This document shows, piece after piece, positions 1 to 64,000 of a DNA stretch of 64,000 nucleotides. The stretch is from IMG/VR virus record IMGVR_UViG_3300032268_000986, positions 186,001-250,000 of that record. One strand, given 5' to 3'. The notes below the pieces were generated by a model. That model saw nothing but the letters and a program-made list of their open reading frames with translations, searched no databases and was not told where the DNA came from. Numbering within the stretch: position 1 is the first letter of the stretch; the number at the start of each line of letters is the position of its first letter. A program made the position numbers and the translations under genes.

Positions 1-776
1 CCACCTGTGACGTTGCCCGAAGCTGACACAGTGGCACTTTGTACCAGAGTTGCTGCTATGACGTTGCCGCCGCTGACGTTGCCAGTGGTCACTATCAGAC
101 CAGCTGTGGTAATATTACCACCAGTTACGTTTGCACTTACTGAAACAGTGGTACCTGTGTGTGTTGTGGCATTGACGTTGGCTCCACCCAAGATGTTGCC
201 ACCAGTGATGTTGCCTGTGGTTGATATTGGATTTGATCCCAACGCAGCCAAATTGGCCACAACATTGGCGTTGCCATAACTGGCAGCAATACCAGACAGC
301 AGTGAACCGTTGCCTAGAATAAATCCACCGGAAATGTTAGCAGTGGTTGTGATGTTGCCCGTGCCACTGATAGTGTTGGCTCCCAAACTGGCCAATAGAG
401 TAGTCACATTTGAATTGCCATATGTACCGCCCGACGTAATGGTCATTGTGGCCACTGCGCCGTTGGCAGTGACAGCAACGCCTGATCCAGTGAAGTTGAT
501 TGCTGTGGCGTCTTTTACTATGATATTGCCATCCACCATGACTTCAATATAGTTGGGCACTGTGGGCTTGACGTTGGTAACAGTGGTGCTGCCAGCAGGG
601 TTAACAGCAACTTCCTGCACAGGCACAACTGCAGGAGTTGTGCTGGCAGTGATGCCCAGTCCTGGTCCAGGTTCCACTGGTGCCGGAGTTCGATCTAACG
701 GGGCTATTGGTGTTGGTGGGGGTGTAGAAGTGTCTACTGCGGCTGGTGCATAGGTGTAATTGTTATTTGTGGCCAT
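1..776 (-). CDS. Gly/Asn/Thr-repeat tail fibre-like structural protein (5' part; runs off window start)
   Basis: ATG at 776 (MATNNNYTYAPAAVDTS...), open to the window edge with ATGNITGGN-type repeats; TAAATA late-type motif just upstream; the + strand ORFs here are its antisense shadows. Confidence 0.8.
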   Translation of the reverse strand, partial: MATNNNYTYAPAAVDTSTPPPTPIAPLDRTPAPVEPGPGLGITASTTPAVVPVQEVAVNPAGSTTVTNVKPTVPNYIEVMVDGNIIVKDATAINFTGSGVAVTANGAVATMTITSGGTYGNSNVTTLLASLGANTISGTGNITTTANISGGFILGNGSLLSGIAASYGNANVVANLAALGSNPISTTGNITGGNILGGANVNATTHTGTTVSVSANVTGGNITTAGLIVTTGNVSGGNVIAATLVQSATVSASGNVTG

Positions 777-967
777 GGTGTTGGGATCCTTGCAATATTT
801 ACCGCAGTATCAATTTTAATTCAATCTGCCTGGGTCAGCGCCAAACATGTTGTTTGGAGCCTAATACTTAGTCAAGCATGCCACTAAAATCTATCCACAT
901 AATATTCATTGCACAATGTCGTAAATATTTCTGTCTCAGAACAGAGACTAACCTAGGAGATTTGCAC

Positions 968-1705
968 TTGAGCAGAAATCGCGCCGCTAAGGCACAGAAA
1001 CGACAGAGTCCGGAAACAGTGGAAAATACCATTAAATTCAACACAGCATCTAAGGTGGCACAGCGCCGCATAGAATTGATCCCTCGAACACGAAATCAAG
1101 AACAGCTGGTCATGGCTCTGCAAGATCCCAATCAACACATTGTAGTCACCACAGGGCCTGCAGGTACTGGTAAAACATACCTGGCCATGCTGGCGGCTAT
1201 ACGAGCACTAAAAGAAGGAGAATGCGATCGAATCATAATGACACGCCCCGCTGTGGGTGTAGAAGGTGAACAACATGGGTTCTTGCCCGGCAATCTAGTT
1301 GCCAAAATGGAACCATGGACTCGCCCCTTGTTGGATGTCATGCGCGAATATTATCGCCCTCAGGACATCTTGGCCATGATAGAAGATCAGGTAGTTGAAA
1401 TCGCGCCACTGGCTTACATGCGCGGACGCACCTTTAAAAACTCATGGATTATAGCCGACGAAATGCAAAATGCAACTCCGGCCCAGGCCAAGATGCTGAT
1501 GACCCGCATAGGAGTGAATTCACGTATTGTGATCACCGGTGACGTGGAACAGGCCGATCGCCACTCAGGCGAAAACGGTTTGTTGGATTTGTGTGAACGG
1601 CTTTGTTCAACTCCGGTTCGGGGTATAGCCGTGTGTGAAATGACTGCTCGTGATGTACAACGTCACGCCATCATTGGGTCAGTACTGGGACTTTATTCCA
1701 ACTGA
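968..1705 (+). CDS. phoH: PhoH-family ATPase
   Basis: GPAGTGKT Walker A, GFLPG, YMRGRTF, DEMQN, GDVEQAD motifs; likely TTG start at 968 after AGGAGA. Confidence 0.95.
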   Translation: MSRNRAAKAQKRQSPETVENTIKFNTASKVAQRRIELIPRTRNQEQLVMALQDPNQHIVVTTGPAGTGKTYLAMLAAIRALKEGECDRIIMTRPAVGVEGEQHGFLPGNLVAKMEPWTRPLLDVMREYYRPQDILAMIEDQVVEIAPLAYMRGRTFKNSWIIADEMQNATPAQAKMLMTRIGVNSRIVITGDVEQADRHSGENGLLDLCERLCSTPVRGIAVCEMTARDVQRHAIIGSVLGLYSN

Positions 1706-2292
1706 CCTGTTATCAGCTGGTAGATTTCACGCCAGTTTTTGACCACAGGATACGGGCACTCATGATTCATGTTGTGCCCGTGTTCCATTAGTATGCTCCG
1801 TAAACCCAGTCTATATCCTAGATCAGCGTTTTCGGGTTTGTCTTCAATCCAGTACAGGCCCGACCCACGATAGGGTTCCAGGGCAGCGTCTTTGTCTCCG
1901 CCGGTTTCCAGACACACCACACTTTCAAATGCAGTTTTACCAAACAACTTTCTGAGATTCATTTCTCGCAGTTTCTTGGCATTGGTGTCAGTGCTGAGAC
2001 TGGTGATGCAATGAAATTGATATCCGTGTTCTTCATGCAGGCGCTTGACATAGAACATGGCATCTCTCAGGGGCGGCAAAAAACCAATGGCCGCTGACTC
2101 GTTGAACATCTTGATCAGCTTTTTGCCTTGATCCAGAGAAATACCATAACGATCACCAATGTCATAGGTGAGTTCACTGCCATGAGCCTTTTCAAATCCA
2201 TGCTGTTCCATCCAGACCGAGAACGCATACTCCCAGTCTAACAGCACGCCATCGGCATCAACCAGTAATGTTTTCTGCAGGGGTTTTTTCAT
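1693..2292 (-). CDS. HAD-family 5'(3')-deoxyribonucleotidase (T4 gp30.2-like)
   Basis: LLVDADGVL motif I, WIEDKPEN motif IV; start trimmed to MKKPLQ. Confidence 0.8.
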   Translation of the reverse strand: MKKPLQKTLLVDADGVLLDWEYAFSVWMEQHGFEKAHGSELTYDIGDRYGISLDQGKKLIKMFNESAAIGFLPPLRDAMFYVKRLHEEHGYQFHCITSLSTDTNAKKLREMNLRKLFGKTAFESVVCLETGGDKDAALEPYRGSGLYWIEDKPENADLGYRLGLRSILMEHGHNMNHECPYPVVKNWREIYQLITGQLE

Positions 2293-2569
2293 CAGTTGCT
2301 TTCTCAGGTTTGACAATTTCCCAACCATTTTCGTGAAACAGTCGGGTCAGGATATTTTCGTAAAATTGCATGTAGTACTGCACAATACGATCAAAGTCTC
2401 GGGGCACACTGGTGCCATTCATGCTGCATTTTACTACTTCTAGTTTTTTAAAGTCCAGTATGACATTGGCACATTGCAGATCCCGAGTTTTGATACTGCG
2501 AGCAACTTGGTTTTGCTCGTCCATTTGCCCATTGGGTTTTTTGAGGTAGGTGATTAAAAAATATCTCAT
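2258..2569 (-). CDS. hypothetical phage protein
   Basis: 103 aa ORF translationally coupled (ATGA overlap) to the clamp loader. Confidence 0.7.
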   Translation of the reverse strand: MRYFLITYLKKPNGQMDEQNQVARSIKTRDLQCANVILDFKKLEVVKCSMNGTSVPRDFDRIVQYYMQFYENILTRLFHENGWEIVKPEKATDEKTPAENITG

Positions 2570-3489
2570 TGCAATTGGCTCAGCTCAATCAAGGTTGCAC
2601 TCAAGTTGATTTCAACATCGGCTACACTGTTGTGGCTGACCAGGCCATTGCGTATGATCACAATGGCTTGATCCTGTTGCTCGGGAGTTTTGCCCCAGAG
2701 TTCCAGATTGTCATACATCCAGCGAAAGATTTCTTCTGCATCTTCAGGAGACGAATTTTGACACATCATGGTTCGAGCCTGTCGTATCCGGCCAGTTTTA
2801 AACAGGTCCACAGCATCCAAGCGCCAGTCACGTGCGGCACGGTCTGATGCAGACGGTGCTGCCAGCACACCAGTCACTGAGTTTTGTTGCACCAGGTTCA
2901 AACACTTGCGCAGATCAGGGTAGGTGGCCTTGACATAGCTGTCCAGGGTATCAAGATCAAACTCCATGCCTTCAGACACCAACACTGTGGCCACTCGGGC
3001 TGTGAATTCTATATGATCAGATTTCACAATGTGAAAACCCTGCAGTCGGCTGTGCAAGGGGTCAATGATCTTGTGTGGGTAGTTACAGGTCATGATGAAT
3101 CTCACAGTTTGACTGTAGTCTTCCATCAAGTTGCGCAGTGCAGGTTGCACTGACTCTTTGTTCATGTAGTCGGCTTCATCAATCAGCACCACCTTGAACC
3201 GGCCAAACGGCATGGTCTGACAGAATCCAATCAGTCGATCAATCCACTCAATCTTGCGACCTTCCTTGGAACCGTTCACATACAACACATCGTATTCGTC
3301 CACGCCCAGTTCATTGATCAAGACCTTGGCCAAGGTGGTTTTGCCTGTGCCCGGAGCACCACTCAACAGCAGGTGCGGAATAGTACCAGACTTGACCCAG
3401 CTGTCAACTTGATCACGTTGAGCCTGATCCACAAACACATAATCAGCCACTGTTTGTGGACGATATTTTTCAACCCATAACTGCTTCAT
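2566..3489 (-). CDS. sliding-clamp loader AAA+ subunit (gp44/RFC small subunit)
   Basis: LWVEKYRP, GAPGTGKTT, VVLIDEAD, FIMTCN, PDLRKCLN. Confidence 0.95.
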   Translation of the reverse strand: MKQLWVEKYRPQTVADYVFVDQAQRDQVDSWVKSGTIPHLLLSGAPGTGKTTLAKVLINELGVDEYDVLYVNGSKEGRKIEWIDRLIGFCQTMPFGRFKVVLIDEADYMNKESVQPALRNLMEDYSQTVRFIMTCNYPHKIIDPLHSRLQGFHIVKSDHIEFTARVATVLVSEGMEFDLDTLDSYVKATYPDLRKCLNLVQQNSVTGVLAAPSASDRAARDWRLDAVDLFKTGRIRQARTMMCQNSSPEDAEEIFRWMYDNLELWGKTPEQQDQAIVIIRNGLVSHNSVADVEINLSATLIELSQLQ

Positions 3490-3490
3490 A

Positions 3491-3733
3491 CTAGATTCCT
3501 TTTCGCTGATTTAACACATTCCAAACTTGTTTCTTTTGTTGTTCGCGCAGCCACTCTTCTTCGCCACTGAATGTGGGTGCTGTGCGCAACATTTCATCTA
3601 GTATAAATTTTACTTGATATAGGTCTTGTTTGCAAGGCCATTGGACAAATCCAGTGAGATAGGAATCAGTCACGGCGGCATTGCACCGCCGCAGTTGTTG
3701 AACTATGCTGTCAACATCCCAGTCCTGTTTCAT
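3491..3733 (-). CDS. hypothetical protein
   Basis: 80 aa ORF in a coupled operon. Confidence 0.65.
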   Translation of the reverse strand: MKQDWDVDSIVQQLRRCNAAVTDSYLTGFVQWPCKQDLYQVKFILDEMLRTAPTFSGEEEWLREQQKKQVWNVLNQRKGI

Positions 3734-4128
3734 GTGTGCAGCATGTGATCGGGTTTTTTATCAATGTGAACAGCATCACTCCAGGTTTCGTCCTGCTGGG
3801 GTTCATCGCTTTGCAACAAGATGTCCTTGGGATCCACACGTCTCAGTGTTTGTTTGCCCAACTCGTCTTCAATGTCAATGCCGCGTGTCCAGCGGCCATG
3901 TGCTACTAAGACCCAGTCTCCAACTTGAACATCCTGTTGGTCTGGGCCCACAGCATACACCTGTGCCCAGCGTGGTCGAATTCCGGTACCTTTGCCGTTG
4001 TCGTTGAGAATGATGATACCACCTGTGGTGATACGTTGATCAAACACCATGTCCGACACAATCACAGCATCGTTGAGTGGTCGTAGTTGCGCACGATTGA
4101 TGCGATGTGGTTCAAAAGCCAGTTTCAT
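3730..4128 (-). CDS. GroES/Cpn10-like co-chaperonin
   Basis: LRPLNDAVIV, TTGGIII mobile loop, VYAVGP, VQVGDWV, DIL. Confidence 0.85.
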   Translation of the reverse strand: MKLAFEPHRINRAQLRPLNDAVIVSDMVFDQRITTGGIIILNDNGKGTGIRPRWAQVYAVGPDQQDVQVGDWVLVAHGRWTRGIDIEDELGKQTLRRVDPKDILLQSDEPQQDETWSDAVHIDKKPDHMLHT

Positions 4129-4364
4129 CCGTTGAGATCCAATCTTATTGCAGCGCCGGGGCTGGGTGGTCGAGTTTGTTTGTTGTAGGTCTGTTGATTG
4201 ACCTGTTGTGGCTTGGTCTGTACAATTTGATTTTTGTCATCAATCATGTCACCACGAGCATTGACCTTCATGTTGCCAACTGCTCGAACATCTTCGTTTT
4301 GCAGCATGAGTTTGCCCATGTCCACTGCTTTGCCTTGTGCAGTTTTGTATACTTGTTTTGTCAT
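4125..4364 (-). CDS. hypothetical protein
   Basis: 79 aa, AGGAG RBS, TAAATA upstream. Confidence 0.7.
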   Translation of the reverse strand: MTKQVYKTAQGKAVDMGKLMLQNEDVRAVGNMKVNARGDMIDDKNQIVQTKPQQVNQQTYNKQTRPPSPGAAIRLDLNG

Positions 4365-4385
4365 TACGGTCTCCTAAATTGATAT

Positions 4386-4898
4386 TTAACGTAGAAATTC
4401 CTCGGGGTCTAAATCATAATACATTGAGTCAATGCGATGAACTCCCAGTAGATACAGCACATAACTGGCAGTGCTACTGCCTCGACCCACACCCCAGATC
4501 AGCTGGTTTTCACGCATGATGTCCACAAGATACTTGAGATATCGCAATAGATCAAACAAGTCTCGTTGTTGAAACATCAATAGTTCAGTGCCCACACGCT
4601 GTAGTTCTTCTTGTGATGTGCAAAGACCTATCACATATTCAGCAATGTCCAGTTGTTTGTATTCGTTGGGCATGTGCCAGTTCTGTTGCTGTTGTTGATC
4701 CCATTTGGCCACTGGCAACACCGGCGCATCATATTTGAGCAAGTTGGGCATTGCGGTCAGTAGCTCTGCTGCCAACTCAAGGTCCACAGTTTCGTCTACC
4801 AAGACATCACGCAGGGCTTCTAGTTGACGCCCTTGCATCACAAGATCTATTAGATCTTGATCACTGTAGATGATTTGTCCGTATGAATCACGTTTCAT
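4386..4898 (-). CDS. DNA polymerase III alpha (DnaE) fragment
   Basis: RVxxEL...WGVGRGSSTASYVLYLLGVHRID...FLR; ends before the catalytic PDxDxD motif. Confidence 0.85.
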   Translation of the reverse strand: MKRDSYGQIIYSDQDLIDLVMQGRQLEALRDVLVDETVDLELAAELLTAMPNLLKYDAPVLPVAKWDQQQQQNWHMPNEYKQLDIAEYVIGLCTSQEELQRVGTELLMFQQRDLFDLLRYLKYLVDIMRENQLIWGVGRGSSTASYVLYLLGVHRIDSMYYDLDPEEFLR

Positions 4899-5484
4899 TT
4901 TTGACAAAATTTGCATAGACTATGGTATTGTTGACTGGCCCAGTGGGCAAGTCCGCCCACTCCAAGCCATATTCACGCCAGTGGTTGTTGGAAATTTTCA
5001 CCACATTTCCCGCCTGAGGCTGGGGCAAGTCGTTGTGTCTGGGAGTGGGCTCGCTCCACCAACCCTCAACCGAGAATGGTCCCAGTGGATCTTCGGCGTT
5101 GTGTTGATACCATACAGAGTCTCCCAGTGCAGAACATATATCCAAGGATGTCACAATCATGCGGTCTTCCATCACAGCATTGTACTTGGTATACAGCATC
5201 ATGCCAATGATTTGGTCCACCGGATCCTGTGGCAAAGTAGTGGTGGCAATTCCCACTAGGTCCATGAGTTCAGCACGTTCAATAAGATCGTGATTGATGA
5301 AAACTGAATGTGCCAACTTGGCTTGAGTAAAATATTTCACTCGATCCATGGCAACATTGGTACTGGCTGCATCAGCAGTTTGAGTCAATAGTTGTAAATT
5401 AACCGAATAGTGATTCATCTGCAGACGATCTTCGTAATAGATGCCTGCTGTGAACTCTAGATCATACTGTAGTCTTACGTTCAT
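4888..5484 (-). CDS. hypothetical protein
   Basis: 198 aa ORF overlapping its neighbours in an operon. Confidence 0.7.
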   Translation of the reverse strand: MNVRLQYDLEFTAGIYYEDRLQMNHYSVNLQLLTQTADAASTNVAMDRVKYFTQAKLAHSVFINHDLIERAELMDLVGIATTTLPQDPVDQIIGMMLYTKYNAVMEDRMIVTSLDICSALGDSVWYQHNAEDPLGPFSVEGWWSEPTPRHNDLPQPQAGNVVKISNNHWREYGLEWADLPTGPVNNTIVYANFVKNET

Positions 5485-5717
5485 TGGATGTCAATCTTGT
5501 TGCCAAAATCAGTGTCTTGAATTTGTTTTCGATAGGTTTCTTGCAATCGAGCTTGGTAAGTGTTTTGATAACTTTCCAAGGCCATGCGGATTTGATTGCA
5601 AAGATGGCCGTTGCCACTGCGGGCAGCAATGCTCAATTTGTTTGAAAGCTCGCCAATTTTTTTGGAAAGCTCTTCCTCGGTCAGGGTTTCTAAACTGCCA
5701 ATTAAAGGATGTTCCAT
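5481..5717 (-). CDS. hypothetical small coiled-coil protein
   Basis: 78 aa, directly behind a sigma70-type promoter. Confidence 0.7.
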   Translation of the reverse strand: MEHPLIGSLETLTEEELSKKIGELSNKLSIAARSGNGHLCNQIRMALESYQNTYQARLQETYRKQIQDTDFGNKIDIQ

Positions 5718-5723
5718 GTGTTG

Positions 5724-5752
5724 ATTATATACTAATCAGCGCCGGCAGTCAA
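5724..5752 (-). promoter_or_regulatory. sigma70-type early promoter
   Basis: TTGACT-17 bp-TATAAT. Confidence 0.75.
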
Positions 5753-5758
5753 CCAGTA

Positions 5759-7243
5759 TTAACTCCAGTTGCCCACAGAAGTTACCGAACCAGATCCCAC
5801 GGGAGTCAAACGGAAGAAGCTGTTGGTCAAAATAGTTGGTGCTCCGCCAGGTGCAGCTGAATATTGAATTTGGGGAGTAAATGTTCCCGCGGTATTGGTG
5901 CGTACAACGCCTCGCAAATGCACAGTGATGTTTTCATTTGCTGTGGTCGATGCGCCAGTTACCACAGTGGCTGTGGCCGCTGTGGCATAGATTCGATTAT
6001 CTCCACTCAGTATATTACCAGCAGTGCTGGTGGTCTCCACAAGGTAGGTGATACTGGTCAGCGTACCACTCAGCGCAAACAGTGTGCTCAGAGTATGGCT
6101 TGTGGTACCAGCTGCTCGTGTGATATAGTACAGGCCTTCAATGAAATAAGTAGTATTGGCTTCCAGAGTCACCGCACCATTGGCAGGAGTGTTAAACACC
6201 TTTTGTGCCGACGCAGAGTTTGCGGCTGTGTAGTCGCTGGACAACACAACAAAATGTTCAGCTGGCAAAACACCGCGTTGGCTGGCAGTGGGTGATCCAT
6301 AAAACACCACACCGTCGTATTCAAATGCGCCGGCCGCCGCAGTTGATGTGTTGGTACCCGAAGTAAACACAATTGGGGCTTGGCTGGCCGATCCTGATGC
6401 AGGGCGAACAAACCCAGTGACGTTGCCACCTGTGACATTGCCTGTTGCTGAAATCAACCCTGCTGTGACAATGTTACCTCCAGCCACGTTGCCAGTTGCA
6501 CTCACCGTACCGGCTGTGACAATATTTCCGCCCACCACATTGCCCGTGGAAACCACACGACCACCAGTGACCAAGTTTCCACCGGTGACATTGCCTGTGG
6601 CGCTGATGTTTCCTGATGCTGTGACGTCATCCAGTGTGACATCACTACCGGTAAAGTTTGTCAAGGCACGATTCAAGTCAAAAATGGTAATAGTAGCGCC
6701 ACCGTTATAGGTCCCAAACGCAAACTCATATGTGCCAGTTGCGCCAAATGTGATTGTGCCGGCACTGTAACCCTGTAGTCCTGAAGTGCCCAGGGTCACG
6801 TCAGCTGGCAGTGTCACTGTGTGTGCCACATTGGTAATGTTGATTTGCAACTTGATATAGCCGTATTGTCCCACTGGAGGCCAAGTGGTAAAGCTCAGAG
6901 AAATACTGCCCGAGGTAGATATTGACTGATAGTGTCCAACACTGTAGTTCACAGCAATTGCACCAGATGTTGTTGGAATAGTGTACTTGTAAGCTGAGAA
7001 ATCCTTGATCTGGGCCGCATAGATCAAGACATCATTCATATTATTTTGCTCACTAGGTGGTAGTCCACCAGTTAGTTGTGCTGTTACAATCACCTTATTT
7101 TGAAGGTCCGTGATTTCATCAGCAGCTTCTTGGAAATTTACTTTGATATTGGTAAAGTTGTCCCGAAAGCCCTGGGAATTGTTGTCTTGACCGGCCACTG
7201 GATATGAGCCGTTAATGTTGTTTGGGTTGATTTGACTTGTCAT
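5759..7243 (-). CDS. virion structural/tail protein
   Basis: N-terminus YPVAGQDNNSQGFRDNF typical of large myovirus tail proteins; ATGNVTGGN repeats. Confidence 0.8.
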   Translation of the reverse strand: MTSQINPNNINGSYPVAGQDNNSQGFRDNFTNIKVNFQEAADEITDLQNKVIVTAQLTGGLPPSEQNNMNDVLIYAAQIKDFSAYKYTIPTTSGAIAVNYSVGHYQSISTSGSISLSFTTWPPVGQYGYIKLQINITNVAHTVTLPADVTLGTSGLQGYSAGTITFGATGTYEFAFGTYNGGATITIFDLNRALTNFTGSDVTLDDVTASGNISATGNVTGGNLVTGGRVVSTGNVVGGNIVTAGTVSATGNVAGGNIVTAGLISATGNVTGGNVTGFVRPASGSASQAPIVFTSGTNTSTAAAGAFEYDGVVFYGSPTASQRGVLPAEHFVVLSSDYTAANSASAQKVFNTPANGAVTLEANTTYFIEGLYYITRAAGTTSHTLSTLFALSGTLTSITYLVETTSTAGNILSGDNRIYATAATATVVTGASTTANENITVHLRGVVRTNTAGTFTPQIQYSAAPGGAPTILTNSFFRLTPVGSGSVTSVGNWS

Positions 7244-7255
7244 TCTTTGTCCTAG

Positions 7256-10200
7256 TTACACCAATATATTGGTACGGGGAAATACGAGATATTTATCCAG
7301 GCTATCGCTTGTATCGTACATATCAACTGGTTCCACAAACGCCAGGCTGGCATGGTCAAACACAGTTTCTGCTGTGGTCTCGGTAAGCAAGGGCAACCAT
7401 GAAATACGTGTGAGTCCCGCGCCTGGGCTGGCAGGATAATAGAATTGCCCACTGATGTTTTCACTGCCACGAGTGATTTCCACCCAGTCAAATTCCTCCG
7501 GCTGTGTGGTCAAGGTCAAGGTCACCAGGGTGCTGACAGGATCCACGCTGATGGTGTAAATGGCCATGCGTTGATCCACAGTGCTGAAATCGCCTCCGGG
7601 CACTGTGGTGGCTTGATCAAATAGGTCATGATCAAACGAACCTGGAGCACCATCAATCAGTGCGTTGCTGTAGGGATAAGCATATCGTTGCCAGGCATCA
7701 GCAATACTGGGATAATCAGGATAAAATTCCTGATTGATGAAAATAATGGTATTGCCGTTCACGCCTAGAATTATTCCATCAAGTCCCCCTAGATTGTTGA
7801 TGTACTCAAGGGTGCGCTGGTTGACATCGGCAAATGCCAAATTGGTAGCAATGTCAACTTGGCCAATAAACACATACCCTGCTGTGTCAAATCGATCAAA
7901 TGTGGTTAGATTGGCTGCAGGTGTCCACCGTTGTGTCACAGTGTCCCAATTGCGACTCAGCACTCGATCCAACACATACCGATCAACCTTGAAATCCACA
8001 CTGTTGAGGTCTGGTGACGCTTGGCTGATGTAGTATGCAATCTGCGCACTCTTACCCGGGTTTGTGTAGCACAACACCCAGGCCGGTGTGAAACCCAGCA
8101 CACGCCCATTGGTTTGTTTGCTGGTCATCCACAGCGGCAACTTGGTTGATATCTGTCCCACAACATCCACCACTTGATCACGCATGGTTACCAGGCTGTT
8201 GGGATACACAGATCGTATTTCTGTAGATCCATCCCGGGGATCTATAATGGCATAGGGCAGTGTTACAATTTTGTTCACGCTGTCACCTGCTGAATTTACC
8301 AGGTTGTCTATGATCTTGCTGTACACAACTTCATAAATGATGTTGCCGTCGGCATCCAGGGCTTGAGCAGTTTCAATTTGGCCCAACACAAGATTTTTCC
8401 AGTAGTGATTCTCGTAGAGACTTTCCACATACCGGTCCAAGGTGGCTGGAGCAAGGCCATATGCATGCTCATAAATCACTCGAGTGGCCTTGCCAAAGTT
8501 TGGATCAGTTGGGCGGAAAATAAAGTCCGGCACAAATATCGTATCGTTATCCAAGAGCTCAGAAATAACCACACGATCTGCCAAGGGTGGCATGGCTTCA
8601 ATCAAGAGATTTTGATAGGGTCTATTGTATGCACGAACCACTCGAATTGTAAATGTCTTGAATACTGAAACCACATCACGGGTGCCCGTGGCGGCCATTA
8701 CAGCAGTTAGGTTGGCACCAGATCCGCCAAAACCTTGAACAATGCTAATGGCAGCTGGTGATGTGTAACCGGCACCTTGGTCGCTTAGAGCAACACTGGT
8801 GATGGCACCAGCTACCACAGTAACGCTGCCGGCCTGTGCCTGCACTGCTGACGCACCTATGGGAGTGGAAAATTCTATGGTTGGTGGAGTTACATTGCTG
8901 TAGCCTGTACCGCCGCTTACAACATTGACCGAGTCAACTTTGTACAACACCTGCTCGGTGTCTTCAGCATAGGCATTGACTGTGAATGTAAACAAACTAT
9001 CCCAGGTTGTGGTGTTGCTGTCAAATGTGGTAAGTCCAAGATCCACTGCAAAGGTATCAAAACTCACTCGCCCTGCAATTTCACCAGTGGGCAACAGCGT
9101 CAAGCCCTGAGGTAATTCATTGTAGGCCCCACTCTTGAGTCGATATGTCAGTGTACGGCCGCCTCGATTCACTGCTTGAATCTTGAACAGACTGGTTGCC
9201 CCATTTTCAATTATGCCAAGATTATGAGTGAATTCCGTAGTAGACACATATGAACCTGCCAGGGATTCAGTCGCAGTTGGGGCAGGAATCCATCGATCAA
9301 TCACATCAAGATAATAGCCCGGGCCACCATTGAGCCATGTGACTTCGGCATCCAGTGTGCCAACAATGGTCACAGTGAATGGATACTGCGGGCTGACAAT
9401 AATCAGTTCACAGGTCATTGATCCCGAAGCAGTAGTCAAGGGCAGTGAACTAGCAGAGTCTGCATTGGTCATTATCGTGAACGTGGTGCTGTTGATGACC
9501 GAATCCACATAGTAAATTTGAGTTGCAGCAGTACTGATACCGCCAAATCCTGTGCCGGTGAATCTAATGGGTGCGCCGGGACCCAGTTGTGCAGTACTTG
9601 CACAAGTGACACGATTGGTACTGTATGTGGTTGCAGTGCAGGTAATAGGAGTACCAATTGCATCTGTTTGTTGCACTGTGATGTAAAAACTGTAGGTAAC
9701 TTCAGTTACACCTTGATCCGGAATGTAACCATAATACCAGCCAGTGATGGGGTCAAGTTGCAGTCCAGGCGGTAATCCTATTCCTTGGTTGACCGAGATA
9801 GCATACTGTATCTGTGTGGTATCAAAGTCTTCGCCTAGAAATTGATAAGCATAGTAATTGTCGCCACGCACACGACCAAGATCAGTCGGTGACTTGTTCA
9901 GTACAAACGGTGGACGAGTTGTAGTTTCGTCGGCTGTGACCTCAGTATCATCACTGTCAATTGTGGTGTCATCGGCAGTGAGTGTGGATCGATCATATAC
10001 AAAAAATTCAAATGTACGCAGATTGCTAGTTTTACCATCTGTGACTTCTAGGGTAAATTGATAGTTTTTGTTGATGGCCGACACCACAAAGTCATATGGT
10101 TCAACATAAATGGGAGTTAGATCATATCCTGGTGGTTCATCAACATTGGCTGCCGGAGTGATCTGTCCAGTGATCAATCCGCCAGGGGTCACAGTGACTC

Positions 10201-10672
10201 CCACTGGCAACTCGCCGCCAATCACCCGTACCACCGTGACATCGCCGGGATCATTGTCAGTGAATTCAATTTGAAAATTAATTGCATCACCGTCGTAGTA
10301 GGTGCCAATACTGCCAGCGGGAGTAACAAACTCGGGTATGTTGTTGCCGGTCACAGTGATTTCAAATGTACGATCAGCAATACGTGCTGGATTGCCATTT
10401 ATGTCAATGGTATAGGCACGAATCACAAACTTGCTGGTGACATCTCGATTGACCAGGGCTGGTACACCCTGCAGGTAGGCTGTGGCCAAGGGTATACCTA
10501 TCAAGTTGCCATAGGTAGTACATTGCAATCCATCGGGCAAGCTGCCAGCTACCACTCGAAAGAACACATCTTCACTGTCGGGATCATATGCCGAAAGATC
10601 AAATTGATAGAAAATTGCTTCGGGAATAACACCCAGTTGTCCTGCCGATGTTGTCCATATTGGTTGTGCCAT
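7256..10672 (-). CDS. baseplate wedge/tail protein with Ig-like (He_PIG-type) repeats
   Basis: repeated GxLPxGLxLxxxGxIxG units, 1138 aa, in the structural module. Confidence 0.75.
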   Translation of the reverse strand: MAQPIWTTSAGQLGVIPEAIFYQFDLSAYDPDSEDVFFRVVAGSLPDGLQCTTYGNLIGIPLATAYLQGVPALVNRDVTSKFVIRAYTIDINGNPARIADRTFEITVTGNNIPEFVTPAGSIGTYYDGDAINFQIEFTDNDPGDVTVVRVIGGELPVGVTVTPGGLITGQITPAANVDEPPGYDLTPIYVEPYDFVVSAINKNYQFTLEVTDGKTSNLRTFEFFVYDRSTLTADDTTIDSDDTEVTADETTTRPPFVLNKSPTDLGRVRGDNYYAYQFLGEDFDTTQIQYAISVNQGIGLPPGLQLDPITGWYYGYIPDQGVTEVTYSFYITVQQTDAIGTPITCTATTYSTNRVTCASTAQLGPGAPIRFTGTGFGGISTAATQIYYVDSVINSTTFTIMTNADSASSLPLTTASGSMTCELIIVSPQYPFTVTIVGTLDAEVTWLNGGPGYYLDVIDRWIPAPTATESLAGSYVSTTEFTHNLGIIENGATSLFKIQAVNRGGRTLTYRLKSGAYNELPQGLTLLPTGEIAGRVSFDTFAVDLGLTTFDSNTTTWDSLFTFTVNAYAEDTEQVLYKVDSVNVVSGGTGYSNVTPPTIEFSTPIGASAVQAQAGSVTVVAGAITSVALSDQGAGYTSPAAISIVQGFGGSGANLTAVMAATGTRDVVSVFKTFTIRVVRAYNRPYQNLLIEAMPPLADRVVISELLDNDTIFVPDFIFRPTDPNFGKATRVIYEHAYGLAPATLDRYVESLYENHYWKNLVLGQIETAQALDADGNIIYEVVYSKIIDNLVNSAGDSVNKIVTLPYAIIDPRDGSTEIRSVYPNSLVTMRDQVVDVVGQISTKLPLWMTSKQTNGRVLGFTPAWVLCYTNPGKSAQIAYYISQASPDLNSVDFKVDRYVLDRVLSRNWDTVTQRWTPAANLTTFDRFDTAGYVFIGQVDIATNLAFADVNQRTLEYINNLGGLDGIILGVNGNTIIFINQEFYPDYPSIADAWQRYAYPYSNALIDGAPGSFDHDLFDQATTVPGGDFSTVDQRMAIYTISVDPVSTLVTLTLTTQPEEFDWVEITRGSENISGQFYYPASPGAGLTRISWLPLLTETTAETVFDHASLAFVEPVDMYDTSDSLDKYLVFPRTNILV

Positions 10673-10673
10673 G

Positions 10674-12236
10674 TCAGGTCCTCATTGTGATGTTGGTGAT
10701 TCCCACTGAGCCAGCAATGCCAGCATTGACGCTGGTGCTAAGGGCTGCACCCGGGTACATCACACGATTTGGCCCAGCATGTATTTTGTACTGATTTGTA
10801 TAGTCGGTTTGCGTGGTTGCTTGCATCTGGTTAGTGGCTGCAAGTTCTAGTAGTTTTGCCTTGAGTTGGTCTGTGGTTGCACTGGGCCACACCTGAGCCA
10901 GGCAAGCGGCCAGACCTGCCACTTGTGGTGCTGCCATGCTGGTTCCACTAAGGCGTGCTATCTTAAATGAGGGATTAGGTGGATACGAAAATGTTGATGA
11001 TGTTGAGTTATTGGAGGTACTCATGGTACTCATGATATTTGTCCCAGGAGCCCAAACGTCAATACCAGGACCTGAATTACTGAAATAGACCTTGTCCGAA
11101 GCACCAAGTGTATTGTTGGTGTCCATTGCTCCAACAGTGATTTGTCGACTATCTCTAGGACTGGGGCCACGTTGATAATATCTTCTATTGTACTCTATGA
11201 TATCAAAAAAAGTTTCTTCAAATATGTTGTTGTCCCAGTCTGGACCGCCAGGCACATCAAGTGTGTTGTTGTTGTTCCCAGCAGCCTTGACCACATTAAT
11301 TCCAGCATCAATCATTTCACTCAAGTTGGTGTCAAAAGTGGGCTGGTTACTGCCAAATGTGTTCTCCAATCCCACCATGCCCAGGGCGGGATTAACTGAA
11401 CCACCATAGTCGTTTCCTCGGTATTCCACACCATCAAAATTGGTAAATGTGGTAAAACTTCCCCAACTCATGTTTACTATGGTAGGGCGTTTGAATCCTG
11501 TAACAGGGTCCACGGGTTTGTTGAGGTGCCATCCAGTCATGCAGTCCATTGCTGTGTTAGAGTCAATACCATTCCCAGCGCCTGGATCTCCGTCAAGTAT
11601 AATATGCATGGCATAGATTCTGGCGTTCTTGGCCCACCCATACAACAGTCCAGCTACGATACCTGCTACATGTGTACCGTGTCCATCAAGGTCTGTGTAA
11701 AAATTAGCCGGCATTGTGCCGCTGACCCCAGACTCGGTAAACCAGTTGATCTGTTGCACACGACTAACGCCACTGCTGTCATTGAAATCAGGGTGGTTGG
11801 CTTGGATACCAGTGTCCATGATGACAACATCAACTCCAGTGCCATCTAAGATGTAGTTGTAATATCCCGAAGATGCACTGCCAACATTGCTGTTGTCGGG
11901 GTACTGGCAACGAAAAAGTCCCCAATTTAATGCGTCGCTTCCAAAGTATGAAAAGTTTCCATATTGCCTGGCACAGTGACGTAGGTCTAGGTCTGTGCGA
12001 TTTTCCGGGGGAATTTCAACAACAAACACTCTTGAGTCGTTGCAAAGTTGCCGAGCTTCGTCATCGGTTAGTGCATAATGACATTGTCTCAGGCTGACTG
12101 GTCTCTCATTGATTATATCCACAGCACGAGTTGGCACATAAGGAGTTGTACCGTTTCCAACAGTCTCCATTTCGTACCAGAATGCGTCATAATCGACGCC
12201 TTTATTTAAAATGACGTTGTATTCTTTTTGTTCCAT
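10674..12236 (-). CDS. subtilisin-like S8 serine protease
   Basis: VVIMDTG (Asp), HGTHVAG (His), AAGN oxyanion, GTSMAAPQVAG (Ser). Confidence 0.93.
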   Translation of the reverse strand: MEQKEYNVILNKGVDYDAFWYEMETVGNGTTPYVPTRAVDIINERPVSLRQCHYALTDDEARQLCNDSRVFVVEIPPENRTDLDLRHCARQYGNFSYFGSDALNWGLFRCQYPDNSNVGSASSGYYNYILDGTGVDVVIMDTGIQANHPDFNDSSGVSRVQQINWFTESGVSGTMPANFYTDLDGHGTHVAGIVAGLLYGWAKNARIYAMHIILDGDPGAGNGIDSNTAMDCMTGWHLNKPVDPVTGFKRPTIVNMSWGSFTTFTNFDGVEYRGNDYGGSVNPALGMVGLENTFGSNQPTFDTNLSEMIDAGINVVKAAGNNNNTLDVPGGPDWDNNIFEETFFDIIEYNRRYYQRGPSPRDSRQITVGAMDTNNTLGASDKVYFSNSGPGIDVWAPGTNIMSTMSTSNNSTSSTFSYPPNPSFKIARLSGTSMAAPQVAGLAACLAQVWPSATTDQLKAKLLELAATNQMQATTQTDYTNQYKIHAGPNRVMYPGAALSTSVNAGIAGSVGITNITMRT

Positions 12237-12242
12237 GGGCGG

Positions 12243-15200
12243 TTAAATCAGGTTGCCCCAAGCACCATTTTCATAGCCTTGGAATTTGTTCAGTGTTGAA
12301 TTGTAAATCATGTCACCGTTGACAGCAATCAGTGCATTTCGTTGTGTTGTGGTCAAGCTGGGTAGTCTAAACGAGCCGCCACCTACCACACGCACTGCGG
12401 TAGCTGCCGATAGATCCAGGTTCGTAGCCGAACTCAGTGTTGGTGTACCTGCGCCGCCACCTTGAAAATTTCCAGCAATCACATTGCCAGCTGTGGAAAT
12501 AATTCCAGTGGCAAGGATATTGCCGGCTGTGATGTTGCCTGTGGTTGATATTGGGTTAGACCCCAGTGCAGCCAAGTTGGCCACAACGTTGGCGTTGCCA
12601 TACGTGACTGGAAGCCCACTTAACTGTGAACCGTTGCCAAAGATATAACCGCCTGTGATGTTGCCTGTGGCTGATACAATGCCCCCGGTTATAACATTGC
12701 CCCCAGTGATGTTGCCTGTGGCTGTGATCAAACCAGCTGTGCTGACATTGCCCCCAGTGATGTTGCCTGTGGCTGTGATCAAACCAGCTGTGCTGACATT
12801 GCCCCCAGTGATGTTGCCCAATGCACTGATTGTTCCTGTGCTGCCAATTATTGTGGCATTGGCAGTTACAATGTTACCGCCTGTGACGTTGCCACTGAGC
12901 GATGCAGTGGTACCTGACAGTAATGTGGCGTTGACACTGGCACCACCCAGGATATTGCCAGCAGTGACGTTGCCTGTGGCACTGATAGTGGCAGCAAGCA
13001 CCTGCGTGGCTGCAACATTGCTACTTGTGGCGATATCTTGTGTGGTAACAATGGAACTTAGTACATTGCCACTGATGCTCAATGATGATCCAGTGATGTT
13101 TGCACCAGTGATGTTGCCCAGAGCAAACAAGATGCCACTAGTGATTAAGTTGCCACCAGATACATTAGCAGTGGTTGAAATTATATTTTCACTAATGATA
13201 TCACTCAACACATTACCAGTTAGTGCAAATCTACCAGTTGACACATTCCCACTGACTATATTGCCAGTCACACTTAGAGAAGCAAGTGTACCAACATTGG
13301 ATGACACAACTCCACTTAGCTGTGAACCGTTGCCAATAAAAAAGTTGCCAGTGATGTTGGCTGTGGTGGTTACATTGCCAGTCAGGGCCACAAGATTACC
13401 TGTGTATGTGGGCAGGTACGCAGCCACATCAGCATTGCCATACGTGGCAGGGAGACCAGTCAGTTGTGATCCGTTGCCAATGAAATAGTTGCCAGTGACA
13501 TTGGCTGTGGTGGTTACATTGCCAGTCAGGGCCACAAGATTACCTGTGTATGTGGGCAGGTACGCAGCCACATCAGCATTGCCATACGTGGCAGGGAGTC
13601 CAGTCAGTTGTGATCCATTGCCAAGAATATATGAACCAGAAATGTTTCCAGCGGCTGATATTTCTCCATTGACAATTAATCCATCTTGAATAGTGACAAA
13701 ACTAGAATCATCACTAGAGATATTGTTAACCACAAGATTAACAGCTGATAAATTGCCACCTGTGACGTTGCCGGTTGCAGATATTGATCCGCCAGTTATC
13801 AAATTGCCGTTGTTAATATTGCCGGTCACGCTCAGACTAGCCAGTGTACCAATATCTGTGGCAACTACACCAGTTAACAATGCGCCATTGCCTAAAAAGT
13901 ATCCACCGCTGATGTTGGCAGTGGTTGTGATATTTGCCGCGCTGGTCAATGTACTTACAACATTACCACTTAAACTCAATCCAGTAGCATTCAAATTGCC
14001 GCTGGTGATGTTGCCAGTAGCTGAAATTAGCCCAGCAGTCAAGATGTTGCCACCCGTGATATTGCCTGTGACAGTGGCCAGGCCACCTGTGACAACATTG
14101 CCACCTGTGACATTGCCAGTTGCTGAAATGATACCATCTGTCAACAAGTTACCACCGGTGACATTGCCTGTCAGTGATGCTGTTGCGCCTGTGTGTGTGG
14201 TGGCATTGACGTTGGCGCCACCCATGATGTTACCACCTGTGATGTTGCCCGAGGCGCTGATTACCACAGCAGCAATGTTGCCAACTGTTGAAATATTTCC
14301 ACCAGTGATGTTGCCTGTGGCACTGACAACTCCAGCAGTTAAAATGTTGCCACCTGTGACATTGCCCGCTGCACTTACTCGGTCCCCGGTGACCAAGGAT
14401 GTGGCATTGACGTTGTTGCCACCAATGTTGCCACCTGTGGCATTGGCACTGATGTTCTGAGCAGTGATATCGTTGGTGGCAGTGATTGTGGCAGTGTAAA
14501 CAACCCCAGTGGTGATAAAATTGGCTGCTGTGACGTTGCCAGTGGCGCTGACTGTTTGGTCTGCATTGATGTTGTTGGCTGACACATTACCCGATCCGCC
14601 CAGGGCATTGCTAACTGTTAGGTTGTTCAAATTGCCCACAGTTTGTAAACTGCTGTTTGTTACGTTTGCACTCAGTGTGGTGCCAGTGATCAAGGCTGCA
14701 TTGGCGCTGACTGACACCCCGGTCAGCAGCGCACCATTACCAACAAAATAATTGCCAGTGATGTTGCCCGAAGTAGTAATATTGCCCACTGAAGTAATTG
14801 CACCTGCCGTGGTCAAATTACCTGCTGAAACATTCCCTGTGGCACTGACAACACCCCCGGTGTTGATGTTGAGTCCGCCCACGTTGCCTGAGGCGCTGAT
14901 TGTGCCAGTTGCAATGAAATTTCCACCTGTGGTATTGCCTGTGACTGCTAGATTTACGAGATTTCCCACCGTGGTCAAACTGGAAAACAACACATTTGAG
15001 CTCAGTGTATTTCCTGTGATCAATGCCGCGGCCGGACTTGAAACCACCCCAGTGATCAAACTGCCGTTGCCCAGCAAGAAGCCGCCGGCAATGATGTTGC
15101 CTGTGGCAGAAATTACTGAATTTGCCAGCAATGTACCAGTAACTGTGGCCCCTGTGCCTGACACCACCAGCACATTTGCCACGCCTGTGGAACTCACACT

Positions 15201-15374
15201 GACAGTGGAATCATCAACAATGCTGATATTGGAATTACCATTGGCAATACCCGAAACACCGCCAATGTTGTATAATTCAGTAAAGTTTTGATTGGTCTTG
15301 GTAAATGCTGTGCGCAGCGGATCTCCCAGCCCGTCATTTGGGGATGATCCTACGTCGATTATTTGTTGTGTCAT
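12243..15374 (-). CDS. repeat-rich tail fibre/baseplate protein
   Basis: N-terminal IDVGSSPNDGLGDPLRTAFTKTNQNF (gp9/gp10-type anchor); many ISATGNITGGN repeats; C-terminal GDMIYNST..FQGY. Confidence 0.85.
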   Translation of the reverse strand: MTQQIIDVGSSPNDGLGDPLRTAFTKTNQNFTELYNIGGVSGIANGNSNISIVDDSTVSVSSTGVANVLVVSGTGATVTGTLLANSVISATGNIIAGGFLLGNGSLITGVVSSPAAALITGNTLSSNVLFSSLTTVGNLVNLAVTGNTTGGNFIATGTISASGNVGGLNINTGGVVSATGNVSAGNLTTAGAITSVGNITTSGNITGNYFVGNGALLTGVSVSANAALITGTTLSANVTNSSLQTVGNLNNLTVSNALGGSGNVSANNINADQTVSATGNVTAANFITTGVVYTATITATNDITAQNISANATGGNIGGNNVNATSLVTGDRVSAAGNVTGGNILTAGVVSATGNITGGNISTVGNIAAVVISASGNITGGNIMGGANVNATTHTGATASLTGNVTGGNLLTDGIISATGNVTGGNVVTGGLATVTGNITGGNILTAGLISATGNITSGNLNATGLSLSGNVVSTLTSAANITTTANISGGYFLGNGALLTGVVATDIGTLASLSVTGNINNGNLITGGSISATGNVTGGNLSAVNLVVNNISSDDSSFVTIQDGLIVNGEISAAGNISGSYILGNGSQLTGLPATYGNADVAAYLPTYTGNLVALTGNVTTTANVTGNYFIGNGSQLTGLPATYGNADVAAYLPTYTGNLVALTGNVTTTANITGNFFIGNGSQLSGVVSSNVGTLASLSVTGNIVSGNVSTGRFALTGNVLSDIISENIISTTANVSGGNLITSGILFALGNITGANITGSSLSISGNVLSSIVTTQDIATSSNVAATQVLAATISATGNVTAGNILGGASVNATLLSGTTASLSGNVTGGNIVTANATIIGSTGTISALGNITGGNVSTAGLITATGNITGGNVSTAGLITATGNITGGNVITGGIVSATGNITGGYIFGNGSQLSGLPVTYGNANVVANLAALGSNPISTTGNITAGNILATGIISTAGNVIAGNFQGGGAGTPTLSSATNLDLSAATAVRVVGGGSFRLPSLTTTQRNALIAVNGDMIYNSTLNKFQGYENGAWGNLI
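12694..12818. repeat. 51-bp tandem coding repeat
   Basis: ACATTGCCCCCAGTGATGTTGCC at 12694, 12745 and 12796. Confidence 0.9.
13344..13622. repeat. 144-bp near-identical tandem duplication
   Basis: two copies (13344, 13488) encoding GNGSQLTGLPATYGNADVAAYLPTYTGNLVALTGNVTTTAN. Confidence 0.9.
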
Positions 15375-15389
15375 GAGTGTGGGGTCCTA

Positions 15390-15450
15390 GTGATTGTATT
15401 TACCAGAAGCGACATATGGCGCACAACACTATAAGTTGCGCTAAATAATC
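15390..15450. promoter_or_regulatory. divergent late-type promoters (TAAATA)
   Basis: TAAATA on the - strand (~15398-15403) and + strand (~15442-15447) between two divergent structural genes; resembles the T4 late promoter TATAAATA. Confidence 0.6.
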
Positions 15451-15465
15451 AAAACTGGAGATGCA

Positions 15466-18042
15466 ATGAGTTATATTATCAACAACAGCCGGGGACAATT
15501 GGTGGCTGTCATACCTGATGGCACTGTAAACACCACAGCAACCAATCTGGCCTTGGTGGGACGTGCGCTGACTGATTATGGCACCTACGAAAACGAAAAT
15601 TATTTGTTTTTATTGGAAAATTTTGCCAACTCCACTGCACCCACTCAACCCATTCTAGGTCAGCTGTGGTACGATTCCAGCACAGACATTATCTACGCAT
15701 ATAATTCAACCAACAACTGGACACCACTGGCCAGTCAAGATTATGTGCAGGCGCAGAAAAACAGCCCGGCTTTTACTGGCATTCCCACTGCACCCACTGC
15801 TGCCGCAGGCACTGCCACCACACAGCTGGCCACCACGGCATTTGTCACTAACTCCCCACAGTTTTCCGGAGTGCCCACTGCACCCACTGCTGCCGCAGGC
15901 TCAGCCACCACACAGCTGGCCACCACGGCATTTGTCACCAATTCACCACAGTTTCTGGGCATTCCCACAGCACCCACTGCCAGTCAAGGTACATCCAGCA
16001 CACAGCTTGCCACCACTGCATTTGTGACCGCTGGTCCGCAATTTGCCGGCAGTCCCACTGCACCCACTGCTGATGTTGCAGATAACACCACACGCATGGC
16101 CACCACGGCATTTGTGCAGTTGCAAAAGGCCAGTCCAGTGTTTACTGGTGTTCCCACTGCGCCCACTGCGGATCCAGGAACATCTACCACACAGCTGGCT
16201 ACCACGGCATTTGTGCAAGCTGAAAAAGTCAACACTGTGTTGCTGGGAGTGCCCGTGGCGGCCACAGCACCTGCAGGCACTGTCAACACACAGCTGGCCA
16301 CCACTGCATTTGTCAACACTGCCATTGCCACTAGTAATTTGCTGGGCAGCATGGCCTATCAAAATTCCAATGCAGTTGGTATCACTGGCGGGTCAATCAG
16401 TGGAATCTCTGCTCTAGAATTGCCATTTGGTGGTACTGGTGCAACATCTGCCGAGGGTGCAAGAACCAATTTTGGCCTGGGCAGCATGGCTGTTCAAAAC
16501 GCCAATGCTGTGGCCATTACTGGCGGGTCAGTTACTGGCATCACAGCCTTGGCCATTGCCGACGGTGGAACCGGTGCCAGCAACATCAGCGGTGCAAGAA
16601 CCAATCTTGGTCTGGGCAGCATGGCTGTTCAAAACGCAGCTGATGTTCTCATAACCGGAGGTGTGGTCACTGGAATTTCTCCCTTGGCCATAGGTGACGG
16701 TGGTACTGGTTCCAGCACTGCTGCCAGTGCTAGAGACAATCTTGGACTGAGCAGCATGGCCATTCAAAACGCCAATTCTGTGAGCATTAACGGGGGTTCC
16801 ATTACTGGCATCAATCCCATTGCAATTGTCAGTGGCGGCACCGGTGCCAACACTGCCGGCAATGCTAGAACAAATCTAGGGCTTGGCACAGTGGCCACAC
16901 AAGACAGCAACAACATCAACATCACTGGCGGGGTCATCACTGGTATCCTGGCACTGCCAATTGCCAGCGGTGGAACTGGTGCCAACACTGTGGTCGGTGC
17001 CAGGGACAATCTTGGAATTGGTACCCTTGGACTACAGCCTGCCGGCAATGTTGAAATCACAGGTGGCAATGTTTCTGGACTGACCAATCCCTTGGCCATA
17101 GTCAGCGGTGGAACTGGTGCAAATTCTGCAGTTGACGCTAGAGCAACTCTGGGACTTGGTACCATGGCCACTCAAAACGCCAACAACGTAAGTATCACAA
17201 ATGGTATAATATCAAATGTCAGTATTGTCACTGTGTCGGGATTGACCGTGGCCAATGCTGCTGTGGCCACAAGTCTACGAAGCAATATTGGTCTGGGCAA
17301 CATGTCTTTGCAGGCTCCCGGCAATGTGACCATCACTGGCGGCTCAATTACTGGCATCACTGACTTGGCCATTGCTGATGGAGGCACAGGAGCATCTGAT
17401 GCTGCCAATGCCAGAATCAACCTGGGGTTGGGCAATATAAATCCAGATTTTGTTGCAGGTACCATAGCCACTCAAAACGCCAACAGTGTGAATATCACAG
17501 GTGGCACAATATCAAATGTTGGTATTGTCACTGTGACTGGATTGACCGTGGCCAATGCTGCTGTGGCCACAAATTTCCGAGCCAACATTGGACTGGGCAA
17601 CATAGCCACTCAAAACGTCAATAACGTGAGTATCACTGGCGGCTCGATCACCGGCATCAATGACCTGCCCATTGCTGATGGAGGTACAGGAGCATCCGAT
17701 GCTGCCACTGCCAGAACAAACCTGGGACTGGGCACCATGGCCACACAAAATGCCAATGCTGCGGCCATCACTGGCGGATCAGTTATTGGCATCACTGACC
17801 TGGCCATTGCTGATGGGGGTACAGGAGCATCCGATGCTGCCACTGCCAGAACCAACCTTGGTGTGGTAGCAGCCACAACCAACATCATAGCCGGCGGAGG
17901 CCTAAGCGGTGGTGGTGATCTCACTGCCAACCGAACACTGAGCATTGCTGCCAACAGCAATGGATTTGGCACACGCTATATCAGTACATCACCTCCCACC
18001 GCGGGTGTGGGAGTCAACGGCGACATTTGGTATCAAATCTAA
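15466..18042 (+). CDS. tail fibre protein
   Basis: N-terminal ENYLFLLENFA..P..PILGQLWYD; PTAPT...TTQLATTAFV repeats; 45-aa GGTGA..ARTNLGL repeats. Confidence 0.88.
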   Translation: MSYIINNSRGQLVAVIPDGTVNTTATNLALVGRALTDYGTYENENYLFLLENFANSTAPTQPILGQLWYDSSTDIIYAYNSTNNWTPLASQDYVQAQKNSPAFTGIPTAPTAAAGTATTQLATTAFVTNSPQFSGVPTAPTAAAGSATTQLATTAFVTNSPQFLGIPTAPTASQGTSSTQLATTAFVTAGPQFAGSPTAPTADVADNTTRMATTAFVQLQKASPVFTGVPTAPTADPGTSTTQLATTAFVQAEKVNTVLLGVPVAATAPAGTVNTQLATTAFVNTAIATSNLLGSMAYQNSNAVGITGGSISGISALELPFGGTGATSAEGARTNFGLGSMAVQNANAVAITGGSVTGITALAIADGGTGASNISGARTNLGLGSMAVQNAADVLITGGVVTGISPLAIGDGGTGSSTAASARDNLGLSSMAIQNANSVSINGGSITGINPIAIVSGGTGANTAGNARTNLGLGTVATQDSNNINITGGVITGILALPIASGGTGANTVVGARDNLGIGTLGLQPAGNVEITGGNVSGLTNPLAIVSGGTGANSAVDARATLGLGTMATQNANNVSITNGIISNVSIVTVSGLTVANAAVATSLRSNIGLGNMSLQAPGNVTITGGSITGITDLAIADGGTGASDAANARINLGLGNINPDFVAGTIATQNANSVNITGGTISNVGIVTVTGLTVANAAVATNFRANIGLGNIATQNVNNVSITGGSITGINDLPIADGGTGASDAATARTNLGLGTMATQNANAAAITGGSVIGITDLAIADGGTGASDAATARTNLGVVAATTNIIAGGGLSGGGDLTANRTLSIAANSNGFGTRYISTSPPTAGVGVNGDIWYQI
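15780..16320 (+). repeat. six 90-99-bp coding repeats (PTAPTA...TTQLATTAFV)
   Basis: units start near 15784, 15874, 15964, 16054, 16153 and 16252. Confidence 0.9.
16342..17870 (+). repeat. ~135-bp coding repeats (GSMAxQN...GGTGA...ARTNLGL)
   Basis: CTGGGCAGCATGGC recurs at 16342, 16477 and 16612, with further degenerate copies. Confidence 0.85.
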
Positions 18043-18043
18043 T

Positions 18044-21000
18044 ATGACAGCACCTAGCATTATACGCCCTGTGGGGTTTTCTGGATCTGTAGAACAGTTG
18101 GTGGTCAACAGCAGCGTGGCCGGCGAAGTCACTGCTTATCTCTGGGGCGGTGGTGGCGGCGGCGGAGGTGGGCCGAGTAGTGGCAACTCATTGCTCGGTC
18201 GAACAATTCAGGGATCAACGGCCACAGACCCATTTCATGGTGTGTTTGCACCAGGCAAGTCGGGGTACTATCAATCAGTGGTACTGGTATACAACGACGT
18301 GGGAAACTTGATTGATCGCAATAACATTGGTTATTGCGTGGTAGTCAACGATGTTGTTGTATATCTAAATCAAACAGGACCCGGACAACCAGATGCGTTG
18401 CGGCCGCCAGATGATCTGGCCATTAGAAGAGAGTATGTGGGATACAGTTATTATAATGGTACTCCTGGACCCTATGCCACAGTTGACGTTGTTGAATGTT
18501 ACAATTTTACATACACCGCGGTGGAGCCGGGTGCAGGAGGCAATGGCCAGGCCGGCAGCTACAGTCGAATAACATTCAACGTAGAGCCCGGTGACATCAT
18601 TGATGTCGCAGTTGGCCAAGGTGGCGGGGCTGGCAAGATTAGAACCGCTCCCACCAATGGTGACTCTGGCGGCCCATACTACCAAGGATCACTAGCAACG
18701 AATCCGTTTGCCGGGGGTGTGATTGCTCCCGGAACATCTGGGTATTATGTGTTTGGATTTGGCCGCGCCTACGAGGTGGTCCAAGGTTTTGGTGACCTGC
18801 GTGTGAGCTTTCAGCCGTACCAATGGTGTGTGGTCGTAGACGGAGTCATTGTTTATGGCCCGTCGACAGCGGCTCCTCCAGAATCTTTTGCCAAACCAAC
18901 AGCATTTGTAGGAAACAGTTATTATGTTGAGTCTGGCAATCAATATTATGGTGAGTATGACGCAGTTCAGTGTTACACTTTTCAATACACTGCCGCAGGG
19001 CCAGGTGGCAACATCTCCGCTGGTGGTCAGCCCGGCCTGGGATACAGCCCCAAAGAAATTTTCAGCAGCAGAAATCCAGGTCCGGGAAATCCAGTAATCC
19101 CAGTCAAAAATGTTGCCTACAATGAATTCATGAATGCCTATGGAGTCTGGGATCCAGACACAGGGCTTCCAAATTTTACTCGAACATACGAGGTGTATTT
19201 TCCCAGTTCTTCAAAATACGTTTTTGCCATGGGCTGTGACACTTATGGCCGTGTGTATCTTGATGATGTACTTTTCATGGAAGGACAGGGATATGCCAAC
19301 ACAGGACATCCAGTTGAGTACGTTTTGTATGTAGAGCAAGGATTTCACACAGTCAAGATGCAAGGCCAAGGTGCGTCACTGCTCCCAATCTGGACCACTA
19401 GATCCGGCGGGCAAGCAAATCCCGCCGGTGCCCCGGTGTATGTGGGGTACTACTGGGGGCCAGTACCACAGAATCCAGCATATGGATTTATGAACGAATA
19501 CGGAATATGGAGTGTGCCGGCTTCATTCATGCCAAACGGGCAAGGCACCGAGTTGGTACCTATTTGGAACTCAGTGTCCTTTCCCATCTCTGGTTACTAT
19601 ACCATTCAAGCAGCTATTTTTGGAACAGGATACAGGCAAGACACCGCAGGCACACCCGGACAAGTGGCCATAGATGGAACCCCGGTGTGGAACTTGCCGG
19701 CAACTTGGGGAGAACTACTCACACAAACAGTATATATCACTGCCGGGACTCATAGCATTGGTGTTTTTGCCACCTCAGCCTACCCTAGTTCAGGCGATGA
19801 ACAGGGAATAATATCAACAATGGCAGTTTCAATACAACTAAATGCCGGAGTGCCTGGAGCCAACAGCATGGGCCTGGCCATAGCCTTGCCCGGCAGTCTC
19901 AATGCATACTCAGGTGGTGTAGGAGGAAACTCGGGACAACAAGGCATTTCAGGATCTGGTGGCGGTGGCGGTGGCGCCACCACGTTGTTCAAGAATGGTG
20001 TGCCCATTGCCGTGGCTGGCGGAGGTGGCGGAGGTGGCGGCGCTGGACGTCTTAATAGAATTCTTCAATGTGATGCCCCGGGCCTAGGTGGGTTTAACAC
20101 AGCGTATGATGGTGTTCCCACAGGCACAGCTGGCCAAACCTATCTAGGCGAAGGTGGTGGCGGTGGTGGCGGTGGCGGTGGTAGCACCGGCCCCGGTGGT
20201 GGCGGTGGCGGCACGGCTTTGGTGTTTGACATACTCACAATTGGCGGTGGCGGCGGCGGTGGCGGCGGATCATCACGGGCATTTCTATGGAGCGGTGCAG
20301 GTGGCGGTGCAGGTGATATAAGATATGCGTCTGTCAGTGTCAGCCCAGGTGACAGTTTAGGTATAGACGTGGCCGCTGGTGGGGCCGCTGGTAGTGCTAG
20401 AGATGGACCTTTTTCTAGTGGTACACCCGGAACTGCTGGCGGCACAAGTCAATTTCGAGTCAATGGGGCTGTTGTATCAACAGCACCGGGTGGCGGTGGC
20501 GGGCAACAAGCTCAACCAAGCCCGCCAACACCTGGTGCAGGAGGCTCGGGCGGAACAGGCACCCAAGTTTTGACTCCTACAGCAGGAACAAATAACGATA
20601 CTCCTGAGTTTTTTTGTACCGGAGGCACAGGAGGAAAAGGATATCTAGCACCCACTGATGCAAGTGGCCCATATTCTTATGGCAACACCGGTGCTGGTGG
20701 CATTGGCCAAACCGAGACTTCTGGACAAACTGGCACAGTATATGGCGGTGGTGGTGGTGGTGGTGGTAACAATGCCTCACGCGACCAAGCCGGCTATAAT
20801 CCAGCACCCGGTGGCTCAGGAGCGGTGGTGATATCTTATACCAGTCCAGATGGCGTTCCTGTGTTGTCAGGCGGAGCTATCACAATTGTGGGGTTGAGAG
20901 TAACACATGTTTACTCTGTTCCTGGTACTAGAACTGTGTACAGTGGCAGTGGCTCAGGGGTTGTAGGTGGCGGCCTTGGCGGCGGCACTCGTGGAACCGG

Positions 21001-21496
21001 AGCCACTGGGTTTGGCGGCGCCAATGGTGCCAGCTATGGCGACTACATCGAGGCGGCCACTAACTTGGACACACCTGGACAGGAATCGCCATACTGGGAC
21101 AGGCGCAGGGGCAACGGCGGCACTGGTGGTTCTGCTATTGTATTAGCTAGGTCTCTTGCTCAGCCCGGTGGCGCTGGCTATGCTGTAGTGGTTTTCAAGC
21201 AGTCTGGCGTACGGGTCAAGGATGAAGATGAATGGAAATCGCCCAGAGTCATATGGATCAAACAAAACAATGTTTGGACTCAGGTGGACACAGTCTGGGT
21301 CAAGGACAGCACTGGTGAGTGGAGCAAGGTTCTAGGCAGCAATTCAAGCGCACCAGATTTTGAACCCTTGTACAATCAAATGGGCTGGACTTACTATCCT
21401 TATCCCCTGGGCGATGCGCCTGCGCCACCGCCGCCACCACCTGATCCCCCAGTGGGCTATGTTGCCGACACTGGTACAAGTTGGGCAATGTTTTAA
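18044..21496 (+). CDS. glycine-rich tail fibre tip/adhesin with PA14-like and duplicated domains
   Basis: ATG at 18044 right after the fibre stop; poly-Gly tracts, WGGGGGGG, C-terminal WIKQNNVWTQVDTVWVK. Confidence 0.75.
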   Translation: MTAPSIIRPVGFSGSVEQLVVNSSVAGEVTAYLWGGGGGGGGGPSSGNSLLGRTIQGSTATDPFHGVFAPGKSGYYQSVVLVYNDVGNLIDRNNIGYCVVVNDVVVYLNQTGPGQPDALRPPDDLAIRREYVGYSYYNGTPGPYATVDVVECYNFTYTAVEPGAGGNGQAGSYSRITFNVEPGDIIDVAVGQGGGAGKIRTAPTNGDSGGPYYQGSLATNPFAGGVIAPGTSGYYVFGFGRAYEVVQGFGDLRVSFQPYQWCVVVDGVIVYGPSTAAPPESFAKPTAFVGNSYYVESGNQYYGEYDAVQCYTFQYTAAGPGGNISAGGQPGLGYSPKEIFSSRNPGPGNPVIPVKNVAYNEFMNAYGVWDPDTGLPNFTRTYEVYFPSSSKYVFAMGCDTYGRVYLDDVLFMEGQGYANTGHPVEYVLYVEQGFHTVKMQGQGASLLPIWTTRSGGQANPAGAPVYVGYYWGPVPQNPAYGFMNEYGIWSVPASFMPNGQGTELVPIWNSVSFPISGYYTIQAAIFGTGYRQDTAGTPGQVAIDGTPVWNLPATWGELLTQTVYITAGTHSIGVFATSAYPSSGDEQGIISTMAVSIQLNAGVPGANSMGLAIALPGSLNAYSGGVGGNSGQQGISGSGGGGGGATTLFKNGVPIAVAGGGGGGGGAGRLNRILQCDAPGLGGFNTAYDGVPTGTAGQTYLGEGGGGGGGGGGSTGPGGGGGGTALVFDILTIGGGGGGGGGSSRAFLWSGAGGGAGDIRYASVSVSPGDSLGIDVAAGGAAGSARDGPFSSGTPGTAGGTSQFRVNGAVVSTAPGGGGGQQAQPSPPTPGAGGSGGTGTQVLTPTAGTNNDTPEFFCTGGTGGKGYLAPTDASGPYSYGNTGAGGIGQTETSGQTGTVYGGGGGGGGNNASRDQAGYNPAPGGSGAVVISYTSPDGVPVLSGGAITIVGLRVTHVYSVPGTRTVYSGSGSGVVGGGLGGGTRGTGATGFGGANGASYGDYIEAATNLDTPGQESPYWDRRRGNGGTGGSAIVLARSLAQPGGAGYAVVVFKQSGVRVKDEDEWKSPRVIWIKQNNVWTQVDTVWVKDSTGEWSKVLGSNSSAPDFEPLYNQMGWTYYPYPLGDAPAPPPPPPDPPVGYVADTGTSWAMF

Positions 21497-22045
21497 TTAC
21501 AAGCGTTCATTGCAGACATCCCAGTCAATGATCCGCCAGATATTGTCTAGGTATGCTTCTTTGTCCCACTGATAGTCAGTGGCCCACACATGTTCCCACC
21601 AGTCCACCAGTACGCATATATCTGTGCGTACTGCGTGGTTGGCAATGGTCTTGATGTCACCTGAAGTGCTCAAGTAAACCCAACCCGAACCCTGAATCTT
21701 CATGGCAGTTTCTTTAAACTGCTCTCGGAAATCTTCGTAAGTCTTGAACTTTTCTTCAATCAAGGCCAGTACTGCACCACGGGGTCGATTGGCACCTTTG
21801 GGGGGTCGAAGCTGGGGGAAAAACTTATTATGTAGAAAACTACCAGCACGATTAAAATCCGCATTGCCTTCTCCTGCATTGTAGCGTTTGGCATAACCTT
21901 TGGCCAAATGCCCGTAGTGATAGTTGATACTGTCTGCACTCAGTACAGGTGCCAGTTCTTTTTCGCCATAGGGCAATGGGGTGGTTTCCAGCTTGGCTGG
22001 TCTGGTGCTGGCTTCCACCAGGTCAATGTGTTCTCTAATTTGCAT
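21497..22045 (-). CDS. Fe/Mn superoxide dismutase
   Basis: LPYG..LAP, YHYGH, FLHNKFF, GSGWVYL, DWWEH: four metal-ligand positions present; start 22045 or 22051. Confidence 0.88.
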   Translation of the reverse strand: MQIREHIDLVEASTRPAKLETTPLPYGEKELAPVLSADSINYHYGHLAKGYAKRYNAGEGNADFNRAGSFLHNKFFPQLRPPKGANRPRGAVLALIEEKFKTYEDFREQFKETAMKIQGSGWVYLSTSGDIKTIANHAVRTDICVLVDWWEHVWATDYQWDKEAYLDNIWRIIDWDVCNERL

Positions 22046-22053
22046 AGACATAT

Positions 22054-22272
22054 TTATTTTCTGCGGGTAACACGACCCTTGGTGAGATCGTAAGGTGAGA
22101 ATTCAAGTTCTACTCGATCGCCCAGCAACACCTTGATGTTGTTTTTTCTCATGCGTCCTGACAGGTGTGCCAGTACCATATTTTCCAAATTGTCCAATTT
22201 TACTCTAAACATAGTGTTGGGTAAAACTTCTTCAACTCGCCCCTCCATGTTGATAATGTCTTCTTTTGCCAT
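22054..22272 (-). CDS. infA: translation initiation factor IF-1
   Basis: [24 protein letters not shown]...[26 protein letters not shown]. Confidence 0.96.
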
Positions 22273-22278
22273 AGGCTA

Positions 22279-22665
22279 TTACTTAGCAGTGAATCCAATC
22301 TCGGCTGTGATCTTTTGCAGTCGATCAAATCGGAAACTGCGCCATTCTTGCTTTTCTAGGTCAAACACTCGCAGGCTGTGTTCATCAGGTTGCTTGCGCT
22401 TCTTGGTTTCCAAGAGCTTTTCAACCGGCACATCTTGAGGCTGTTTGTCTGCAGGAATCTGTTCCCAATCCAATGTGCAATTCATGTCCCTAACAGCACC
22501 GTCGGCCTTGACAAAGGTCACTGTGATTGTGCCTTTTTGCAACAAACTGCGCACCCAGTCGCGCATGATGGCTTTGTTGGCGTCATCGGCTTCTTGGTAA
22601 TGTGTGCCAGGTGCTCCTTGGAGCAGGCGAAACATTTCCATTTTTTCCCACATGTCTGTAGTCAT
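22279..22665 (-). CDS. WYL-like/SH3-Sm fold protein (WYL_2 type)
   Basis: VTFVKADG.VRDMNCTL ... VFDLEKQEWRSFRFDRL. Confidence 0.75.
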   Translation of the reverse strand: MTTDMWEKMEMFRLLQGAPGTHYQEADDANKAIMRDWVRSLLQKGTITVTFVKADGAVRDMNCTLDWEQIPADKQPQDVPVEKLLETKKRKQPDEHSLRVFDLEKQEWRSFRFDRLQKITAEIGFTAK

Positions 22666-22724
22666 CTCAAATTCACCTCTATCGGTTAATAAACGTTTCT
22701 TTTTCATTCCCGTACACTGGCCAA

Positions 22725-23120
22725 TCAGCCTCGTCGCATGCGTGAAATTTCCACGGCTTCTTCGTCTGAGAACACCGGCACTGCATTTGACTTGTGCATG
22801 GTGGCAATGCCCTTGACCTTGGTACCGGTGTAGACCTTGGGTGCGGCCAGGGTGGCATTGCCCCCGGTGTCACGACTGGGAATGTGATGAGTACTGCGGC
22901 CCTCGGGTATGGCCAAACTGTAGTGGCCTTTCAAGGGCGGTGCTAACATAGCACGTTGATGTCGACGAGAGTCGGTATCAACTTCCCACTTTTTTTGCAG
23001 TTCTTTCCAGGATGCATCCAGCTCACGTGCCTTGCGAGCTTCTTCGGCGTTGCGGAACTTGGGCTTGCCTTTTTTCTTACCGTTGAGACTGAGGCTGGGG
23101 TGGTGTAGGTGCATGCTCAT
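22725..23120 (-). CDS. conserved basic phage protein
   Basis: YTGTKVKGIATMHKSNAVPVF motif, which I recognise from large myoviruses. Confidence 0.7.
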   Translation of the reverse strand: MSMHLHHPSLSLNGKKKGKPKFRNAEEARKARELDASWKELQKKWEVDTDSRRHQRAMLAPPLKGHYSLAIPEGRSTHHIPSRDTGGNATLAAPKVYTGTKVKGIATMHKSNAVPVFSDEEAVEISRMRRG

Positions 23121-23347
23121 TTGCGCAGTAACTCCATGGTGTATTCAGTGTCCCGCATGTGTGCCACGGGGTTCAACCAGCCACGGCCAATACATTCTGC
23201 TATGATTAGCTTGTATTCGCGTGGACATTCATTGCTGAGTTCAAAACTGGCCCGGGGCACTATGGTAAGGCCATCGGGCGAGAATTTGAAGTCAGCATCT
23301 TTGTGACGCAGTGTTTTGTGGGGTCGACCCGCTGTAATCTTAATCAT
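23117..23347 (-). CDS. hypothetical protein
   Basis: 76 aa behind a promoter. Confidence 0.65.
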   Translation of the reverse strand: MIKITAGRPHKTLRHKDADFKFSPDGLTIVPRASFELSNECPREYKLIIAECIGRGWLNPVAHMRDTEYTMELLRK

Positions 23348-23352
23348 GCTTT

Positions 23353-23381
23353 ATTGTAGCAGATCATGATTTATTGGTCAA
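23353..23381 (-). promoter_or_regulatory. sigma70-type early promoter
   Basis: TTGACC-17-TACAAT. Confidence 0.75.
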
Positions 23382-23385
23382 CCGC

Positions 23386-23694
23386 TTATCTGAACAAGAT
23401 CAAGGCCATGAGCACAGCCTGCACTATAAAACCCACACCAATTGTGACAATGTTCAGCACATCTCGGAGCACCACTGCTCGCAAGAACATCAGCACCAGG
23501 CCTGCCCAGGCAAACAGCACAATATCCAAGTTGGGTGTGCGGTCACTCAAGCCAGTCATCAGGGCCAACAAGGTGGGCACTGTGGCTGCATGTATCACAA
23601 TGGCTGCCAGCCAGCCCAGAGTTTCTGCTGAAATCTTGCTGAGATGTTCGGTAAAAAAGTTTCGAACTGCGGGTGCAAGGTCATTGATGTTCAT
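23386..23694 (-). CDS. 3-TM membrane protein (possible holin/lysis accessory)
   Basis: three hydrophobic segments; overlaps the lysin stop. Confidence 0.55.
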   Translation of the reverse strand: MNINDLAPAVRNFFTEHLSKISAETLGWLAAIVIHAATVPTLLALMTGLSDRTPNLDIVLFAWAGLVLMFLRAVVLRDVLNIVTIGVGFIVQAVLMALILFR

Positions 23695-24248
23695 AAGCGT
23701 TCTCCATAAAAAATGTGTCGTCCAATTTTTTCAATTCGGGGTTTGTTCCAGCCAGGGTTGACATAGTCAGCATGGTAGTAGATGGCATGTTTGAGACCGG
23801 GCAGTCTAAAGCCTTCCAGCAGGACCTTTTTGGCCACTGTTTCGCTTTCTTCCCACATGGGTGAGTTCACGGGTCGCACACGACTCTTGTTTTCGCAGTA
23901 CCAGCTGAACTGACATACCACACGTTCGTAGAACACGTTCTTTTGATAAACCACACCACAGACCGAGTTGGCAAAGCGACCGCTTTCCAGTCGGTTCAGT
24001 GTGACCTGTGCCACACCAACTTTGCCTTCAAATGGCTCACCGGCAGCTTCGTGATAGATGTTGCGAGTCAGACATTCCAGTTGTTGGGTGCGTTCGGCTG
24101 CTGTGACATAATTGTCTGGCATGCCAGTTTTTTGGTTACGCAGAGCATCAAGATGATTTTTGCATACCATGATTAGAACCACACTCACCAGCAATAAAGC
24201 CAGTGCTTGCATGATCCGTGAACTCCATTTGGCTAGTTCATTGGTCAT
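23691..24248 (-). CDS. SleB/Hydrolase_2 cell-wall hydrolase with N-terminal TM anchor
   Basis: CLTRNIYHEAAGE, VAQVTLNR, VCGVVYQ, CQFSW, YYHADYVNPGW, IGRHIFY. Confidence 0.92.
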   Translation of the reverse strand: MTNELAKWSSRIMQALALLLVSVVLIMVCKNHLDALRNQKTGMPDNYVTAAERTQQLECLTRNIYHEAAGEPFEGKVGVAQVTLNRLESGRFANSVCGVVYQKNVFYERVVCQFSWYCENKSRVRPVNSPMWEESETVAKKVLLEGFRLPGLKHAIYYHADYVNPGWNKPRIEKIGRHIFYGERL

Positions 24249-24368
24249 ATTTTCTCCTTTGTTTTGAGTGGTAGTTTTACTTAACCATCGGCTAATCAAA
24301 CCACCCCAAAAGTGGGCCAAAAAGGCAAGTTTTTGCCATTATATAGGGAGATAACTCCCTATACTACA

Positions 24369-24397
24369 ATTATACTACAAACAAGATTATTTGTCAA
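24369..24397 (-). promoter_or_regulatory. sigma70 consensus promoter upstream of the lysin
   Basis: TTGACA-17-TATAAT. Confidence 0.8.
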
Positions 24398-25205
24398 ACT
24401 TGCACACCGGAATTGGGGTCATCTTGTGCATGTTTCTAGCACGAAGTTCTTGATAGCGTTGAAGCTTTTTTCTATCATCTGCTGACAGTTTGGCACTGCC
24501 CGGCATCGCCGAATCCACGGCCTGGGCCCGTTTTAAAAAGTCCAAGGCCATCATGCGCTCTAGATCTGGATAGCTCATGCCCAGTTGATCTTCATCATTG
24601 CGGCCATCGGGCCACAGGCCATCGGTGGGTGCAGCGTCAATGATTTCTTGCTCAAGACCCAGCTCGCGTCCCATGTCCCAGACTTGAGTTTTGAGACAGT
24701 CACCAATGGGCGAAATATCCACCCCACCGTCACCATATTTGGTAAAGAAGCCCACGCCAAAGTCTTCTACTCGATTGCCGGTGCCCACCACAATTGCCCC
24801 ATGGCATTGTGCAATTTGGTACAGGGTCATCATTCTCAGTCTAGCACGTGAGTTGGCAAAAGCCAGCTCAACTTGTGATGCATTTTCTGCATCACAAAAC
24901 GGCGCAGTTTTCTTTTCAAATGCCAAAAACACCGGAGTCAAGTCCATGCTCATGTGTGTGACAGTATCTGGGTAACGTTCCAGCAACCAAGTGGCCTGCA
25001 TGCTACTGCGGCGGTCCAGTTTTCGATGCTGACGTATGGGCATCTGCACCACAATGGTTTTCAAGCCAGTTTGGGCGCACAAAGCACTCACAACTGATGA
25101 GTCAATTCCGCCTGAAATTCCCACCACAAAAGTATCAATTTTGGCACTCCGGGCATACTGCTTTAACCACCGCACAATGTGGTTGATACGTTGTCGAGGT
25201 GTCAT
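24387..25205 (-). CDS. nadE: NH3-dependent NAD+ synthetase
   Basis: VVGISGGIDS, NSRARLRM, GTGN..E...GFFTKYGDG, PTDGLW, DEDQLG. Confidence 0.95.
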   Translation of the reverse strand: MTPRQRINHIVRWLKQYARSAKIDTFVVGISGGIDSSVVSALCAQTGLKTIVVQMPIRQHRKLDRRSSMQATWLLERYPDTVTHMSMDLTPVFLAFEKKTAPFCDAENASQVELAFANSRARLRMMTLYQIAQCHGAIVVGTGNRVEDFGVGFFTKYGDGGVDISPIGDCLKTQVWDMGRELGLEQEIIDAAPTDGLWPDGRNDEDQLGMSYPDLERMMALDFLKRAQAVDSAMPGSAKLSADDRKKLQRYQELRARNMHKMTPIPVCKFDK

Positions 25206-25735
25206 AGCTTTGGTGGGGGCATTTGTTTGAGTTTTTTCCATACATCTGCTTTCTCTTTGCATTTCTTTTCCAGTTTACGATAACGCTCGCCCAGTCGGCG
25301 CAGATCATCCCAGTCTTTTTCCAGTTCCACATTGGGTTGCATCCAGTTCAACCTCTCTTCCATGGCTGCCATCCATTTGACCAAGCTCTTGCCATTGATG
25401 TCAAGATCAGCGTTGTCGCCTTGCAGGCTCATCTTGCCACCTTGCTCAACATGAGCCGATGACGACCCCCAGGTGATATTGCCATTGACAAACGGGTTGG
25501 TGGTGGAAGTGGTCCAAACTGTGTTTGGCATGGTGTTGGAAAATGTGTAATTGCCAGTGGCCCCAGTGGCACCACCAATGGTATATCCCCCATTGGACAC
25601 AGTTGACATATCCCCGTAATTGACATCTGAATATTGCAAAGATGACAAGTCAATTGTGTCAGCCGCTGATGTAAGTGTTATTGTGTCTGTGTCCCAGGCG
25701 CTGTAAATGTCGCCTGAATTTTTGTTAGGGTCCAA
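25202..25735 (-). CDS. hypothetical protein (Thr/Gly-rich N-terminus, coiled-coil C-terminus)
   Basis: 177 aa ORF in an operon. Confidence 0.65.
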   Translation of the reverse strand: MDPNKNSGDIYSAWDTDTITLTSAADTIDLSSLQYSDVNYGDMSTVSNGGYTIGGATGATGNYTFSNTMPNTVWTTSTTNPFVNGNITWGSSSAHVEQGGKMSLQGDNADLDINGKSLVKWMAAMEERLNWMQPNVELEKDWDDLRRLGERYRKLEKKCKEKADVWKKLKQMPPPKL

Positions 25736-25875
25736 GATCCGTCTCCGTTGTCTTTCCAGTCAATTGTGTCGCCGACGTTCCAACCCAGCTGTTCACACAA
25801 TTCATTTCCCAGATCCAACGCTAAATCTCCATCGTCAGTTTCAACAATGCTGAGTGTCTTTGTCAAGTGTTCCAT
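25678..25875 (-). CDS. AbrB/MazE-like small DNA-binding protein
   Basis: DGDLALDL..ELCEQLGWNVGDTIDW. Confidence 0.6.
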   Translation of the reverse strand: MEHLTKTLSIVETDDGDLALDLGNELCEQLGWNVGDTIDWKDNGDGSWTLTKIQATFTAPGTQTQ

Positions 25876-26038
25876 TTGCTATATTGGGTATATCGAACTC
25901 CACTACCTTGCCATGCAGTCGTTGCTGATACAGCCGGGCTCGGTGCATCTTTTGCCGCAAGAGTTCGGCCCGTTGCTCTGGTGTGAGTGTAATGGGCCAG
26001 TCTGTTTCCGGAAAAAGATCATTTAAATCTAGATTCAT
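25841..26038 (-). CDS. hypothetical protein
   Basis: 65 aa, coupled to neighbours. Confidence 0.5.
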   Translation of the reverse strand: MNLDLNDLFPETDWPITLTPEQRAELLRQKMHRARLYQQRLHGKVVEFDIPNIANGTLDKDTQHC

Positions 26039-26223
26039 TTAGCCACAGTCAACGCTTCTTTTTCAGCGGTGATTTCTTTACGGCGTTCCTTGATGGCCTT
26101 GGTCATGTCTTGCAGGGCTTTGCGAGCTCGTGCAGCCGCGGCCTTGACGCCCTTGGCCGTGAACTTTTCGTTTTCGGCAATGTATGTCTCGTAAGCAGAG
26201 ACGATGGTTTCGTGTTGTGTCAT
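26035..26223 (-). CDS. Hc1-like histone-like protein
   Basis: KGVKAAAARARKAL....K..K..RKE motif. Confidence 0.75.
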   Translation of the reverse strand: MTQHETIVSAYETYIAENEKFTAKGVKAAAARARKALQDMTKAIKERRKEITAEKEALTVAK

Positions 26224-26444
26224 TATGAATTCTCCTTGTATATAATGATCTCATAACCTTGGGCTACCAATGCAGGTATGCTAACAAGGTCTTGACTGGC
26301 TAGAACAATAAATCGTTGTCCATGCAGCCAATCAGTCAAGCACTGGTCTTGATGTAGAACAGGATCGTCAGTCGAGGATCCAGCTGCCAACAAGGCCTGT
26401 GTCCAAGCATAAAGTCTAACTTCGGGAATGTCAGCAGTGTTCAT
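26223..26444 (-). CDS. hypothetical protein
   Basis: start trimmed to MNTADIPE, 6 nt downstream of a -10 box. Confidence 0.55.
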   Translation of the reverse strand: MNTADIPEVRLYAWTQALLAAGSSTDDPVLHQDQCLTDWLHGQRFIVLASQDLVSIPALVAQGYEIIIYKENS

Positions 26445-26450
26445 ACAGTA

Positions 26451-26479
26451 ATTATACTGTACTGCGCCTGCAATGTCAA
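26451..26479 (-). promoter_or_regulatory. sigma70 consensus promoter
   Basis: TTGACA-17-TATAAT. Confidence 0.8.
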
Positions 26480-26497
26480 ATCCTGGCACTCCAGAAT

Positions 26498-26743
26498 CTA
26501 GTCAAAATAGATGTGTCTGCGGTGCCATGTGTCCCAAACAGCAATGTCGTCAAATCCGTGTGCCCAGGTCACACGAAAACATTCAAACGCAGGCTGGGCA
26601 TGCAACATCATTCTGTTGCCATTGACCACGGCGTGTTCAATTCGATTTTGTTTGATCCAGGCTCGGAAGTTTTGCTCAGCAGGGCCATGGCGCATGATTA
26701 TCACGTACAGTGGTTCCACTGCGCGAAATGTAGTTAAGCTCAT
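26498..26743 (-). CDS. hypothetical protein
   Basis: 81 aa, TAAATA upstream. Confidence 0.6.
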   Translation of the reverse strand: MSLTTFRAVEPLYVIIMRHGPAEQNFRAWIKQNRIEHAVVNGNRMMLHAQPAFECFRVTWAHGFDDIAVWDTWHRRHIYFD

Positions 26744-26792
26744 GAGTTGGTGGGGGTTGTTTTATTTACCGAACATCCCAAAACGGCCATGG

Positions 26793-26814
26793 AAAAGCGG
26801 CCCGGGGGCCGCTT
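26793..26814 (-). terminator. rho-independent terminator
   Basis: AAGCGGCCC/GGGCCGCTT stem followed by Ts on the - strand. Confidence 0.65.
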
Positions 26815-26831
26815 GCGCCACACTCACAATG

Positions 26832-27191
26832 TTATTGGGCAACAGCAGCCAACACTTGTTCGGCAGTGACTGCCTTGGTGGCCTTCTTGGCCGGAGCCTT
26901 GACAGCCTTGACCTTGACTTCGCCTTTCTTGGCAACCTTGGCTTTTTCTGCCAACTTGTTGCTGACAGCAAAGCCTGCGTCACCTTCGGTGATGCCTTGC
27001 TCAGTGAGATACTGAAGAGCTTGCAGTTTGGTCATGGACTGGGGCAGTTCCACCAAGTTGATGTCAGTGCAACCTGCCTTGTTGAGGATCTTGATGCGAG
27101 CCACCAAGTCGTTTGCAAAACGGACCTTGACGGTGCCATCGGGGTTTTTAGCGGTACCAGCTACGGAAAAGAGTTTGTCAGTTGCGTTCAT
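26832..27191 (-). CDS. conserved phage protein with Lys/Ala-rich tail
   Basis: FSVAG...VKVRFAND...IK.L.K.G.TDINLVELP..MTK; KAPAKKATK tail. Confidence 0.7.
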   Translation of the reverse strand: MNATDKLFSVAGTAKNPDGTVKVRFANDLVARIKILNKAGCTDINLVELPQSMTKLQALQYLTEQGITEGDAGFAVSNKLAEKAKVAKKGEVKVKAVKAPAKKATKAVTAEQVLAAVAQ

Positions 27192-27256
27192 ATAAAATGC
27201 CTTTTTTAAGTTGCCTTACAAGTTACAAAAAATGCTGTGTTTCTCAGCATGTCCTT

Positions 27257-27285
27257 ATTGTAGCAGATCATGTCATTATGGTCAA
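27257..27285 (-). promoter_or_regulatory. sigma70-type early promoter
   Basis: TTGACC-17-TACAAT. Confidence 0.75.
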
Positions 27286-27312
27286 CCACAATCTAGACTC
27301 AGTTTGCCCAAA

Positions 27313-27441
27313 TTACTGGGCCAATTCTTTGCTTTGGTGTTTGATGGTCTCAATACCGTTGTCCAGGATTCGGGCAATGCCCCCAAAACCCACAGTGGCC
27401 ACCACCAAGCCTGCTACAAATCCAATGATCAAATTGCGCAT
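27313..27441 (-). CDS. small membrane protein (42 aa, absent from the ORF track)
   Basis: MRNLIIGFVAGLVVATVGFGGIARILDNGIETIKHQSKELAQ; TGATG overlap with the upstream gene. Confidence 0.65.
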   Translation of the reverse strand: MRNLIIGFVAGLVVATVGFGGIARILDNGIETIKHQSKELAQ

Positions 27442-28208
27442 CACAGCACCTTTACATAGTTGAGTTGAGTAACCCCATCTCGGTGTGCCTTGACAGCACC
27501 CTTGATGGTAAGAGTTGCACCGGGTTCAAACCTTGCCCGGTTGCTGAACATCACAGGTTGATCCGCCTGGGTCACACCACGAATCCACCAAATGTTGTAT
27601 TGTTGACTGTAGGTGGCACTGACCACTTCCACAGTGGTTGTGATCTTGTCGCCAGGTTGGCCAATCAAGCCACCACGAGCAACACGCAGGCGTTGTTGCT
27701 GTTCTTGACGTGCCACTGCACGTTGATGGCTTTGTGGCAGGCATGCTATCACTGCCAGTTCATAACGATTGCGCACAGTGTCAAACACATCGGTCACAGC
27801 CAAGACCTTGCTCACACTTTGATCAAAGTCATTGAGTCGACCCTTGAGAGCTCGGAATGTAAGATCGTTCTGCAAAAACTTGCGAGCATCTTCGCCGGCC
27901 ACTACATCTTGTGGCAACAGCTGATCAGGGTTGTGCAAAAACTCTACCATGATGTCGCGATTACGGCGTGTGGTACTGAGCACTTCACCTTTGTCACCGT
28001 ATTCATTGCGACCTTCTTTGACATACTCGCCGTTCACACGTTGGGCGGCACTGGCCGCGGCCCACACAATGTTAACTGGGAATTGTTTTGACACCGGCTG
28101 AGCCGCACGGCGTTGGCGAGGTTGATACTCATCATGGTCATCTGCTTGACCCAGACGCTTGATTTCAAGATCACTCATGTGTGTTACATCTACAAATCCA
28201 GGCATCAT
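27441..28208 (-). CDS. hypothetical protein with C-terminal OB-fold-like domain
   Basis: IGQPGDK ... IKGAVKAHRDGVTQLNYVK; GGAG RBS before MMPGF. Confidence 0.65.
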   Translation of the reverse strand: MMPGFVDVTHMSDLEIKRLGQADDHDEYQPRQRRAAQPVSKQFPVNIVWAAASAAQRVNGEYVKEGRNEYGDKGEVLSTTRRNRDIMVEFLHNPDQLLPQDVVAGEDARKFLQNDLTFRALKGRLNDFDQSVSKVLAVTDVFDTVRNRYELAVIACLPQSHQRAVARQEQQQRLRVARGGLIGQPGDKITTTVEVVSATYSQQYNIWWIRGVTQADQPVMFSNRARFEPGATLTIKGAVKAHRDGVTQLNYVKVL

Positions 28209-28215
28209 GTTCTCC

Positions 28216-28470
28216 TTAAACCCAAAAAGATTCGTTGCGTTTGTTGGCACCAATTCGGCTGTACACAATCTCACGAACCATGGTGTCAGTGGCTTCGCCA
28301 AACATTTTTTCTTCGCTGAGCACCATCAGGGCTCGATAAGTCTGTTTCCAAGTCAGGTTGTTTTCACAGGCAGCCACCACAATGGCATGCACTGCGGCAT
28401 TGCCAAGTTCGGTAAACATGCCATAATCTTGCACAGTACCAGTTAGATTGTATTCAATTTCAATGCTCAT
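28216..28470 (-). CDS. hypothetical early protein
   Basis: AAGGAG RBS, own promoter; EATDTMVRE motif. Confidence 0.7.
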   Translation of the reverse strand: MSIEIEYNLTGTVQDYGMFTELGNAAVHAIVVAACENNLTWKQTYRALMVLSEEKMFGEATDTMVREIVYSRIGANKRNESFWV

Positions 28471-28500
28471 TCCTGACTCCTTGTTGCTCACTATACCCAT

Positions 28501-28529
28501 ATTATAACAAATTGGCCTTTATTGGTCAA
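28501..28529 (-). promoter_or_regulatory. repeated early promoter
   Basis: TTGACC-17-TATAAT; the -35 box contains the upstream stop codon. Confidence 0.8.
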
Positions 28530-28792
28530 CCAAATTCATACATGTGCTGAGCCATGCTGGGATCCAATTTCACCAGGGCTGTTGCAGCCGCTGTGAGTTC
28601 GCGGTAGCGTCGGTTAGTTTCTGTGCGGCTCAGTTCACCATCACAGGAAAGATTTTCTGGGCTAAGAGCACAGTCAATCATTTTGGCCACACGCAGGCGG
28701 CCTGCCGCGGTTGCAACCTCGTAAGGTGTGTGCTTGCCAAAACAGGCGTTCCACTTGTTTTGACGATCAATATAGGCTTGCAGTGCTTTCAT
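28526..28792 (-). CDS. hypothetical early protein
   Basis: LSPENLSCDGE motif; AAGGAG RBS. Confidence 0.75.
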   Translation of the reverse strand: MKALQAYIDRQNKWNACFGKHTPYEVATAAGRLRVAKMIDCALSPENLSCDGELSRTETNRRYRELTAAATALVKLDPSMAQHMYEFG

Positions 28793-28821
28793 CTTGGCTC
28801 CTTTTGCGTTAACATGTTCAA

Positions 28822-28850
28822 ATTATAGCAGATTGGGAATTATTGGTCAA
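28822..28850 (-). promoter_or_regulatory. repeated early promoter
   Basis: TTGACC-17-TATAAT. Confidence 0.8.
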
Positions 28851-29032
28851 CCAAAATAGTTGTCAACTGCACCTTCAATACCTTCTTCAAAGGTGTCGCT
28901 GTAAAATCCCTCAATGTCCTGCTCAAAGAACTTGGCCAGCTCTTCTTTGGAAGGAGCCTTGCCAGTGAGTTCTTTGGCATACTCTTTGACTGACTTGATA
29001 GCATGTTTTGGAACAGTGATCGTGATCTTCAT
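28847..29032 (-). CDS. hypothetical early protein
   Basis: 61 aa, AAGGAG RBS. Confidence 0.7.
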   Translation of the reverse strand: MKITITVPKHAIKSVKEYAKELTGKAPSKEELAKFFEQDIEGFYSDTFEEGIEGAVDNYFG

Positions 29033-29062
29033 TTAGCACTCCTTTTGTTACAATATGTCCAT

Positions 29063-29091
29063 ATTATAGCATTTGGGCAATTATTGGTCAA
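29063..29091 (-). promoter_or_regulatory. repeated early promoter
   Basis: TTGACC-17-TATAAT. Confidence 0.8.
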
Positions 29092-29096
29092 CCATG

Positions 29097-29125
29097 AAAA
29101 AAGCCCTAGTACCAGTAGGGCTTTT
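29097..29125 (-). terminator. rho-independent terminator
   Basis: AAAAGCCCTA/TAGGGCTTTT inverted repeat. Confidence 0.75.
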
Positions 29126-29139
29126 GTAGTACTTGAGTA

Positions 29140-29394
29140 TTAGTTGTTTTTTCGCAACACTTTTTCACTTTTTATGCGCCGTTGTTTTTTTGCAAACTCT
29201 TGTTCAATATAGTACTTGACCAGAGTTCGTTGCATCATGGTTATTAAATCGCCGTGATCTTCGGGCACCACAAATCGCACAGGGCATCGACCCCAGGTAT
29301 TGGATTTCACAAACTCATGATACCATTCGCGATGTTGTTTACTGGCAGGATTGAACACTGTCCAGGGACGACCACACAAAGCAAGTTGACTCAT
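29140..29394 (-). CDS. conserved phage protein
   Basis: RPWTVFNP..KQHR.WY.EF...TWG.CP.RF; start MSQLAL. Confidence 0.7.
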   Translation of the reverse strand: MSQLALCGRPWTVFNPASKQHREWYHEFVKSNTWGRCPVRFVVPEDHGDLITMMQRTLVKYYIEQEFAKKQRRIKSEKVLRKNN

Positions 29395-29396
29395 TA

Positions 29397-29954
29397 TTAC
29401 ACCTTGAAGTAAGTTACATGGGTACCGAGATTCCACTGAGCAGGATCCACCGCGGTACCATCGTGTGTTTCCAACTGAATACCCAACATAGAGTATCTTT
29501 GCCAAAACCACCAAACATCCGGGGTTTTGTTGGCCAGTCCCTGCTTGTGCAACAGGGAATGGTTCTTTTTCTTCAGCAAGCATGTGGGCGGATTCATGGC
29601 CAGTTCAACTGAGATCCTGCCCTGTATCAGCAAGGCCGCCAAGGTAGATGCCGGGATCACATGCTCAAAGTCAGTTTTGTCTGTGGGCTTGAGATCCAAT
29701 TCTCGATAGTGAGCACGAATGCGCTCTTTGATGGCATAACCATGATATCGACGCAACAAGAAATCAATTGCATCACGCAACAATCGAGCAGTCTGATCCA
29801 GGCGTTCCATCTTGCGATATGCTGCCAAACACAGTCGAAGACCACGACGCACAAACCGTTCGGTGGCCACGTATGCCGCACCATCCCGCACCACCCGACC
29901 GTAGTCGGGTGATGTGAAACCATGGACTTGTTGTTCCAGTAGTTTCAAGTCCAT
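29397..29954 (-). CDS. putative HNH-like nuclease
   Basis: DFEHVIP ... PTCLLKKKNH; start MDLKLL. Confidence 0.5.
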   Translation of the reverse strand: MDLKLLEQQVHGFTSPDYGRVVRDGAAYVATERFVRRGLRLCLAAYRKMERLDQTARLLRDAIDFLLRRYHGYAIKERIRAHYRELDLKPTDKTDFEHVIPASTLAALLIQGRISVELAMNPPTCLLKKKNHSLLHKQGLANKTPDVWWFWQRYSMLGIQLETHDGTAVDPAQWNLGTHVTYFKV

Positions 29955-29955
29955 G

Positions 29956-31155
29956 TTAGAACAAGTCCTTTGCATCAGGATAAAACTGCGTTTGAATGTT
30001 GAGTCGGGGCATGTGCATGGGCAGGCCTGCGGCATCCTTCCAACGCTTCTTGAGTAGGTGCCAGAAAAATGTGCCACCTTGTGTCCAGTCCTTGTTCATT
30101 CTTGGACGTTCTGGGCGCATGCTAACATCATGATTGGCATAGTAGCCTTCCCACCAGTTCAGGTAGGCAGTTTCCAACTGCGCCCAGAATGCACCAGCTT
30201 CATCAAAGTCGGCACTGAACAATTGGTGACACAGTTGTGCTAGACTGCGAACTTCGTCGTCGGTGTAGGTGACATTGTCGCCTTGAGCCATTTTAAGAAA
30301 CCCCAGGATAATGGGTGCTTCTTTTGTGTTTATGGCACGTGGTGTAAAGCCCAACACTGTCTGTGCATACACACAGAACTGTCGCACAATTTCTGGTGAC
30401 ACCTTGCGATCCACAATGTCTTGAACTCGACTTATGGCGCCGGGCTGATCAGTGTCCCCAAACTTTTTGTCAGTAAGGAACAAATCTGCGGCTTCAAGAT
30501 ATTGTTGCTTCTTTTCCACTTCCAACCACTCGGGGTAGGTGGCACCGTCAACACGAACACCATACACCTGTTGTTGGAAGATGTCAATCTTGTCAAGAAG
30601 CTTTTTGCCGCCTTCGGTGTTGCTCTCAATGAAGTTGTTGCGAATTTCGGCCTTGGTCTTGACGTCGTATACCACTACAGGGATATCTACGTCCCGGGGA
30701 TCCAGGCCCAGGATAAACACAGCAATCACGTAAAATGCCACCGCAGTGTGTTGTCCATCCCAGCTGGCATACAGGCCTTTGCCCAGGTACACCAACTCAG
30801 TATCCGCATCGGGTGCCACAGTGTACACCTGCACTGGCATGGCCTGCCAGCTACGCCACTTCTCAATGATCTCCAGGACCCAGGAGATGTTGAGTTGACG
30901 TTGCATTGTGGTGTCAATGATGATGTCACTGAGTCGAACCGTTTCGGCTCGACAGATGGGCATGTCTGAAAATAGTTTGACGTTGGGATGTCGCACAATC
31001 CAACCTTGAATGTTTCGCTTGAGCGTGGAGCGAATGGTGGCCTGTGTGTTGAGGGGATACAGACTCATGGTCTGGTTCCAGCGTTCCTTGAGGTCCACAA
31101 AGTGGCTCTGGGTGCTATGATATTTTGCGTTGACTTGGCTTGCATACGTTGCCAT
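29956..31155 (-). CDS. ParB/Srx-fold (DGQH) domain protein
   Basis: IDTTMQRQL ... WDGQHT ... R.NF. Confidence 0.65.
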   Translation of the reverse strand: MATYASQVNAKYHSTQSHFVDLKERWNQTMSLYPLNTQATIRSTLKRNIQGWIVRHPNVKLFSDMPICRAETVRLSDIIIDTTMQRQLNISWVLEIIEKWRSWQAMPVQVYTVAPDADTELVYLGKGLYASWDGQHTAVAFYVIAVFILGLDPRDVDIPVVVYDVKTKAEIRNNFIESNTEGGKKLLDKIDIFQQQVYGVRVDGATYPEWLEVEKKQQYLEAADLFLTDKKFGDTDQPGAISRVQDIVDRKVSPEIVRQFCVYAQTVLGFTPRAINTKEAPIILGFLKMAQGDNVTYTDDEVRSLAQLCHQLFSADFDEAGAFWAQLETAYLNWWEGYYANHDVSMRPERPRMNKDWTQGGTFFWHLLKKRWKDAAGLPMHMPRLNIQTQFYPDAKDLF

Positions 31156-31235
31156 GGTACTTCCTTTAGATTGTGAGTTGCAACAATTTTACCTTTGTTG
31201 CCTACTGTTTTGTACTGACACTATTGTCAGCACAG

Positions 31236-31269
31236 TTTCTAGTATAACACTAGAAATCTTTTATGTCAA
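31236..31269 (-). promoter_or_regulatory. sigma70 promoter with overlapping palindrome
   Basis: TTGACA-17-TATACT; TTTCTAGT-N5-ACTAGAAA spans the -10 box. Confidence 0.7.
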
Positions 31270-32004
31270 GACCCTGACTGCCACTTGTTGATGGCGCCCC
31301 ACTCGACCAATGTATTCATAACTGCGACCATACGCAGCCACATGCTCAATCCAGGCGCGGTATTCATCCATGTACCAGCCCGGATAGTTGAGATACTCAT
31401 CAAACACAATCACTGTGCCGGGCACAATGTTGTCTTTCAAACTGTTTAATATGGTAACTGTGCTGGAATACAAATCACAGTCAATGTGCAACAATGCAAT
31501 GGGTCTAGTCAATTGTATTTTGGTCTTGAAACCTGGCAGTGTTTGATCAAACCAACCAACATGTAATTCACAGTTGCCACGAACTCGAGGCAGTGAACTT
31601 CTTGCAAAGAAGCCCTTGCGCATGCGACTGGTCCAGTCTTCGGGCAAGCCCACAAATCCATCAAATCCATGCACAGGTTTGTCAGGCAACCAGTGTGCAA
31701 ATTGATTCAGTGTGCGGCCTGTGGCCACACCAAACTCCAGCACAGTACCTCTAGACAACAGGTCAGGGTCAAGTTGTGTGTTTGCAATCCACTCATGAAG
31801 GTCATAGTCGGTATTAAAGTTGGGCACAGCTCGCATGTGTTCTAGCACATAGCGGGCCGACTCTTCAGACGCCAAGCGATTGGCTGTGAAGTCTGTGTCT
31901 ATCACATCAGTGTGCAGGCCCAACAGTTGTTGTTGTGCTCGCGTGGGCTGTGGGTATCTCCACCACTCGCCCAGCCTATCTCGAATTCTGTGTAAGTTTA
32001 TCAT
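31261..32004 (-). CDS. TylF/class I SAM methyltransferase
   Basis: LEFGVATG, GFDGFVGLP, GWFDQTL, LLHIDCDLYSS, IVFDE. Confidence 0.88.
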   Translation of the reverse strand: MINLHRIRDRLGEWWRYPQPTRAQQQLLGLHTDVIDTDFTANRLASEESARYVLEHMRAVPNFNTDYDLHEWIANTQLDPDLLSRGTVLEFGVATGRTLNQFAHWLPDKPVHGFDGFVGLPEDWTSRMRKGFFARSSLPRVRGNCELHVGWFDQTLPGFKTKIQLTRPIALLHIDCDLYSSTVTILNSLKDNIVPGTVIVFDEYLNYPGWYMDEYRAWIEHVAAYGRSYEYIGRVGRHQQVAVRVLT

Positions 32005-32333
32005 GTGATTAATATTTCATCTCTATTTGCACGGTCACTGTATATGCGTTGACCCAATCGGCGTATGGTGTCAGCAGACACTTGTGGGTTGGCTTCAAAC
32101 ATGTCTCGTATGTCATCCACAGTGATACCATCAGTGGCGCTGACAACATAGATCTCATAGTGCCGTTGCATATTATAACGTGCGCGAAGCATGAGATGGT
32201 GTAGATTGGGAATAGTGTATTTTAGTTCTTCGCCCTTGAGAGCGGCCCAGGTGCGTTGCTGTTCATCCAGTGTGATGTTGCCAACGTATTCCAGTCCGGT
32301 GTTGTCCCAGACCACAATGAACTGGTGATTCAC
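32001..32333 (-). CDS. hypothetical protein
   Basis: GTG start coupled to the upstream stop; WDNTGLE, LRARYN.QRHYEIY. Confidence 0.7.
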   Translation of the reverse strand: MNHQFIVVWDNTGLEYVGNITLDEQQRTWAALKGEELKYTIPNLHHLMLRARYNMQRHYEIYVVSATDGITVDDIRDMFEANPQVSADTIRRLGQRIYSDRANRDEILIT

Positions 32334-32569
32334 AGCATGAACCTCTTGAGATAATCTCGAGCCTGGCTGCATTCTTCCAGTTGCTTGAACTGTTCTCGCT
32401 CGATCACTTCCATGATCACCAGTTGTTGCAGATCATCGGCTGTTTTTTGTTCTTCAGCATCCAACAGCTCGTACCACTCTAGGTATTCCTCAGCGGAATC
32501 AATGGTCCACATAGCATCCAGCATGTCTACCTGATGGGACGTCAGATTGGTCAGGGTAATTTTGTCCAT
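32330..32569 (-). CDS. hypothetical protein
   Basis: AAGGAG RBS; promoter TTGACA-17-TACAAT at 32589-32617. Confidence 0.7.
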   Translation of the reverse strand: MDKITLTNLTSHQVDMLDAMWTIDSAEEYLEWYELLDAEEQKTADDLQQLVIMEVIEREQFKQLEECSQARDYLKRFML

Positions 32570-32637
32570 GTTTGCTCTCCTTTGTGTTATTGTACAAGAT
32601 CTGCAATTTTGTGTCAAGTACTAATAAAGTACTAAGA

Positions 32638-32868
32638 TTATTTCCAGCACAGCGTGAACGCAAAGTAGTCGCGCTCGTTGTCAAAGTAAAAGTGGTATCT
32701 TCCCGGACCAATGGCAGTGCTGACGTCAATGAGTTCCCAACGCCATTCGTCACGGAGTTCGTGCTTGCACCATGCCAAGATGTGATCAAGTTTGCCAGAT
32801 GGTTTGGAGATCTCACAACTGAATCGAAATGAGTCTTTGGTGCGGTAATCGGCAACTTGCATCACCAT
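32638..32868 (-). CDS. small phage protein (F-x-F-D...F-x-L-x-W family)
   Basis: WC...W...YHFYFDNERDYFAFTLCW. Confidence 0.65.
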   Translation of the reverse strand: MVMQVADYRTKDSFRFSCEISKPSGKLDHILAWCKHELRDEWRWELIDVSTAIGPGRYHFYFDNERDYFAFTLCWK

Positions 32869-32875
32869 GTAATTA

Positions 32876-33115
32876 TCACTGTGCCCATTTCAGCTGATAA
32901 AAGGTTGCCAGAGCAGGATCACGGAAATAGAAGTTCACATGTCTGGGCGTTGTAAGGCCCGAAAATCCATCATCCTGGTAAGGCATAAACTGCCAGGCAA
33001 AATCAACTCCCATGACCAAGCCCGATTGTTCCAGGCCTTGTTTGAGATCAATGGCCTGTGATGGACCTACGTCTGCCAGTGTTACACAGGTATTCTTTTC
33101 GTATGATTCGATCAC
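32876..33115 (-). CDS. small phage protein (same C-terminal family)
   Basis: VNFYFRDPALATFYQLKW. Confidence 0.65.
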   Translation of the reverse strand: MIESYEKNTCVTLADVGPSQAIDLKQGLEQSGLVMGVDFAWQFMPYQDDGFSGLTTPRHVNFYFRDPALATFYQLKWAQ

Positions 33116-33329
33116 AAATTTTTGGATCCCGGGTAAATTTCAATCTAAGGTCTCGAACAGCAAAGTGGTTGCAAAAACTTTCACCGTATGGGATGCCTTT
33201 GAGAGCGTCCCAGGTGGCAATCTTTTGCCACTTTGCCAATTTGGGTGCAGTTACTTCAAGTGGTTCAGTGTCTTGAGTTTCCAATAGTTGGGAAAACATG
33301 TTATCAAACAAACAGATTGGCCTTTTCAT
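33048..33329 (-). CDS. hypothetical protein
   Basis: YGESFCNHF motif; ATGA coupling. Confidence 0.55.
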   Translation of the reverse strand: MKRPICLFDNMFSQLLETQDTEPLEVTAPKLAKWQKIATWDALKGIPYGESFCNHFAVRDLRLKFTRDPKICDRIIRKEYLCNTGRRRSITGH

Positions 33330-34048
33330 TGAGACAGTCGCAACCGAGTTATGGACCAAAAGCCACGATTGCGATGATAACCCCGGTGTGGTTTGGGGTA
33401 GAGTAAAGCAGTCAACTGTGTTGGCCGTGCCAGCACACTTTCAAGCAGTGACGCCATGTTATTTTTTGTGTCAACTGCTATCATGAATGGCGCAGAATCA
33501 AAATCTGATGCCAACCAGTAGTGGTGGTACTCACAGGCTCGACGACTGTACAACACCTGCTGTAACAACCTGAACTGTGTGGTTATTTCCAGTGGTGTAG
33601 TAAGACCATGAATCTTGGACACCATGTTGCTGTCATCGGTCACAGCAATGACTTCATCTACCGCAGTGTCTTCTGCATAAAAGTATGGCAAGCGATACAG
33701 TATGCCCAGTTCATCCTTGGTAATGTCAAGATTACCAGTGACCAAGGCATGTAGCTTCTTTCGAAACTGGCTGACCGTGTTCTGTCCTTTGAGAGCTGAC
33801 CAAGTCAGTCTACCTCGATAGTATGAACGAATATCATTGGCTTGCACACGATCATCTGCGGTTGGTTTCATTTGCTCAAGTTCAAGCCAACGAGCTCCGG
33901 ATTCTTTCCACAAGCGATAACTTGCACAGGACATGGCAATGGGATCGTCGGTCAGAGCCACTTGTTTTTTGACAGCTTGATTCCTGTCCCAGGTAACCCA
34001 GGGTTCTTCATCTTCAATCAAGTTAACACCTCTCAGCATGGTTCTCAT
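33326..34048 (-). CDS. hypothetical protein
   Basis: long ORF with GILYRLPYFY.ED; start trimmed to MRTML. Confidence 0.65.
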   Translation of the reverse strand: MRTMLRGVNLIEDEEPWVTWDRNQAVKKQVALTDDPIAMSCASYRLWKESGARWLELEQMKPTADDRVQANDIRSYYRGRLTWSALKGQNTVSQFRKKLHALVTGNLDITKDELGILYRLPYFYAEDTAVDEVIAVTDDSNMVSKIHGLTTPLEITTQFRLLQQVLYSRRACEYHHYWLASDFDSAPFMIAVDTKNNMASLLESVLARPTQLTALLYPKPHRGYHRNRGFWSITRLRLSQ

Positions 34049-34049
34049 G

Positions 34050-34766
34050 TCAGTCCCACAATCCCTGGTAGTACTTGCCAAACAGTCTAAAGCCGTTTTG
34101 AACACGAGCTTCCACCACTTTCATGCCATCGTAATCGCACTGGTAAGTGTCGTTGGGACCACGCCGCATCTCGGTGAACTTGTGATCACCTTTGGCAACT
34201 TCGTTACCGTCTGCATCCACAGGAACCCACAAGATATCATGCTCACCGGAACGAAAAGCATCTTGCCAGGAATCATCCACTTTGCACTCAAATGCAAAGA
34301 TCATTTCGTTCATGGCCCAGTCCCAACGTGCAAAGTGATTGGCATCTGTGTCCCACTCGTTTTCTTTGGCCGGTGCGGCTGTGCTACGCAGGTGTTCGGG
34401 CACATCCTCGTCGTCTACAAAGGGTGCGCCGTGCTTGGTTGCTTTGAGCTGTTTCAGCATGGGCAACACAATGTGAGCCAGGGTATGATCCATGCTCCAG
34501 GTATCCCAGCGATCAATTTTCACATACTCAATTTTTGGATGCACAAGATCCCATGCCCATTGAATAGCTTTGCTGACTGGCACCAATCGATCACTCCACC
34601 GTTCTACCCACTCTGGTCGGTCAATGTATTTGCGATCTCGATCCAGTGCCGAAGCAAGACTGTTGTCTCTGTTGCACTTTGACCAGTCAGTCCAGAAGAA
34701 TGCATAGTCCAACATGGTGTAGGGACTAATCCAGTGATCACGATAGTTGCTGAGATATATTTTCAT
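34050..34766 (-). CDS. conserved phage protein
   Basis: IDRWDTWSMDHTLA...HGAP.VDDEDVP...GFRLFGKYY..LWD. Confidence 0.8.
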   Translation of the reverse strand: MKIYLSNYRDHWISPYTMLDYAFFWTDWSKCNRDNSLASALDRDRKYIDRPEWVERWSDRLVPVSKAIQWAWDLVHPKIEYVKIDRWDTWSMDHTLAHIVLPMLKQLKATKHGAPFVDDEDVPEHLRSTAAPAKENEWDTDANHFARWDWAMNEMIFAFECKVDDSWQDAFRSGEHDILWVPVDADGNEVAKGDHKFTEMRRGPNDTYQCDYDGMKVVEARVQNGFRLFGKYYQGLWD

Positions 34767-34954
34767 TACCAATTTCCTACGTCAGTTATGTCTTCCACAA
34801 GATCATCATGTCCGTGATACACAGCACGATGATTGGCACCAATGCCAGATACATACTTCTCTTCTATTGTAACACAATCTATGTTTTCCTGCAAGGCCAA
34901 AAACACCGCAAGACGCTCGATTTGATGTCGAGTCAGTGTTATTTTACTTGACAA
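34766..34954 (-). CDS. hypothetical protein
   Basis: 62 aa, SGIG...DITDVGNW. Confidence 0.6.
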   Translation of the reverse strand: MSSKITLTRHQIERLAVFLALQENIDCVTIEEKYVSGIGANHRAVYHGHDDLVEDITDVGNW

Positions 34955-35207
34955 TGGTCATGCTCTCTGAAGTGTAGTCCAGGAAGTCGCCGGCAGCATT
35001 TCGAATCAACGCAGCCGAAGGATCAATTATGACAACTTCACAGTCATGATTGGTGATTTCATAATCAACAAATGCATGCGTTTCATCCCCAGTGGCATAG
35101 ACTCTAAACCAAATTTGATTTTCAAATCCGCGGATCAGGAATCCACGTTCACCAATAGCCCTGGTCTCACTTGGCTCGATTAAATCTCCACTGTTTTCAA
35201 TTTCCAT
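34944..35207 (-). CDS. hypothetical protein
   Basis: 87 aa in an operon. Confidence 0.55.
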   Translation of the reverse strand: MEIENSGDLIEPSETRAIGERGFLIRGFENQIWFRVYATGDETHAFVDYEITNHDCEVVIIDPSAALIRNAAGDFLDYTSESMTIVK

Positions 35208-36103
35208 TCGCTGGCCTTTGGTTCATAGTTGATATATCCGCGTGGGTTGCACACTACACGAGTTTCGCCAATCATGTAGTCAAAGTCATCATGAGTGTGA
35301 CCGTGTGTCCACAATCGAATTTGTGGATGGTCAACAATAAAATCATCCATGTTTGAACTGTAACCACCATTCATAATAGTGTCATGTGCATAGCGAGGAT
35401 GTGTGCTCTTACGGCTGGGCGCATGATGCCCCACCACCACAAACTTGTGATCAAATCGTCCTTCAACGATCTGTTGTATATAACCTCGAGTCAGTGCATG
35501 TTCCTCGGCTGCATCTTCGGGCGAGAAACGACCCGGTTCTTGTTTCTTCTTTGTGGCAATCTGTGACTTGTTGCCCTGCTCGTCTTCCACATACTGCCCT
35601 TGCTCGTCCTTTTGGTACAGCGGCACAGTGCGGTACACTGGCCGCAGACTGTTTTTCACACAGATAAAATCGTTCATCATCTTGCGCATGTGAAACAAAG
35701 TAAGAGCATCACCATTGTTCATGTCAGTCCACAAGGTGCCACCAATGAAAGTAACATCGTCAATGACCTTGATCTCGCGTTCCAGCACATGGAGGTTCTT
35801 GATGTAGGCCAACTTGGCCTTGATGTCCGACACCGTGGTACCAACGTCACCGTGATAGTGTTCATGGTTGCCTGCCACATAGATCACATGTGGAAAACGT
35901 TCTGCACAACGCCTAAAGAATTCATGGAACATTTCCGAGCGCCAACGTGCAAACCCCATTTCGGTTTGACGACGATCCCACATGTCCAAGTCAGCGGCCA
36001 CACAGATATCACCTGACAGAATCAAAACATCAGCGTTCTGATCGTTTTGTATGTCTAGGTCACCAAACTCTAGGTGTACATCTGATGTCACAGCAATTTT
36101 CAT
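35180..36103 (-). CDS. calcineurin-like metallophosphoesterase
   Basis: SDVHLE, GD, GNHE, HHAP, HGHTH, NPRGY. Confidence 0.9.
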   Translation of the reverse strand: MKIAVTSDVHLEFGDLDIQNDQNADVLILSGDICVAADLDMWDRRQTEMGFARWRSEMFHEFFRRCAERFPHVIYVAGNHEHYHGDVGTTVSDIKAKLAYIKNLHVLEREIKVIDDVTFIGGTLWTDMNNGDALTLFHMRKMMNDFICVKNSLRPVYRTVPLYQKDEQGQYVEDEQGNKSQIATKKKQEPGRFSPEDAAEEHALTRGYIQQIVEGRFDHKFVVVGHHAPSRKSTHPRYAHDTIMNGGYSSNMDDFIVDHPQIRLWTHGHTHDDFDYMIGETRVVCNPRGYINYEPKASEWKLKTVEI

Positions 36104-36453
36104 ATTTTTACCTTTTTTCTAGACAACTGCACACGCAGGGTTTCTACAGCCTGGGTATCACCGTTGTATATGGAAGCACTTTTGTCAGGATACCGAGCCT
36201 GGAAATGCTGTACAATCTCATCAAGGTCACTGCCTTGACAGACAAATTCCTTGTTGATTGAATTATAACACAAATAGGTATTGCCAGCAACCTCAACCGT
36301 GAGTGGAATTAGGTCACCTCTTTCCAGTTCGCTGGCTATTTTGGCAGTGTCATGAGTCTGGGTCTCTAGGCCTAACCAACCAACAATGAACCGAGCCAAC
36401 CAAAACGTCAGCACCGATATCAAGAACAGATCCAACAATTGAAACCAATCCAT
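36100..36453 (-). CDS. membrane-anchored hypothetical protein
   Basis: N-terminal TM; F.CQG...E...F..RYP. Confidence 0.65.
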   Translation of the reverse strand: MDWFQLLDLFLISVLTFWLARFIVGWLGLETQTHDTAKIASELERGDLIPLTVEVAGNTYLCYNSINKEFVCQGSDLDEIVQHFQARYPDKSASIYNGDTQAVETLRVQLSRKKVKI

Positions 36454-36454
36454 G

Positions 36455-36760
36455 TCAGCCTCGCATGCTTTCCAAGGTGATCATCTTGCCCAGTTCTCTT
36501 TCAAAATCTAATTCGTCGGGAATGATGTATAGCTTGTGACTGTTGCGATCTGTTTTGTGATCATAGTGTCGAAATGTCACAATTTTACCACCAATGGCTC
36601 GTCGAACAGTGATATTTAATCCGTTTTCACCGTCAACATCGTCACTGGCTCGAATCAGTCGAGACGCTTTGGTCTGCACAACTTCGTTTCTACTGTCACG
36701 GAGCTCGCGATTGAAATCCCAGCCCCACTTCATCATCATTGACCATAACCATCTAATCAT
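36455..36760 (-). CDS. hypothetical protein
   Basis: start MIRWLW; A.GG.IV...YD...D...LYII. Confidence 0.65.
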   Translation of the reverse strand: MIRWLWSMMMKWGWDFNRELRDSRNEVVQTKASRLIRASDDVDGENGLNITVRRAIGGKIVTFRHYDHKTDRNSHKLYIIPDELDFERELGKMITLESMRG

Positions 36761-37212
36761 ACATCGGCCTTTCTGTTTATCAAATACTGTTCCCACTGCA
36801 CCCACTGATTCCGCACCAGGAAACCCCAGTCTCGGCACTTGCGCCCGGGCATGAACAAGGTCCAACAAGTCACTTCAGGATCCAATTCAATGCGATGATA
36901 GGTGTTGGCACTGGCCCAGCGAACACTACCGGCACCGCACCATCGGGCAATCTCACCTGTCTTTTGGCCTGCACTGTCAAACTGTGGGCGCCACTCGTAG
37001 TAACCGCCCCGAAGGATTATGGTAAGAAAGGGCCAGGGATGATCATGCACATCATCGGGATCACTCTTGAGAAACTTGTGCAAGAACACATTGAATGGAA
37101 AACGTTCACGATCCTTTAGAAAAAGATAATATCTTTCCAGGTATGGCTCATTGTCCACTCGGTCATACACAATGCGTTTGCGGCCCAGGCGTTCTAGAAT
37201 TTTAAGTAGCAT
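36757..37212 (-). CDS. cupin-fold protein
   Basis: HDHPW...ILRGGYYE...HRIEL...WTLF. Confidence 0.7.
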   Translation of the reverse strand: MLLKILERLGRKRIVYDRVDNEPYLERYYLFLKDRERFPFNVFLHKFLKSDPDDVHDHPWPFLTIILRGGYYEWRPQFDSAGQKTGEIARWCGAGSVRWASANTYHRIELDPEVTCWTLFMPGRKCRDWGFLVRNQWVQWEQYLINRKADV

Positions 37213-37232
37213 GTGGTTTCCTTTGTGTGACA

Positions 37233-37290
37233 ATTATACATGGCGTAGTCATTTATGTCAAGAAAAAGCCGGCATTGCACCGGCTTGTGG
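37233..37290 (-). promoter_or_regulatory. terminator hairpin followed by consensus promoter
   Basis: AAGCCGG/CCGGCTT-T tract, then TTGACA-17-TATAAT (37233-37261). Confidence 0.75.
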
Positions 37291-37311
37291 TTAACACTAC
37301 CGAATGGAGTA

Positions 37312-37578
37312 TTAAGCGAGGCCCATGGCCATGGCCTTGTAACCAGCGGCAATCAATTTGCGGCTGGGTTTGCCCATGACGTATTCAGTCACTTGCACGC
37401 CATTGCCGGCTTTACGGCTGTTGGCATAAACTGCAAATCCTGCCTGACGGATACGGCTGGCTTCAGCAGAAATGTTCTTGATGCCAAAACGCTTTTCAGC
37501 GACCGAGGCAGAAACAGCTTCGCCATTGCGCAGTGCTGTGAACAGTTTGAAAGTTTTGGTGTCTTCGTTAAAACGCAT
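37312..37578 (-). CDS. winged-helix-like DNA-binding protein
   Basis: L..G...S......RFGIKN..A..SRIRQ.G..VY.N; AGGAG RBS. Confidence 0.65.
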   Translation of the reverse strand: MRFNEDTKTFKLFTALRNGEAVSASVAEKRFGIKNISAEASRIRQAGFAVYANSRKAGNGVQVTEYVMGKPSRKLIAAGYKAMAMGLA

Positions 37579-37689
37579 TTTTAAATCTCCTATAAAGATG
37601 CTGTGCGTCAGCATGTATGTATTGTAACGCAAAAGTAATGCAACATGCAACAAAATTGAACAACATTGTTTGGGCAGTTGCACCAAAAA

Positions 37690-38037
37690 TCATGCCACTT
37701 CTTTGATGTGTCGGCAGCTGCCACGGAATCGAAAGCCTGAGCATGTGCAGGAGAGATTACCATTTACCTCTGACACCTTGTATTCGTCGCCCTTGCTGCC
37801 TTTCACTGTCCAGGTACGGCCTTCTGGCACTTCAGCTTGTACCTGGGTCACAAACTGTTCAGGATTGACCATAAACTTGCGACCACGGGTGTCAATGCGA
37901 ATGGGATTGCGGAACACCTTGATGTCGCCGGTGCCCCGAGGTCGGAACGCATACATCTTGGTCTTGCCATCATCCAACAGGTAGATGCCGTTGGGGGTGG
38001 AATCTTTCCAATCAGTTGTTTCAGCAAACCATTTCAT
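37690..38037 (-). CDS. SWIM zinc-finger protein
   Basis: CTCSGFRFRGSCRH. Confidence 0.75.
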   Translation of the reverse strand: MKWFAETTDWKDSTPNGIYLLDDGKTKMYAFRPRGTGDIKVFRNPIRIDTRGRKFMVNPEQFVTQVQAEVPEGRTWTVKGSKGDEYKVSEVNGNLSCTCSGFRFRGSCRHIKEVA

Positions 38038-38573
38038 TTTAACTGCTCCAGTTTTGCAAATTCTTTTTTGGTGATTGGGAAATGGAATCGCCGAGTTTCA
38101 TTGTAGCAAAACACATAGCCTTGAACCCAATATTCGTAGTTGGCCAAATTCACAACACGGTCATCCACCAATTCCTTAGCAGCCAGCAAAGGGTATGAAT
38201 ACTCTTTGCCTAGATATGTGACCGTGATGTGGCAGGGGATATTTTCTGTATCACCATCTTGTGCATGTACAAATCCCAACGCCAACATCTCGCGCTCTTC
38301 GGAATAGGTACAGTGAGGACGGAAAACAAACAGTCGGCAAGTGAGATTATCCCGACTGTAGTAGATCCTATACCGAACTGATTCCTCACCCAAAGTGTCT
38401 GCCAGTTCCTGCAAGGTGAATGCATCTGGCCACGCTTCGTCTACACTAGTTCGAGTCTTTTCAAAGTAGAAATCCTGCATACGCTGTATGGCCGAACCTT
38501 GACCCCAGAATGCATTTTGCTTGCACCATGCAATCTTACGGTCCAGCATTTCTGTTGTAATTTCATTAGCCAT
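38034..38573 (-). CDS. hypothetical protein
   Basis: 179 aa ORF. Confidence 0.6.
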   Translation of the reverse strand: MANEITTEMLDRKIAWCKQNAFWGQGSAIQRMQDFYFEKTRTSVDEAWPDAFTLQELADTLGEESVRYRIYYSRDNLTCRLFVFRPHCTYSEEREMLALGFVHAQDGDTENIPCHITVTYLGKEYSYPLLAAKELVDDRVVNLANYEYWVQGYVFCYNETRRFHFPITKKEFAKLEQLK

Positions 38574-38576
38574 TGT

Positions 38577-38768
38577 TCAACTTTCTACGTCTATGTGACG
38601 TCCTTTGTCTAGGCCCAAACGAATATTCCGTGCAACACGTTCTGCAATGATTCTATCAAAGTTGCGTTTTTCAACTATCTTGCGATAGTCTTCATCGCGC
38701 CGGTCTTGCAGTTGAATCCGTTCTTGTCGATCCAAACGTAAGTTATAGTCAACTCTTGAAACGTTCAT
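38577..38768 (-). CDS. small protein with C-terminal KGRHIDV motif
   Basis: start MNVSRV. Confidence 0.55.
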   Translation of the reverse strand: MNVSRVDYNLRLDRQERIQLQDRRDEDYRKIVEKRNFDRIIAERVARNIRLGLDKGRHIDVES

Positions 38769-38881
38769 TTTGACATGATCCTTGCTAGTACTTCGCGGAC
38801 CCGGGAGAGATCTCGAATGGGAAACTCTAAGGGTTCCCACATGGTATAAGGCTGGGTCCAGCGGATGGTGTAAAGAGTCAT
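38765..38881 (-). CDS. small protein (38 aa, absent from the ORF track)
   Basis: MTLYTIRWTQPYTMWEPLEFPIRDLSRVREVLARIMSK; fills the gap with ATGA coupling. Confidence 0.5.
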   Translation of the reverse strand: MTLYTIRWTQPYTMWEPLEFPIRDLSRVREVLARIMSK

Positions 38882-38884
38882 TAC

Positions 38885-39028
38885 TTAGAGTCCGGTGTGG
38901 AAAGGGTTGCGTTTGCGAAGATGGGCCAGTGCGGCTTCTTTGGTTTCAAATCTACCACTGATGGGTGTTTGATGTGCGCCGCGCACAATGAACCAACCTG
39001 ACAATAAACTGTTATAAACGACTTTCAT
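38885..39028 (-). CDS. small hypothetical protein
   Basis: MKVVYNSLLSGWFIVRG.HQTP. Confidence 0.6.
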   Translation of the reverse strand: MKVVYNSLLSGWFIVRGAHQTPISGRFETKEAALAHLRKRNPFHTGL

Positions 39029-39029
39029 C

Positions 39030-39314
39030 TTACATGCTCCAATAAGTTTCGCTGGCAGGATTGCACGACCAAGGAGTGTCACGATCAATTTGAATGTCCT
39101 TGCCGGTCATCAAGTTTTTCACTGTCTTCATTGTGGCATGGTATTCAAACCTCCAGCCCCGAGTAGCAGGGTAGAGATCATAGAGCTCGTTGCATTCACG
39201 ACGCATGCCAGCTTCATCACGATCACGCCACACTGTGGTGGAAAACAGTCGCTCGCCCGACTTGGTGCGACGATCTGTTTTGTAAATGTACACGGTGTAA
39301 TCTTGCTTGCTCAT
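39030..39314 (-). CDS. hypothetical early protein
   Basis: D.RTKSGER ... VKNLMTG...DTPWSCNPASETYWSM; RBS and promoter 39345-39373. Confidence 0.75.
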   Translation of the reverse strand: MSKQDYTVYIYKTDRRTKSGERLFSTTVWRDRDEAGMRRECNELYDLYPATRGWRFEYHATMKTVKNLMTGKDIQIDRDTPWSCNPASETYWSM

Positions 39315-39344
39315 TTGGGGCTCCTTGTTGCTGTCTATGTGTAT

Positions 39345-39373
39345 ATTATAGCAAATTGGGAATATTTGGTCAA
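39345..39373 (-). promoter_or_regulatory. repeated early promoter
   Basis: TTGACC-17-TATAAT. Confidence 0.8.
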
Positions 39374-39597
39374 CCAAAATAGCGCCAGGCCAGTCCGGCC
39401 AGGCCCGTGGCCAACATCACACCATTGGTGACAATGAGACTGGGTTCACGCCAGTGTATACTGACCCCCAGCCAAATGGCACCACCTGCTGCCAGAATCA
39501 ACGGGCCCTCGGGATAGAATCCCATGCTGTTCACCGCAGTGCCCACGATCAAGGTAGCTGTTGCCACCCACTTTGCATACCAATCAAGTTTTTTCAT
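39370..39597 (-). CDS. small 3-TM membrane protein
   Basis: hydrophobic; promoter TTGACT-17-TATAAT at 39606-39634. Confidence 0.65.
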   Translation of the reverse strand: MKKLDWYAKWVATATLIVGTAVNSMGFYPEGPLILAAGGAIWLGVSIHWREPSLIVTNGVMLATGLAGLAWRYFG

Positions 39598-39736
39598 ATG
39601 TGTATATTATAGCAAATTAGGCCATTTCAGTCAACCGGATAAAATTAGTGATTTAGTACTAATCTCAGTAGAAACCATGAGTTTTTGTGCAGTGCAACAT
39701 CATCTCATGGTAAATACTAGCACAAGGAGAAAAACT

Positions 39737-39910
39737 ATGTCACAATTTATGATGCAATTACTGGAAAGATTGGCCGAAATGTTTCCCCGGCAAAATTACC
39801 AAAGTCGCCTGGATCAATATTTGACCTCAAAGCACGTACAAAACGTTGCTGATGTTGAATACTGGACACGTCAGTACGAACAAAATTCTGAATGGAGCAG
39901 ATCACTATGA
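39737..39910 (+). CDS. small protein (DUF3563-like)
   Basis: AAGGAG RBS, TAAATA at 39711; ..LD.YL......DVE...R pattern. Confidence 0.55.
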   Translation: MSQFMMQLLERLAEMFPRQNYQSRLDQYLTSKHVQNVADVEYWTRQYEQNSEWSRSL

Positions 39911-40029
39911 AAAATACAGTGCAATACATCTGGAACTTTTTTCAAGGATTTTTCACTGCCATCATTGAAGCCCGTCAACTGCAAGCAGATGCCATGATCA
40001 AACGTGGTGGATTCTGCGATTACTCGTAA
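39907..40029 (+). CDS. small amphipathic protein (40 aa)
   Basis: MKNTVQYIWNFFQGFFTAIIEARQLQADAMIKRGGFCDYS; ATGA coupling. Confidence 0.5.
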   Translation: MKNTVQYIWNFFQGFFTAIIEARQLQADAMIKRGGFCDYS

Positions 40030-40042
40030 ATCCCGTGTGGCA

Positions 40043-40294
40043 TCAACGATGCGGGGTCAACAACCAACCTTGGCCCGACGCTCGATGATACCAGTTGTAG
40101 AATGGTTCAGAGATGGTCAATGTTCCGTGCGTGGACAAATGCCAATATTTAGGCAATACCTCAATGTTGTCAATGATGACAGAGTCATCTGCATTGAAAA
40201 TCAAATTGTCATGTAGATTGGCCATGGTGGCAACTCCATTCACCACAACATTTAATTCTAACTCAGTAGCCAGCAGTTCTGAAAAGTTCTTCAT
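40043..40294 (-). CDS. hypothetical protein
   Basis: PFY.WYH..SGQGWLL.P; follows the radical SAM gene. Confidence 0.6.
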   Translation of the reverse strand: MKNFSELLATELELNVVVNGVATMANLHDNLIFNADDSVIIDNIEVLPKYWHLSTHGTLTISEPFYNWYHRASGQGWLLTPHR

Positions 40295-41537
40295 ATTGGG
40301 GCAGGTATGTTAGTATGCTGTTGCCGCGGCTGGTTTCAATACGCTTCAAGTATGTCACCAACTCGGGCAATCTAAAACTTTCATCACCTTCACTTTTTAA
40401 ATAGTTTACATAACTTTGCAAGTCTTGTATTATGTGTTGTCGGGACACATTTGGATTTCGACTGTTCACAATGGTTGGGACAACCGTGCCATGCTGAGCA
40501 ATCCAGGACTCCATGCGATCAATAATGGGCTGGCGATAAATCATGGGCAACACTGACGGGCGCATGCACTCGGGATGATCCAAAAAATTGCAACTTTCAA
40601 TTGCTATCGATCGTTCCCAGGCATACTGGTACACACTAAGCAACGAGTCAATGGTCAATATTGTAGGAGTGGTACGGAACTGCATCAACCAATCATGCTG
40701 TTGTGCAATGGCCAACCACTTGTTCAGTGTTTCATGTATCTTGGGCACAGTGGCAGGCCAACGCACATAGTCATTTACAGTTTCAAATGTTTCAATACTC
40801 ATTCCAAGATTGACGCCGGCAAATTGCGTCAGCAGATCAACTGTTTGCTGATCCCATGTAATGAGATTTGTGGTAAATCCAATGGTGGCCGTGCGGTGTA
40901 TACCTGTTTGGATCAGTGCTTCCAGCATGGTTTTAAAAGCTGGTGTGATCAAGGTTTCGCCACCAATAAAATGTAGATATTGAATGTGAGGGCTTGCCCG
41001 AAGCATGGCAACAAATCGATCCACCAGCACTGGGTCATCGGTCCAATTTGCTCTTGGCAGTTGATCAATAAAACCTATGCGTTTCCACTCACTGGCCAAT
41101 CTTGAGCTGGCCACAGGAGTACAAAAAATACAGGCACTGTTGCAATAGTTCCCAAGATCTATCTGCCAATCTTGTGGAAACTGCACAAATTCTTGAGAGG
41201 TAAATGTATCAAACCAAGGACTTGATGCCATGGTTTTTTCAAACTGATCAACACGCACACCGGTCTTGAGTAATTGTCGTTGTCGGCCACTGATCTTGTT
41301 GTGACCTTCCATTTGATAGCACTTTTTGCATGCCTCTACTGGTTGGCCTTGTAGCATACGTGCCCGGATGTCTGACATGTGTTGCTGAAAAAACTCCACA
41401 GGATCGCTGTCACGTATATTGATCTTGGCAACTATATTCTTGTCTGCCCAACGGCAATAGGTCATGTCACCATTGTTTGTGATCCGCATGTGAAACCATG
41501 GGCTGGGACAAAAATATTGTTTTAAATCGTTAGGCAC
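40263..41537 (-). CDS. radical SAM protein with N-terminal SPASM/twitch-like domain
   Basis: CNSACIFC (CxxxCxxC), GGE motif, N-terminal CPSPW..C..C..C. Confidence 0.88.
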
Positions 41538-42123
41538 GTTGTGAAATTACTTTGTCAGCAAGACCGTAGGCCACAGCTTCATCGGCACTCATGAAAAAGT
41601 CTCGCTCCATGTCAATACTTAGTTGTTCGTAGGTTTTGCCCGCAGTATTGTGTTTGACATAGATCTCGGTCAAGTACTCTTTCATTTTCTGAATTTCACG
41701 AGCTTGAATCTGAATATCAGTTGCTTGACCACGAGCACCACCTGATGGTTGGTGAATCATGTGTCGTGCATTGGGCAGTATCATGCGCTTGCCCGCGGCG
41801 CCGGCTGTACCCAGCAAGCTACCCATGGAACAGGCCTGTCCCATGACAATGGTTTGAACATCGCATTTGATAAACTGCATGGTGTCATAGATGGCCATGC
41901 CTGCTGTGACTGACCCACCAGGTGAGTTGATGTATAACGAGATATCTTTGTCAGGATTCTCACTTTCCAAAAACAACATTTGTGCTATTAACAAACTGGC
42001 TGTGTGTTCTGAAACTTCTGTGTCCAGCATGATCACACGGTCTCTCAATAGTCGGCTGTAGATGTCATAACTGCGTTCGCCTTTGGCGGTGTGTTCAAGC
42101 ACAATTGGTACTAGATTTGGCAT
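41530..42123 (-). CDS. clpP: ATP-dependent Clp protease proteolytic subunit
   Basis: [31 protein letters not shown]. Confidence 0.96.
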
Positions 42124-42173
42124 GGGTTCTCCTGTTTATTAGATAAGTATAACACTATTCTTGGAATAAAACA

Positions 42174-43757
42174 ATGCGTGACCTACTCAATTTACTCGAC
42201 AATGTACTAACTGAAGAAAATCTAGGGGCCAAAGAAATACCCGCTAGAAAAATGTCTACATTTACAGATCCCAAAACCAAAAAACAATTAAATCGAGCTG
42301 AGTTGTTTTTGTGGAAAGTCAAAAACAGATCACCTTTTGAACTGGTTGCAGGCGGATCAGTTGTGATTGACCCCAAGGAAGCACAAAATGTTGCCACTTG
42401 GATTATGACTGGTCCCACGGGTGTCATATCAATGCGCACCGCAGATGGTGGCACAGTAAAAAATACACAACTACAAAAGACTGGAGAATTTGGTAGTAAA
42501 GAAGCCGAACTTCTCAAAGTCAAGCCCAGTGACATTTTTCAAACAGACGAAAAAACTGAAGTGGCTGACCTAGGTAACAATATTAACGCACTGCTACAAG
42601 CCGGCGGTTTCCCTGCGTCTGAAATGTATAATGCGATTGCTGATAACCCGGCCCTGAAGTCCATGGGAAAACTGGGCGATGCAATAATTTACATGGCCAA
42701 TCAAGCCAACAACGGACAGGTCCCACAATTCCCAGACAACCTCACCAAGGATCAAACCAAGGCAATTGAACTATACGCCAGCGAGTATATTGGTGTGTTG
42801 GGCCTGGTCAGCGGAGCAGTGCCGTTCATGCGCGGTTCTCGAGAAGAATTTGAAGGATTTGTTGGTGGCGATCTCAAGAACATGATTATGTTTTTTCCCA
42901 AGGCATCCAACAATCCCTTGGCCGACAGTTTTAGTGTGGTGAATGATGAAACTGGACATGCTGTCAAGATCTCCAGCAAGGCCGGGGGTACTGGTGCTCC
43001 GCCCAGTCTGGGCAGTATGAAATTTCCTGCCGACGTGCAGAAAAAATATCCCGAAGCCACCAAGTTCCTGGCCCAGGCGCAGGACTCGTCGTTGAGTGCA
43101 TTTACTCAACCATTTGTCTTGATGAACTACCTGTACGAAATCAATCCCAACAAGGTGCCCAAGGCATATCGCAATCTAATGCCATTTACCCCGGCCTTGG
43201 TCAGCCAACTTGAAAGCAATATGAAATCTGACCAACCCGTTCCACGAGCCATCATGCGACAGTTTGAAAAACAGTTGAGTGAAAAGGTTCTTTACGGTGA
43301 TGCCACAGATGGTGGCAAAGCATGGTATGCTGTGATTCAAGACGTGATGCGAGCTGTCAACACTGACCGTGCTGTGCCCGAACTACGTGCTGCCTTGATT
43401 GAAAGTCTGGGCTACAACTTTGTTCAGCTGTATACCAAAGTCAAGGGCGGAAAACTAATAACTGAAGCATTTTGGCCTGCAAAGATTTCCGGACAGGTCA
43501 AACTCAAAAGCAAGGGATCAGCTGGCGAACTCAAGGGCAAAATGAGTGTGGAAATATCACCAGGTGGCGAGGACTTGTACGATCCTTACAATCTTGACGA
43601 CAAACGTGGTGACCTTGGCAGTATGGACAACACTGACGACACTGAAAAACTAGACCAAGTTACCAACAGCCCACGTCTGACTGGTCCCGGAGCGCAGGCC
43701 AGTAAAAAGTCTGATCCAGACTACAGTGAAAAAACTCTGGGCAGACGAAAAAAGTAA
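42174..43757 (+). CDS. late-expressed protein with PD-(D/E)xK-like motif
   Basis: TAAGTA upstream; NPLADSF...VKISSK; N-terminal MRDLLNLLDNVLTEE. Confidence 0.55.
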   Translation: MRDLLNLLDNVLTEENLGAKEIPARKMSTFTDPKTKKQLNRAELFLWKVKNRSPFELVAGGSVVIDPKEAQNVATWIMTGPTGVISMRTADGGTVKNTQLQKTGEFGSKEAELLKVKPSDIFQTDEKTEVADLGNNINALLQAGGFPASEMYNAIADNPALKSMGKLGDAIIYMANQANNGQVPQFPDNLTKDQTKAIELYASEYIGVLGLVSGAVPFMRGSREEFEGFVGGDLKNMIMFFPKASNNPLADSFSVVNDETGHAVKISSKAGGTGAPPSLGSMKFPADVQKKYPEATKFLAQAQDSSLSAFTQPFVLMNYLYEINPNKVPKAYRNLMPFTPALVSQLESNMKSDQPVPRAIMRQFEKQLSEKVLYGDATDGGKAWYAVIQDVMRAVNTDRAVPELRAALIESLGYNFVQLYTKVKGGKLITEAFWPAKISGQVKLKSKGSAGELKGKMSVEISPGGEDLYDPYNLDDKRGDLGSMDNTDDTEKLDQVTNSPRLTGPGAQASKKSDPDYSEKTLGRRKK

Positions 43758-43759
43758 AA

Positions 43760-44332
43760 TCATCGACGACTTATTTCGCTGATGGAGTCACACACATTTA
43801 GCGCCAGGGCTTCTTCGGCACTGAGCCACACATCATGTGGTGGCAACAGAGTTTTGCGTATTTCTTCTTGGCCAAGTCCAGTGCAGGCCTCGTAGTGTGC
43901 CAGCATGCGTTTGTGTGTGAGTTCAAACTCTTTCATGGTGGCAAACAGTTCATGTGCTTTGCCGTCTGACCCCCAGCTAAATTGATGACTCAAGATAGAT
44001 GTGTTGGGTGTCAGCACACGTCGGCCAGCGGTGCCTGCTAGAAAAATCAACAGGCCAGCTGATGCAATAGTGCCCAATCCCACGGTCTTGATTGGTATGT
44101 TGCTACTGTGCATGACGTCAATCAAGGCAAAGGCCGCGGACACATCTCCGCCTTCACTACAGATCATCAACAGCAATTCTTTGCGTTTTTTCTTGTTGAT
44201 GAAATTTTCATGCAAAACCCACTCGATTATGGGACGAATGCTTTCAGTGTCTACTGCGCCCATGAACACATACATGCCTGCATCCGCAAGCTGTTGACTG
44301 TGTGAATTTGTGGTTTCTGTTTCTGCTGTCAT
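43760..44332 (-). CDS. second, divergent ClpP-family protease
   Basis: ICSEGG, IASAG, ILSHQ, DVWLSAEEA. Confidence 0.85.
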   Translation of the reverse strand: MTAETETTNSHSQQLADAGMYVFMGAVDTESIRPIIEWVLHENFINKKKRKELLLMICSEGGDVSAAFALIDVMHSSNIPIKTVGLGTIASAGLLIFLAGTAGRRVLTPNTSILSHQFSWGSDGKAHELFATMKEFELTHKRMLAHYEACTGLGQEEIRKTLLPPHDVWLSAEEALALNVCDSISEISRR

Positions 44333-44352
44333 TGCATGCCCGTTTTTGGTAT

Positions 44353-45387
44353 TTAGCGACACTGGGATCTCCTGACTACATTAACTTCTGCTGAAGTGAC
44401 CTGTTCAATTTGATCAATTCCTATTTTTAATACTACATTTAATGTTTCTTTGCCTTGAATCTGGATGCGTCGGCTGCCAATCTCATTGAGATAACGGCTG
44501 CGATATTCACTCTGATCCAGCTCGGCTGCTGAGAAGCAGTACACCCGATCTCGACCCGTGGTGGTCTGCAGGGTCAAGCGATACATGGGTTCAGAATGCA
44601 CCATGTGACGGCGCATGATGTGCCAGGCCTGATCATCGTTGAACCAAGCACCGGGATTGTCGGCCACTAGATTTATATCCAGCACAATGCTGGCCGGCGC
44701 TGAGGCACAAGAATTTAGACCCGGATTGCATCGTGGGTACTGATTGATTGTATGCAGGGTATCTTGCATGGCTTGAATAAACTTCTTGTTCCAGGAAATG
44801 CGAAACGGAACCAAAAGATGTGCTTGTCGATTGCTGTCAAAATCCACCTTGACCGGTTGCAATCGCAGATCAAACGCTCGAGCAGGATAATCCTGCATCA
44901 CAGTGTTCAGCACCTGGTCGGCGCCCTGGCGTTGTTGCACAAGGGATCCGATTTGCACAGCCACACGATCACCGTTGATCTGTCCTGCTGTGGCACTGTT
45001 GTTGAGCAATCGGTTGGCAATGGCATTGTGAGCCACCCAGACTTCCATGACCACTCGCACGGATCTGCCCTGGTCCACACGCTCAACAATGTTGTAACGA
45101 TCAACCACACCTGAACTGTAGTTGATGATGTCTTCGCGCCCAATGCGATTGTTGCGCATCTCAGTTTCATTCAGCACCACAGTGCCCACAGCCTGCTCAA
45201 CTGCTAGCCTAAACGCCTGTTGCCGAGCCTGCTCAAAGTTGGGTGCTGTGGCTTCGACCTTGATGTAGTACACTGGCACTCGATCCAAGACCAAGTACTG
45301 TGCCGCAGTCAGCACCAGCCCTGCCACCTGAGCCTGAGCAGTGGCTGTTGCTGTGGCCAGCAACAGAGCCGCAAAATAGCGTTTCAT
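44353..45387 (-). CDS. secreted protein (FlgT-N/LPP20-like N-terminus)
   Basis: signal peptide; A...A...AVEQAVGT.V..ET. Confidence 0.55.
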   Translation of the reverse strand: MKRYFAALLLATATATAQAQVAGLVLTAAQYLVLDRVPVYYIKVEATAPNFEQARQQAFRLAVEQAVGTVVLNETEMRNNRIGREDIINYSSGVVDRYNIVERVDQGRSVRVVMEVWVAHNAIANRLLNNSATAGQINGDRVAVQIGSLVQQRQGADQVLNTVMQDYPARAFDLRLQPVKVDFDSNRQAHLLVPFRISWNKKFIQAMQDTLHTINQYPRCNPGLNSCASAPASIVLDINLVADNPGAWFNDDQAWHIMRRHMVHSEPMYRLTLQTTTGRDRVYCFSAAELDQSEYRSRYLNEIGSRRIQIQGKETLNVVLKIGIDQIEQVTSAEVNVVRRSQCR

Positions 45388-46004
45388 TATCGGCCGAACC
45401 GGCTGCGAAAGTAATCGGCTGCTTGCTCGCTGTCACGATCCCAGCGAATGGTCACGGACACTTCTTGTATGCCAGTGATATCTTCACGAGTCTTGCGGAA
45501 ACCACGCAAGATGGTCTGTGCATTGCTACGCACATTTTCAGTGAGTTCGACCACGGTGTCGTTGTTGTTCTCACGCAAGGAGACCTTGTTGGCTTCCTGG
45601 TCAGTCATGGCCACTGTTTGGCCATTGTCATTGCCCGAACGCACTCGGTCCTGTGCTTTTTCAAGATTCTTGGCAATCACATTCTTGACCTGTGTGGTAG
45701 TGATCTGTTCATTCAAGAATCGTGCCACCTGTGCCTTGGCCCTGAGTTCAGCGCGAGTCAGCGCAGACTTGCGGTTGGTAGCAGTACCACCAAAGCTGGA
45801 ATCAGTGCCCACTACTTCCAAGGCAACAATTTCACAGTTGGTCTTGGACCAACTGAACCATGCGCACTTGGTTTCAATCTTGATGTTCTCGCCAACAAAA
45901 CTAGTGGCTAGTTTTTGTTCGCTGATGGGTCCAGTTTGTTTGCCAGTAGAACTACAGCCGGCCAAGATGGCCACAGCAACTAGGGAAAGAGCAAGGTGTT
46001 TCAT
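45387..46004 (-). CDS. lipoprotein (LPP20-like)
   Basis: lipobox LAGC; A..RA...A..A.F; promoter 46034-46062. Confidence 0.7.
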   Translation of the reverse strand: MKHLALSLVAVAILAGCSSTGKQTGPISEQKLATSFVGENIKIETKCAWFSWSKTNCEIVALEVVGTDSSFGGTATNRKSALTRAELRAKAQVARFLNEQITTTQVKNVIAKNLEKAQDRVRSGNDNGQTVAMTDQEANKVSLRENNNDTVVELTENVRSNAQTILRGFRKTREDITGIQEVSVTIRWDRDSEQAADYFRSRFGR

Positions 46005-46058
46005 AACTGTCCTTTTGAGTTTAACATGTTAGTATTGTAAGTGAATTTGAATTATTGG

Positions 46059-46214
46059 TCAACCAGAATCTGCATCGCGATTCTGATGTTTGGGTTTGCG
46101 CCGGTACTCGGTCTTGCTCTTTTCCACACGACCGCGAAACGGCAAGTCTCGATCAAACAAGGCTCGATGAGCACGTTGCTTTACAGGCGGCAGTGTGAAT
46201 TGGATTGGCTTCAT
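46059..46214 (-). CDS. ArfA-like small basic protein (51 aa, absent from the ORF track)
   Basis: MKPIQFTLPPVKQRAHRALFDRDLPFRGRVEKSKTEYRRKPKHQNRDADSG; own promoter 46224-46252. Confidence 0.6.
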   Translation of the reverse strand: MKPIQFTLPPVKQRAHRALFDRDLPFRGRVEKSKTEYRRKPKHQNRDADSG

Positions 46215-46271
46215 AATGCAGTAATTATAGCAAATTGGGAATTATTGGTCAATCAGACCAGTGTTGTGTTT

Positions 46272-46499
46272 TTACAACCCCACATGTTTTTTGATCACAT
46301 AACGAGCAATTTTCTCGTCAAAGTACATGCGAACACCGTCACGCTCAGGCTCGTTGGCTACCATTTCGCCCAACTCTGTGGCCAAGGCATGTGTGAATCG
46401 AGTCAGAATGGCCTGGGTATCTTCCATCTGATCCAAGGGATCTCGATCTAGGATTTCTGCAAATTTGCCGATAAGTTCTTGTACGTTTGAGTGCATCAT
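46272..46499 (-). CDS. hypothetical early protein
   Basis: AAGGAG RBS; promoter 46530-46558. Confidence 0.7.
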   Translation of the reverse strand: MMHSNVQELIGKFAEILDRDPLDQMEDTQAILTRFTHALATELGEMVANEPERDGVRMYFDEKIARYVIKKHVGL

Positions 46500-46558
46500 G
46501 TTGGGCTCCTTTTTGTCAATCTATGCTATATTATAGCAAATTAGGAATATTTGGTCAA

Positions 46559-46586
46559 GAAAAACCCTGCTTTAAGCAGGGTTTTT
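46559..46586 (-). terminator. rho-independent terminator
   Basis: AAAACCCTGCT/AGCAGGGTTTT. Confidence 0.75.
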
Positions 46587-46605
46587 GCAAGGTAGTACTT
46601 GAGTA

Positions 46606-46881
46606 TTACTTTTTAGCTGTTTGTGCTGTGTAGGCTTTCATGATACCTTCGCCAAACTTGACATAGTCAAACTTGGTGGCTTCTTGCATGGCTTTCACAG
46701 TTTCACTGGCCACTGTGGCGGCAGCATCTGTGGTGGCCTTGACGGCTTTTTTGGTGTAGTCAGCTTGAGAGTCAATGAACTTGATCATGGCTTCTTTGGC
46801 TGCTTCGTTTGTGACAAAGGTGTTGACAAAAGTCTTTTTACCGGTTTGAACGGTGTCGATGAATGCGTCTGCTGTAAACAT
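46606..46881 (-). CDS. phasin-like amphipathic helical protein
   Basis: Ala/Lys/Thr-rich helical composition; strong RBS; TGC-N-GCA box in the promoter. Confidence 0.5.
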   Translation of the reverse strand: MFTADAFIDTVQTGKKTFVNTFVTNEAAKEAMIKFIDSQADYTKKAVKATTDAAATVASETVKAMQEATKFDYVKFGEGIMKAYTAQTAKK

Positions 46882-47031
46882 AGTGTTCTCCTTAATTAAG
46901 CAAGTTTACTATAGGACCCGGCCTATCCAGCGCCCTATGTATTATTGTAACATTATTTATGCTGCTCTGCAACATTTTTTAAAAAATAAATTAGTAGCCG
47001 ATCACTAAATACTTGTGCAAGGAGACAAACA

Positions 47032-47385
47032 ATGTTTGCAAAAATCAAAGAGTTATTTTTTGGAAAGCCAGCACCGATCAGTGCAGAAGCCCCGTACAAA
47101 GTCGAAGCGCCTGAGCCGTTACCCGAAGTCAAAACCGAAATCAAGAGTGATGGTGGTACATGGCCATTCCCTACCATGGCGCCAGTTGCGGAAAGCACAA
47201 CCTACAAAGTGCCCGAGCCAGCGGCTACCACACCAATCCCATTGGTACCAGAAAAGTCTGTGGCTTCCACTAAACCTGCCAAAAAAGCACCTGCCAAAAA
47301 AGCACCTGCCAAAAAAGCACCTGCCAAAAAGTCCAGTGCAGCCAAAGCAGCCGCCAAGCCCCGCGCTAAAAAATCTCCCAAATAA
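47032..47385 (+). CDS. histone H1-like Lys/Ala/Pro-rich protein
   Basis: KKAPA repeats; AAGGAG RBS; TAAATA upstream. Confidence 0.7.
   Translation: MFAKIKELFFGKPAPISAEAPYKVEAPEPLPEVKTEIKSDGGTWPFPTMAPVAESTTYKVPEPAATTPIPLVPEKSVASTKPAKKAPAKKAPAKKAPAKKSSAAKAAAKPRAKKSPK
47274..47330 (+). repeat. 15-bp tandem repeat x3
   Basis: AAAAAAGCACCTGCC at 47281, 47296 and 47311. Confidence 0.9.
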
Positions 47386-47408
47386 AAAGGAGCCCGGGGC
47401 TCCTTTTT
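47385..47408. terminator. bidirectional terminator
   Basis: AAAAGGAGCCC/GGGCTCCTTTT between convergent genes. Confidence 0.8.
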
Positions 47409-47695
47409 TACATCATCATTCTAACCAGGCCAACTGTGTCTATTGTGGTCAGCAATAGATAGTTAGCCAGCATGCCAAAAGATTTCCTAGTCCAACTAGC
47501 CCAAGCATACATGGCACAGCCAAGAATCCAAACAGGATAAAGAGCAAGAAGCGGAGGCGTGGGGACTGTGAGTGCCATAGTAACACTGCAACCAATGCTA
47601 GCAGCCCAAGCAAGCAACTCAATAACAAAGCGAACTCGGTTAGATCTAAAATCATCTCGTATCCAATCAAAGGTGGGTTTTAAAAGTGTGTTCAT
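47408..47695 (-). CDS. small multi-TM membrane protein
   Basis: three hydrophobic helices. Confidence 0.7.
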   Translation of the reverse strand: MNTLLKPTFDWIRDDFRSNRVRFVIELLAWAASIGCSVTMALTVPTPPLLALYPVWILGCAMYAWASWTRKSFGMLANYLLLTTIDTVGLVRMMM

Positions 47696-48852
47696 GATCT
47701 ACTGGGAAAATAATCTTGTTGTTGCCCTGGTCGGTTCAGGTCCAATGTCATGCAATGAACTCCCCCGTCCCAAAAATAAGAGTGCGGAATGTCTAGCACA
47801 TGCACAGCGATTCCGTGCTTCTCCAGTCTAGAAATTAGTTTGGTGTTTTGCACACTGGAGATGACATTTTTTTCATTGACCACTAGCATGTTCACATCAA
47901 ATATGCTTTCTCCTGATGATCCAATCCAGGAATTGAAACTAGCTTCCACAGTTGCTATCAGCTCTTGGTCTTGTTCATGTCCGGGAATCCACCAACGTGA
48001 TTTTGTTTTTTTAAAAAACTCTTTGTACTTGCTGTATTGAGCAGCCATTGCATTTGTGTTTTTGACATATATCACTTCCCAGTCTGGAAAATACGTGTCA
48101 TAGTCGATTACACAGTTGGGATCATCATGTGCCACAATCAGCCCCGGACACACAATACAAAATATGCCATCGGTGTGCCCAACCGAGTCAATTATGTGAT
48201 TGCGATAATTTGGAAATTCTGCATCGTACATGTTTTTTAATTGACCCATGTCCCGATCCTGGATTGATGTTCCAAAATACAAATCCTGTCCTGCCCTGGT
48301 TAGTGCGCCGCCATCAGACCGGTCCCAGTCAATTGTTTGATTTCCTTGCTGTTTGACAAATTGCAAGATATCACCGTGGGTGTCGTTGAAATGAGTGAAA
48401 AAACACATTTCTTGCGCCAGGCCAAATTGATCATATGCTTCAGTTATGTGCGATTCAGGGGCATGGGCTAAGAAATCATAAACGTTGTTGTACCTCTCCC
48501 AGGCCGGATCTGCTATGTTGTTGTAGTATTTTTTCCAGTATTGTGCGCTCCAGTCTTGATAATAAAATTTATCACCAATCATCATCATGTGATTACGCGG
48601 TTGTAGTGGTGGTACAAACACATTTTTTTCATGTGCAGGATACTGCAAATTCACGTTTGGCCTGAGTACTTGTACCCCAAGCTCGTGCAGTTTGTTTGCC
48701 AACAACTGTGAGCCATGTTCGGTCTCAATAGCCATTCTTTCAAACAAATCTCTCACACGGGGCACAGTGATCCAAGCATAGTATTCAGGAGGCAGTGTGC
48801 GGCCAACAATGCATGTTTTCAGTGGATCCCAGTCTTGATTCACACTAAGCAT
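47692..48852 (-). CDS. amidinotransferase-family protein
   Basis: WDPLKTCIVG, PRN, DGG, HTDG, WDGGVHCMT. Confidence 0.85.
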   Translation of the reverse strand: MLSVNQDWDPLKTCIVGRTLPPEYYAWITVPRVRDLFERMAIETEHGSQLLANKLHELGVQVLRPNVNLQYPAHEKNVFVPPLQPRNHMMMIGDKFYYQDWSAQYWKKYYNNIADPAWERYNNVYDFLAHAPESHITEAYDQFGLAQEMCFFTHFNDTHGDILQFVKQQGNQTIDWDRSDGGALTRAGQDLYFGTSIQDRDMGQLKNMYDAEFPNYRNHIIDSVGHTDGIFCIVCPGLIVAHDDPNCVIDYDTYFPDWEVIYVKNTNAMAAQYSKYKEFFKKTKSRWWIPGHEQDQELIATVEASFNSWIGSSGESIFDVNMLVVNEKNVISSVQNTKLISRLEKHGIAVHVLDIPHSYFWDGGVHCMTLDLNRPGQQQDYFPSRS

Positions 48853-49876
48853 GTTGTTGGTATCGTTGATAAACTTGTTCGCTGGCTAGATTCTTGCCCT
48901 TGGCCTCGCACTGGATATCAAAGTCTTCAGCAAACTCCAAGGCCCAATCTGTCACAGCGTCATTCCAGTAAAAGTCGCTGTGTGCTCGTAACTTTTGCTT
49001 CTTATAACCTGCATCAAGAAGGGCAGCAAGGTCTGGGAGAACTCGTTGATCATGATTGACCAAAATATCTTCGCGACTAACTGAGTAGTGAAGAGCAGGA
49101 CGAACACCACGCCAAGAGTCAATAACCCTTGCCACACGATGATCTTGAGGGGAGATGTATTCGCCGGAATTGATCCAATGATGGTGTATGTCCAGTACGA
49201 GAGCCACATGCTCAGCCACAAGTAAAGTAGTATCAAGTCCATTGCTTATTTCATCATTTTCAATAGTTATGAGGTTGCGAGCCTCGGGTGTTAATTTACC
49301 CAGTGTGCGCAAGAACTTGGCCGGGCCACCTTTGCCCGAAAGATGCACATTGATTTTAAAACCATGATCATGCCAGGTAGCGCCATAGCCCATCCAACGT
49401 GCCATGTCTGCATGATACTCAAATTCTGCAATGCTACGTTCTACAATTTCGTCACTTTCCGACGCCAGCACACAGAACTGCCCGGGATGGAACGATATGC
49501 GCACACCCAGGCGACGAGCAGTCTCGCCAACAGGTGCAAAGATCTGGGCACAGTGCTCTTGTATTTCTGTGCGTTGCCACCAGCTGATCCAGTCTTTCTC
49601 AGTGTAGCCCTGCAACATTTCTGAGCCCAATCGAACCATACGCCGTTCGGGCGGCAGTGTGCCCACACGCTCGATCATGCGAACGGCTGCGGCAGCATTG
49701 TGATTCATGATATCCCATTGGCGTTGTTCAGCTTCGCTTTTGTGCTCGCGAAGCCAGCGCATAGTGGTTGAACGCCCGTTAAGGTCCCGGTCCTTTGCAT
49801 TGACCTTCATGCCGCCGCATTCGGACGGGTCATTGAGCCATTTGCAACAGAAGCCAATTCGAGTATATGTATTCAT
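48845..49876 (-). CDS. uvsE: UV damage endonuclease UvsE/UVDE
   Basis: RIGFCC, SFHPGQF, NVH, IENDE, LDIHHH, AHSD, EAKGK; start MNTYTR. Confidence 0.9.
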   Translation of the reverse strand: MNTYTRIGFCCKWLNDPSECGGMKVNAKDRDLNGRSTTMRWLREHKSEAEQRQWDIMNHNAAAAVRMIERVGTLPPERRMVRLGSEMLQGYTEKDWISWWQRTEIQEHCAQIFAPVGETARRLGVRISFHPGQFCVLASESDEIVERSIAEFEYHADMARWMGYGATWHDHGFKINVHLSGKGGPAKFLRTLGKLTPEARNLITIENDEISNGLDTTLLVAEHVALVLDIHHHWINSGEYISPQDHRVARVIDSWRGVRPALHYSVSREDILVNHDQRVLPDLAALLDAGYKKQKLRAHSDFYWNDAVTDWALEFAEDFDIQCEAKGKNLASEQVYQRYQQHA

Positions 49877-49947
49877 GCTGTATTGTAGCACAGATTTGCA
49901 ATTATTGTCAAGCCTTGACATAAATACTTCATTATAGGACCCCAAGC

Positions 49948-50361
49948 ATGTACGTTACTATCAACACCTACAACAACGAAATTGACACTCCAATTTTGGC
50001 CAATGACATTGAAACTACATACCTACAAATTTTTGAAAAAAGATTTGAACTTGGTCTAGTAGACGGCCAAGGTTTTACTTTCATGCAAAAGGATACCGTT
50101 GATGATAGTTGGTATTCCCGTGCGGCATGGGCTGCTAGTATAACATCTAACGAAGCAATACATGGCAAGAGTCAGATCGGTGACACGGCAAAAGAGTTTG
50201 CGGAATCAAGAGTTTATTACTCACAGCGCCGTGCATGGAATACCCAGGAATCAGCTCAAGCCTATGTGGATTTTATCAATCAATTAAACTCGCCTGCTTG
50301 GTCCGCCACGTACGAAGGATTTGACGAGTCAATTCAGAATGATGGGTCAAGTCTGCTTTAA
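49948..50361 (+). CDS. hypothetical protein
   Basis: 137 aa; TAAATA and AGGA upstream. Confidence 0.6.
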   Translation: MYVTINTYNNEIDTPILANDIETTYLQIFEKRFELGLVDGQGFTFMQKDTVDDSWYSRAAWAASITSNEAIHGKSQIGDTAKEFAESRVYYSQRRAWNTQESAQAYVDFINQLNSPAWSATYEGFDESIQNDGSSLL

Positions 50362-51278
50362 TTGCTTCTGACCAAGTCCAAGGTAACACAATGAAATCCT
50401 CCGCCCAGTGTTCTGCTGTGGCGGAGTTCCAATGGGACGGTGGTGAAATTCCATTGCTCCAGTTTACGAATCAGTTCGGCTTGATGTTTGTCCACAATCA
50501 CAGTGTGCGGGTCAACCACTAACATGTTCATGGCAATCCATTTGGAAGCATAGGGATACTGATAAAAGCCCTGAGCCACAACTTCATCAACATAGATCTT
50601 GTCCCAGGTTTTGAACACCTGGGGACAGTTGTTTTCATTCACACGGGCAGCATTCAACATCACCAGCCCCTCTCGCAAGGGCACCACAGTTGAGTCAATG
50701 TGTACTCCAGCATAGAAATTGCATAACTCAATTTCAACACTGGGAAATACTTTGCACAACCAGTTGTAGGCTGCTCGATTTCCGCTGTCTGATTCCAAAA
50801 ACAGCATTTTGTCACCCAAGCGACAAACATTGGCAGCATCCAGAGTCAATCCTTCGTTGCGAGGCATAAAATGGTAATGCTCAGCCTGATCCACAATGTC
50901 ATGATAGCATTGCAGTTCCATGTCTCTGCAGGGATACATCATGGCAGGATCCACAACAGTGCTGCCATGAATCAGCAGTCGATCTCGTGGACAATAATTG
51001 TACATGCCATCATGAGTTTGGAAATTCATGGGAGTTGGACGTTCTACCTTGACACCCAGGCTCATCAGGGTCGTTGCCAGACCATCCAAATCTTCATTGG
51101 CTTCGTCAATGATCCACTGTGGCACTGCACCCGACGGCACCGGTGTTTCTTTCCACGAAGTTTTTTTACTTTCCTGAGCAAACACTGGGTCATGCCGGGG
51201 CCAGTTGGCCCAACTGGCATCGCCGACTACAATCTTTTTTAGAGGATCCCACTCGTTAAATGTTGAAATCATATCCAT
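50358..51278 (-). CDS. amidinotransferase (StrB1/AGAT-like)
   Basis: NEWDPLKKIVVG, CPRD, DAAN, HIDST, LGGGFHCVTLD. Confidence 0.9.
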   Translation of the reverse strand: MDMISTFNEWDPLKKIVVGDASWANWPRHDPVFAQESKKTSWKETPVPSGAVPQWIIDEANEDLDGLATTLMSLGVKVERPTPMNFQTHDGMYNYCPRDRLLIHGSTVVDPAMMYPCRDMELQCYHDIVDQAEHYHFMPRNEGLTLDAANVCRLGDKMLFLESDSGNRAAYNWLCKVFPSVEIELCNFYAGVHIDSTVVPLREGLVMLNAARVNENNCPQVFKTWDKIYVDEVVAQGFYQYPYASKWIAMNMLVVDPHTVIVDKHQAELIRKLEQWNFTTVPLELRHSRTLGGGFHCVTLDLVRSN

Positions 51279-51787
51279 CCTGTTATTTGCAGTGTGTATC
51301 TTGGGTCAATGCCCATGTTGGCCGCCAGATGCGGTGTATCGTATGTCCACTCTACCACATCGCCTGCTTGCCACTCAGTCACAGGCACGCCATTGCCTTC
51401 AAAGTAGTGTCCGGACCGCCAGTCCTCCAAGAACACAATGGCTCTGTGAATACGATGTTGTTGTCCCTGTAGCTTGAACAAATCAATATACTTCACATAT
51501 AGATCCCCATGAGTGGGGAGAATTGTACCTGTGCCCATTCTGTAGTAACTGGTACCAATGTCTTTCCACCCTTTTTCCCGGTACAGTTCAACAAACTGAT
51601 GATTCCAACTGGGCTGGGGACTGCGCATGTCGCACATGTCACCAGTGAATTGATTGGCATAACCCAGTGCCAACCAAGCCTGCAGGTTGTCCACATCGTT
51701 GAATGTTTCGTTGATGTAGTTGAGACCTTTGAACTCGTCGTCCCAGAACTTGGTGATATGGTACTTAGACAGCTCGTGTGTTGCCAT
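51269..51787 (-). CDS. Fe(II)/2-oxoglutarate oxygenase-like protein
   Basis: LPTHGD (HxD) ... PHLAAN.G..PRYTLQ; start uncertain (51787 or 51799). Confidence 0.75.
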   Translation of the reverse strand: MATHELSKYHITKFWDDEFKGLNYINETFNDVDNLQAWLALGYANQFTGDMCDMRSPQPSWNHQFVELYREKGWKDIGTSYYRMGTGTILPTHGDLYVKYIDLFKLQGQQHRIHRAIVFLEDWRSGHYFEGNGVPVTEWQAGDVVEWTYDTPHLAANMGIDPRYTLQITGWI

Positions 51788-53003
51788 AGTGTATGACATT
51801 GACTGTGTTGGTTGATTCTAGTTTGCGCCATGGGTCAACAATTATGCTGCCCGGCAAAATGTCACAATATGGTTTTGTGTCTGCTTGCTCGCCGGTGTAT
51901 TCGTATGTGATTTTACGATTGTGTGCCCATAATATAACACTGGGCCCAGTCAGTTCTGAAATGACTTCTGTTGCATCATCTGCCAGGGGATCTATGTATC
52001 TGACATTGAATCCCAGTTGTTTGACATAGTGCCCAACCAGGGTTGAGTATGATCCAATACAATATTCAACGTCTGGTTTGTATGCTTTGCCGTGTATCAC
52101 AACAGGCAAATTATATTTCTTGGCTTGTTCAACCAAGAACTTGGCAAGGTTTTCTGCCTGTACTTCTCTAGCATGCATCACAGTGTCAAACAGATCGTAG
52201 CCAATGTTGTATTCCTGTGCCAACCAGCGCAGTGCAATATTGTCACGTGGATGGCAAGCACCCGCATCGCCCATGCCAGCTGTCATGTACTTGGGCCCCA
52301 TGATGCGCATGGTGCTTCGAGCCAAGGCATTTGTGACCACGTCAACGTTGATGTTGCCAATTTTTAATGCAAAGTCCTGGATCATGTTCACAAGACCCAC
52401 CTTGGCTGAAATAAATGTGTTGTAGAAGATCTTGATGGCTTCGCACTCGTCCCAGGTGCCAACTTCGTAACGAGGATCATTTTCCATCACTGTTTTGTAC
52501 AGTTCGATCAGCTCACCTGCGATGCCTGTCAAACTGCCGTCCTCGGTACCAATCATGACCATTTCAGGATTGACCATGTCCCATTTTACCGACCCCATGG
52601 CAATGAGATATGGGTTGTAAACAAATTCATGTTGTGGATCCAGCAGGGGCACAAACTTGCGGCGTGTGGTACCCGGCAACACTGTGCTGATCAACACAAC
52701 TTTTTTGGGCGATGTTGCATACCGGTTGATGTTGTTGATGGCATCAATCACAGCGTCATGGCCGAAGTCTCGGGGTTCCATGTGGCTTGACGGCACTGAT
52801 CCATCATAGCCCTCGGTGTGCGGTGTTGGCACAGCCACAAAGATCCAGTCACTGCTGTTGACCAATTCTTCAATGCCGCATACTTTGACCAGGTCACTGG
52901 TGCGTGGGTAAATATCGTAACCCCAAACTTTGTGCTTTTCTGCCATTACTTCAGCACAATCAAGGCCAAGTTTTCCAATACCAATGAATCCAATTTTTTT
53001 CAT
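51765..53003 (-). CDS. UDP-glucose/GDP-mannose 6-dehydrogenase family
   Basis: GIGKLG, VAVPTP, STVLPGTT, E.IK...N, GACHPRD, AYKP. Confidence 0.9.
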   Translation of the reverse strand: MKKIGFIGIGKLGLDCAEVMAEKHKVWGYDIYPRTSDLVKVCGIEELVNSSDWIFVAVPTPHTEGYDGSVPSSHMEPRDFGHDAVIDAINNINRYATSPKKVVLISTVLPGTTRRKFVPLLDPQHEFVYNPYLIAMGSVKWDMVNPEMVMIGTEDGSLTGIAGELIELYKTVMENDPRYEVGTWDECEAIKIFYNTFISAKVGLVNMIQDFALKIGNINVDVVTNALARSTMRIMGPKYMTAGMGDAGACHPRDNIALRWLAQEYNIGYDLFDTVMHAREVQAENLAKFLVEQAKKYNLPVVIHGKAYKPDVEYCIGSYSTLVGHYVKQLGFNVRYIDPLADDATEVISELTGPSVILWAHNRKITYEYTGEQADTKPYCDILPGSIIVDPWRKLESTNTVNVIHYGNTRAV

Positions 53004-53006
53004 ACT

Positions 53007-54287
53007 ATGAGTGTTCCTTTAGATAGATTATACAATTTCTTGCATGCGGTCAGCGACCAGGATATAATAATTTATCGCTGGCATGTGCCCGGCTCAAGAA
53101 AACTTGAACACTGTACACCCCTGTGCCCATTGCCCCAGGATCGTGTGAAAAAATTCAGTACCATGCACATGGTCTGTCATGACCAAGAACCCTTGTTTTT
53201 TGATCAGTGGGAACCAGCAAAATTACAACCATTGTTCCTGGGGCCTGAGCATAAATCTGGGCCTCGTGACATACCCAACACACCGTACTCGGTACTGATG
53301 AATGCGGTTTCCGGAGAGTTCTTCTTACACGATCGTGTGCTGTTGTTACACAGTGAGCAGCGCAGCCAAGATCTCGACCAATTTGAAGCCGATGGCGCAG
53401 TGGGATGCTACTGGTGGAGTCATGCTGTGATTGCAAGAGACTGGTATCGATATGCCGAACTGGATCCAAAATTGCAAGTTGAAAAACAAGCCAAAAAAGA
53501 TTTCTTAATCTATAACCGTGCATGGGCAGGCACCCGAGAATACCGACTCAAATTTGCCGAGATGTTGATCAACCATGGTCTTTCCAGTCATTGCCAAATG
53601 GGGTTTGCTGCAACTGACGCCGGAGTTGATTATCGCGATCATCAATATCACAACACAGTATTTGGCATCAATCGCAGTGATCTTGAACAGCATTTTGTTG
53701 CCAATCATTCTCCACCTGAATCTTCAGCAGACTATGTGTCACAAGACTATGTGTCAACTGGCATAGAAGTTGTGCTAGAAACACTATTCGATGACTCACG
53801 TTGGCACTTGACTGAAAAAAGTCTGCGCCCCATAGCCTGCGGGCACCCGTTTATATTGGCAGCAACTCCAGGCAGCTTGGAATATCTGCGCAGTTACGGG
53901 TTCCAAACCTTTGAAGGCATAATTGACGAAAGTTATGACCAAGAATCTGATCCAGTAAAACGCCTGGAAAAAATCACCAAACTCATGCAAGACATTGCTG
54001 GATTACCCACACACGAAAAACATCTTTTGTGGGCACACATGCAAGTACGGGCAGATCATAATCGGCGTAGATTTTTCAGCCAGGAATTTCATGATCAAGT
54101 AATTGGCGAATTTTGTCAGAATCTCAATACAGCCGTGACGACCATGCAACAGTACGCCACGGCTGCACAGTGGCGCAGTTACATGCGTGAATTTGGGCCT
54201 GACATCATGTGTGCGCCCGAGGCAGACACTAGACAAGATGTGGTTGGTAAATGGCTAAGAATTTGGGCAGCACAGCAAGATAAGTAA
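53007..54287 (+). CDS. glycosyltransferase-like protein (GT10-like C-terminus)
   Basis: VVLET....HLTEK.LRPI..GHPF....GSL.YLR.YGF.TF...DESYD; start MSVPLD. Confidence 0.55.
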   Translation: MSVPLDRLYNFLHAVSDQDIIIYRWHVPGSRKLEHCTPLCPLPQDRVKKFSTMHMVCHDQEPLFFDQWEPAKLQPLFLGPEHKSGPRDIPNTPYSVLMNAVSGEFFLHDRVLLLHSEQRSQDLDQFEADGAVGCYWWSHAVIARDWYRYAELDPKLQVEKQAKKDFLIYNRAWAGTREYRLKFAEMLINHGLSSHCQMGFAATDAGVDYRDHQYHNTVFGINRSDLEQHFVANHSPPESSADYVSQDYVSTGIEVVLETLFDDSRWHLTEKSLRPIACGHPFILAATPGSLEYLRSYGFQTFEGIIDESYDQESDPVKRLEKITKLMQDIAGLPTHEKHLLWAHMQVRADHNRRRFFSQEFHDQVIGEFCQNLNTAVTTMQQYATAAQWRSYMREFGPDIMCAPEADTRQDVVGKWLRIWAAQQDK

Positions 54288-54290
54288 TAC

Positions 54291-55055
54291 ATGCAAGCCA
54301 AAACTTATAGATCTATCTTTGTCAGCGATGTACACCTGGGCACACGAGACTGCAAGGCCGAGCAGTTGAACAATTTTCTCAAACACAACACTTGTTTTAC
54401 ACTGTATCTAGTGGGTGACATAATTGATGCTTGGAAAATACAACAAAATCAACTGCGCTGGAAACAGAGCCACACCAATGTGGTACGAAGAGTGCTGGGT
54501 CATGCCAAGCGAGGAACTCGAGTGGTCTACGTGGCCGGCAATCATGATGAATTTTTGCGTCCCATGATTCCATATGCTGCCAGCTTTGGCAGCATAGAGA
54601 TATGCAATCAAACCGAACACATAGGTGCTGATGGCAAGCACTACTTGGTCACACACGGTGACATGTTTGATGGTATCACCAGACTGGCGCCATGGCTGGC
54701 ATTTCTAGGTGACAAAGCATATGATTTTATTCTTTCCATGAACAGCAGATTCAATTGGATAAGACATCGACTGGGATTTGGCTACTGGAGCCTGAGCAAG
54801 TTTCTCAAATACCGTGTGAAAAAAGCAGTTGATTTTGTATTCAAGTTTGAAGAAAATCTAGCAGGCTATTGTAAAAAACGTGGGTTTGACGGAGTGATCT
54901 GTGGACACATACATCATGCAGAAATAAAAGAGATCAACGGTGTCATGTACATGAATGACGGCGACTGGGTAGAGTCAATGACTGCCTTGGTCGAACATCA
55001 TGACGGGCAGTGGGAAATCGTTACCTGGACCACAGCACATGATAACAAAACCTAG
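54291..55055 (+). CDS. LpxH2/PlcP-like metallophosphoesterase (phospholipase C)
   Basis: SDVHLG, LYLVGDIID.W, GNHDE, HGD.FD, GVICGHIH, Y.NDGDWVES. Confidence 0.85.
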   Translation: MQAKTYRSIFVSDVHLGTRDCKAEQLNNFLKHNTCFTLYLVGDIIDAWKIQQNQLRWKQSHTNVVRRVLGHAKRGTRVVYVAGNHDEFLRPMIPYAASFGSIEICNQTEHIGADGKHYLVTHGDMFDGITRLAPWLAFLGDKAYDFILSMNSRFNWIRHRLGFGYWSLSKFLKYRVKKAVDFVFKFEENLAGYCKKRGFDGVICGHIHHAEIKEINGVMYMNDGDWVESMTALVEHHDGQWEIVTWTTAHDNKT

Positions 55056-55686
55056 GATAGCAATATTTTTAAATCATCCTGAATGTTCGGCGCACTGTTG
55101 TGTTGGCATGTATGAAGCCTTGCATCCACACTATCAAGTTAGATTCTTCAACCGAGATCAAATCAATTCTAGATTGTTTAAAAATCTAGACATCATTGCA
55201 TTTCCCGGGGGCATTGGTGACAGTGACACCTTTGACAAATTGGTAAAACCACGAGCCGGCTACATCAAGGACTACATCAACAATGGCGGACGTTATCTGG
55301 GAATATGCATGGGTGCATACTGGGCCGGGCATCACTACTTGAACCTGCTACATGATGCAACCGCAGAACAATATATAAAAAGACCCAATGCTGATGTGCG
55401 CCGCAGTTTTGGAACAGTTTCCAAGATAACCTGGAAAGAGCAACAAGAACACATGTACTTTTATGATGGATGCAGTTTGATTGGCGACGAAAGTCAATTT
55501 GACATCATTGCCAGGTATCCAAATCATGACCCCATGGCCATTGTTCAGAATCGCATAGGTGTGGTTGGCTGTCATCCCGAGTCCTTGCCCAGCTGGTATG
55601 ACAAGCCACACCTAAAGCCAAATTGGCATAACTATCGACATCATGAATTGTTGTTGAACTTTACTAATGAACTGCTAGCAAGATGA
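55039..55686 (+). CDS. BPL_N/class I GATase-like protein
   Basis: FPGG.G, YLGICMGAY nucleophile elbow, HPE. Confidence 0.75.
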   Translation: MITKPRIAIFLNHPECSAHCCVGMYEALHPHYQVRFFNRDQINSRLFKNLDIIAFPGGIGDSDTFDKLVKPRAGYIKDYINNGGRYLGICMGAYWAGHHYLNLLHDATAEQYIKRPNADVRRSFGTVSKITWKEQQEHMYFYDGCSLIGDESQFDIIARYPNHDPMAIVQNRIGVVGCHPESLPSWYDKPHLKPNWHNYRHHELLLNFTNELLAR

Positions 55687-56678
55687 AAACTGTTTTAATC
55701 ATAACAGATAACTTACCGGATCAAATAAATGGCGTTGTCACAACATACAAGAATATCGAGGCGTGTGCGGTTCTGGACGGTTATCGCGTTGTTTACCTTA
55801 CTCCCGGGGACTTCGGCTACATTGATTGCCCTATGTACCACGAAGTCAAGATTGCCTATCCCCGGAACCTGGGCAAGAAGATTGCGGAGATCAGTGCGGA
55901 TTATATCCATGTCGCCACAGAGGGTCCTTTGGGTTTGTGGGCTAGAAAGTATCTTTCAAAACATCGTATTAGGCACAATACTGCTTATCATACTAAGTTT
56001 CCTGAAGGACTCAAAACTCTTTTAGGCATCCCTGAACACATCACATGGCGCTATGTGCGTTGGTTTCACAAGCATTCGGGCAAGGTGCTGACCACGACAG
56101 ATACCATGGTACAAGATCTCAGATCTCATGGGTTTGATGGTGAAGTTATTCCCTGGACTCGCGGTGTTGACCGCAAGGTATTCAATGCTCGTCAACGGCA
56201 CGAATACAGCGACATGACCACCTTGGTATGTGTGAGCCGAGTGAGCAAAGAAAAAAATCTTGAAGACTTTTTTGAGCTAGAATATCCCAACTGTCGCAAG
56301 ATCATGGTGGGCGACGGACCCATGTTGGAAACTTATAAAAAACAATATCCCGATGTTGAGTTTGTGGGATTCAAGACTGGAATAGATTTGGCCATATACT
56401 ATGCCAATGCTGATGTATTTGTTTTTCCCAGTCGCTGGGAAACATTTGGATTGGTCATGATCGAAGCCATGGCCTGCGGCACTCCAGTGGCTGCATATCC
56501 AGTGACTGGTCCCTTGGATGTGGTTGAGCCCGGAGTCACTGGGTTCATGGATCAGCACCTGGCATCAGCAGTGCATCGATGCATGGGGCTTGATCGATCC
56601 AGGGTATTGCAAGGCAGCCAACGCTGGTCATGGGATCGTGCCTGGGAGATTTTTAGAGATAACCTAGTCAGCCCTTGA
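55683..56678 (+). CDS. GT4 glycosyltransferase (Agt-like glycolipid synthase)
   Basis: TD...QINGVV, IHVATEGPLG..AR, YHTKFPE, RGVD, RVSKEKN, ETFGLVMIEAMACG. Confidence 0.85.
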   Translation: MKTVLIITDNLPDQINGVVTTYKNIEACAVLDGYRVVYLTPGDFGYIDCPMYHEVKIAYPRNLGKKIAEISADYIHVATEGPLGLWARKYLSKHRIRHNTAYHTKFPEGLKTLLGIPEHITWRYVRWFHKHSGKVLTTTDTMVQDLRSHGFDGEVIPWTRGVDRKVFNARQRHEYSDMTTLVCVSRVSKEKNLEDFFELEYPNCRKIMVGDGPMLETYKKQYPDVEFVGFKTGIDLAIYYANADVFVFPSRWETFGLVMIEAMACGTPVAAYPVTGPLDVVEPGVTGFMDQHLASAVHRCMGLDRSRVLQGSQRWSWDRAWEIFRDNLVSP

Positions 56679-57021
56679 CAATCACGCCAGTCCAGTCCGG
56701 TTCAGGTTCATGCTCTTTGAACTGTTGCACACGTTGCAACATGCTGGAATAAAATGTATCCAGCTCACCATTCCAGCGTCCCATTAATCCTTCAATGGCA
56801 TGTTCGCAATAGGTCCAATGGCGTTGTTTGAAATACTGTATGAGATCTTGGTGTATTTTCTGGTATGCTTCCAAGGTATCAAATTCGTTCAATGGAACTT
56901 TTTCAACCACACAGTATGCAGTCTTGGGCTGATCATCCCCGGGCACAACAAATGTGTCCAGTTCCAACACAGTAAAACTGTCGGGTAGTTCTTTTAAAGA
57001 GTCTCCAAAAATAATGTGCAT
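56668..57021 (-). CDS. hypothetical protein
   Basis: TVLELDT ... W.G.....; start MHIIFG. Confidence 0.65.
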   Translation of the reverse strand: MHIIFGDSLKELPDSFTVLELDTFVVPGDDQPKTAYCVVEKVPLNEFDTLEAYQKIHQDLIQYFKQRHWTYCEHAIEGLMGRWNGELDTFYSSMLQRVQQFKEHEPEPDWTGVIVKG

Positions 57022-57045
57022 ACAATTTCCTTTTAAATATGTATC

Positions 57046-57837
57046 ATGCAACTAGCGTTTGATTTAATTTCTGACTTACACATTGACACATGGCCCACAG
57101 AGTTTTCCTGGTCTGAGCAGGCCACCAGTCCTATCTGTGTGGTGGCTGGTGATGTTTGTACTGATCGTGCCCAACTGGTAACGGTACTCAAGCATCTGGG
57201 ACAGTGTTATCAAGCAGTGTTCTATATTGATGGCAACAGCGAGCATCGTGATTATCTTGACAACCTAGGTGCCAGTTATAATGACCTTGCCCGGCAAATT
57301 CGACGTATCCCAAATGTGGTTTACCTGCAGGACAATGTGATTGTGATTGATGGCGTTGCAATTTTAGGCACCAATGGTTGGTGGGGATTTGACTTTGACT
57401 TGTCCATAGACCCTGAGCAATCTGAACTCTGGTACCGAGAGCGTCACCAGTTGAACCCTGCTGATACTCTTGCCATACGAAAAATGAGCAATACCGATGC
57501 CACGTACATGATCAACAGTGTCAGCAGATTGCAAACACACGCCGATGTCAAACACATTGTCATGGTCACTCACACTGTGCCTGATCCTGCATTGATAGCA
57601 CACGACATTGATCTTGACGGTAGCATGAGATTCAATGTCATGGGCAATCGGTTCATGATGCAGGCGCTGGCCGCTGACACTGAGAAAAAAATACACACCT
57701 GGTGCTTTGGACACTATCATGGATCAGTGGATCAGACCCGGGCCAATGTTAGATTTGTCAACAACTGTCGGGGTCGAGGTGACACAGACTATTCTCAATA
57801 TGTGTACCACCCTCGACGCATTGTGATCAACTATTAA
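57046..57837 (+). CDS. metallophosphoesterase
   Basis: SDLH, AGD, GNSE (His replaced), THTVP, FGHYH. Confidence 0.8.
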   Translation: MQLAFDLISDLHIDTWPTEFSWSEQATSPICVVAGDVCTDRAQLVTVLKHLGQCYQAVFYIDGNSEHRDYLDNLGASYNDLARQIRRIPNVVYLQDNVIVIDGVAILGTNGWWGFDFDLSIDPEQSELWYRERHQLNPADTLAIRKMSNTDATYMINSVSRLQTHADVKHIVMVTHTVPDPALIAHDIDLDGSMRFNVMGNRFMMQALAADTEKKIHTWCFGHYHGSVDQTRANVRFVNNCRGRGDTDYSQYVYHPRRIVINY

Positions 57838-58142
57838 TTTTCTTCAGGTTCTAGTTTGATTTGCAAAGGATAACTTTGCGAGCGAGCACTTATTGTAACT
57901 TCAATACCTTTTTGTTCAGCCAGTTCGTATGGTAACACCGCTACCACAGCCGAACCAGCTTCATGGATATCCACAGTGATACGTTCAGCAGTTTCTGCGT
58001 TGTAGTTGAAATATTCAATCAGACTTTCAATCACAAATTCCATAGTGGTTTGATTGTCATTGATATACACCACACGATACATTGGAGGCTCCTTGATATC
58101 CGTGGCAGGTTTAATTTTAATAACTGAGTCAGTTTGTGGCAT
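57834..58142 (-). CDS. clpS: ClpS adaptor
   Basis: PPMYRVVYINDNQTTMEFV..L...F....A..I...IH..G.AVV...YE.AEQK...YPL. Confidence 0.92.
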   Translation of the reverse strand: MPQTDSVIKIKPATDIKEPPMYRVVYINDNQTTMEFVIESLIEYFNYNAETAERITVDIHEAGSAVVAVLPYELAEQKGIEVTISARSQSYPLQIKLEPEEN

Positions 58143-58198
58143 TTTTTGTCCTTGTTGCAGTGGCAGCACTGTGCTGCCACTGTATTTACACAATTATA

Positions 58199-58651
58199 TT
58201 AGGCTGTGTATGTGATAGCAATGGCCTTTGGCTTGGCTTCCTCAGGAACTTCACGTTTTAAGTGAACACTCAAGATACCAAGTTCAAGATGTGCATTGGT
58301 GATTTCCACATGATCTGCCAACTGAAATTCTCTACGGAAATCTCTGTTGCTGATGCCTTTGTGCAAGTAGTTTGGCACAATCTTTTCGCTGTCAGGCTGA
58401 TATTCTTTGCCTTCAATGATCAAGAACTTTTTGTCCTTGGTAACTGAAAGATTGTCAAGTCCAAATCCGGCCACCGCAAGACTTATCATGTACTCATCTT
58501 CATTGATTTGTACAATGTTGTAGGGTGGATAGTTTGTTGAGCTTTGCTGAGCACTCACACGCATGAGTTCATCAAACATGTTATCAAAACCGATACCAAA
58601 TTTGGTGAGTGTGGGAATGTCGAAAGATCGAAGGGTGAGAGTTTTTGTCAT
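58199..58651 (-). CDS. small heat-shock protein (IbpA/Hsp20)
   Basis: IGFD, NYPPYNI, LAVAGF, YLHKGIS.R.F.R.F.LA, GIL...L...PEE.KP. Confidence 0.95.
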   Translation of the reverse strand: MTKTLTLRSFDIPTLTKFGIGFDNMFDELMRVSAQQSSTNYPPYNIVQINEDEYMISLAVAGFGLDNLSVTKDKKFLIIEGKEYQPDSEKIVPNYLHKGISNRDFRREFQLADHVEITNAHLELGILSVHLKREVPEEAKPKAIAITYTA

Positions 58652-58710
58652 TTGTTTTCTCCTTTATTAAGCAAGATGACTTTGATGTAGCCCCACCATG
58701 GGCACTACAT
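58652..58710 (-). promoter_or_regulatory. ROSE-like RNA thermometer in the hsp20 leader
   Basis: 5' hairpin plus UCUUGCU-N-AAGGAGA. Confidence 0.55.
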
Positions 58711-58776
58711 GTTTATTTATTATACACGAAAAAAAAAACTATATTTTGTTATTTAGGTCAAACTAAATGTTTGTTA

Positions 58777-59001
58777 TTAGAACAATTTTTTAGGAAGCTC
58801 TTGCTCGCGTAGTTTTCGCTGCCAGCGTTTTTTTGCAGCAGCGGCCTTGAGTTTGCGTTCAGTAGTGGGCTTGACGTAGCATTCACGGCTGCGCAAATCA
58901 TCCAGCAGTCCCGATGTTTGAATTTTTTTCTTGAACTTGCGCAGGGCCTTGTCTACGTTGCCATCTTGCACCAGTACTGATCTACCGTGTAATTTAGTCA
59001 T
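58777..59001 (-). CDS. rpsU: ribosomal protein bS21
   Basis: VDKALRKFKKK....G.L..LRSRECYVKPTTERK. Confidence 0.9.
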   Translation of the reverse strand: MTKLHGRSVLVQDGNVDKALRKFKKKIQTSGLLDDLRSRECYVKPTTERKLKAAAAKKRWQRKLREQELPKKLF

Positions 59002-60196
59002 TTGTTGTGTTGAGTGCGCAGGGATTGTTGATCAAGTCAGTACCAATATTGACTTGTTCAATCCCTTGCTCACGATATTTAACCAAATTGAACATATGAG
59101 GCAACAGCACTCGCTCAAGTTCGCTGTGCAGACCACGAGCTCCTGTACGGCTGGTCATGGTTCGTTTTGCAATGACCTCTAGTGCAGGGACATCAAAATT
59201 TAATTCAACTTTGTCTTGGGCAAACAACCAACGATATTGTGAAACATAGTTGTGTTTTACATCAGTGAGAATCTTTATAAGATCGTCCTGTGTGAGTTCT
59301 TGCAGGGCCACCCAACTGGGAAAACGTCCCACAAACTCAGGAATCATGCCAAACTTGATCAAATCTTCAGGTGTGGTCTGTGTCAAAGTTGCTTGTTCTG
59401 TGTGCTTGGTTAGATCAGCCGCAAACCCAATTGAAGTGCCCTTGACTCGATTCTTGACCACAGTGTCCAAGCCTACAAATGCGCCGCCGGCAATGAACAA
59501 GATGTTTGTGGTGTCAATTTCAACCATGTCGCCCGATGGGTGTTTGCGATTACCAGTGGGAGTTACTCTGCACTTGGTGCCTTCCACCAGCTTGAGCAGG
59601 GCCTGTTGCACACCTTCCCCTGACACATCTCGAGTGATACTGGCACTCTCGCTGCGCCGACTGATCTTGTCAATTTCGTCAATGAACACAATACCGCGTT
59701 GTGTTTTTTCTACGTCGCCGCCGGCAGCGGCAAACAGTCGACTGATCAAACTTTCAACGTCGTCGCCCACGTACCCTGCTTCTGTGAGGCTGGTGGCATC
59801 GGCGATCACAAACGGAACGTCAAGGTAACGAGCCACACTGCGAGCCAGCAGTGTTTTGCCTGACCCAGTGGGGCCCAGCATGAGAATATTGCATTTTTCA
59901 ATCTCAGTGTCAGATTTCAAATTGTTAATGCGTTTGTAGTGGTTGACAATGGCCACTGCCAATACCTGCTTGGCCTGGTCTTGACCGATAACATATTGGT
60001 CAAGATGTGCTTTAATACGAATTGGATCCAGCGTGGGTTCAGAACTGGTCGCTGGCAATACATCATCAGTCAGCAATGAACCGCAGAGGTCTACACACTC
60101 GTTGCAAATTGCAACAGTGTCGCCAACAATGAGTTTGGTCACTGCATCTTTGTGTTTGCCACAAAAACTACAGGTATCAGGTATGTCTTTTTTCAT
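58994..60196 (-). CDS. clpX: ClpX ATPase
   Basis: CSFC...ICNEC zinc domain, GPTGSGKT, DATSLTEAGYVG, RDVSGEGVQQ, IGF loop, GARGL. Confidence 0.96.
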   Translation of the reverse strand: MKKDIPDTCSFCGKHKDAVTKLIVGDTVAICNECVDLCGSLLTDDVLPATSSEPTLDPIRIKAHLDQYVIGQDQAKQVLAVAIVNHYKRINNLKSDTEIEKCNILMLGPTGSGKTLLARSVARYLDVPFVIADATSLTEAGYVGDDVESLISRLFAAAGGDVEKTQRGIVFIDEIDKISRRSESASITRDVSGEGVQQALLKLVEGTKCRVTPTGNRKHPSGDMVEIDTTNILFIAGGAFVGLDTVVKNRVKGTSIGFAADLTKHTEQATLTQTTPEDLIKFGMIPEFVGRFPSWVALQELTQDDLIKILTDVKHNYVSQYRWLFAQDKVELNFDVPALEVIAKRTMTSRTGARGLHSELERVLLPHMFNLVKYREQGIEQVNIGTDLINNPCALNTTND

Positions 60197-61596
60197 TCGG
60201 TATGATGATTGTTAGATTTAGATTCCAGGCGTTGCGCAATTTGTTCTTGCTCACTCTCACTCAGGAAATCAGGATCGTATTGCCCTTCAGCCAGCAATGA
60301 GATCAAGTGATCAATGTATGCAGTATCGTAAGTATAACTGTCAGCTATGGTTTTGTCAACTTCAATCCACTCATCACCATTGTGTTTGAACACACGATTA
60401 GGGATTGAATCAGTTCTAATATAAGTATCACCGCGAACAGCGTCCTGTGGAAACTCTGCGCCAAACCCAGTCTTGGAAGTGGGCTCAATTAATTTCATCC
60501 AAGGCAACTCATCTATTTCTCCCAGTCTGTGTCGGAATCTTTGTCCCTTGAGTGTGAGATGTGGGTTGAGCTCTTTCCATTTTTTAATGGCAGCTTTTTC
60601 TGTTGGGGTTGTATCGTGATGATCGTCGGGCTCTTCTTCAGCATCTTGAGTTGGTTGCTGAGGCTGGTGGACCATGGGAGTTAAATTTTCAAAATGCACA
60701 AATGGTTTGTTTAGATATGGGTGTTGTTCCAGTATAGATTTTTCTTCAACTGCCACTTCTGGAACCACCGGCGTTGGGGTAACAGTACAATCTTCTTCAG
60801 TGGGCGATTTTTCGACGTCTGGTTCCTGGCGTTTTTTATTTTCTCGTGCCCACTTCATGCTTTCAGTTGAAGCCAACACCATCATGATGGCCAGGGGATC
60901 AAACACTATCACCAGCAAAATAATAACCCAACGCACTGCTCGTTCCAGCAAGTTGGCATCAGGGTCGTCGCCGTAAATCAAGGCCGCAATGTATTTTATT
61001 GGACCTACTTCGGCTTCCACCTTACGTATTTCCGCTCGTATGGGTGCGGCTTCTTCATTGAGAGCACCAATGAGTTTTTGGTTGGCTTCAATGCTCTTGG
61101 CTAAAGCAGTCCTGTCACGGGCCTGGGCTCGACGAATAGCATTAGATTTAGTGGCACCTTCTTCTGTTGTGCTCCTGGCCATGACTTGATCAACAGCCTC
61201 ATCCATTTGGCGAAGTTGCCGGCGATCAGCTTCGATATTCTCTCGTGCTGTTTTGATCTTTTCATCATAAACTGCAATTTTGCTCTGCACATCACCGCTT
61301 ATTATGTCCTGGTCCAAGTGGGCCTTGCTCAAGAAACCAAAAATACCCATGGAGGTAATCACCATGAGCATAGCCACTGCTGGCACAAGATACAGTTTCA
61401 TAGCCAGGCGGCACTGGTTCCAGTACTCATGCAGCCACACAGTTACCACTACCTTGGCAACCTCTAACATACCGCCCATGACAATGATGGGAATGACTGC
61501 TGATGCAAAAATTGCAGTCAAACCAATAATGCTGTACCAGGCAGCAATGGCGCTGAGACTCAGCGCCACCAGTAAGGTTATTATACTAAGGAGCAT
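60193..61596 (-). CDS. membrane-anchored coiled-coil protein
   Basis: N-terminal TMs, TSMGIFGFLS, EVGPIKY, VFDPLA. Confidence 0.75.
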   Translation of the reverse strand: MLLSIITLLVALSLSAIAAWYSIIGLTAIFASAVIPIIVMGGMLEVAKVVVTVWLHEYWNQCRLAMKLYLVPAVAMLMVITSMGIFGFLSKAHLDQDIISGDVQSKIAVYDEKIKTARENIEADRRQLRQMDEAVDQVMARSTTEEGATKSNAIRRAQARDRTALAKSIEANQKLIGALNEEAAPIRAEIRKVEAEVGPIKYIAALIYGDDPDANLLERAVRWVIILLVIVFDPLAIMMVLASTESMKWARENKKRQEPDVEKSPTEEDCTVTPTPVVPEVAVEEKSILEQHPYLNKPFVHFENLTPMVHQPQQPTQDAEEEPDDHHDTTPTEKAAIKKWKELNPHLTLKGQRFRHRLGEIDELPWMKLIEPTSKTGFGAEFPQDAVRGDTYIRTDSIPNRVFKHNGDEWIEVDKTIADSYTYDTAYIDHLISLLAEGQYDPDFLSESEQEQIAQRLESKSNNHHTE

Positions 61597-61600
61597 GCAT

Positions 61601-61924
61601 TTATTTATTGTTAGTTTCGGTCAGCATCACTGCATACTTTAGACTGCACCAGGTGCCAAACGTGGGATCTGGCACTTCAAACCACACTCGAATTGTTTCT
61701 TTTTTCCAGTTGTTGTCTAGTCTACGTTTCACATGCGGTTGTCCGCGCCAGCCAGTTTTACCAAACATGGCATTGGCTTCGCGAATGATGTTGTACCAGG
61801 ATTTTACTCCTGCCCTACCCACCGCAATATTGAACCAAATACGGTGCATGACCGGGGGCGTTAATTTAAGAGGGCTGAGAGGCTCAGACATACTCAACGT
61901 AGAGGTTTGAACTTCAACAGACAT
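61601..61924 (-). CDS. hypothetical protein
   Basis: AAAGGAC RBS; WFEVPD..F.TW.SLKY. Confidence 0.65.
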   Translation of the reverse strand: MSVEVQTSTLSMSEPLSPLKLTPPVMHRIWFNIAVGRAGVKSWYNIIREANAMFGKTGWRGQPHVKRRLDNNWKKETIRVWFEVPDPTFGTWCSLKYAVMLTETNNK

Positions 61925-62107
61925 AGAGTCCTTTCACTGTTTGTGTCCTTAATGAGCATACACCGGACCAGTGCCCGGTTTTGGCCGAAACCAAGGACAG
62001 TGCCTCATCCTATGTGATTTACATCTACATGCCACGGAACCAGCGGGCCCGGGTTGTCGACTCACCCCGCCAGGTCCATTAGATAACACGATTTCCCCGA
62101 TCATGCC
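61925..62107 (-). ncRNA. putative structured leader/ncRNA (~185 nt)
   Basis: consensus promoter at 62113-62141 followed by several G-U-containing stems and a UUCG loop. Confidence 0.45.
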
Positions 62108-62112
62108 ATGTA

Positions 62113-62141
62113 ATTATACACACAGATCAGTGAAGTGTCAA
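62113..62141 (-). promoter_or_regulatory. sigma70 consensus promoter
   Basis: TTGACA-17-TATAAT. Confidence 0.8.
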
Positions 62142-62157
62142 TTGATTTGGAAACTTA

Positions 62158-62619
62158 TTAAGTTTTAGAGTTCTTGCGTGTCATTTCACACACCAGCAAG
62201 AATTTGTTGTAGGCTTCTTGCACAGCTGGGTGAGTCATGAGTTTGGCAGCTTCTTTTTGAAGCGCCGTTACACCTGCTTCCACAACGTCATGAGTGCTTG
62301 CACCGTTCAAAGTGCAAAGTTCATCGCCAAACTCTTTGGCCAGTTGGTGCCATGCACGTTGTTGACCCAGTGTGAGCGGAGTTCTCTGTGGGCGCAGTTC
62401 GCTGGCCTTGCGCATGGCTTCACACATGGCATCTTCGGCCACACGTCCAGCCGCAATCATGGCAGCATAATTGGGATCAATATGGTAACGACGACTCTGT
62501 CCGCCGGGGTAGCACATCACAAGATGTGTACCTTGAGAGAAACTGTCCAAGTACTCACTGTCGTACTCACTCACAGGCACATACCTGCGGCCACGTTTTT
62601 CATAATAGATCTTTTTCAT
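62158..62619 (-). CDS. conserved phage protein
   Basis: Y.K.GRRYVPV.EY. Confidence 0.7.
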   Translation of the reverse strand: MKKIYYEKRGRRYVPVSEYDSEYLDSFSQGTHLVMCYPGGQSRRYHIDPNYAAMIAAGRVAEDAMCEAMRKASELRPQRTPLTLGQQRAWHQLAKEFGDELCTLNGASTHDVVEAGVTALQKEAAKLMTHPAVQEAYNKFLLVCEMTRKNSKT

Positions 62620-63062
62620 CGATATTCTTTATCCAATTTAACATTGGTCAACCCTGCTAGAGTTTGAAATTGATCCCAGGCCGCTTTCACAGCGGGTCGA
62701 GTTTCAAGTTCAGAATCCGGCAACACCGTTTCCAACCAGATTTCGCGTCGACGGCTTGGATGCGCACCAAACTTGCGAGGCTGATGTAGCTTGCCAGTTT
62801 CCCACAGCTCAATGCTGACACTACGAAATCGATCTTCGTCTTCAAAACCGTAGCTTTCCCATTCAGGATTACTACCGCTGAAAAATCCACGCATGCTCTG
62901 CATGCCAGAGCCGCCGCCGTAACCTTGCCAAATTCCTTGCCACTGCTCGTCATCACGTGGGTCAAAATCTGTACGAGTAATCAACACCAACACATCAGAG
63001 ATGTCTACCTTGCCGTCCACAATATCGCGCACACACCGACTGTAACTGAGACCAATTTTCAT
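62616..63062 (-). CDS. conserved phage protein
   Basis: IG.S.SRCVRDIV.G.V...DV...GKLHQPR. Confidence 0.7.
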   Translation of the reverse strand: MKIGLSYSRCVRDIVDGKVDISDVLVLITRTDFDPRDDEQWQGIWQGYGGGSGMQSMRGFFSGSNPEWESYGFEDEDRFRSVSIELWETGKLHQPRKFGAHPSRRREIWLETVLPDSELETRPAVKAAWDQFQTLAGLTNVKLDKEYR

Positions 63063-63065
63063 TTT

Positions 63066-63296
63066 TTATCCGCCAAAGTACTTGATCACAGCGTCCAGAT
63101 GGTGAACCATGATTTCGTTATCAACTACATCTTCAGGGTGTAGCCAGTATCCGTCGGGATTGGCTTCTGTGCGAGGATTTTTCTTCCACATCCGAAGTTC
63201 TTCTTTAAGATAGTTTCGTTGTTCTTTCAGTGTGAGCACAGTGATTCGATCCGCGGCTTCACCGTCTAGTGTGATGGGGCCAACACGTTTGCTCAT
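63066..63296 (-). CDS. hypothetical protein
   Basis: 76 aa, coupled to the ligase. Confidence 0.6.
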   Translation of the reverse strand: MSKRVGPITLDGEAADRITVLTLKEQRNYLKEELRMWKKNPRTEANPDGYWLHPEDVVDNEIMVHHLDAVIKYFGG

Positions 63297-64000
63297 ACTT
63301 TTTCTCCTGCGTCAAAATCACGGAATCTCAAGAACCTGGGGAATCGGAGACTGTACGATCCGTCTTGGTTTTGAGTAACTGCGTCCGCTTGGACTTCAAC
63401 CAAGTGACCAAGTAAGTCATCCCTATTGGCCCAATACTCATCACGAAGAGCATCACTAAAGCCAGTACCAACATTAACACGAATTCTACGGTCATTGTCT
63501 TCTCCTTCACAAATTATAGCACCAAGACGATTTAAATTCCTACCGGTGCCAGGTTCAAATCCCACAATGGTCAAATCAACACTAATAGTGGGTTTCCATT
63601 TCATCCACGAATCACTGCGTTTGCAGATGTAGGGTGCATCCATGCTTTTAATCATGATGCCTTCAAAACCTTCGGCCACTGCATCTTCGGCAAAACGTTG
63701 CATGATATCATGTCCCTGGGCAGTGTCCAGGTCCACGTCCAGGCCCGTCATGGCACGTAGACAATCAGTTTCCAACAACCGATCTCGAGCAGATTCAATC
63801 CACTCAACACGCTTGTATTGTTGCATGTTGCAGTGACCTTCTTTGAAAGCATCCAAGGGCAATACATCAAAAATATGATATACCATGTTGTCGGTCTTGG
63901 CATCCGATTTGCGATGTGCCTGCTTCATGAGTTTCTGGAAGCTCTCGCCCACAATCTCACCGTCCAGTACAAAATGACCACCGGTGCCACGGCCGTATTG
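63293..64000 (-). CDS. ATP-dependent DNA ligase (3' part; runs off window end)
   Basis: VLDGEI, IFD, EGIMIK, WMKWK, VGTGFSD, SLRFPRF. Confidence 0.93.
   Translation of the reverse strand, partial: QYGRGTGGHFVLDGEIVGESFQKLMKQAHRKSDAKTDNMVYHIFDVLPLDAFKEGHCNMQQYKRVEWIESARDRLLETDCLRAMTGLDVDLDTAQGHDIMQRFAEDAVAEGFEGIMIKSMDAPYICKRSDSWMKWKPTISVDLTIVGFEPGTGRNLNRLGAIICEGEDNDRRIRVNVGTGFSDALRDEYWANRDDLLGHLVEVQADAVTQNQDGSYSLRFPRFLRFRDFDAGEKV

What the first reader, a model, noticed from the sequence alone, without database searches (positions are those of the whole stretch)
51765..56678. Phage-encoded phospholipid-to-glycolipid remodelling module (PlcP-like + Agt-like GT4, with Ugd)
Seen: a late-type TAAGTA motif precedes a coupled operon of a metallophosphoesterase with GNHD (LpxH2/PlcP type, not GNRD as in LpxH), a GATase/BPL_N-like gene, and a GT4 with QINGVV/HVATEGPLG/YHTKFPE motifs. 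A UDP-glucose dehydrogenase lies 1.3 kb away and phoH is in the same window. Established: in phosphate-starved proteobacteria, PlcP cleaves phospholipid headgroups to DAG and Agt adds glucose or glucuronate; Ugd makes UDP-glucuronate. Inference: the phage may mine host membranes for phosphate to build its DNA while replacing the lipids with P-free glycolipids, which could also alter surface receptors. The inserted GATase-like gene could extend the pathway.
Basis: partly seen in the sequence, partly recalled or inferred. Interest (0 to 1): 0.82.

Follow-up and report, generated by a model that had tools for sequence, protein, structure and literature searches.

The report
Phage-encoded phospholipid-to-glycolipid remodelling genes
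A 343-kb phage, and at least 600 related viral contigs, carry close relatives of the two bacterial enzymes that swap phosphorus-containing membrane lipids for sugar lipids, so the virus may free phosphorus from the host membrane; databases mislabel the first enzyme as the lipid A enzyme LpxH.

Summary
The phosphoesterase (54291-55055) belongs to the PlcP phospholipase C family, not LpxH. It is 56.5% identical to the protein I take to be P. aeruginosa PlcP (PA3219), 47% to the S. meliloti homologue and 20% to E. coli LpxH. In a tree it falls inside the bacterial PlcP radiation, far from LpxH. The GT4 (55683-56678) is an Agt-type diacylglycerol glycosyltransferase: 37% identical to P. aeruginosa Agt1, with the Agt-group motifs kept. 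In 72 of 80 related viral loci the PlcP gene is followed on the same strand by this GT4 (35) or by a GT2 (37). This mirrors bacterial plcP-agt operons (46 of 77 loci).

- The TAAGTA motif occurs at chance frequency.
- The Ugd-like gene adjoins the module in only 3 of 80 loci.
- phoH lies 52.6 kb away.
- The "GATase" is a free-standing glutaminase-fold protein with an invariant Cys-His-Glu triad. It is a phage-specific neighbour (27 of 80 loci) of unknown role.

Enzyme activities and phosphorus mining are inferred, not shown. I found no paper describing a viral PlcP-Agt module.

The parts
54291..55055 (+). PlcP-type metallophosphoesterase (predicted phospholipase C that cleaves phospholipids to diacylglycerol plus a phospho-headgroup)
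   Evidence: Pfam Metallophos. Metal-binding residues D13, H15, D43, N84, H85, H122, H206 and H208 are invariant in a 23-sequence alignment. It is 56.5% identical to the P. aeruginosa PlcP and 47% to the S. meliloti homologue, but 20% to E. coli LpxH. LpxH NCBIfam models score 45.8 and 32.6 bits against cut-offs of 134 and 190. In the tree it falls inside the PlcP radiation, with LpxH across a 2.59 branch at 100% support. dN/dS against the closest relative is 0.008.
55683..56678 (+). Agt-type GT4 glycosyltransferase (predicted diacylglycerol glucosyl/glucuronosyl transferase)
   Evidence: GT4 Pfam domains. 37% identical over its full length to P. aeruginosa Agt1 (E 1e-73) and 43% to the GT downstream of Sphingomonas PlcP. 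Residues H103, T159, R160, R186, E190, K191, N192, E253, T254, F255, G256, E261 and W317 match the Agt-group motifs and key residues published for GTcp (bioRxiv 10.1101/2021.03.25.437072). The 36 phage GT4s form one clade, split from 51 bacterial Agt-like proteins.
55039..55686 (+). Free-standing class I glutaminase-fold protein (BPL_N/GATase-like) with an intact Cys-His-Glu triad. It is a phage-specific associate of the module and its role is unknown.
   Evidence: Pfam BPL_N and GATase. C90, H179 and E181 are invariant in 34 homologues. The AlphaFold model has pLDDT 93.7. The best Foldseek matches are Pdx2/YaaE, HisH and PabA glutaminases (E 1e-11 to 1e-8, TM 0.6-0.7). It is present in 27 of 80 viral PlcP loci and in none of 80 bacterial PlcP loci. 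dN/dS is 0.085.
53007..54287 (+). 426-aa protein of a family seen mainly in viruses, possibly a divergent GT-B glycosyltransferase. It is the first gene of the packed + strand block, but in a relative it travels with the Ugd-like gene.
   Evidence: No Pfam, NCBIfam or PHROG hit. 4318 homologues were found, none with a Pfam domain among the 120 listed. The nearest ESM Atlas clusters are 95-100% viral; a weak GT10 lead scores 0.79, and structural neighbours include fusions to an NDP-sugar epimerase or a methyltransferase. The AlphaFold model has pLDDT 88. Foldseek gives only weak matches (E >= 0.019, TM <= 0.37), mostly to GT-B enzymes. In L015 it lies next to Ugd, inverted relative to PlcP.
51765..53003 (-). 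Divergent UDP-glucose/GDP-mannose dehydrogenase family protein (Ugd-like). It could supply UDP-glucuronate, but the link to the module is weak.
   Evidence: Pfam UDPG_MGDP_dh central and N-terminal domains. phrog_9148 'UDP-glucose dehydrogenase' 1.9e-89. TIGR03026 scores 135 bits, below its cut-off of 189.8. 26 of the 27 PDB matches are UDP-glucose 6-dehydrogenase family entries, and the catalytic Cys motif aligns (GACHPRD against GYCLPKD). It lies near PlcP in only 3 of 80 viral loci.

Best explanation
The window comes from a 343-kb phage genome. It carries a phage version of the bacterial PlcP-Agt membrane lipid renovation pathway.

Proposed mechanism:
1. The PlcP-type metallophosphoesterase cleaves host glycerophospholipids (PE, PG or PC) into diacylglycerol and a phospho-headgroup.
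2. The Agt-type GT4, encoded just downstream in the same gene block, transfers glucose and/or glucuronate from a UDP-sugar onto the diacylglycerol. This makes phosphorus-free glycolipids (MGDG, GADG) that keep the bilayer intact.
3. The released phospho-headgroups become available, after dephosphorylation by host or phage phosphatases, for synthesis of phage nucleotides under phosphorus scarcity.

What is shown here: family membership by sequence, tree, motifs and gene order; wide conservation in phages; strong purifying selection.

What is inferred: both enzyme activities, the sugar donor, expression during infection, and the phosphorus benefit.

The glutaminase-fold gene between the two enzymes is a phage-specific add-on of unknown role. 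The Ugd-like gene may supply UDP-glucuronate but is probably a separate unit.
For: PlcP identity:
- 56.5% identical to the P. aeruginosa protein encoded directly upstream of a GT (locus). This matches the published PA3219-PA3218 operon. There the plcP mutant makes no MGDG and less GADG, and purified Agt1 makes MGDG from DAG and UDP-glucose (PMC8528852).
- 47% identical to the S. meliloti homologue. The two bacterial proteins are 47% identical to each other, against 46% published.
- In a tree of 109 sequences, five LpxH proteins are split from all PlcP-like proteins by a branch of 2.59 at 100% support. The phage clade (14 rows, 100%) sits inside the bacterial PlcP radiation.

Agt identity. The motifs are those listed in bioRxiv 10.1101/2021.03.25.437072.

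Gene coupling:
- In 80 IMG/VR loci the PlcP gene is followed on the same strand by the GT4 in 35 (median gap 61 nt) or by a GT2 in 37 (median gap 22 nt), never by both.
- 46 of 77 of the closest bacterial loci with enough sequence downstream have the same GT4 directly downstream. This is the 'type 2' plcP-agt arrangement of PMC4796936.
- Natural GT4-PlcP fusion proteins exist.

Lipid and phosphorus context:
- A fatty acid desaturase lies near PlcP in 22 of 80 viral loci, and an alpha/beta-hydrolase in 11 of 80.
- In the cultured Pelagibacter phage Mosig, the PlcP homologue lies divergently next to a gene annotated as a phosphate ABC transporter, which I read as pstS.

Selection: dN/dS is 0.008 for PlcP and 0.15 for GT4 against the nearest relative, at dS about 0.5.
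Against: - No activity, expression or lipid data exist.
- The host is unknown. PhoH resembles that of jumbo phages of proteobacteria, while a structural protease resembles those of Synechococcus phages. Membrane composition and phosphorus status of the host therefore cannot be judged.
- No Pho box or promoter signal rose above chance.
- No dedicated phosphatase for the headgroups is conserved with the module.
- Half of the phage modules use a GT2 that has no demonstrated lipid acceptor. Its best solved relative is labelled only 'Glycosyl transferase' (5tz8/5tze, which from memory is the teichoic acid enzyme TarS).
- The phage GT4 has Ser for Gly and Trp-Glu for Thr-Asp in the two UDP-sugar motifs.
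- The Ugd link holds in only 3 of 80 loci.
Confidence: 0.62

Rival explanations
1. The biochemistry is the same (phospholipid to DAG to glycolipid), but the benefit to the phage is not phosphorus supply. Changing the envelope lipids could block superinfection, mask receptors, alter sensitivity to cationic antimicrobials or grazers, or stabilise the membrane of a cell that must support a very large phage for a long time.
For: In bacteria these glycolipids change surface properties. They raise polymyxin B tolerance in P. aeruginosa (PMC8528852) and change susceptibility to a protist predator (PMC9457565). Lipid composition also affects phage attachment in Ruegeria (PMC9938194, title and abstract). 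A fatty acid desaturase, which tunes membrane fluidity rather than phosphorus content, lies near PlcP in 22 of 80 phage loci. No Pho box was found.
Against: In the cultured phage Mosig, the PlcP homologue sits beside a phosphate ABC transporter gene that I read as pstS, and the bacterial pathway is a phosphorus-stress response (PMC4796936). No evidence bears directly on superinfection or receptors. The two benefits do not exclude each other.
Confidence: 0.2
2. The phosphoesterase and the glycosyltransferase act on non-lipid or non-DAG substrates. For example, they could cleave and re-glycosylate a phosphodiester-linked surface polymer or a nucleotide sugar. The module would then modify cell-surface glycans rather than membrane glycerolipids.
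For: Half of the phage modules pair PlcP with a small GT2. Its nearest solved relative is labelled only 'Glycosyl transferase' (5tz8/5tze, which from memory is the teichoic acid enzyme TarS) and its best NCBIfam hit is an arsenosugar-type GT, neither at family level. In this window the module is flanked by a possible GT-B protein and a nucleotide-sugar dehydrogenase.
Against: The phosphoesterase is 47-57% identical to PlcPs with genetic evidence for phospholipid turnover, and it nests among them. The GT4 keeps the residues that mutagenesis of GTcp tied to DAG binding (His, Thr-Arg, Trp). The closest bacterial loci are plcP-agt operons.
Confidence: 0.1
3. The gene is what automated annotation calls it: LpxH, UDP-2,3-diacylglucosamine diphosphatase, an auxiliary gene for lipid A (LPS) synthesis.
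For: Source databases and virome papers label it LpxH / K03269 'lipopolysaccharide biosynthesis' (PMC9611531 and PMC10653327). It gives weak hits to the LpxH models and to PDB 5b49 (E 0.0037).
Against: It scores 45.8 and 32.6 bits against LpxH equivalog cut-offs of 134 and 190, and the P. aeruginosa PlcP control scores 55.1 and 44.5 bits on the same two models. It is 20% identical to E. coli LpxH over 122 residues. It has GNHD instead of GNRD. A long, fully supported branch separates it from five LpxH sequences. Ralstonia solanacearum records hold both a true LpxH and a PlcP-type paralogue. S. meliloti, which from my own knowledge uses LpxI rather than LpxH, has a close homologue.
Confidence: 0.03
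4. The phospholipase is a membrane-disrupting lysis or host-takeover factor, and the glycosyltransferase is unrelated.
For: Phospholipases can permeabilise membranes. A GH19-LysM endolysin-like gene lies within a few kb of PlcP in 17 of 80 loci.
Against: The near-invariant same-strand coupling to a GT (72 of 80 loci, gaps of tens of nt) and the GT4-PlcP fusion proteins argue for one pathway that consumes DAG rather than for destroying the membrane. The GH19 gene is on the opposite strand in 16 of 17 loci.
Confidence: 0.05

Closest known systems
Bacterial PlcP-Agt lipid renovation pathway (S. meliloti PlcP; Phaeobacter MED193_17359; SAR11 HTCC7211 PB7211_983 and PB7211_960; P. aeruginosa PA3219 with Agt1 PA3218 and Agt2 PA0842)
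   Same: The two enzyme families and the gene order (plcP then agt on one strand) are the same. The catalytic metal-binding residues of the phosphoesterase are conserved, as are the UDP-sugar and DAG residues of the GT4. Identity to characterised members (47-57% for PlcP, 37% for Agt1) matches the identity among those members themselves.
   Different: The module is carried by phages. The phage PlcPs form their own tight clade, 81-100% identical to the window protein, and no bacterial protein in 185,579 species genomes exceeds 57%. The phage GT4s also form their own clade. No Pho box was recognisable. A glutaminase-fold gene is inserted or nearby in phages and absent from 80 bacterial loci. In about half of the phage loci a GT2 replaces the GT4.
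LpxH (UDP-2,3-diacylglucosamine diphosphatase of lipid A synthesis)
   Same: It shares the calcineurin-like metallophosphoesterase superfamily, and its substrate is likewise a lipid-linked phosphate ester.
   Different: It is a different family: 20% identity, GNRD against GNHD, a separate clade, and sub-threshold model scores.
Phage phosphorus-acquisition auxiliary genes (pstS, phoA, phoH in cyanophages and pelagiphages)
   Same: These are also host-derived genes in phages of aquatic bacteria that plausibly relieve phosphorus limitation during infection. In phage Mosig the PlcP homologue is divergently adjacent to a phosphate ABC transporter gene that I read as pstS.
   Different: Those genes import or signal phosphate. 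This module would instead recycle an internal phosphorus store, the membrane, and replace the lost lipid.
Pdx2/YaaE, HisH and PabA type class I glutaminase subunits (for the inserted gene)
   Same: The fold and the Cys-His-Glu triad are shared.
   Different: Sequence identity is only 11-21%. No synthase partner gene is adjacent. The Pfam signature is BPL_N. The family is mostly phage-borne and has no match in cultured phage genomes.

Membership tests
PlcP (metallophosphoesterase-type phospholipase C of lipid remodelling) | Calcineurin-like metallophosphoesterase fold with the full set of metal-binding motifs (DxH, GD, GNH[D/E], H, GHxH) | tested here: met
   Pfam Metallophos. D13, H15, D43, N84, H85, H122, H206 and H208 are invariant across 23 phage and bacterial homologues, including the P. 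aeruginosa and S. meliloti proteins.
PlcP (metallophosphoesterase-type phospholipase C of lipid remodelling) | Groups with genetically characterised PlcPs and apart from LpxH in a phylogeny | tested here: met
   The tree has 109 rows with five LpxH proteins as outgroup. The LpxH/PlcP split has 100% support and branch length 2.59. The phage clade nests within the radiation that holds the P. aeruginosa and S. meliloti proteins.
PlcP (metallophosphoesterase-type phospholipase C of lipid remodelling) | Sequence identity to characterised members in the range seen among them (about 46-47%) | tested here: met
   56.5% to the P. aeruginosa protein and 46.9% to the S. meliloti protein. The two bacterial proteins are 47% identical to each other. 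The published values are 46-47% (PMC8528852).
PlcP (metallophosphoesterase-type phospholipase C of lipid remodelling) | Gene linked to a gene for a DAG-consuming surrogate-lipid synthase (agt, pgt or btaAB) | tested here: met
   In the window an Agt-like GT4 lies in the same packed block. In 72 of 80 viral loci a GT4 or a GT2 follows directly downstream. The arrangement matches types 2, 3 and 5 of PMC4796936.
PlcP (metallophosphoesterase-type phospholipase C of lipid remodelling) | Phospholipase C activity releasing DAG from PE, PG or PC | not testable with these tools
   This needs enzyme assays or mutant complementation with lipidomics.
PlcP (metallophosphoesterase-type phospholipase C of lipid remodelling) | Induction by phosphorus stress (Pho box, PhoB control) | tested here: inconclusive
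   An E. coli-type Pho box search gave 6 weak matches against 9.4 expected. The host and its PhoB site are unknown, and no intergenic DNA lies upstream of the block.
LpxH (UDP-2,3-diacylglucosamine diphosphatase) | Scores above the curated equivalog cut-offs of NF003743 and TIGR01854 | tested here: not met
   45.8 bits against 134, and 32.6 bits against 190.35. The P. aeruginosa PlcP control scores 55.1 and 44.5 bits, also below both cut-offs.
LpxH (UDP-2,3-diacylglucosamine diphosphatase) | GNRD form of the third phosphoesterase motif, and clustering with LpxH sequences | tested here: not met
   The window has GNHD where P. aeruginosa LpxH (5b49) has GNRD. It is 20% identical to E. coli LpxH. 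It falls in a separate clade.
Agt/GTcp group of GT4 diacylglycerol glycosyltransferases | GT4 GT-B architecture, with clearly higher identity to group members than to other GT4 enzymes (reported as <25% to the others) | tested here: met
   Pfam Glyco_transf_4 and Glycos_transf_1. 37% identical to P. aeruginosa Agt1 and 43% to the Sphingomonas plcP-linked GT over the full length. 36-44% identical to 46 bacterial plcP-adjacent GTs. The criterion comes from bioRxiv 10.1101/2021.03.25.437072.
Agt/GTcp group of GT4 diacylglycerol glycosyltransferases | UDP-sugar motifs GRVAxEKN and FPSxTDTFG, the catalytic His/Asp dyad, and the DAG-binding Thr-Arg and Trp | tested here: met
   The window has SRVSKEKN and FPSRWETFG. 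R186, E190, K191, N192, T254, F255, G256, E261, H103, T159, R160 and W317 are kept. The Asp of the dyad is Glu253, as in 10 of 50 bacterial members. I mapped residues to GTcp numbering by motif strings only, because the GTcp sequence itself was not available.
Agt/GTcp group of GT4 diacylglycerol glycosyltransferases | Transfers glucose and/or glucuronate from a UDP-sugar to DAG | not testable with these tools
   This needs heterologous expression with lipidomics or in vitro assays. Donor specificity differs among characterised members: Agt1 uses glucose only, Agt2 uses glucuronate, and Agt and GTcp are promiscuous.
UDP-glucose 6-dehydrogenase (Ugd) | N-terminal Rossmann fold, a central domain with the catalytic Cys motif, and a family-level model score | tested here: inconclusive
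   The Pfam N-terminal and central domains are present. The catalytic Cys motif aligns with solved UGDHs. TIGR03026 scores 135 bits, below its cut-off of 189.8, and no Pfam hit covers the C-terminal UDP-binding domain. The substrate is not established.
Class I glutamine amidotransferase (glutaminase subunit) | Class I GATase fold with a Cys-His-Glu triad, working with a synthase partner | tested here: inconclusive
   The fold and the triad are met. No synthase partner is encoded next to the gene, and no NCBIfam model matches it.

The most novel reading that the evidence does not exclude
Phages of aquatic bacteria carry a lipid island of their own making: a highly conserved PlcP, an interchangeable DAG glycosyltransferase (GT4 or GT2), a triad glutaminase-fold enzyme, and often a fatty acid desaturase. 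On this reading the island rebuilds the infected cell's membrane into a phage-specified lipid composition. That could include a glycolipid headgroup not made by any known bacterial pathway, for example one further modified with the help of the glutaminase-fold protein. Infection would then leave a measurable imprint on lake and ocean lipid pools and phosphorus budgets.
Probability: 0.15. Interest if true: 0.85.

Novelty: new variant of a known kind. Interest (0 to 1): 0.7.

Why it matters
Phosphorus often limits growth in lakes and the open ocean, and a phage genome of 343 kb needs about 0.7 million phosphorus atoms per copy. By my own rough estimate, not a tool result, membrane phospholipids are one of the larger phosphorus stores in a bacterial cell.

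- A phage-borne PlcP-Agt module would be a new class of auxiliary metabolic gene. It would recycle an internal phosphorus store rather than import phosphate, while keeping the membrane intact until lysis.
- The gene is abundant.
- Virome studies currently count it as 'lpxH, LPS biosynthesis'. Relabelling it changes how those catalogues are read.
- It also means that part of the glycolipid signal used as a marker of phosphorus stress in natural waters could come from infected cells.
- The idea can be tested with standard expression and lipidomics.

Tried and rejected
- TAAGTA as a late promoter: 14 copies against 12.6 expected by chance. Rejected.
- Pho box and sigma-70 promoter or terminator scans near the module: all at chance level.
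- Near-identical cultured phage: no megablast hit. No cultured phage carries the glutaminase-like gene or a close GT4.
- Host inference: PhoH points to jumbo phages of proteobacteria, while a protease points to Synechococcus phages. The window has no tRNA. Left open.
- 426-aa protein: no family hit. The model is good, but only weak GT-B matches came back. I call it a possible glycosyltransferase and no more.
- Identity of the GT2 as a lipid glycosyltransferase: there are only sub-threshold hits (arsenosugar-type GT, GT21, and the solved chains 5tz8/5tze labelled 'Glycosyl transferase') and Atlas leads to carotenoid glycosyltransferases. Unresolved.
- Repeated swapping of GT2 and GT4 partners: the PlcP tree needs 5 changes, but well-supported branches force only 1. 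Inconclusive.
- The original S. meliloti PlcP paper could not be read. The S. meliloti homologue is therefore identified by organism and by its 47% identity to the P. aeruginosa protein, not by locus tag.
- Literature searches for a viral or phage PlcP found nothing.

Full report
**What is there.** The window is part of IMG/VR contig IMGVR_UViG_3300032268_000986, which is 342,865 bp long (100% match). It is a phage:
- It carries tail fibre and other virion-type genes.
- It has no close match among cultured phages.
- It encodes ClpX, ClpS, two ClpP, Hsp20, ribosomal protein S21, NadE, PhoH and a DNA ligase.

Four genes on the + strand are packed without intergenic DNA.

| Coordinates | Product | Junction with the next gene |
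|---|---|---|
| 53007-54287 | 426-aa protein of unknown family | stop lies 3 nt before the next start |
| 54291-55055 | metallophosphoesterase | 17-nt overlap |
| 55039-55686 | BPL_N/GATase-like protein | ATGA overlap |
| 55683-56678 | GT4 glycosyltransferase | end of the block |

These junctions are read. A UDP-glucose/GDP-mannose dehydrogenase family gene (51765-53003) runs the other way. Its start codon is only 3 nt from that of the 426-aa gene.

**Check of the observation.**
- Confirmed: the phosphoesterase with GNHD, the BPL_N/GATase-like gene, the GT4 with the quoted motifs, the Ugd-like gene 1.3 kb away, and phoH at 878-1705.
- Not supported: the 'late-type TAAGTA motif'. The hexamer occurs 14 times in the window against 12.6 expected by chance, and the copy at 54281-54286 overlaps the stop codon of the 426-aa gene.
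- Missed: the 426-aa gene itself.
- Corrected: the glutaminase-like gene more likely starts at 55039, because its homologues are about 213 aa long.

**The phosphoesterase is a PlcP, not an LpxH.**
- NCBI's two LpxH equivalog models score 45.8 and 32.6 bits against cut-offs of 134 and 190. The P. aeruginosa PlcP scores 55.1 and 44.5 bits, also well below both cut-offs.
- The only PDB match is P. aeruginosa LpxH at E 0.0037. In that alignment the window's GNHD faces LpxH's GNRD.
- Identity to E. coli LpxH is 20% over 122 residues.
- The protein is 56.5% identical to a P. aeruginosa protein encoded directly upstream of a GT. It is 47% identical to the S. meliloti homologue.
- The P. aeruginosa pair fits the published PA3219-PA3218 operon. 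The paper gives 46% identity between PA3219 and S. meliloti PlcP, and I measure 47% between the two proteins fetched here.
- In that study the plcP mutant made no MGDG and less GADG. Purified Agt1 and Agt2 made MGDG and GADG from DAG (PMC8528852).
- All metal-binding residues are invariant in an alignment of phage and bacterial homologues.
- In a maximum-likelihood tree of 109 sequences, five LpxH proteins are separated from all PlcP-like proteins by a branch of 2.59 with 100% support. The LpxH proteins are from E. coli, Aeromonas, Neisseria, Ralstonia and Acinetobacter. The phage sequences form one tight clade (100%) inside the bacterial PlcP radiation, which holds the P. aeruginosa and S. 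meliloti proteins.

**The GT4 is an Agt-type enzyme.**
- It aligns over its full length with P. aeruginosa Agt1 (37%, E 1e-73). It also aligns with the GT downstream of a Sphingomonas PlcP (43%, E 2e-89).
- The study of the SAR11 enzyme GTcp defines the group by two UDP-sugar motifs (GRVAxEKN, FPSxTDTFG), a His/Asp dyad and DAG-binding residues (bioRxiv 10.1101/2021.03.25.437072).
- The window protein has SRVSKEKN and FPSRWETFG and keeps the corresponding Arg, Glu, Lys, Asn, Thr-Phe-Gly, Glu, His, Thr-Arg and Trp. The Asp is replaced by Glu, as in 10 of 50 bacterial members.
- The 36 phage GT4s form a single clade, split from the 51 bacterial ones.

**The pair is a conserved unit.**
The best 80 are 81-100% identical to the window protein.
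The 120 listed are 82-89% identical. Contigs carrying some of them also carry rIIB, a RecA/UvsX-type recombinase and DNA ligase genes.
- I clustered all ORFs of the 80 viral loci. PlcP is followed on the same strand by the GT4 in 35 loci (median gap 61 nt) or by a 239-aa GT2 in 37 loci (median gap 22 nt), never by both. The remaining loci are mostly cut off.
- No protein in one genome per 185,579 bacterial and archaeal species exceeds 57% identity. In 46 of the 77 closest bacterial loci with enough sequence downstream, a homologue of the window's GT4 (36-44%) lies directly downstream. This is the plcP-agt arrangement reported for marine bacteria (PMC4796936).
- Four representatives in the clustered protein library are GT4-PlcP fusion proteins.
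- Against its closest relative (L013, dS about 0.5), dN/dS is 0.008 for PlcP, 0.085 for the glutaminase-like gene, 0.15 for GT4, 0.14 for the 426-aa gene and 0.05 for Ugd. All of these genes are under purifying selection, and PlcP shows the lowest dN/dS of the ten genes compared.

**The other genes.**
- *Glutaminase-like gene.* The BPL_N/GATase-like protein folds with high confidence (pLDDT 93.7). It most resembles glutaminase subunits such as Pdx2/YaaE, HisH and PabA. Its Cys-His-Glu triad is invariant in 34 homologues. It lies near PlcP in 27 of 80 viral loci, in varying position and sometimes on the other strand. It is absent from all 80 bacterial loci and from cultured phage genomes. I cannot assign it a step. 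No synthase partner is adjacent.
- *426-aa protein.* Its nearest ESM Atlas clusters are 95-100% viral. The model is good, but it gives only weak matches, mostly to GT-B glycosyltransferases. A weak GT10 lead and structural neighbours fused to sugar-nucleotide enzymes point the same way.
- *Ugd-like gene.* This gene, the 426-aa gene and two downstream genes occur near PlcP in only 3 of 80 loci. In L015 the block is inverted and about 2.5 kb away. I therefore treat it as a neighbouring sugar-nucleotide unit. It may feed UDP-glucuronate to the GT4, but this is not shown. The protein keeps the catalytic Cys motif but scores below the family cut-off.
- *Other lipid genes in related phages.* A fatty acid desaturase lies near PlcP in 22 of 80 loci and an alpha/beta-hydrolase in 11. 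This strengthens the lipid context. The window itself holds no homologue of the desaturase.
- *Mosig.* In the cultured Pelagibacter phage Mosig, the PlcP homologue (48.5%) lies divergently beside a gene annotated as a phosphate ABC transporter, which I read as pstS.

**Mechanism.** The best-supported reading is that the phage makes a PlcP that cleaves host phospholipids to DAG and phospho-headgroups. An Agt-type enzyme then turns the DAG into glucosyl- or glucuronosyl-DAG.
- Shown here: family membership, conserved coupling and purifying selection.
- Inferred: the two activities, the sugar donor, timing of expression, and the use of the freed phosphorus for phage DNA.
- Remaining gaps: the host is unknown, I found no regulatory signal, and I could not obtain transcript data.

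**Rivals.**
- The same chemistry could serve envelope remodelling rather than phosphorus supply.
- The module could act on a non-lipid substrate. The uncharacterised GT2 partner keeps this open.
- The LpxH annotation is contradicted by the sequence evidence.
- A lytic phospholipase does not fit the tight coupling to a GT.

**Novelty.** The bacterial pathway is well known. I also read two papers on phage Mosig and its relatives. Virome papers list the gene as 'lpxH, LPS biosynthesis'. GenBank records for phages Mosig and S-SRM01 call it a UDP-2,3-diacylglucosamine hydrolase. I rate it a new variant of a known kind: a known pathway on a new carrier. The phage version has its own clades for both enzymes, an alternative GT2 partner and a phage-specific glutaminase-fold associate.

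Noticed in passing
window 41530-42123(-), 43760-44362(-), 57834-58193(-), 58199-58651(-), 58777-59001(-), 58994-60196(-): The phage encodes a full Clp set (two ClpP, ClpS, ClpX), an Hsp20 and a ribosomal protein S21.
   Followed up: partly
window 53003/53007: The start codons of the Ugd-like gene (- strand) and the 426-aa gene (+ strand) are 3 nt apart, with no intergenic DNA. The promoters of both must therefore lie inside coding sequence.
   Followed up: partly
window 47692-48852(-), 50358-51278(-), 51269-51799(-): There are two paralogous genes of phrog_25854, one with a weak dimethylargininase-fold hit, and a 176-aa gene of unknown family. The second paralogue and the 176-aa gene travel with the Ugd-like gene in L013 and L015. 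They may form a sugar-nucleotide or small-molecule pathway.
   Followed up: no
window 35180-36103(-) and 57046-57837(+): The window holds two further metallophosphoesterases. The second (phrog_1649; TIGR03729-like) lies 370 nt beyond the GT4, but it is near PlcP only in the window and in L013.
   Followed up: partly
L032:11052-11882(+), L073:9381-9998(-), L052:1180-1794(+): Related phage loci carry a fatty acid desaturase (22 of 80), an alpha/beta-hydrolase (11 of 80) and a DUF4337 protein (19 of 80) within about 5 kb of PlcP. This suggests a wider lipid island.
   Followed up: partly
proteins P0154, P0166, P0219, P0251: These are natural fusion proteins with an N-terminal GT4 and a C-terminal PlcP-type phosphoesterase. 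Their organisms were not identified.
   Followed up: partly
L001:4894-5841(-) and L001:5992-6729(+): In the cultured Pelagibacter phage Mosig, the PlcP homologue (annotated as a putative UDP-2,3-diacylglucosamine hydrolase) lies divergently next to a putative phosphate ABC transporter gene that I read as pstS. No GT lies downstream.
   Followed up: partly
L004:8907-9626(+) and 36 other viral loci: A 239-aa GT2 replaces the GT4 downstream of PlcP in about half of the phage loci. It has no counterpart in the 80 closest bacterial PlcP loci and no assignable acceptor.
   Followed up: partly
window 48845-49945(-), 24387-25262(-), 40263-41537(-): The window also encodes a UV damage endonuclease UvdE, an NAD synthase NadE and a radical SAM protein.
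   Followed up: no
L175 and L177 (Ralstonia solanacearum records in the plasmid collection): Ralstonia solanacearum records hold both a true LpxH (44% to E. coli LpxH) and a PlcP-type paralogue (52% to the window protein). L175's LpxH and PlcP-type genes in other bacterial records carry the same product name, 'UDP-2,3-diacylglucosamine diphosphatase'; L177 has no annotation.
   Followed up: partly

What the first reader, a model, noticed from the sequence alone, without database searches (positions are those of the whole stretch)
61925..62141. Highly structured ~185-nt leader RNA with a decoy/true Shine-Dalgarno switch
Seen on the - strand after a perfect TTGACA-17-TATAAT: hairpin GGCAUGAU/AUCGUGUU; AUCUA/UAGAU enclosing AUGGACCUGGCGGG/CCCGCUGGUUCCGU; then CACUG/CAGUG and UGUCCUU/AAGGACA enclosing a GGU-UUCG-GCC hairpin and ACCGGGC/GUCCGGU. 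The segment GUCCUU (61993-61998) can pair either with a decoy AAGGAC (61945-61950) or with the real RBS AAGGAC (61928-61933) of gene 61601-61924. AUGAG(G)CA/UGCUCAU offers a competing or pseudoknot pairing. The region also holds a 51-codon frame starting near the predicted TSS (62104-61949). Inference: an undescribed riboswitch-like or attenuator RNA, or a standalone phage ncRNA.
Basis: partly seen in the sequence, partly recalled or inferred. Interest (0 to 1): 0.72.

Follow-up and report, generated by a model that had tools for sequence, protein, structure and literature searches.

The report
New structured phage leader RNA
A family of freshwater giant phages carries a previously undescribed, strongly conserved ~260-base folded RNA that starts at a perfect promoter, wraps up the ribosome-binding site and first 26 codons of an operon's first gene, and accumulates as a discrete RNA in lake samples.

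Summary

**What holds**
- The perfect TTGACA-17-TATAAT promoter is there.
- No Rfam family matches.

**What does not hold**
- The 5' hairpin, the AUGAGGCA/UGCUCAU pairing and the 51-codon frame are not conserved.
- The decoy/true Shine-Dalgarno (SD) switch is not conserved across the family.

**What is actually there**
- The transcript's first 12 bases pair with codons 23-27 of the downstream 107-aa gene (helix P1, window 62106-62095 with 61857-61846).
- Further helices (P6-P10) use codons 1-18, and synonymous sites there are frozen.
- The SD's GG pairs with bases +3 to +6.
- The full 264-nt RNA folds better than every shuffle (z = -3.1).

**Expression**
- Four lake metatranscriptomes each hold one 234-257-nt contig covering exactly this RNA, and nothing from the flanking genes.
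- The contig ends lie opposite each other inside P1, which suggests an RNase III-like cut.

**Most likely role:** a folding gate on translation of a 107aa-membrane protein-ClpX-S21 operon, processed into a stable RNA. The function is inferred, not shown.

The parts
62113..62141 (-). Sigma-70-type promoter, TTGACA (62141-62136), 17-nt spacer, TATAAT (62118-62113). The predicted transcription start is at about 62107-62106.
   Evidence: 12/12 match. (12/12 in 56 of 63 relatives; -10 end lies 6 or 8 nt before GCAUG). (15 near-consensus sites in the window against 0.36 expected, all on the - strand).
62095..62106 (-). P1 5' strand (GCAUGAUCGGGG), at the very 5' end of the transcript.
   Evidence: Twelve bp with 61857-61846; 96.6% of cells paired; 6 of 12 pairs show changes on both sides. 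GCAUG is invariant.
61846..61857 (-). P1 3' strand (CCCCGGUCAUGC), which is codons 23-27 of the 107-aa gene. It contains the near-invariant AUG of Met26 (61849-61847).
   Evidence: Amino acids 24-25 vary in step with the P1 partner bases.
62014..62089 (-). P2 domain.
- P2: 62089-87 with 62016-14.
- P2a: 62084-80 with 62027-23.
- P2b: 62079-75 with 62038-34.
- P2c: 62071-66 with 62047-42.
- Variable apex: 62065-48.
- Invariant GGCA bulge: 62033-30.
   Evidence: covariation in every helix. (the apex varies, is shortened in L045/L049 and absent in L112).
62007..62013 (-). Conserved junction strand J2/6 (AUAGGAU; family consensus UAGG(U/A)U).
62003..62006 (-). P6 5' strand (GAGG), pairing with 61873-61870 (CCUC, codons 18-19).
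   Evidence: 100% paired in 63 sequences. Pair types at the second pair: CG 34, AU 25, UA 2, UG 2.
61935..62002 (-). P3 domain.
- P3a: 62002-61998 with 61939-35.
- P3b: 61997-93 with 61950-46.
- P4: 61992-90 with 61985-83.
- Invariant AAAAC: 61982-78.
- P5: 61977-73 with 61968-63.
- Invariant GUAUGC: 61961-56.
61919..61934 (-). Translation initiation region.
- SD AAAGGA: 61934-29.
- AUG: 61924-22.
- P10: SD GGAC (61931-28) pairs with GUCU (61922-19).
   Evidence: SD GGA goes with codon-2 UCU in 42 sequences and GGU with ACU in 21, with no exception, though this may be one evolutionary event; low predicted unpaired probability at -8 to -5 and +2 to +5 across the family.
61870..61918 (-). Arm inside the coding region, followed by the P6 3' strand.
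- P7: 61918-14 with 61878-74.
- P8: 61912-05 with 61889-82.
- P9: 61904-02 with 61895-93.
- P6 3' strand: 61873-70.
   Evidence: P7 is 100% paired with 4 of 5 pairs compensatory. P8 has 4 of 6 compensatory. P9 is invariant and deleted in one clade.
61858..61869 (-). Conserved junction strand J6/1 (UUAAAUUAACGC), which is codons 19-23. CUU (Leu19) and ACG (Thr22) are fixed in 62 of 62 sequences.
   Evidence: frozen synonymous sites.
61854..62097 (-). The discrete RNA species seen in lake metatranscriptomes (about 244 nt).
   Evidence: Contigs span 61854-62097, 61855-62089, 61856-62089 and 61858-62102 (the last with adapter letters), with 0-1 differences and depth 6-43. Flanks in 61000-63000 are about 0.
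61601..61924 (-). The 107-aa gene. It has a ferredoxin-like fold and matches no known family. It is the first gene of the operon 107aa - 467aa (60193-61596) - ClpX (58994-60196) - bS21 (58777-59001).

Best explanation
The flagged segment is the 5' two-thirds of a conserved structured RNA of about 260 nt, found in a clade of freshwater jumbo phages.

**Shown**
- Transcription from a consensus sigma-70 promoter starts at or next to the first base of helix P1.
- P1 is a 12-13-bp long-range helix between the transcript's 5' end and codons 23-27 of the first gene.
- P1 closes two nested multi-helix junctions: P1/P2/P6 outside, and P6/P3/P10/P7 inside.
- The SD and AUG sit in the inner junction. The SD's GG and the G of AUG are paired in a short helix (P10) that stacks on P7.
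- Codons 1-27 are both translated sequence and RNA structure.
- A discrete ~244-nt RNA spanning this element is far more abundant in lake metatranscriptomes than its flanks.

**Inferred**
- The folded state is closed to 30S binding.
- Its closing strands are only transcribed at +47 to +79. Ribosomes can therefore load on the nascent, still-open transcript, or when a factor opens the fold, but not after folding is complete.
- The leader thus gates how often the 107aa-membrane protein-ClpX-S21 operon is translated from a very strong promoter.
- Folded transcripts are cut across P1 by a double-strand-specific nuclease, most likely host RNase III. This uncouples the leader from the message and leaves the stable RNA.
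For: **Family and specificity**
- 23 metagenome loci matched a sequence pattern.
- 71 of 78 IMG/VR pattern hits pass the covariance model at 93-222 bits.
- 0 of 63 pattern hits in cellular genomes pass.
- The own genome holds one copy.
- No Rfam family matches.

**Structure**
- On the model-fitted alignment, 94.7% of cells are paired and 30 of 38 pairs are compensatory.
- On a MAFFT-only alignment of the full RNA, 96.9% are paired and 29 of 49 pairs are compensatory. Slid controls give 28-43%, and 0 of 500 shuffles reach the observed value.
- The full RNA has z = -3.10.

**Dual coding**
- Four- and six-fold sites are frozen in codons 1-28 (about 0.5 bit), against about 1.35 bit in the rest of the gene.
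- Relatives without the leader also lack the N-terminal 17-20 residues.

**SD pairing:** (association; predicted accessibility).

**Expression and ends**
- One search gives four runs, each with a single contig that matches exactly.
- The 5' end is at 62097 in two runs, one with adapter letters. The 3' ends are at 61854-61858.
- G at 62097 pairs with C at 61855 in P1.

**Context:** the gene order is conserved, with overlapping stops and starts.
Against: - No experiment links the fold to translation.
- P10 is only 3-4 bp, and its one covarying pair may reflect a single evolutionary event.
- Thermodynamic prediction gives similar accessibility of the initiation region for the nascent and the full-length RNA.
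- The transcript ends come from assembled contigs, not raw reads. The expected 2-nt 3' overhang is only approximately matched.
- The adapter reading at 62098-62102 is my inference from one mismatch.
- The phage encodes no RNase III, and the host is unknown.
- The junction sequences are extremely conserved and the RNA is abundant. That fits a ligand- or protein-binding RNA, or a trans-acting RNA, at least as well as a passive folding gate.
Confidence: 0.5

Rival explanations
1. Excised, trans-acting stable ncRNA. P1 works like an rRNA processing stalk: cleavage releases the ~244-nt folded RNA, which is the main product of the strong promoter and acts elsewhere, for example on ribosomes or host factors. 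The overlap with the gene start is secondary.
For: - The discrete RNA is much more abundant than the operon body in four runs.
- The two ends face each other in a closing helix.
- Junction strands are invariant.
- The promoter is perfect.
Against: - In all 63 full-length cases the RNA overlaps the start of the same gene family. It is never found on its own or elsewhere in the genome.
- After the cut only about 3 bp of P1 remain.
- No target is known.
Confidence: 0.3
2. Autogenous protein-binding operator. A product of the operon (the 107-aa ferredoxin-like protein, or phage bS21) binds the conserved junctions and stabilises the closed fold, repressing its own operon.
For: - The link between the RNA and this gene family is strict.
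- The 107-aa protein is basic, rich in aromatic residues and has a ferredoxin-like (RRM-like topology) fold.
- The initiation region is embedded in structure, as in the rpsO, thrS and T4 gene 32 operators (my own knowledge).
Against: - The fold search gives no specific RNA-binding relative (best E about 0.02-0.1, TM below 0.5).
- Similarity of the RNA to 16S rRNA is no better than shuffles, which argues against rRNA-site mimicry for S21.
Confidence: 0.2
3. Metabolite- or ion-sensing riboswitch whose aptamer is formed by the conserved three-way junctions, with P10/P7/P1 as the expression platform.
For: - The size, the nested junctions with invariant unpaired bases and the SD involvement resemble large riboswitches.
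- A possible GGCA/UGCC tertiary pairing exists.
Against: - The downstream genes are not metabolic or transport genes.
- The element is found only in phages.
- No Rfam aptamer matches.
- The structure runs 78 nt into the coding region, which is unusual for riboswitches.
Confidence: 0.12
4. One reading: a ~185-nt leader in which GUCCUU toggles between a decoy AAGGAC and the true SD AAGGAC.
For: Both pairings are possible in the window (6 bp each), and at least 5 bp with the SD region is possible in 25 of 63 relatives.
Against: - In 32 of 63 relatives no more than 3 bp can form with the SD region, while P3b covaries with its 'decoy' partner.
- The model misses P1 and P6-P10.
- The 5' hairpin and the proposed pseudoknot are not conserved.
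Confidence: 0.07
5. RNA thermometer controlling a proteostasis operon (ClpX, with Hsp20 and ClpS next door).
For: - The SD is held in a weak 3-4-bp helix.
- The neighbourhood encodes ClpX, Hsp20 and ClpS.
Against: - Known thermometers are small and poorly conserved in sequence. This RNA is 260 nt with invariant junctions.
- Hsp20 has its own promoter and leader.
- No ROSE or fourU family matches.
Confidence: 0.05
6. The region encodes the 51-codon protein (62104-61949).
For: The frame is open in the window.
Against: - In relatives it stops after 6-69 codons, most often 6-16.
- It has no Pfam or PHROG hit.
- Substitutions follow base-pairing, not codons.
Confidence: 0.01

Closest known systems
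5' leader of the maturation (A-protein) gene of RNA phage MS2: long-distance pairing and translational control by delayed RNA folding (my own knowledge of van Duin and co-workers' work)
   Same: The initiation region is closed by long-range pairing within a multi-branch fold. Ribosomes could load only before the closing strands are made or folded.
   Different: - The MS2 fold is a ~130-nt cloverleaf in which an upstream sequence pairs directly with the SD.
- Here the closing strands lie inside the coding region (+47 to +79).
- The fold is twice as large, is DNA-encoded behind a sigma-70 promoter, and appears to be cut out.
- There is no sequence or Rfam relationship.
RNase III processing helices: rRNA processing stalks, T7 early-mRNA sites, the lambda N leader, and the E. 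coli pnp and rnc leaders (my own knowledge)
   Same: - A double-stranded helix formed by distant 5' and 3' segments encloses a structured RNA.
- The transcript ends face each other in the helix.
- It sits on a phage early-type transcript.
   Different: - P1 is only 12-13 bp.
- Cleavage and its enzyme are inferred from contig ends, not shown.
- The enclosed RNA contains an SD, a start codon and 23 codons.
Large riboswitch aptamers and T-box leaders
   Same: It lies in a 5' leader, has several junctions with invariant unpaired nucleotides, shows strong covariation, and the SD takes part in the structure.
   Different: - No ligand or tRNA logic is evident.
- It is not upstream of metabolic genes.
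- It extends 26 codons into the gene.
- It matches none of 4227 Rfam models.
Autogenous translational operators (rpsO pseudoknot, thrS operator, T4 gene 32 leader)
   Same: The initiation region is embedded in a conserved structure at the head of the regulated gene or operon.
   Different: - Those are 50-130 nt and mimic a known RNA target of the regulator.
- Here no mimicry of 16S rRNA is detectable, and the putative regulator is unknown.

Membership tests
Any Rfam 15 family (riboswitches, ribozymes, leaders, sRNAs, RNase P, tmRNA, group I/II introns) | A covariance-model match at the gathering score, or at least a suggestive E-value | tested here: not met
   0 matches in the whole window; only chance-level hits (E of 0.8 or more, 9-17 bits) in 61500-62500, none on the element's strand and span.
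tRNA-like / tmRNA | Acceptor and T-arm geometry detectable by ARAGORN | tested here: not met
   no tRNA or tmRNA in the window.
Riboswitch | A conserved aptamer with invariant junction nucleotides and covarying helices | tested here: inconclusive
   Searches show such an architecture, but the architecture alone does not show ligand binding.
Riboswitch | Association with genes for metabolism or transport of a ligand | tested here: not met
   The downstream genes are an unknown 107-aa protein, a membrane/coiled-coil protein, ClpX and bS21.
Riboswitch | Direct, selective ligand binding that changes the fold | not testable with these tools
   Needs in-line probing, SHAPE or ITC.
Transcription attenuator | An intrinsic terminator (GC hairpin plus U tract) between leader and gene, with a competing antiterminator | tested here: not met
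   One search finds no terminator-like site in 61846-62112 on the - strand. The observed RNA 3' ends lie inside P1, not after a U tract.
RNase III processing site | A regular double helix of about one turn or more | tested here: met
   P1 is 12 bp in the window. The longest contiguous run is 12-13 bp in 39 of 63 relatives, with a mean duplex energy of -19.8 kcal/mol.
RNase III processing site | Staggered cuts on both strands leaving a 2-nt 3' overhang | tested here: inconclusive
   The 5' end is at 62097 (two runs) and the 3' ends at 61854-61858. The base at 62097 pairs with 61855, giving an apparent overhang of 0-1 nt from contigs that may lack terminal bases.
RNase III processing site | Dependence on RNase III | not testable with these tools
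   The phage has no RNase III gene. The host enzyme would have to be tested.
Ribosomal-protein-type leader (rRNA-site mimic for bS21) | Sequence or structure resemblance to the protein's rRNA binding site | tested here: not met
   Local alignment of 10 family members to E. coli 16S rRNA gives scores of 18-26, against a shuffle mean of 20 and sd of 2.3.
RNA thermometer (ROSE, fourU) | A short hairpin that pairs the SD, upstream of a heat-shock gene, or a family model match | tested here: not met
   No model match. The element is 260 nt with invariant junctions. A weak SD helix (P10) does exist.
Leader peptide / small protein gene | An open frame conserved in relatives | tested here: not met
   the frame from the GCAUG AUG stops after 6-69 codons, with a mode of 6.
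Kissing-loop dimerisation site (HIV-1 DIS type) | A 9-nt hairpin loop with a 6-nt self-complementary core flanked by purines, conserved as self-complementary | tested here: inconclusive
   the loop is GA-GUCGAC-A in the window and GA-AUCGAU-A in the main clade, with a second CCCGGG/CCUAGG/ACCGGU motif. The loop is not self-complementary in the L033 clade, is deleted in L045/L049 and is absent in L112.

The most novel reading that the evidence does not exclude
A bifunctional RNA. A cut across P1 releases an abundant ~244-nt folded RNA that carries its own SD, AUG and 23 codons, and that acts in trans, for example on ribosomes remodelled by the phage's bS21.
- The same cut leaves an almost leaderless message starting about 4 nt before the near-invariant AUG of Met26.
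- Processing would thus switch the first gene between a 107-aa product and an 82-aa product.
- The AUG inside P1 is invariant although the rest of P1 covaries.
- Met is not needed by the protein: it is Leu in leaderless relatives.
Probability: 0.12. Interest if true: 0.9.

Novelty: new variant of a known kind. Interest (0 to 1): 0.76.

Why it matters
- Large, sequence-invariant, heavily covarying RNAs are rare finds, and most known ones turned out to be riboswitches, ribozymes or ribonucleoprotein cores.
- This one is restricted to uncultured freshwater jumbo phages and matches no curated family.
- It is demonstrably present as a discrete RNA in lakes and heads an operon that encodes ClpX and a ribosomal protein.
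- Its layout is unusual: a closing helix joins the first transcribed bases to codons 23-27, and the ribosome-binding site and 26 dual-use codons lie inside the fold.
- It gives a directly testable case of how giant phages control early expression, and a clear example of overlapping protein and RNA-structure constraints.
- It can be tested with simple reporters and in-vitro RNase III and probing assays, without culturing the phage.

Tried and rejected
1. **Rfam.** The search at gathering and at permissive thresholds found nothing.
2. **GenBank phage records.** blastn search found no match.
3. **16S rRNA mimicry.** I suspected it from the GGGGUGA.UCGA.AAC and CCCGGGCC motifs in the P2c apex. It is rejected: alignment scores fall within shuffles, and the apex varies or is absent in some clades.
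4. **tRNA/tmRNA.** None found.
5. **Function of the 107-aa protein.**
   - Pfam and PHROGs give nothing.
   - The AlphaFold model (pLDDT 81) has a generic ferredoxin-like fold.
   - PDB and AFDB searches give no specific relative.
6. **Cellular genomes.** 63 loose-pattern hits, none passing the model.
7. **Phage-encoded RNase III.** Absent.
8. **Literature.** No description of this RNA was found. The published bS21 phages of Bacteroidetes have a different bS21 context. One search failed on a syntax error.
9. **Invariant tertiary pairings.** GCAUG/UAUGC (62106-02 with 61960-56) and GGCA/UGCC (62033-30 with 61958-55) are mutually exclusive. The sequences do not vary, so covariation cannot decide between them; only G-C/G-U variation at one GGCA/UGCC position is compatible with pairing.
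10. **P2c apex.** There are two alternative pairings: extension of P2c, or an inner GGGU/ACCY hairpin with a GGGCC bulge. This is left unresolved. Several clades extend the inner hairpin, while L045 cannot form it.
11. **Second clade in RNA runs.** Which part they hold is unverified.

Full report
**Setting.**
- The window is bases 186001-250000 of a 342,865-bp virus record, about 99% complete by CheckV.
- Genes around the finding all lie on the - strand:
  - a DNA ligase (63293 onward);
  - three small ORFs;
  - the flagged intergenic region;
  - a 107-aa ORF (61924-61601);
  - a 467-aa ORF with a weak DUF4407 match (61596-60193);
  - ClpX (60196-58994);
  - ribosomal protein bS21 (59001-58777).
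- Stops and starts of the last four genes overlap.
- Hsp20 and ClpS follow, behind a separate promoter-like site.

**Checking the observation.**
- The TTGACA-17-TATAAT site at 62141-62113 (- strand) is a 12/12 match.
- Rfam gives no match at gathering or permissive thresholds.
- On the single sequence, then, the 'highly structured' claim is not beyond chance. The case rests on relatives.

**Relatives.**
- Three IMG/VR contigs encode homologues of the 107-aa protein. One shares only 47% protein identity, yet it keeps the intergenic region far better than the protein and shows compensatory changes.
- A pattern from the most conserved stretch found 23 metagenome loci.
- Homologues of the protein led to further clades.
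- A looser, gene-independent pattern found 82 IMG/VR stretches and 63 stretches in cellular genomes.
- A covariance model built from 29 sequences recognised 71 of 78 new viral loci at 93-222 bits, and none of the 63 cellular hits.
- It found a single copy in the phage's own genome.
- Host contigs reach 100-360 kb and come from freshwater samples.
- In all 63 distinct full-length cases a 102-111-aa ORF of the same family starts at the same place (one is 83 aa).
- The promoter is 12/12 in 56 of the 63, with its -10 ending 6 or 8 nt before an invariant GCAUG.
- One protein clade (87 aa, loci L042-L044) has no leader at all. It also lacks the N-terminal 17-20 residues.

- The model-fitted alignment has 67 distinct sequences. 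On it, 94.7% of cells form standard pairs and 30 of 38 pairs show changes on both sides.
- No shuffle reaches these values, and sliding the partners by 1-3 columns drops pairing to 35-50%.
- This confirms P2a (AUCUA/UAGAU), P2b, P2c (GGCGGG/CCCGCU), P3a (CACUG/CAGUG), P3b (UCCUU/AAGGA), P4 and P5.
- It adds a 3-bp P2 (GUG/CAC, 62089-87 with 62016-14).
- The AUGAGGCA/UGCUCAU pairing fails too.

- I scanned all column pairs after adding 120 nt downstream. This revealed helices that use the coding region. I then tested them on a plain MAFFT alignment of 63 distinct sequences, which was not fitted to any structure.
- P1 joins 62106-62095 (GCAUGAUCGGGG) to 61857-61846 (CCCCGGUCAUGC, codons 23-27).
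  - It is 12 bp in the window.
  - The main clade has UCAAAG/CUUUGG, and other clades GGGC/GUCC.
  - Six of its 12 pairs are compensatory.
- P6 joins GAGG (62006-03) to CCUC (61873-70) and is paired in 63 of 63 sequences, with four pair types.
- P7 (61918-14 with 61878-74) is paired in 63 of 63, with 4 of 5 pairs compensatory.
- P8 and P9 complete an arm made of codons 3-17.
- Overall, 96.9% of cells are paired and 29 of 49 pairs are compensatory. Slid controls give 28-43%, and 0 of 500 shuffles match.
- With these boundaries the window's RNA (264 nt) has MFE -96.3 kcal/mol and z = -3.10, with no shuffle as stable. The MFE contains P1, P2, P3, P6 and P7-P9.
- The SD's GGAC (61931-28) can pair with GUCU (61922-19), forming P10.
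  - Across the family, SD GGA goes with codon 2 UCU (42 sequences) and GGU with ACU (21 sequences), without exception.
  - The second group may be a single lineage, so this may count as only one event.
- The result is two nested junctions, P1/P2/P6 and P6/P3/P10/P7, with invariant joining strands (UAGG.UG, AAAAC, GUAUGC, CUUAAA..AACGC, and the GGCA bulge).

**Coding and structure overlap.**
- Codons 1-27 stay open and in frame. The only indel is 3 nt, and amino-acid replacements are conservative.
- Their synonymous sites are frozen:
  - Ser2 TCT 41/41;
  - Ser8 TCT 56/57;
  - Ala9 GCG 39/40;
  - Leu19 CTT 62/62;
  - Thr22 ACG 62/62;
  - His27 CAC 61/61.
- Comparable sites in the folded domain carry 1.3-1.85 bits.
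- Where third positions or whole residues do vary (Val3, Ser18, residues 24-25), they vary together with their RNA partners.
- The predicted protein is disordered up to residue 18 and ferredoxin-like from residue 27. No specific structural relative was found.

**Expression in nature.**
- Six lake metatranscriptome runs hold about 10% of the words of a 2-kb stretch around the element.
- I laid four of them. Each has one contig of 234-257 nt with 0-1 differences:
  - 61854-62097;
  - 61855-62089;
  - 61856-62089;
  - 61858-62102.
- Depth is 6-43. Nothing of at least 95% identity covers the upstream gene or the rest of the operon, so this is RNA rather than contaminating DNA.
- In the deepest run the contig continues into GGAAGAGCACAC. 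I read this as Illumina adapter starting at 62098, which would explain that contig's single mismatch. That places a fixed molecule end at 62097, the same end as in another run.
- Base 62097 pairs with 61855 in P1, so both ends lie opposite each other inside the closing helix.
  - This is what a double-strand-specific cut would give.
  - It is not what termination or exonuclease trimming to a helix base would give.
- The evidence comes from contigs, so the ends are approximate.
- The phage has no RNase III gene.
- For another clade, 16 RNA runs hold 5-8% of a 2-kb stretch. I could not lay them.

**Mechanism.**
- *Shown:* the fold, its extent, the position of the SD and AUG within it, the dual coding, the promoter, the strict link to one operon, and the accumulation of a discrete RNA.
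- *Inferred:*
  - The completed fold hinders 30S binding, because P10 and P7 occupy -8 to +11 and are locked by P6 and P1.
  - The locking strands appear only after +47 to +79 are transcribed, so initiation would be confined to nascent or actively opened transcripts.
  - Folded transcripts would then be cut across P1.
- *Open:* I cannot separate this from three other possibilities. The conserved junctions may bind a protein of the operon, they may bind a small ligand, or the excised RNA may be the main product. These are listed as rivals with my estimates.
GUCCUU covaries with its 'decoy' partner, while complementarity to the SD region is 3 bp or fewer in 32 of 63 sequences.

**Comparison with known systems.**
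- The element works most like two things combined: the long-range, folding-timed closure of the initiation region in the MS2 maturation-gene leader, and RNase III processing helices that excise structured RNAs (rRNA stalks, T7 and lambda early transcripts).
- By the tests run, it is a member of none of these families.
  - There is no Rfam model match.
  - ARAGORN finds no tRNA or tmRNA.
  - No terminator is present.
  - It shows no 16S mimicry.
  - It is not upstream of metabolic genes.
- Two literature searches found no description of it. The published bS21-encoding phages of Bacteroidetes carry bS21 in a different gene context.

**Verdict.**
- This is a real, new RNA family of known general kind: a structured 5' regulatory or processed RNA.
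- Its architecture is unusual and there is in-situ evidence for it.

Noticed in passing
window 28501-28529, 28822-28850, 29063-29091, 39345-39373, 39606-39634, 46224-46252, 46530-46558 (- strand): Seven near-consensus promoters share not only the hexamers but also the spacer (TTGACCAAtAaTTcCCAATtTGCTATAAT). This looks like a repeated promoter cassette, or a promoter with a built-in operator. All 15 near-consensus sigma-70 sites in the window are on the - strand, against 0.36 expected by chance.
   Followed up: no
window 58777-59001, 58994-60196, 58199-58651, 57834-58193 (- strand): The phage encodes ribosomal protein bS21, ClpX, an Hsp20-family protein and ClpS side by side. bS21 overlaps the end of ClpX and is the last gene of the leader-headed operon.
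   Followed up: partly
window 58652-58776 (- strand): The gap between bS21 and Hsp20 holds a T-run, a TTGACC...TATAAT promoter-like site and a 5' leader. The leader has a GC-rich hairpin (GUAGUGCCC/GGGGCUAC) ahead of a strong AAGGAG site. The fold has z = -1.78. Conservation was not examined.
   Followed up: partly
window 62048-62065 (- strand) and the same place in relatives: The P2c apex carries two self-complementary motifs that stay self-complementary while changing sequence.
- First motif: GUCGAC, AUCGAU, AGAUCU or GAUCGAUC.
- Second motif: CCCGGG, CCUAGG, ACCGGU or AACCGGUU.
- The first sits in a 9-nt loop of the form purine-purine-hexamer-A, as in retroviral dimerisation loops.
- The apex is not universal: it is lost in L045/L049 and L112, and not self-complementary in the L033 clade.
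   Followed up: partly
L042-L044 (metagenome contigs): A shorter (87-aa) relative of the 107-aa protein follows a Bax1-I family gene after only 23 nt. It has no leader RNA and no N-terminal extension, so it is a natural 'minus-RNA' comparison.
   Followed up: partly
window 61601-61609 (- strand): The last two codons of the 107-aa gene are also frozen (GGT 44/44, AAA 61/61). This is probably because they overlap the ribosome-binding region and start of the next gene at 61596.
   Followed up: no
L112:6221-6373: A minimal natural variant of the RNA lacks almost the whole P2c arm (UGGAUUCUUCCGUG in place of about 45 nt). It keeps the junction strands, P3-P5 and the coding-region helices.
   Followed up: no
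window 61956-61961, 62030-62033, 62102-62106 (- strand): The invariant GUAUGC is complementary both to the invariant 5' GCAUG and to the invariant GGCA bulge. Its sequence also resembles the P1 3' strand (UCAUGC). This could be a tertiary contact or a co-transcriptional folding intermediate. No covariation is available to decide.
   Followed up: partly
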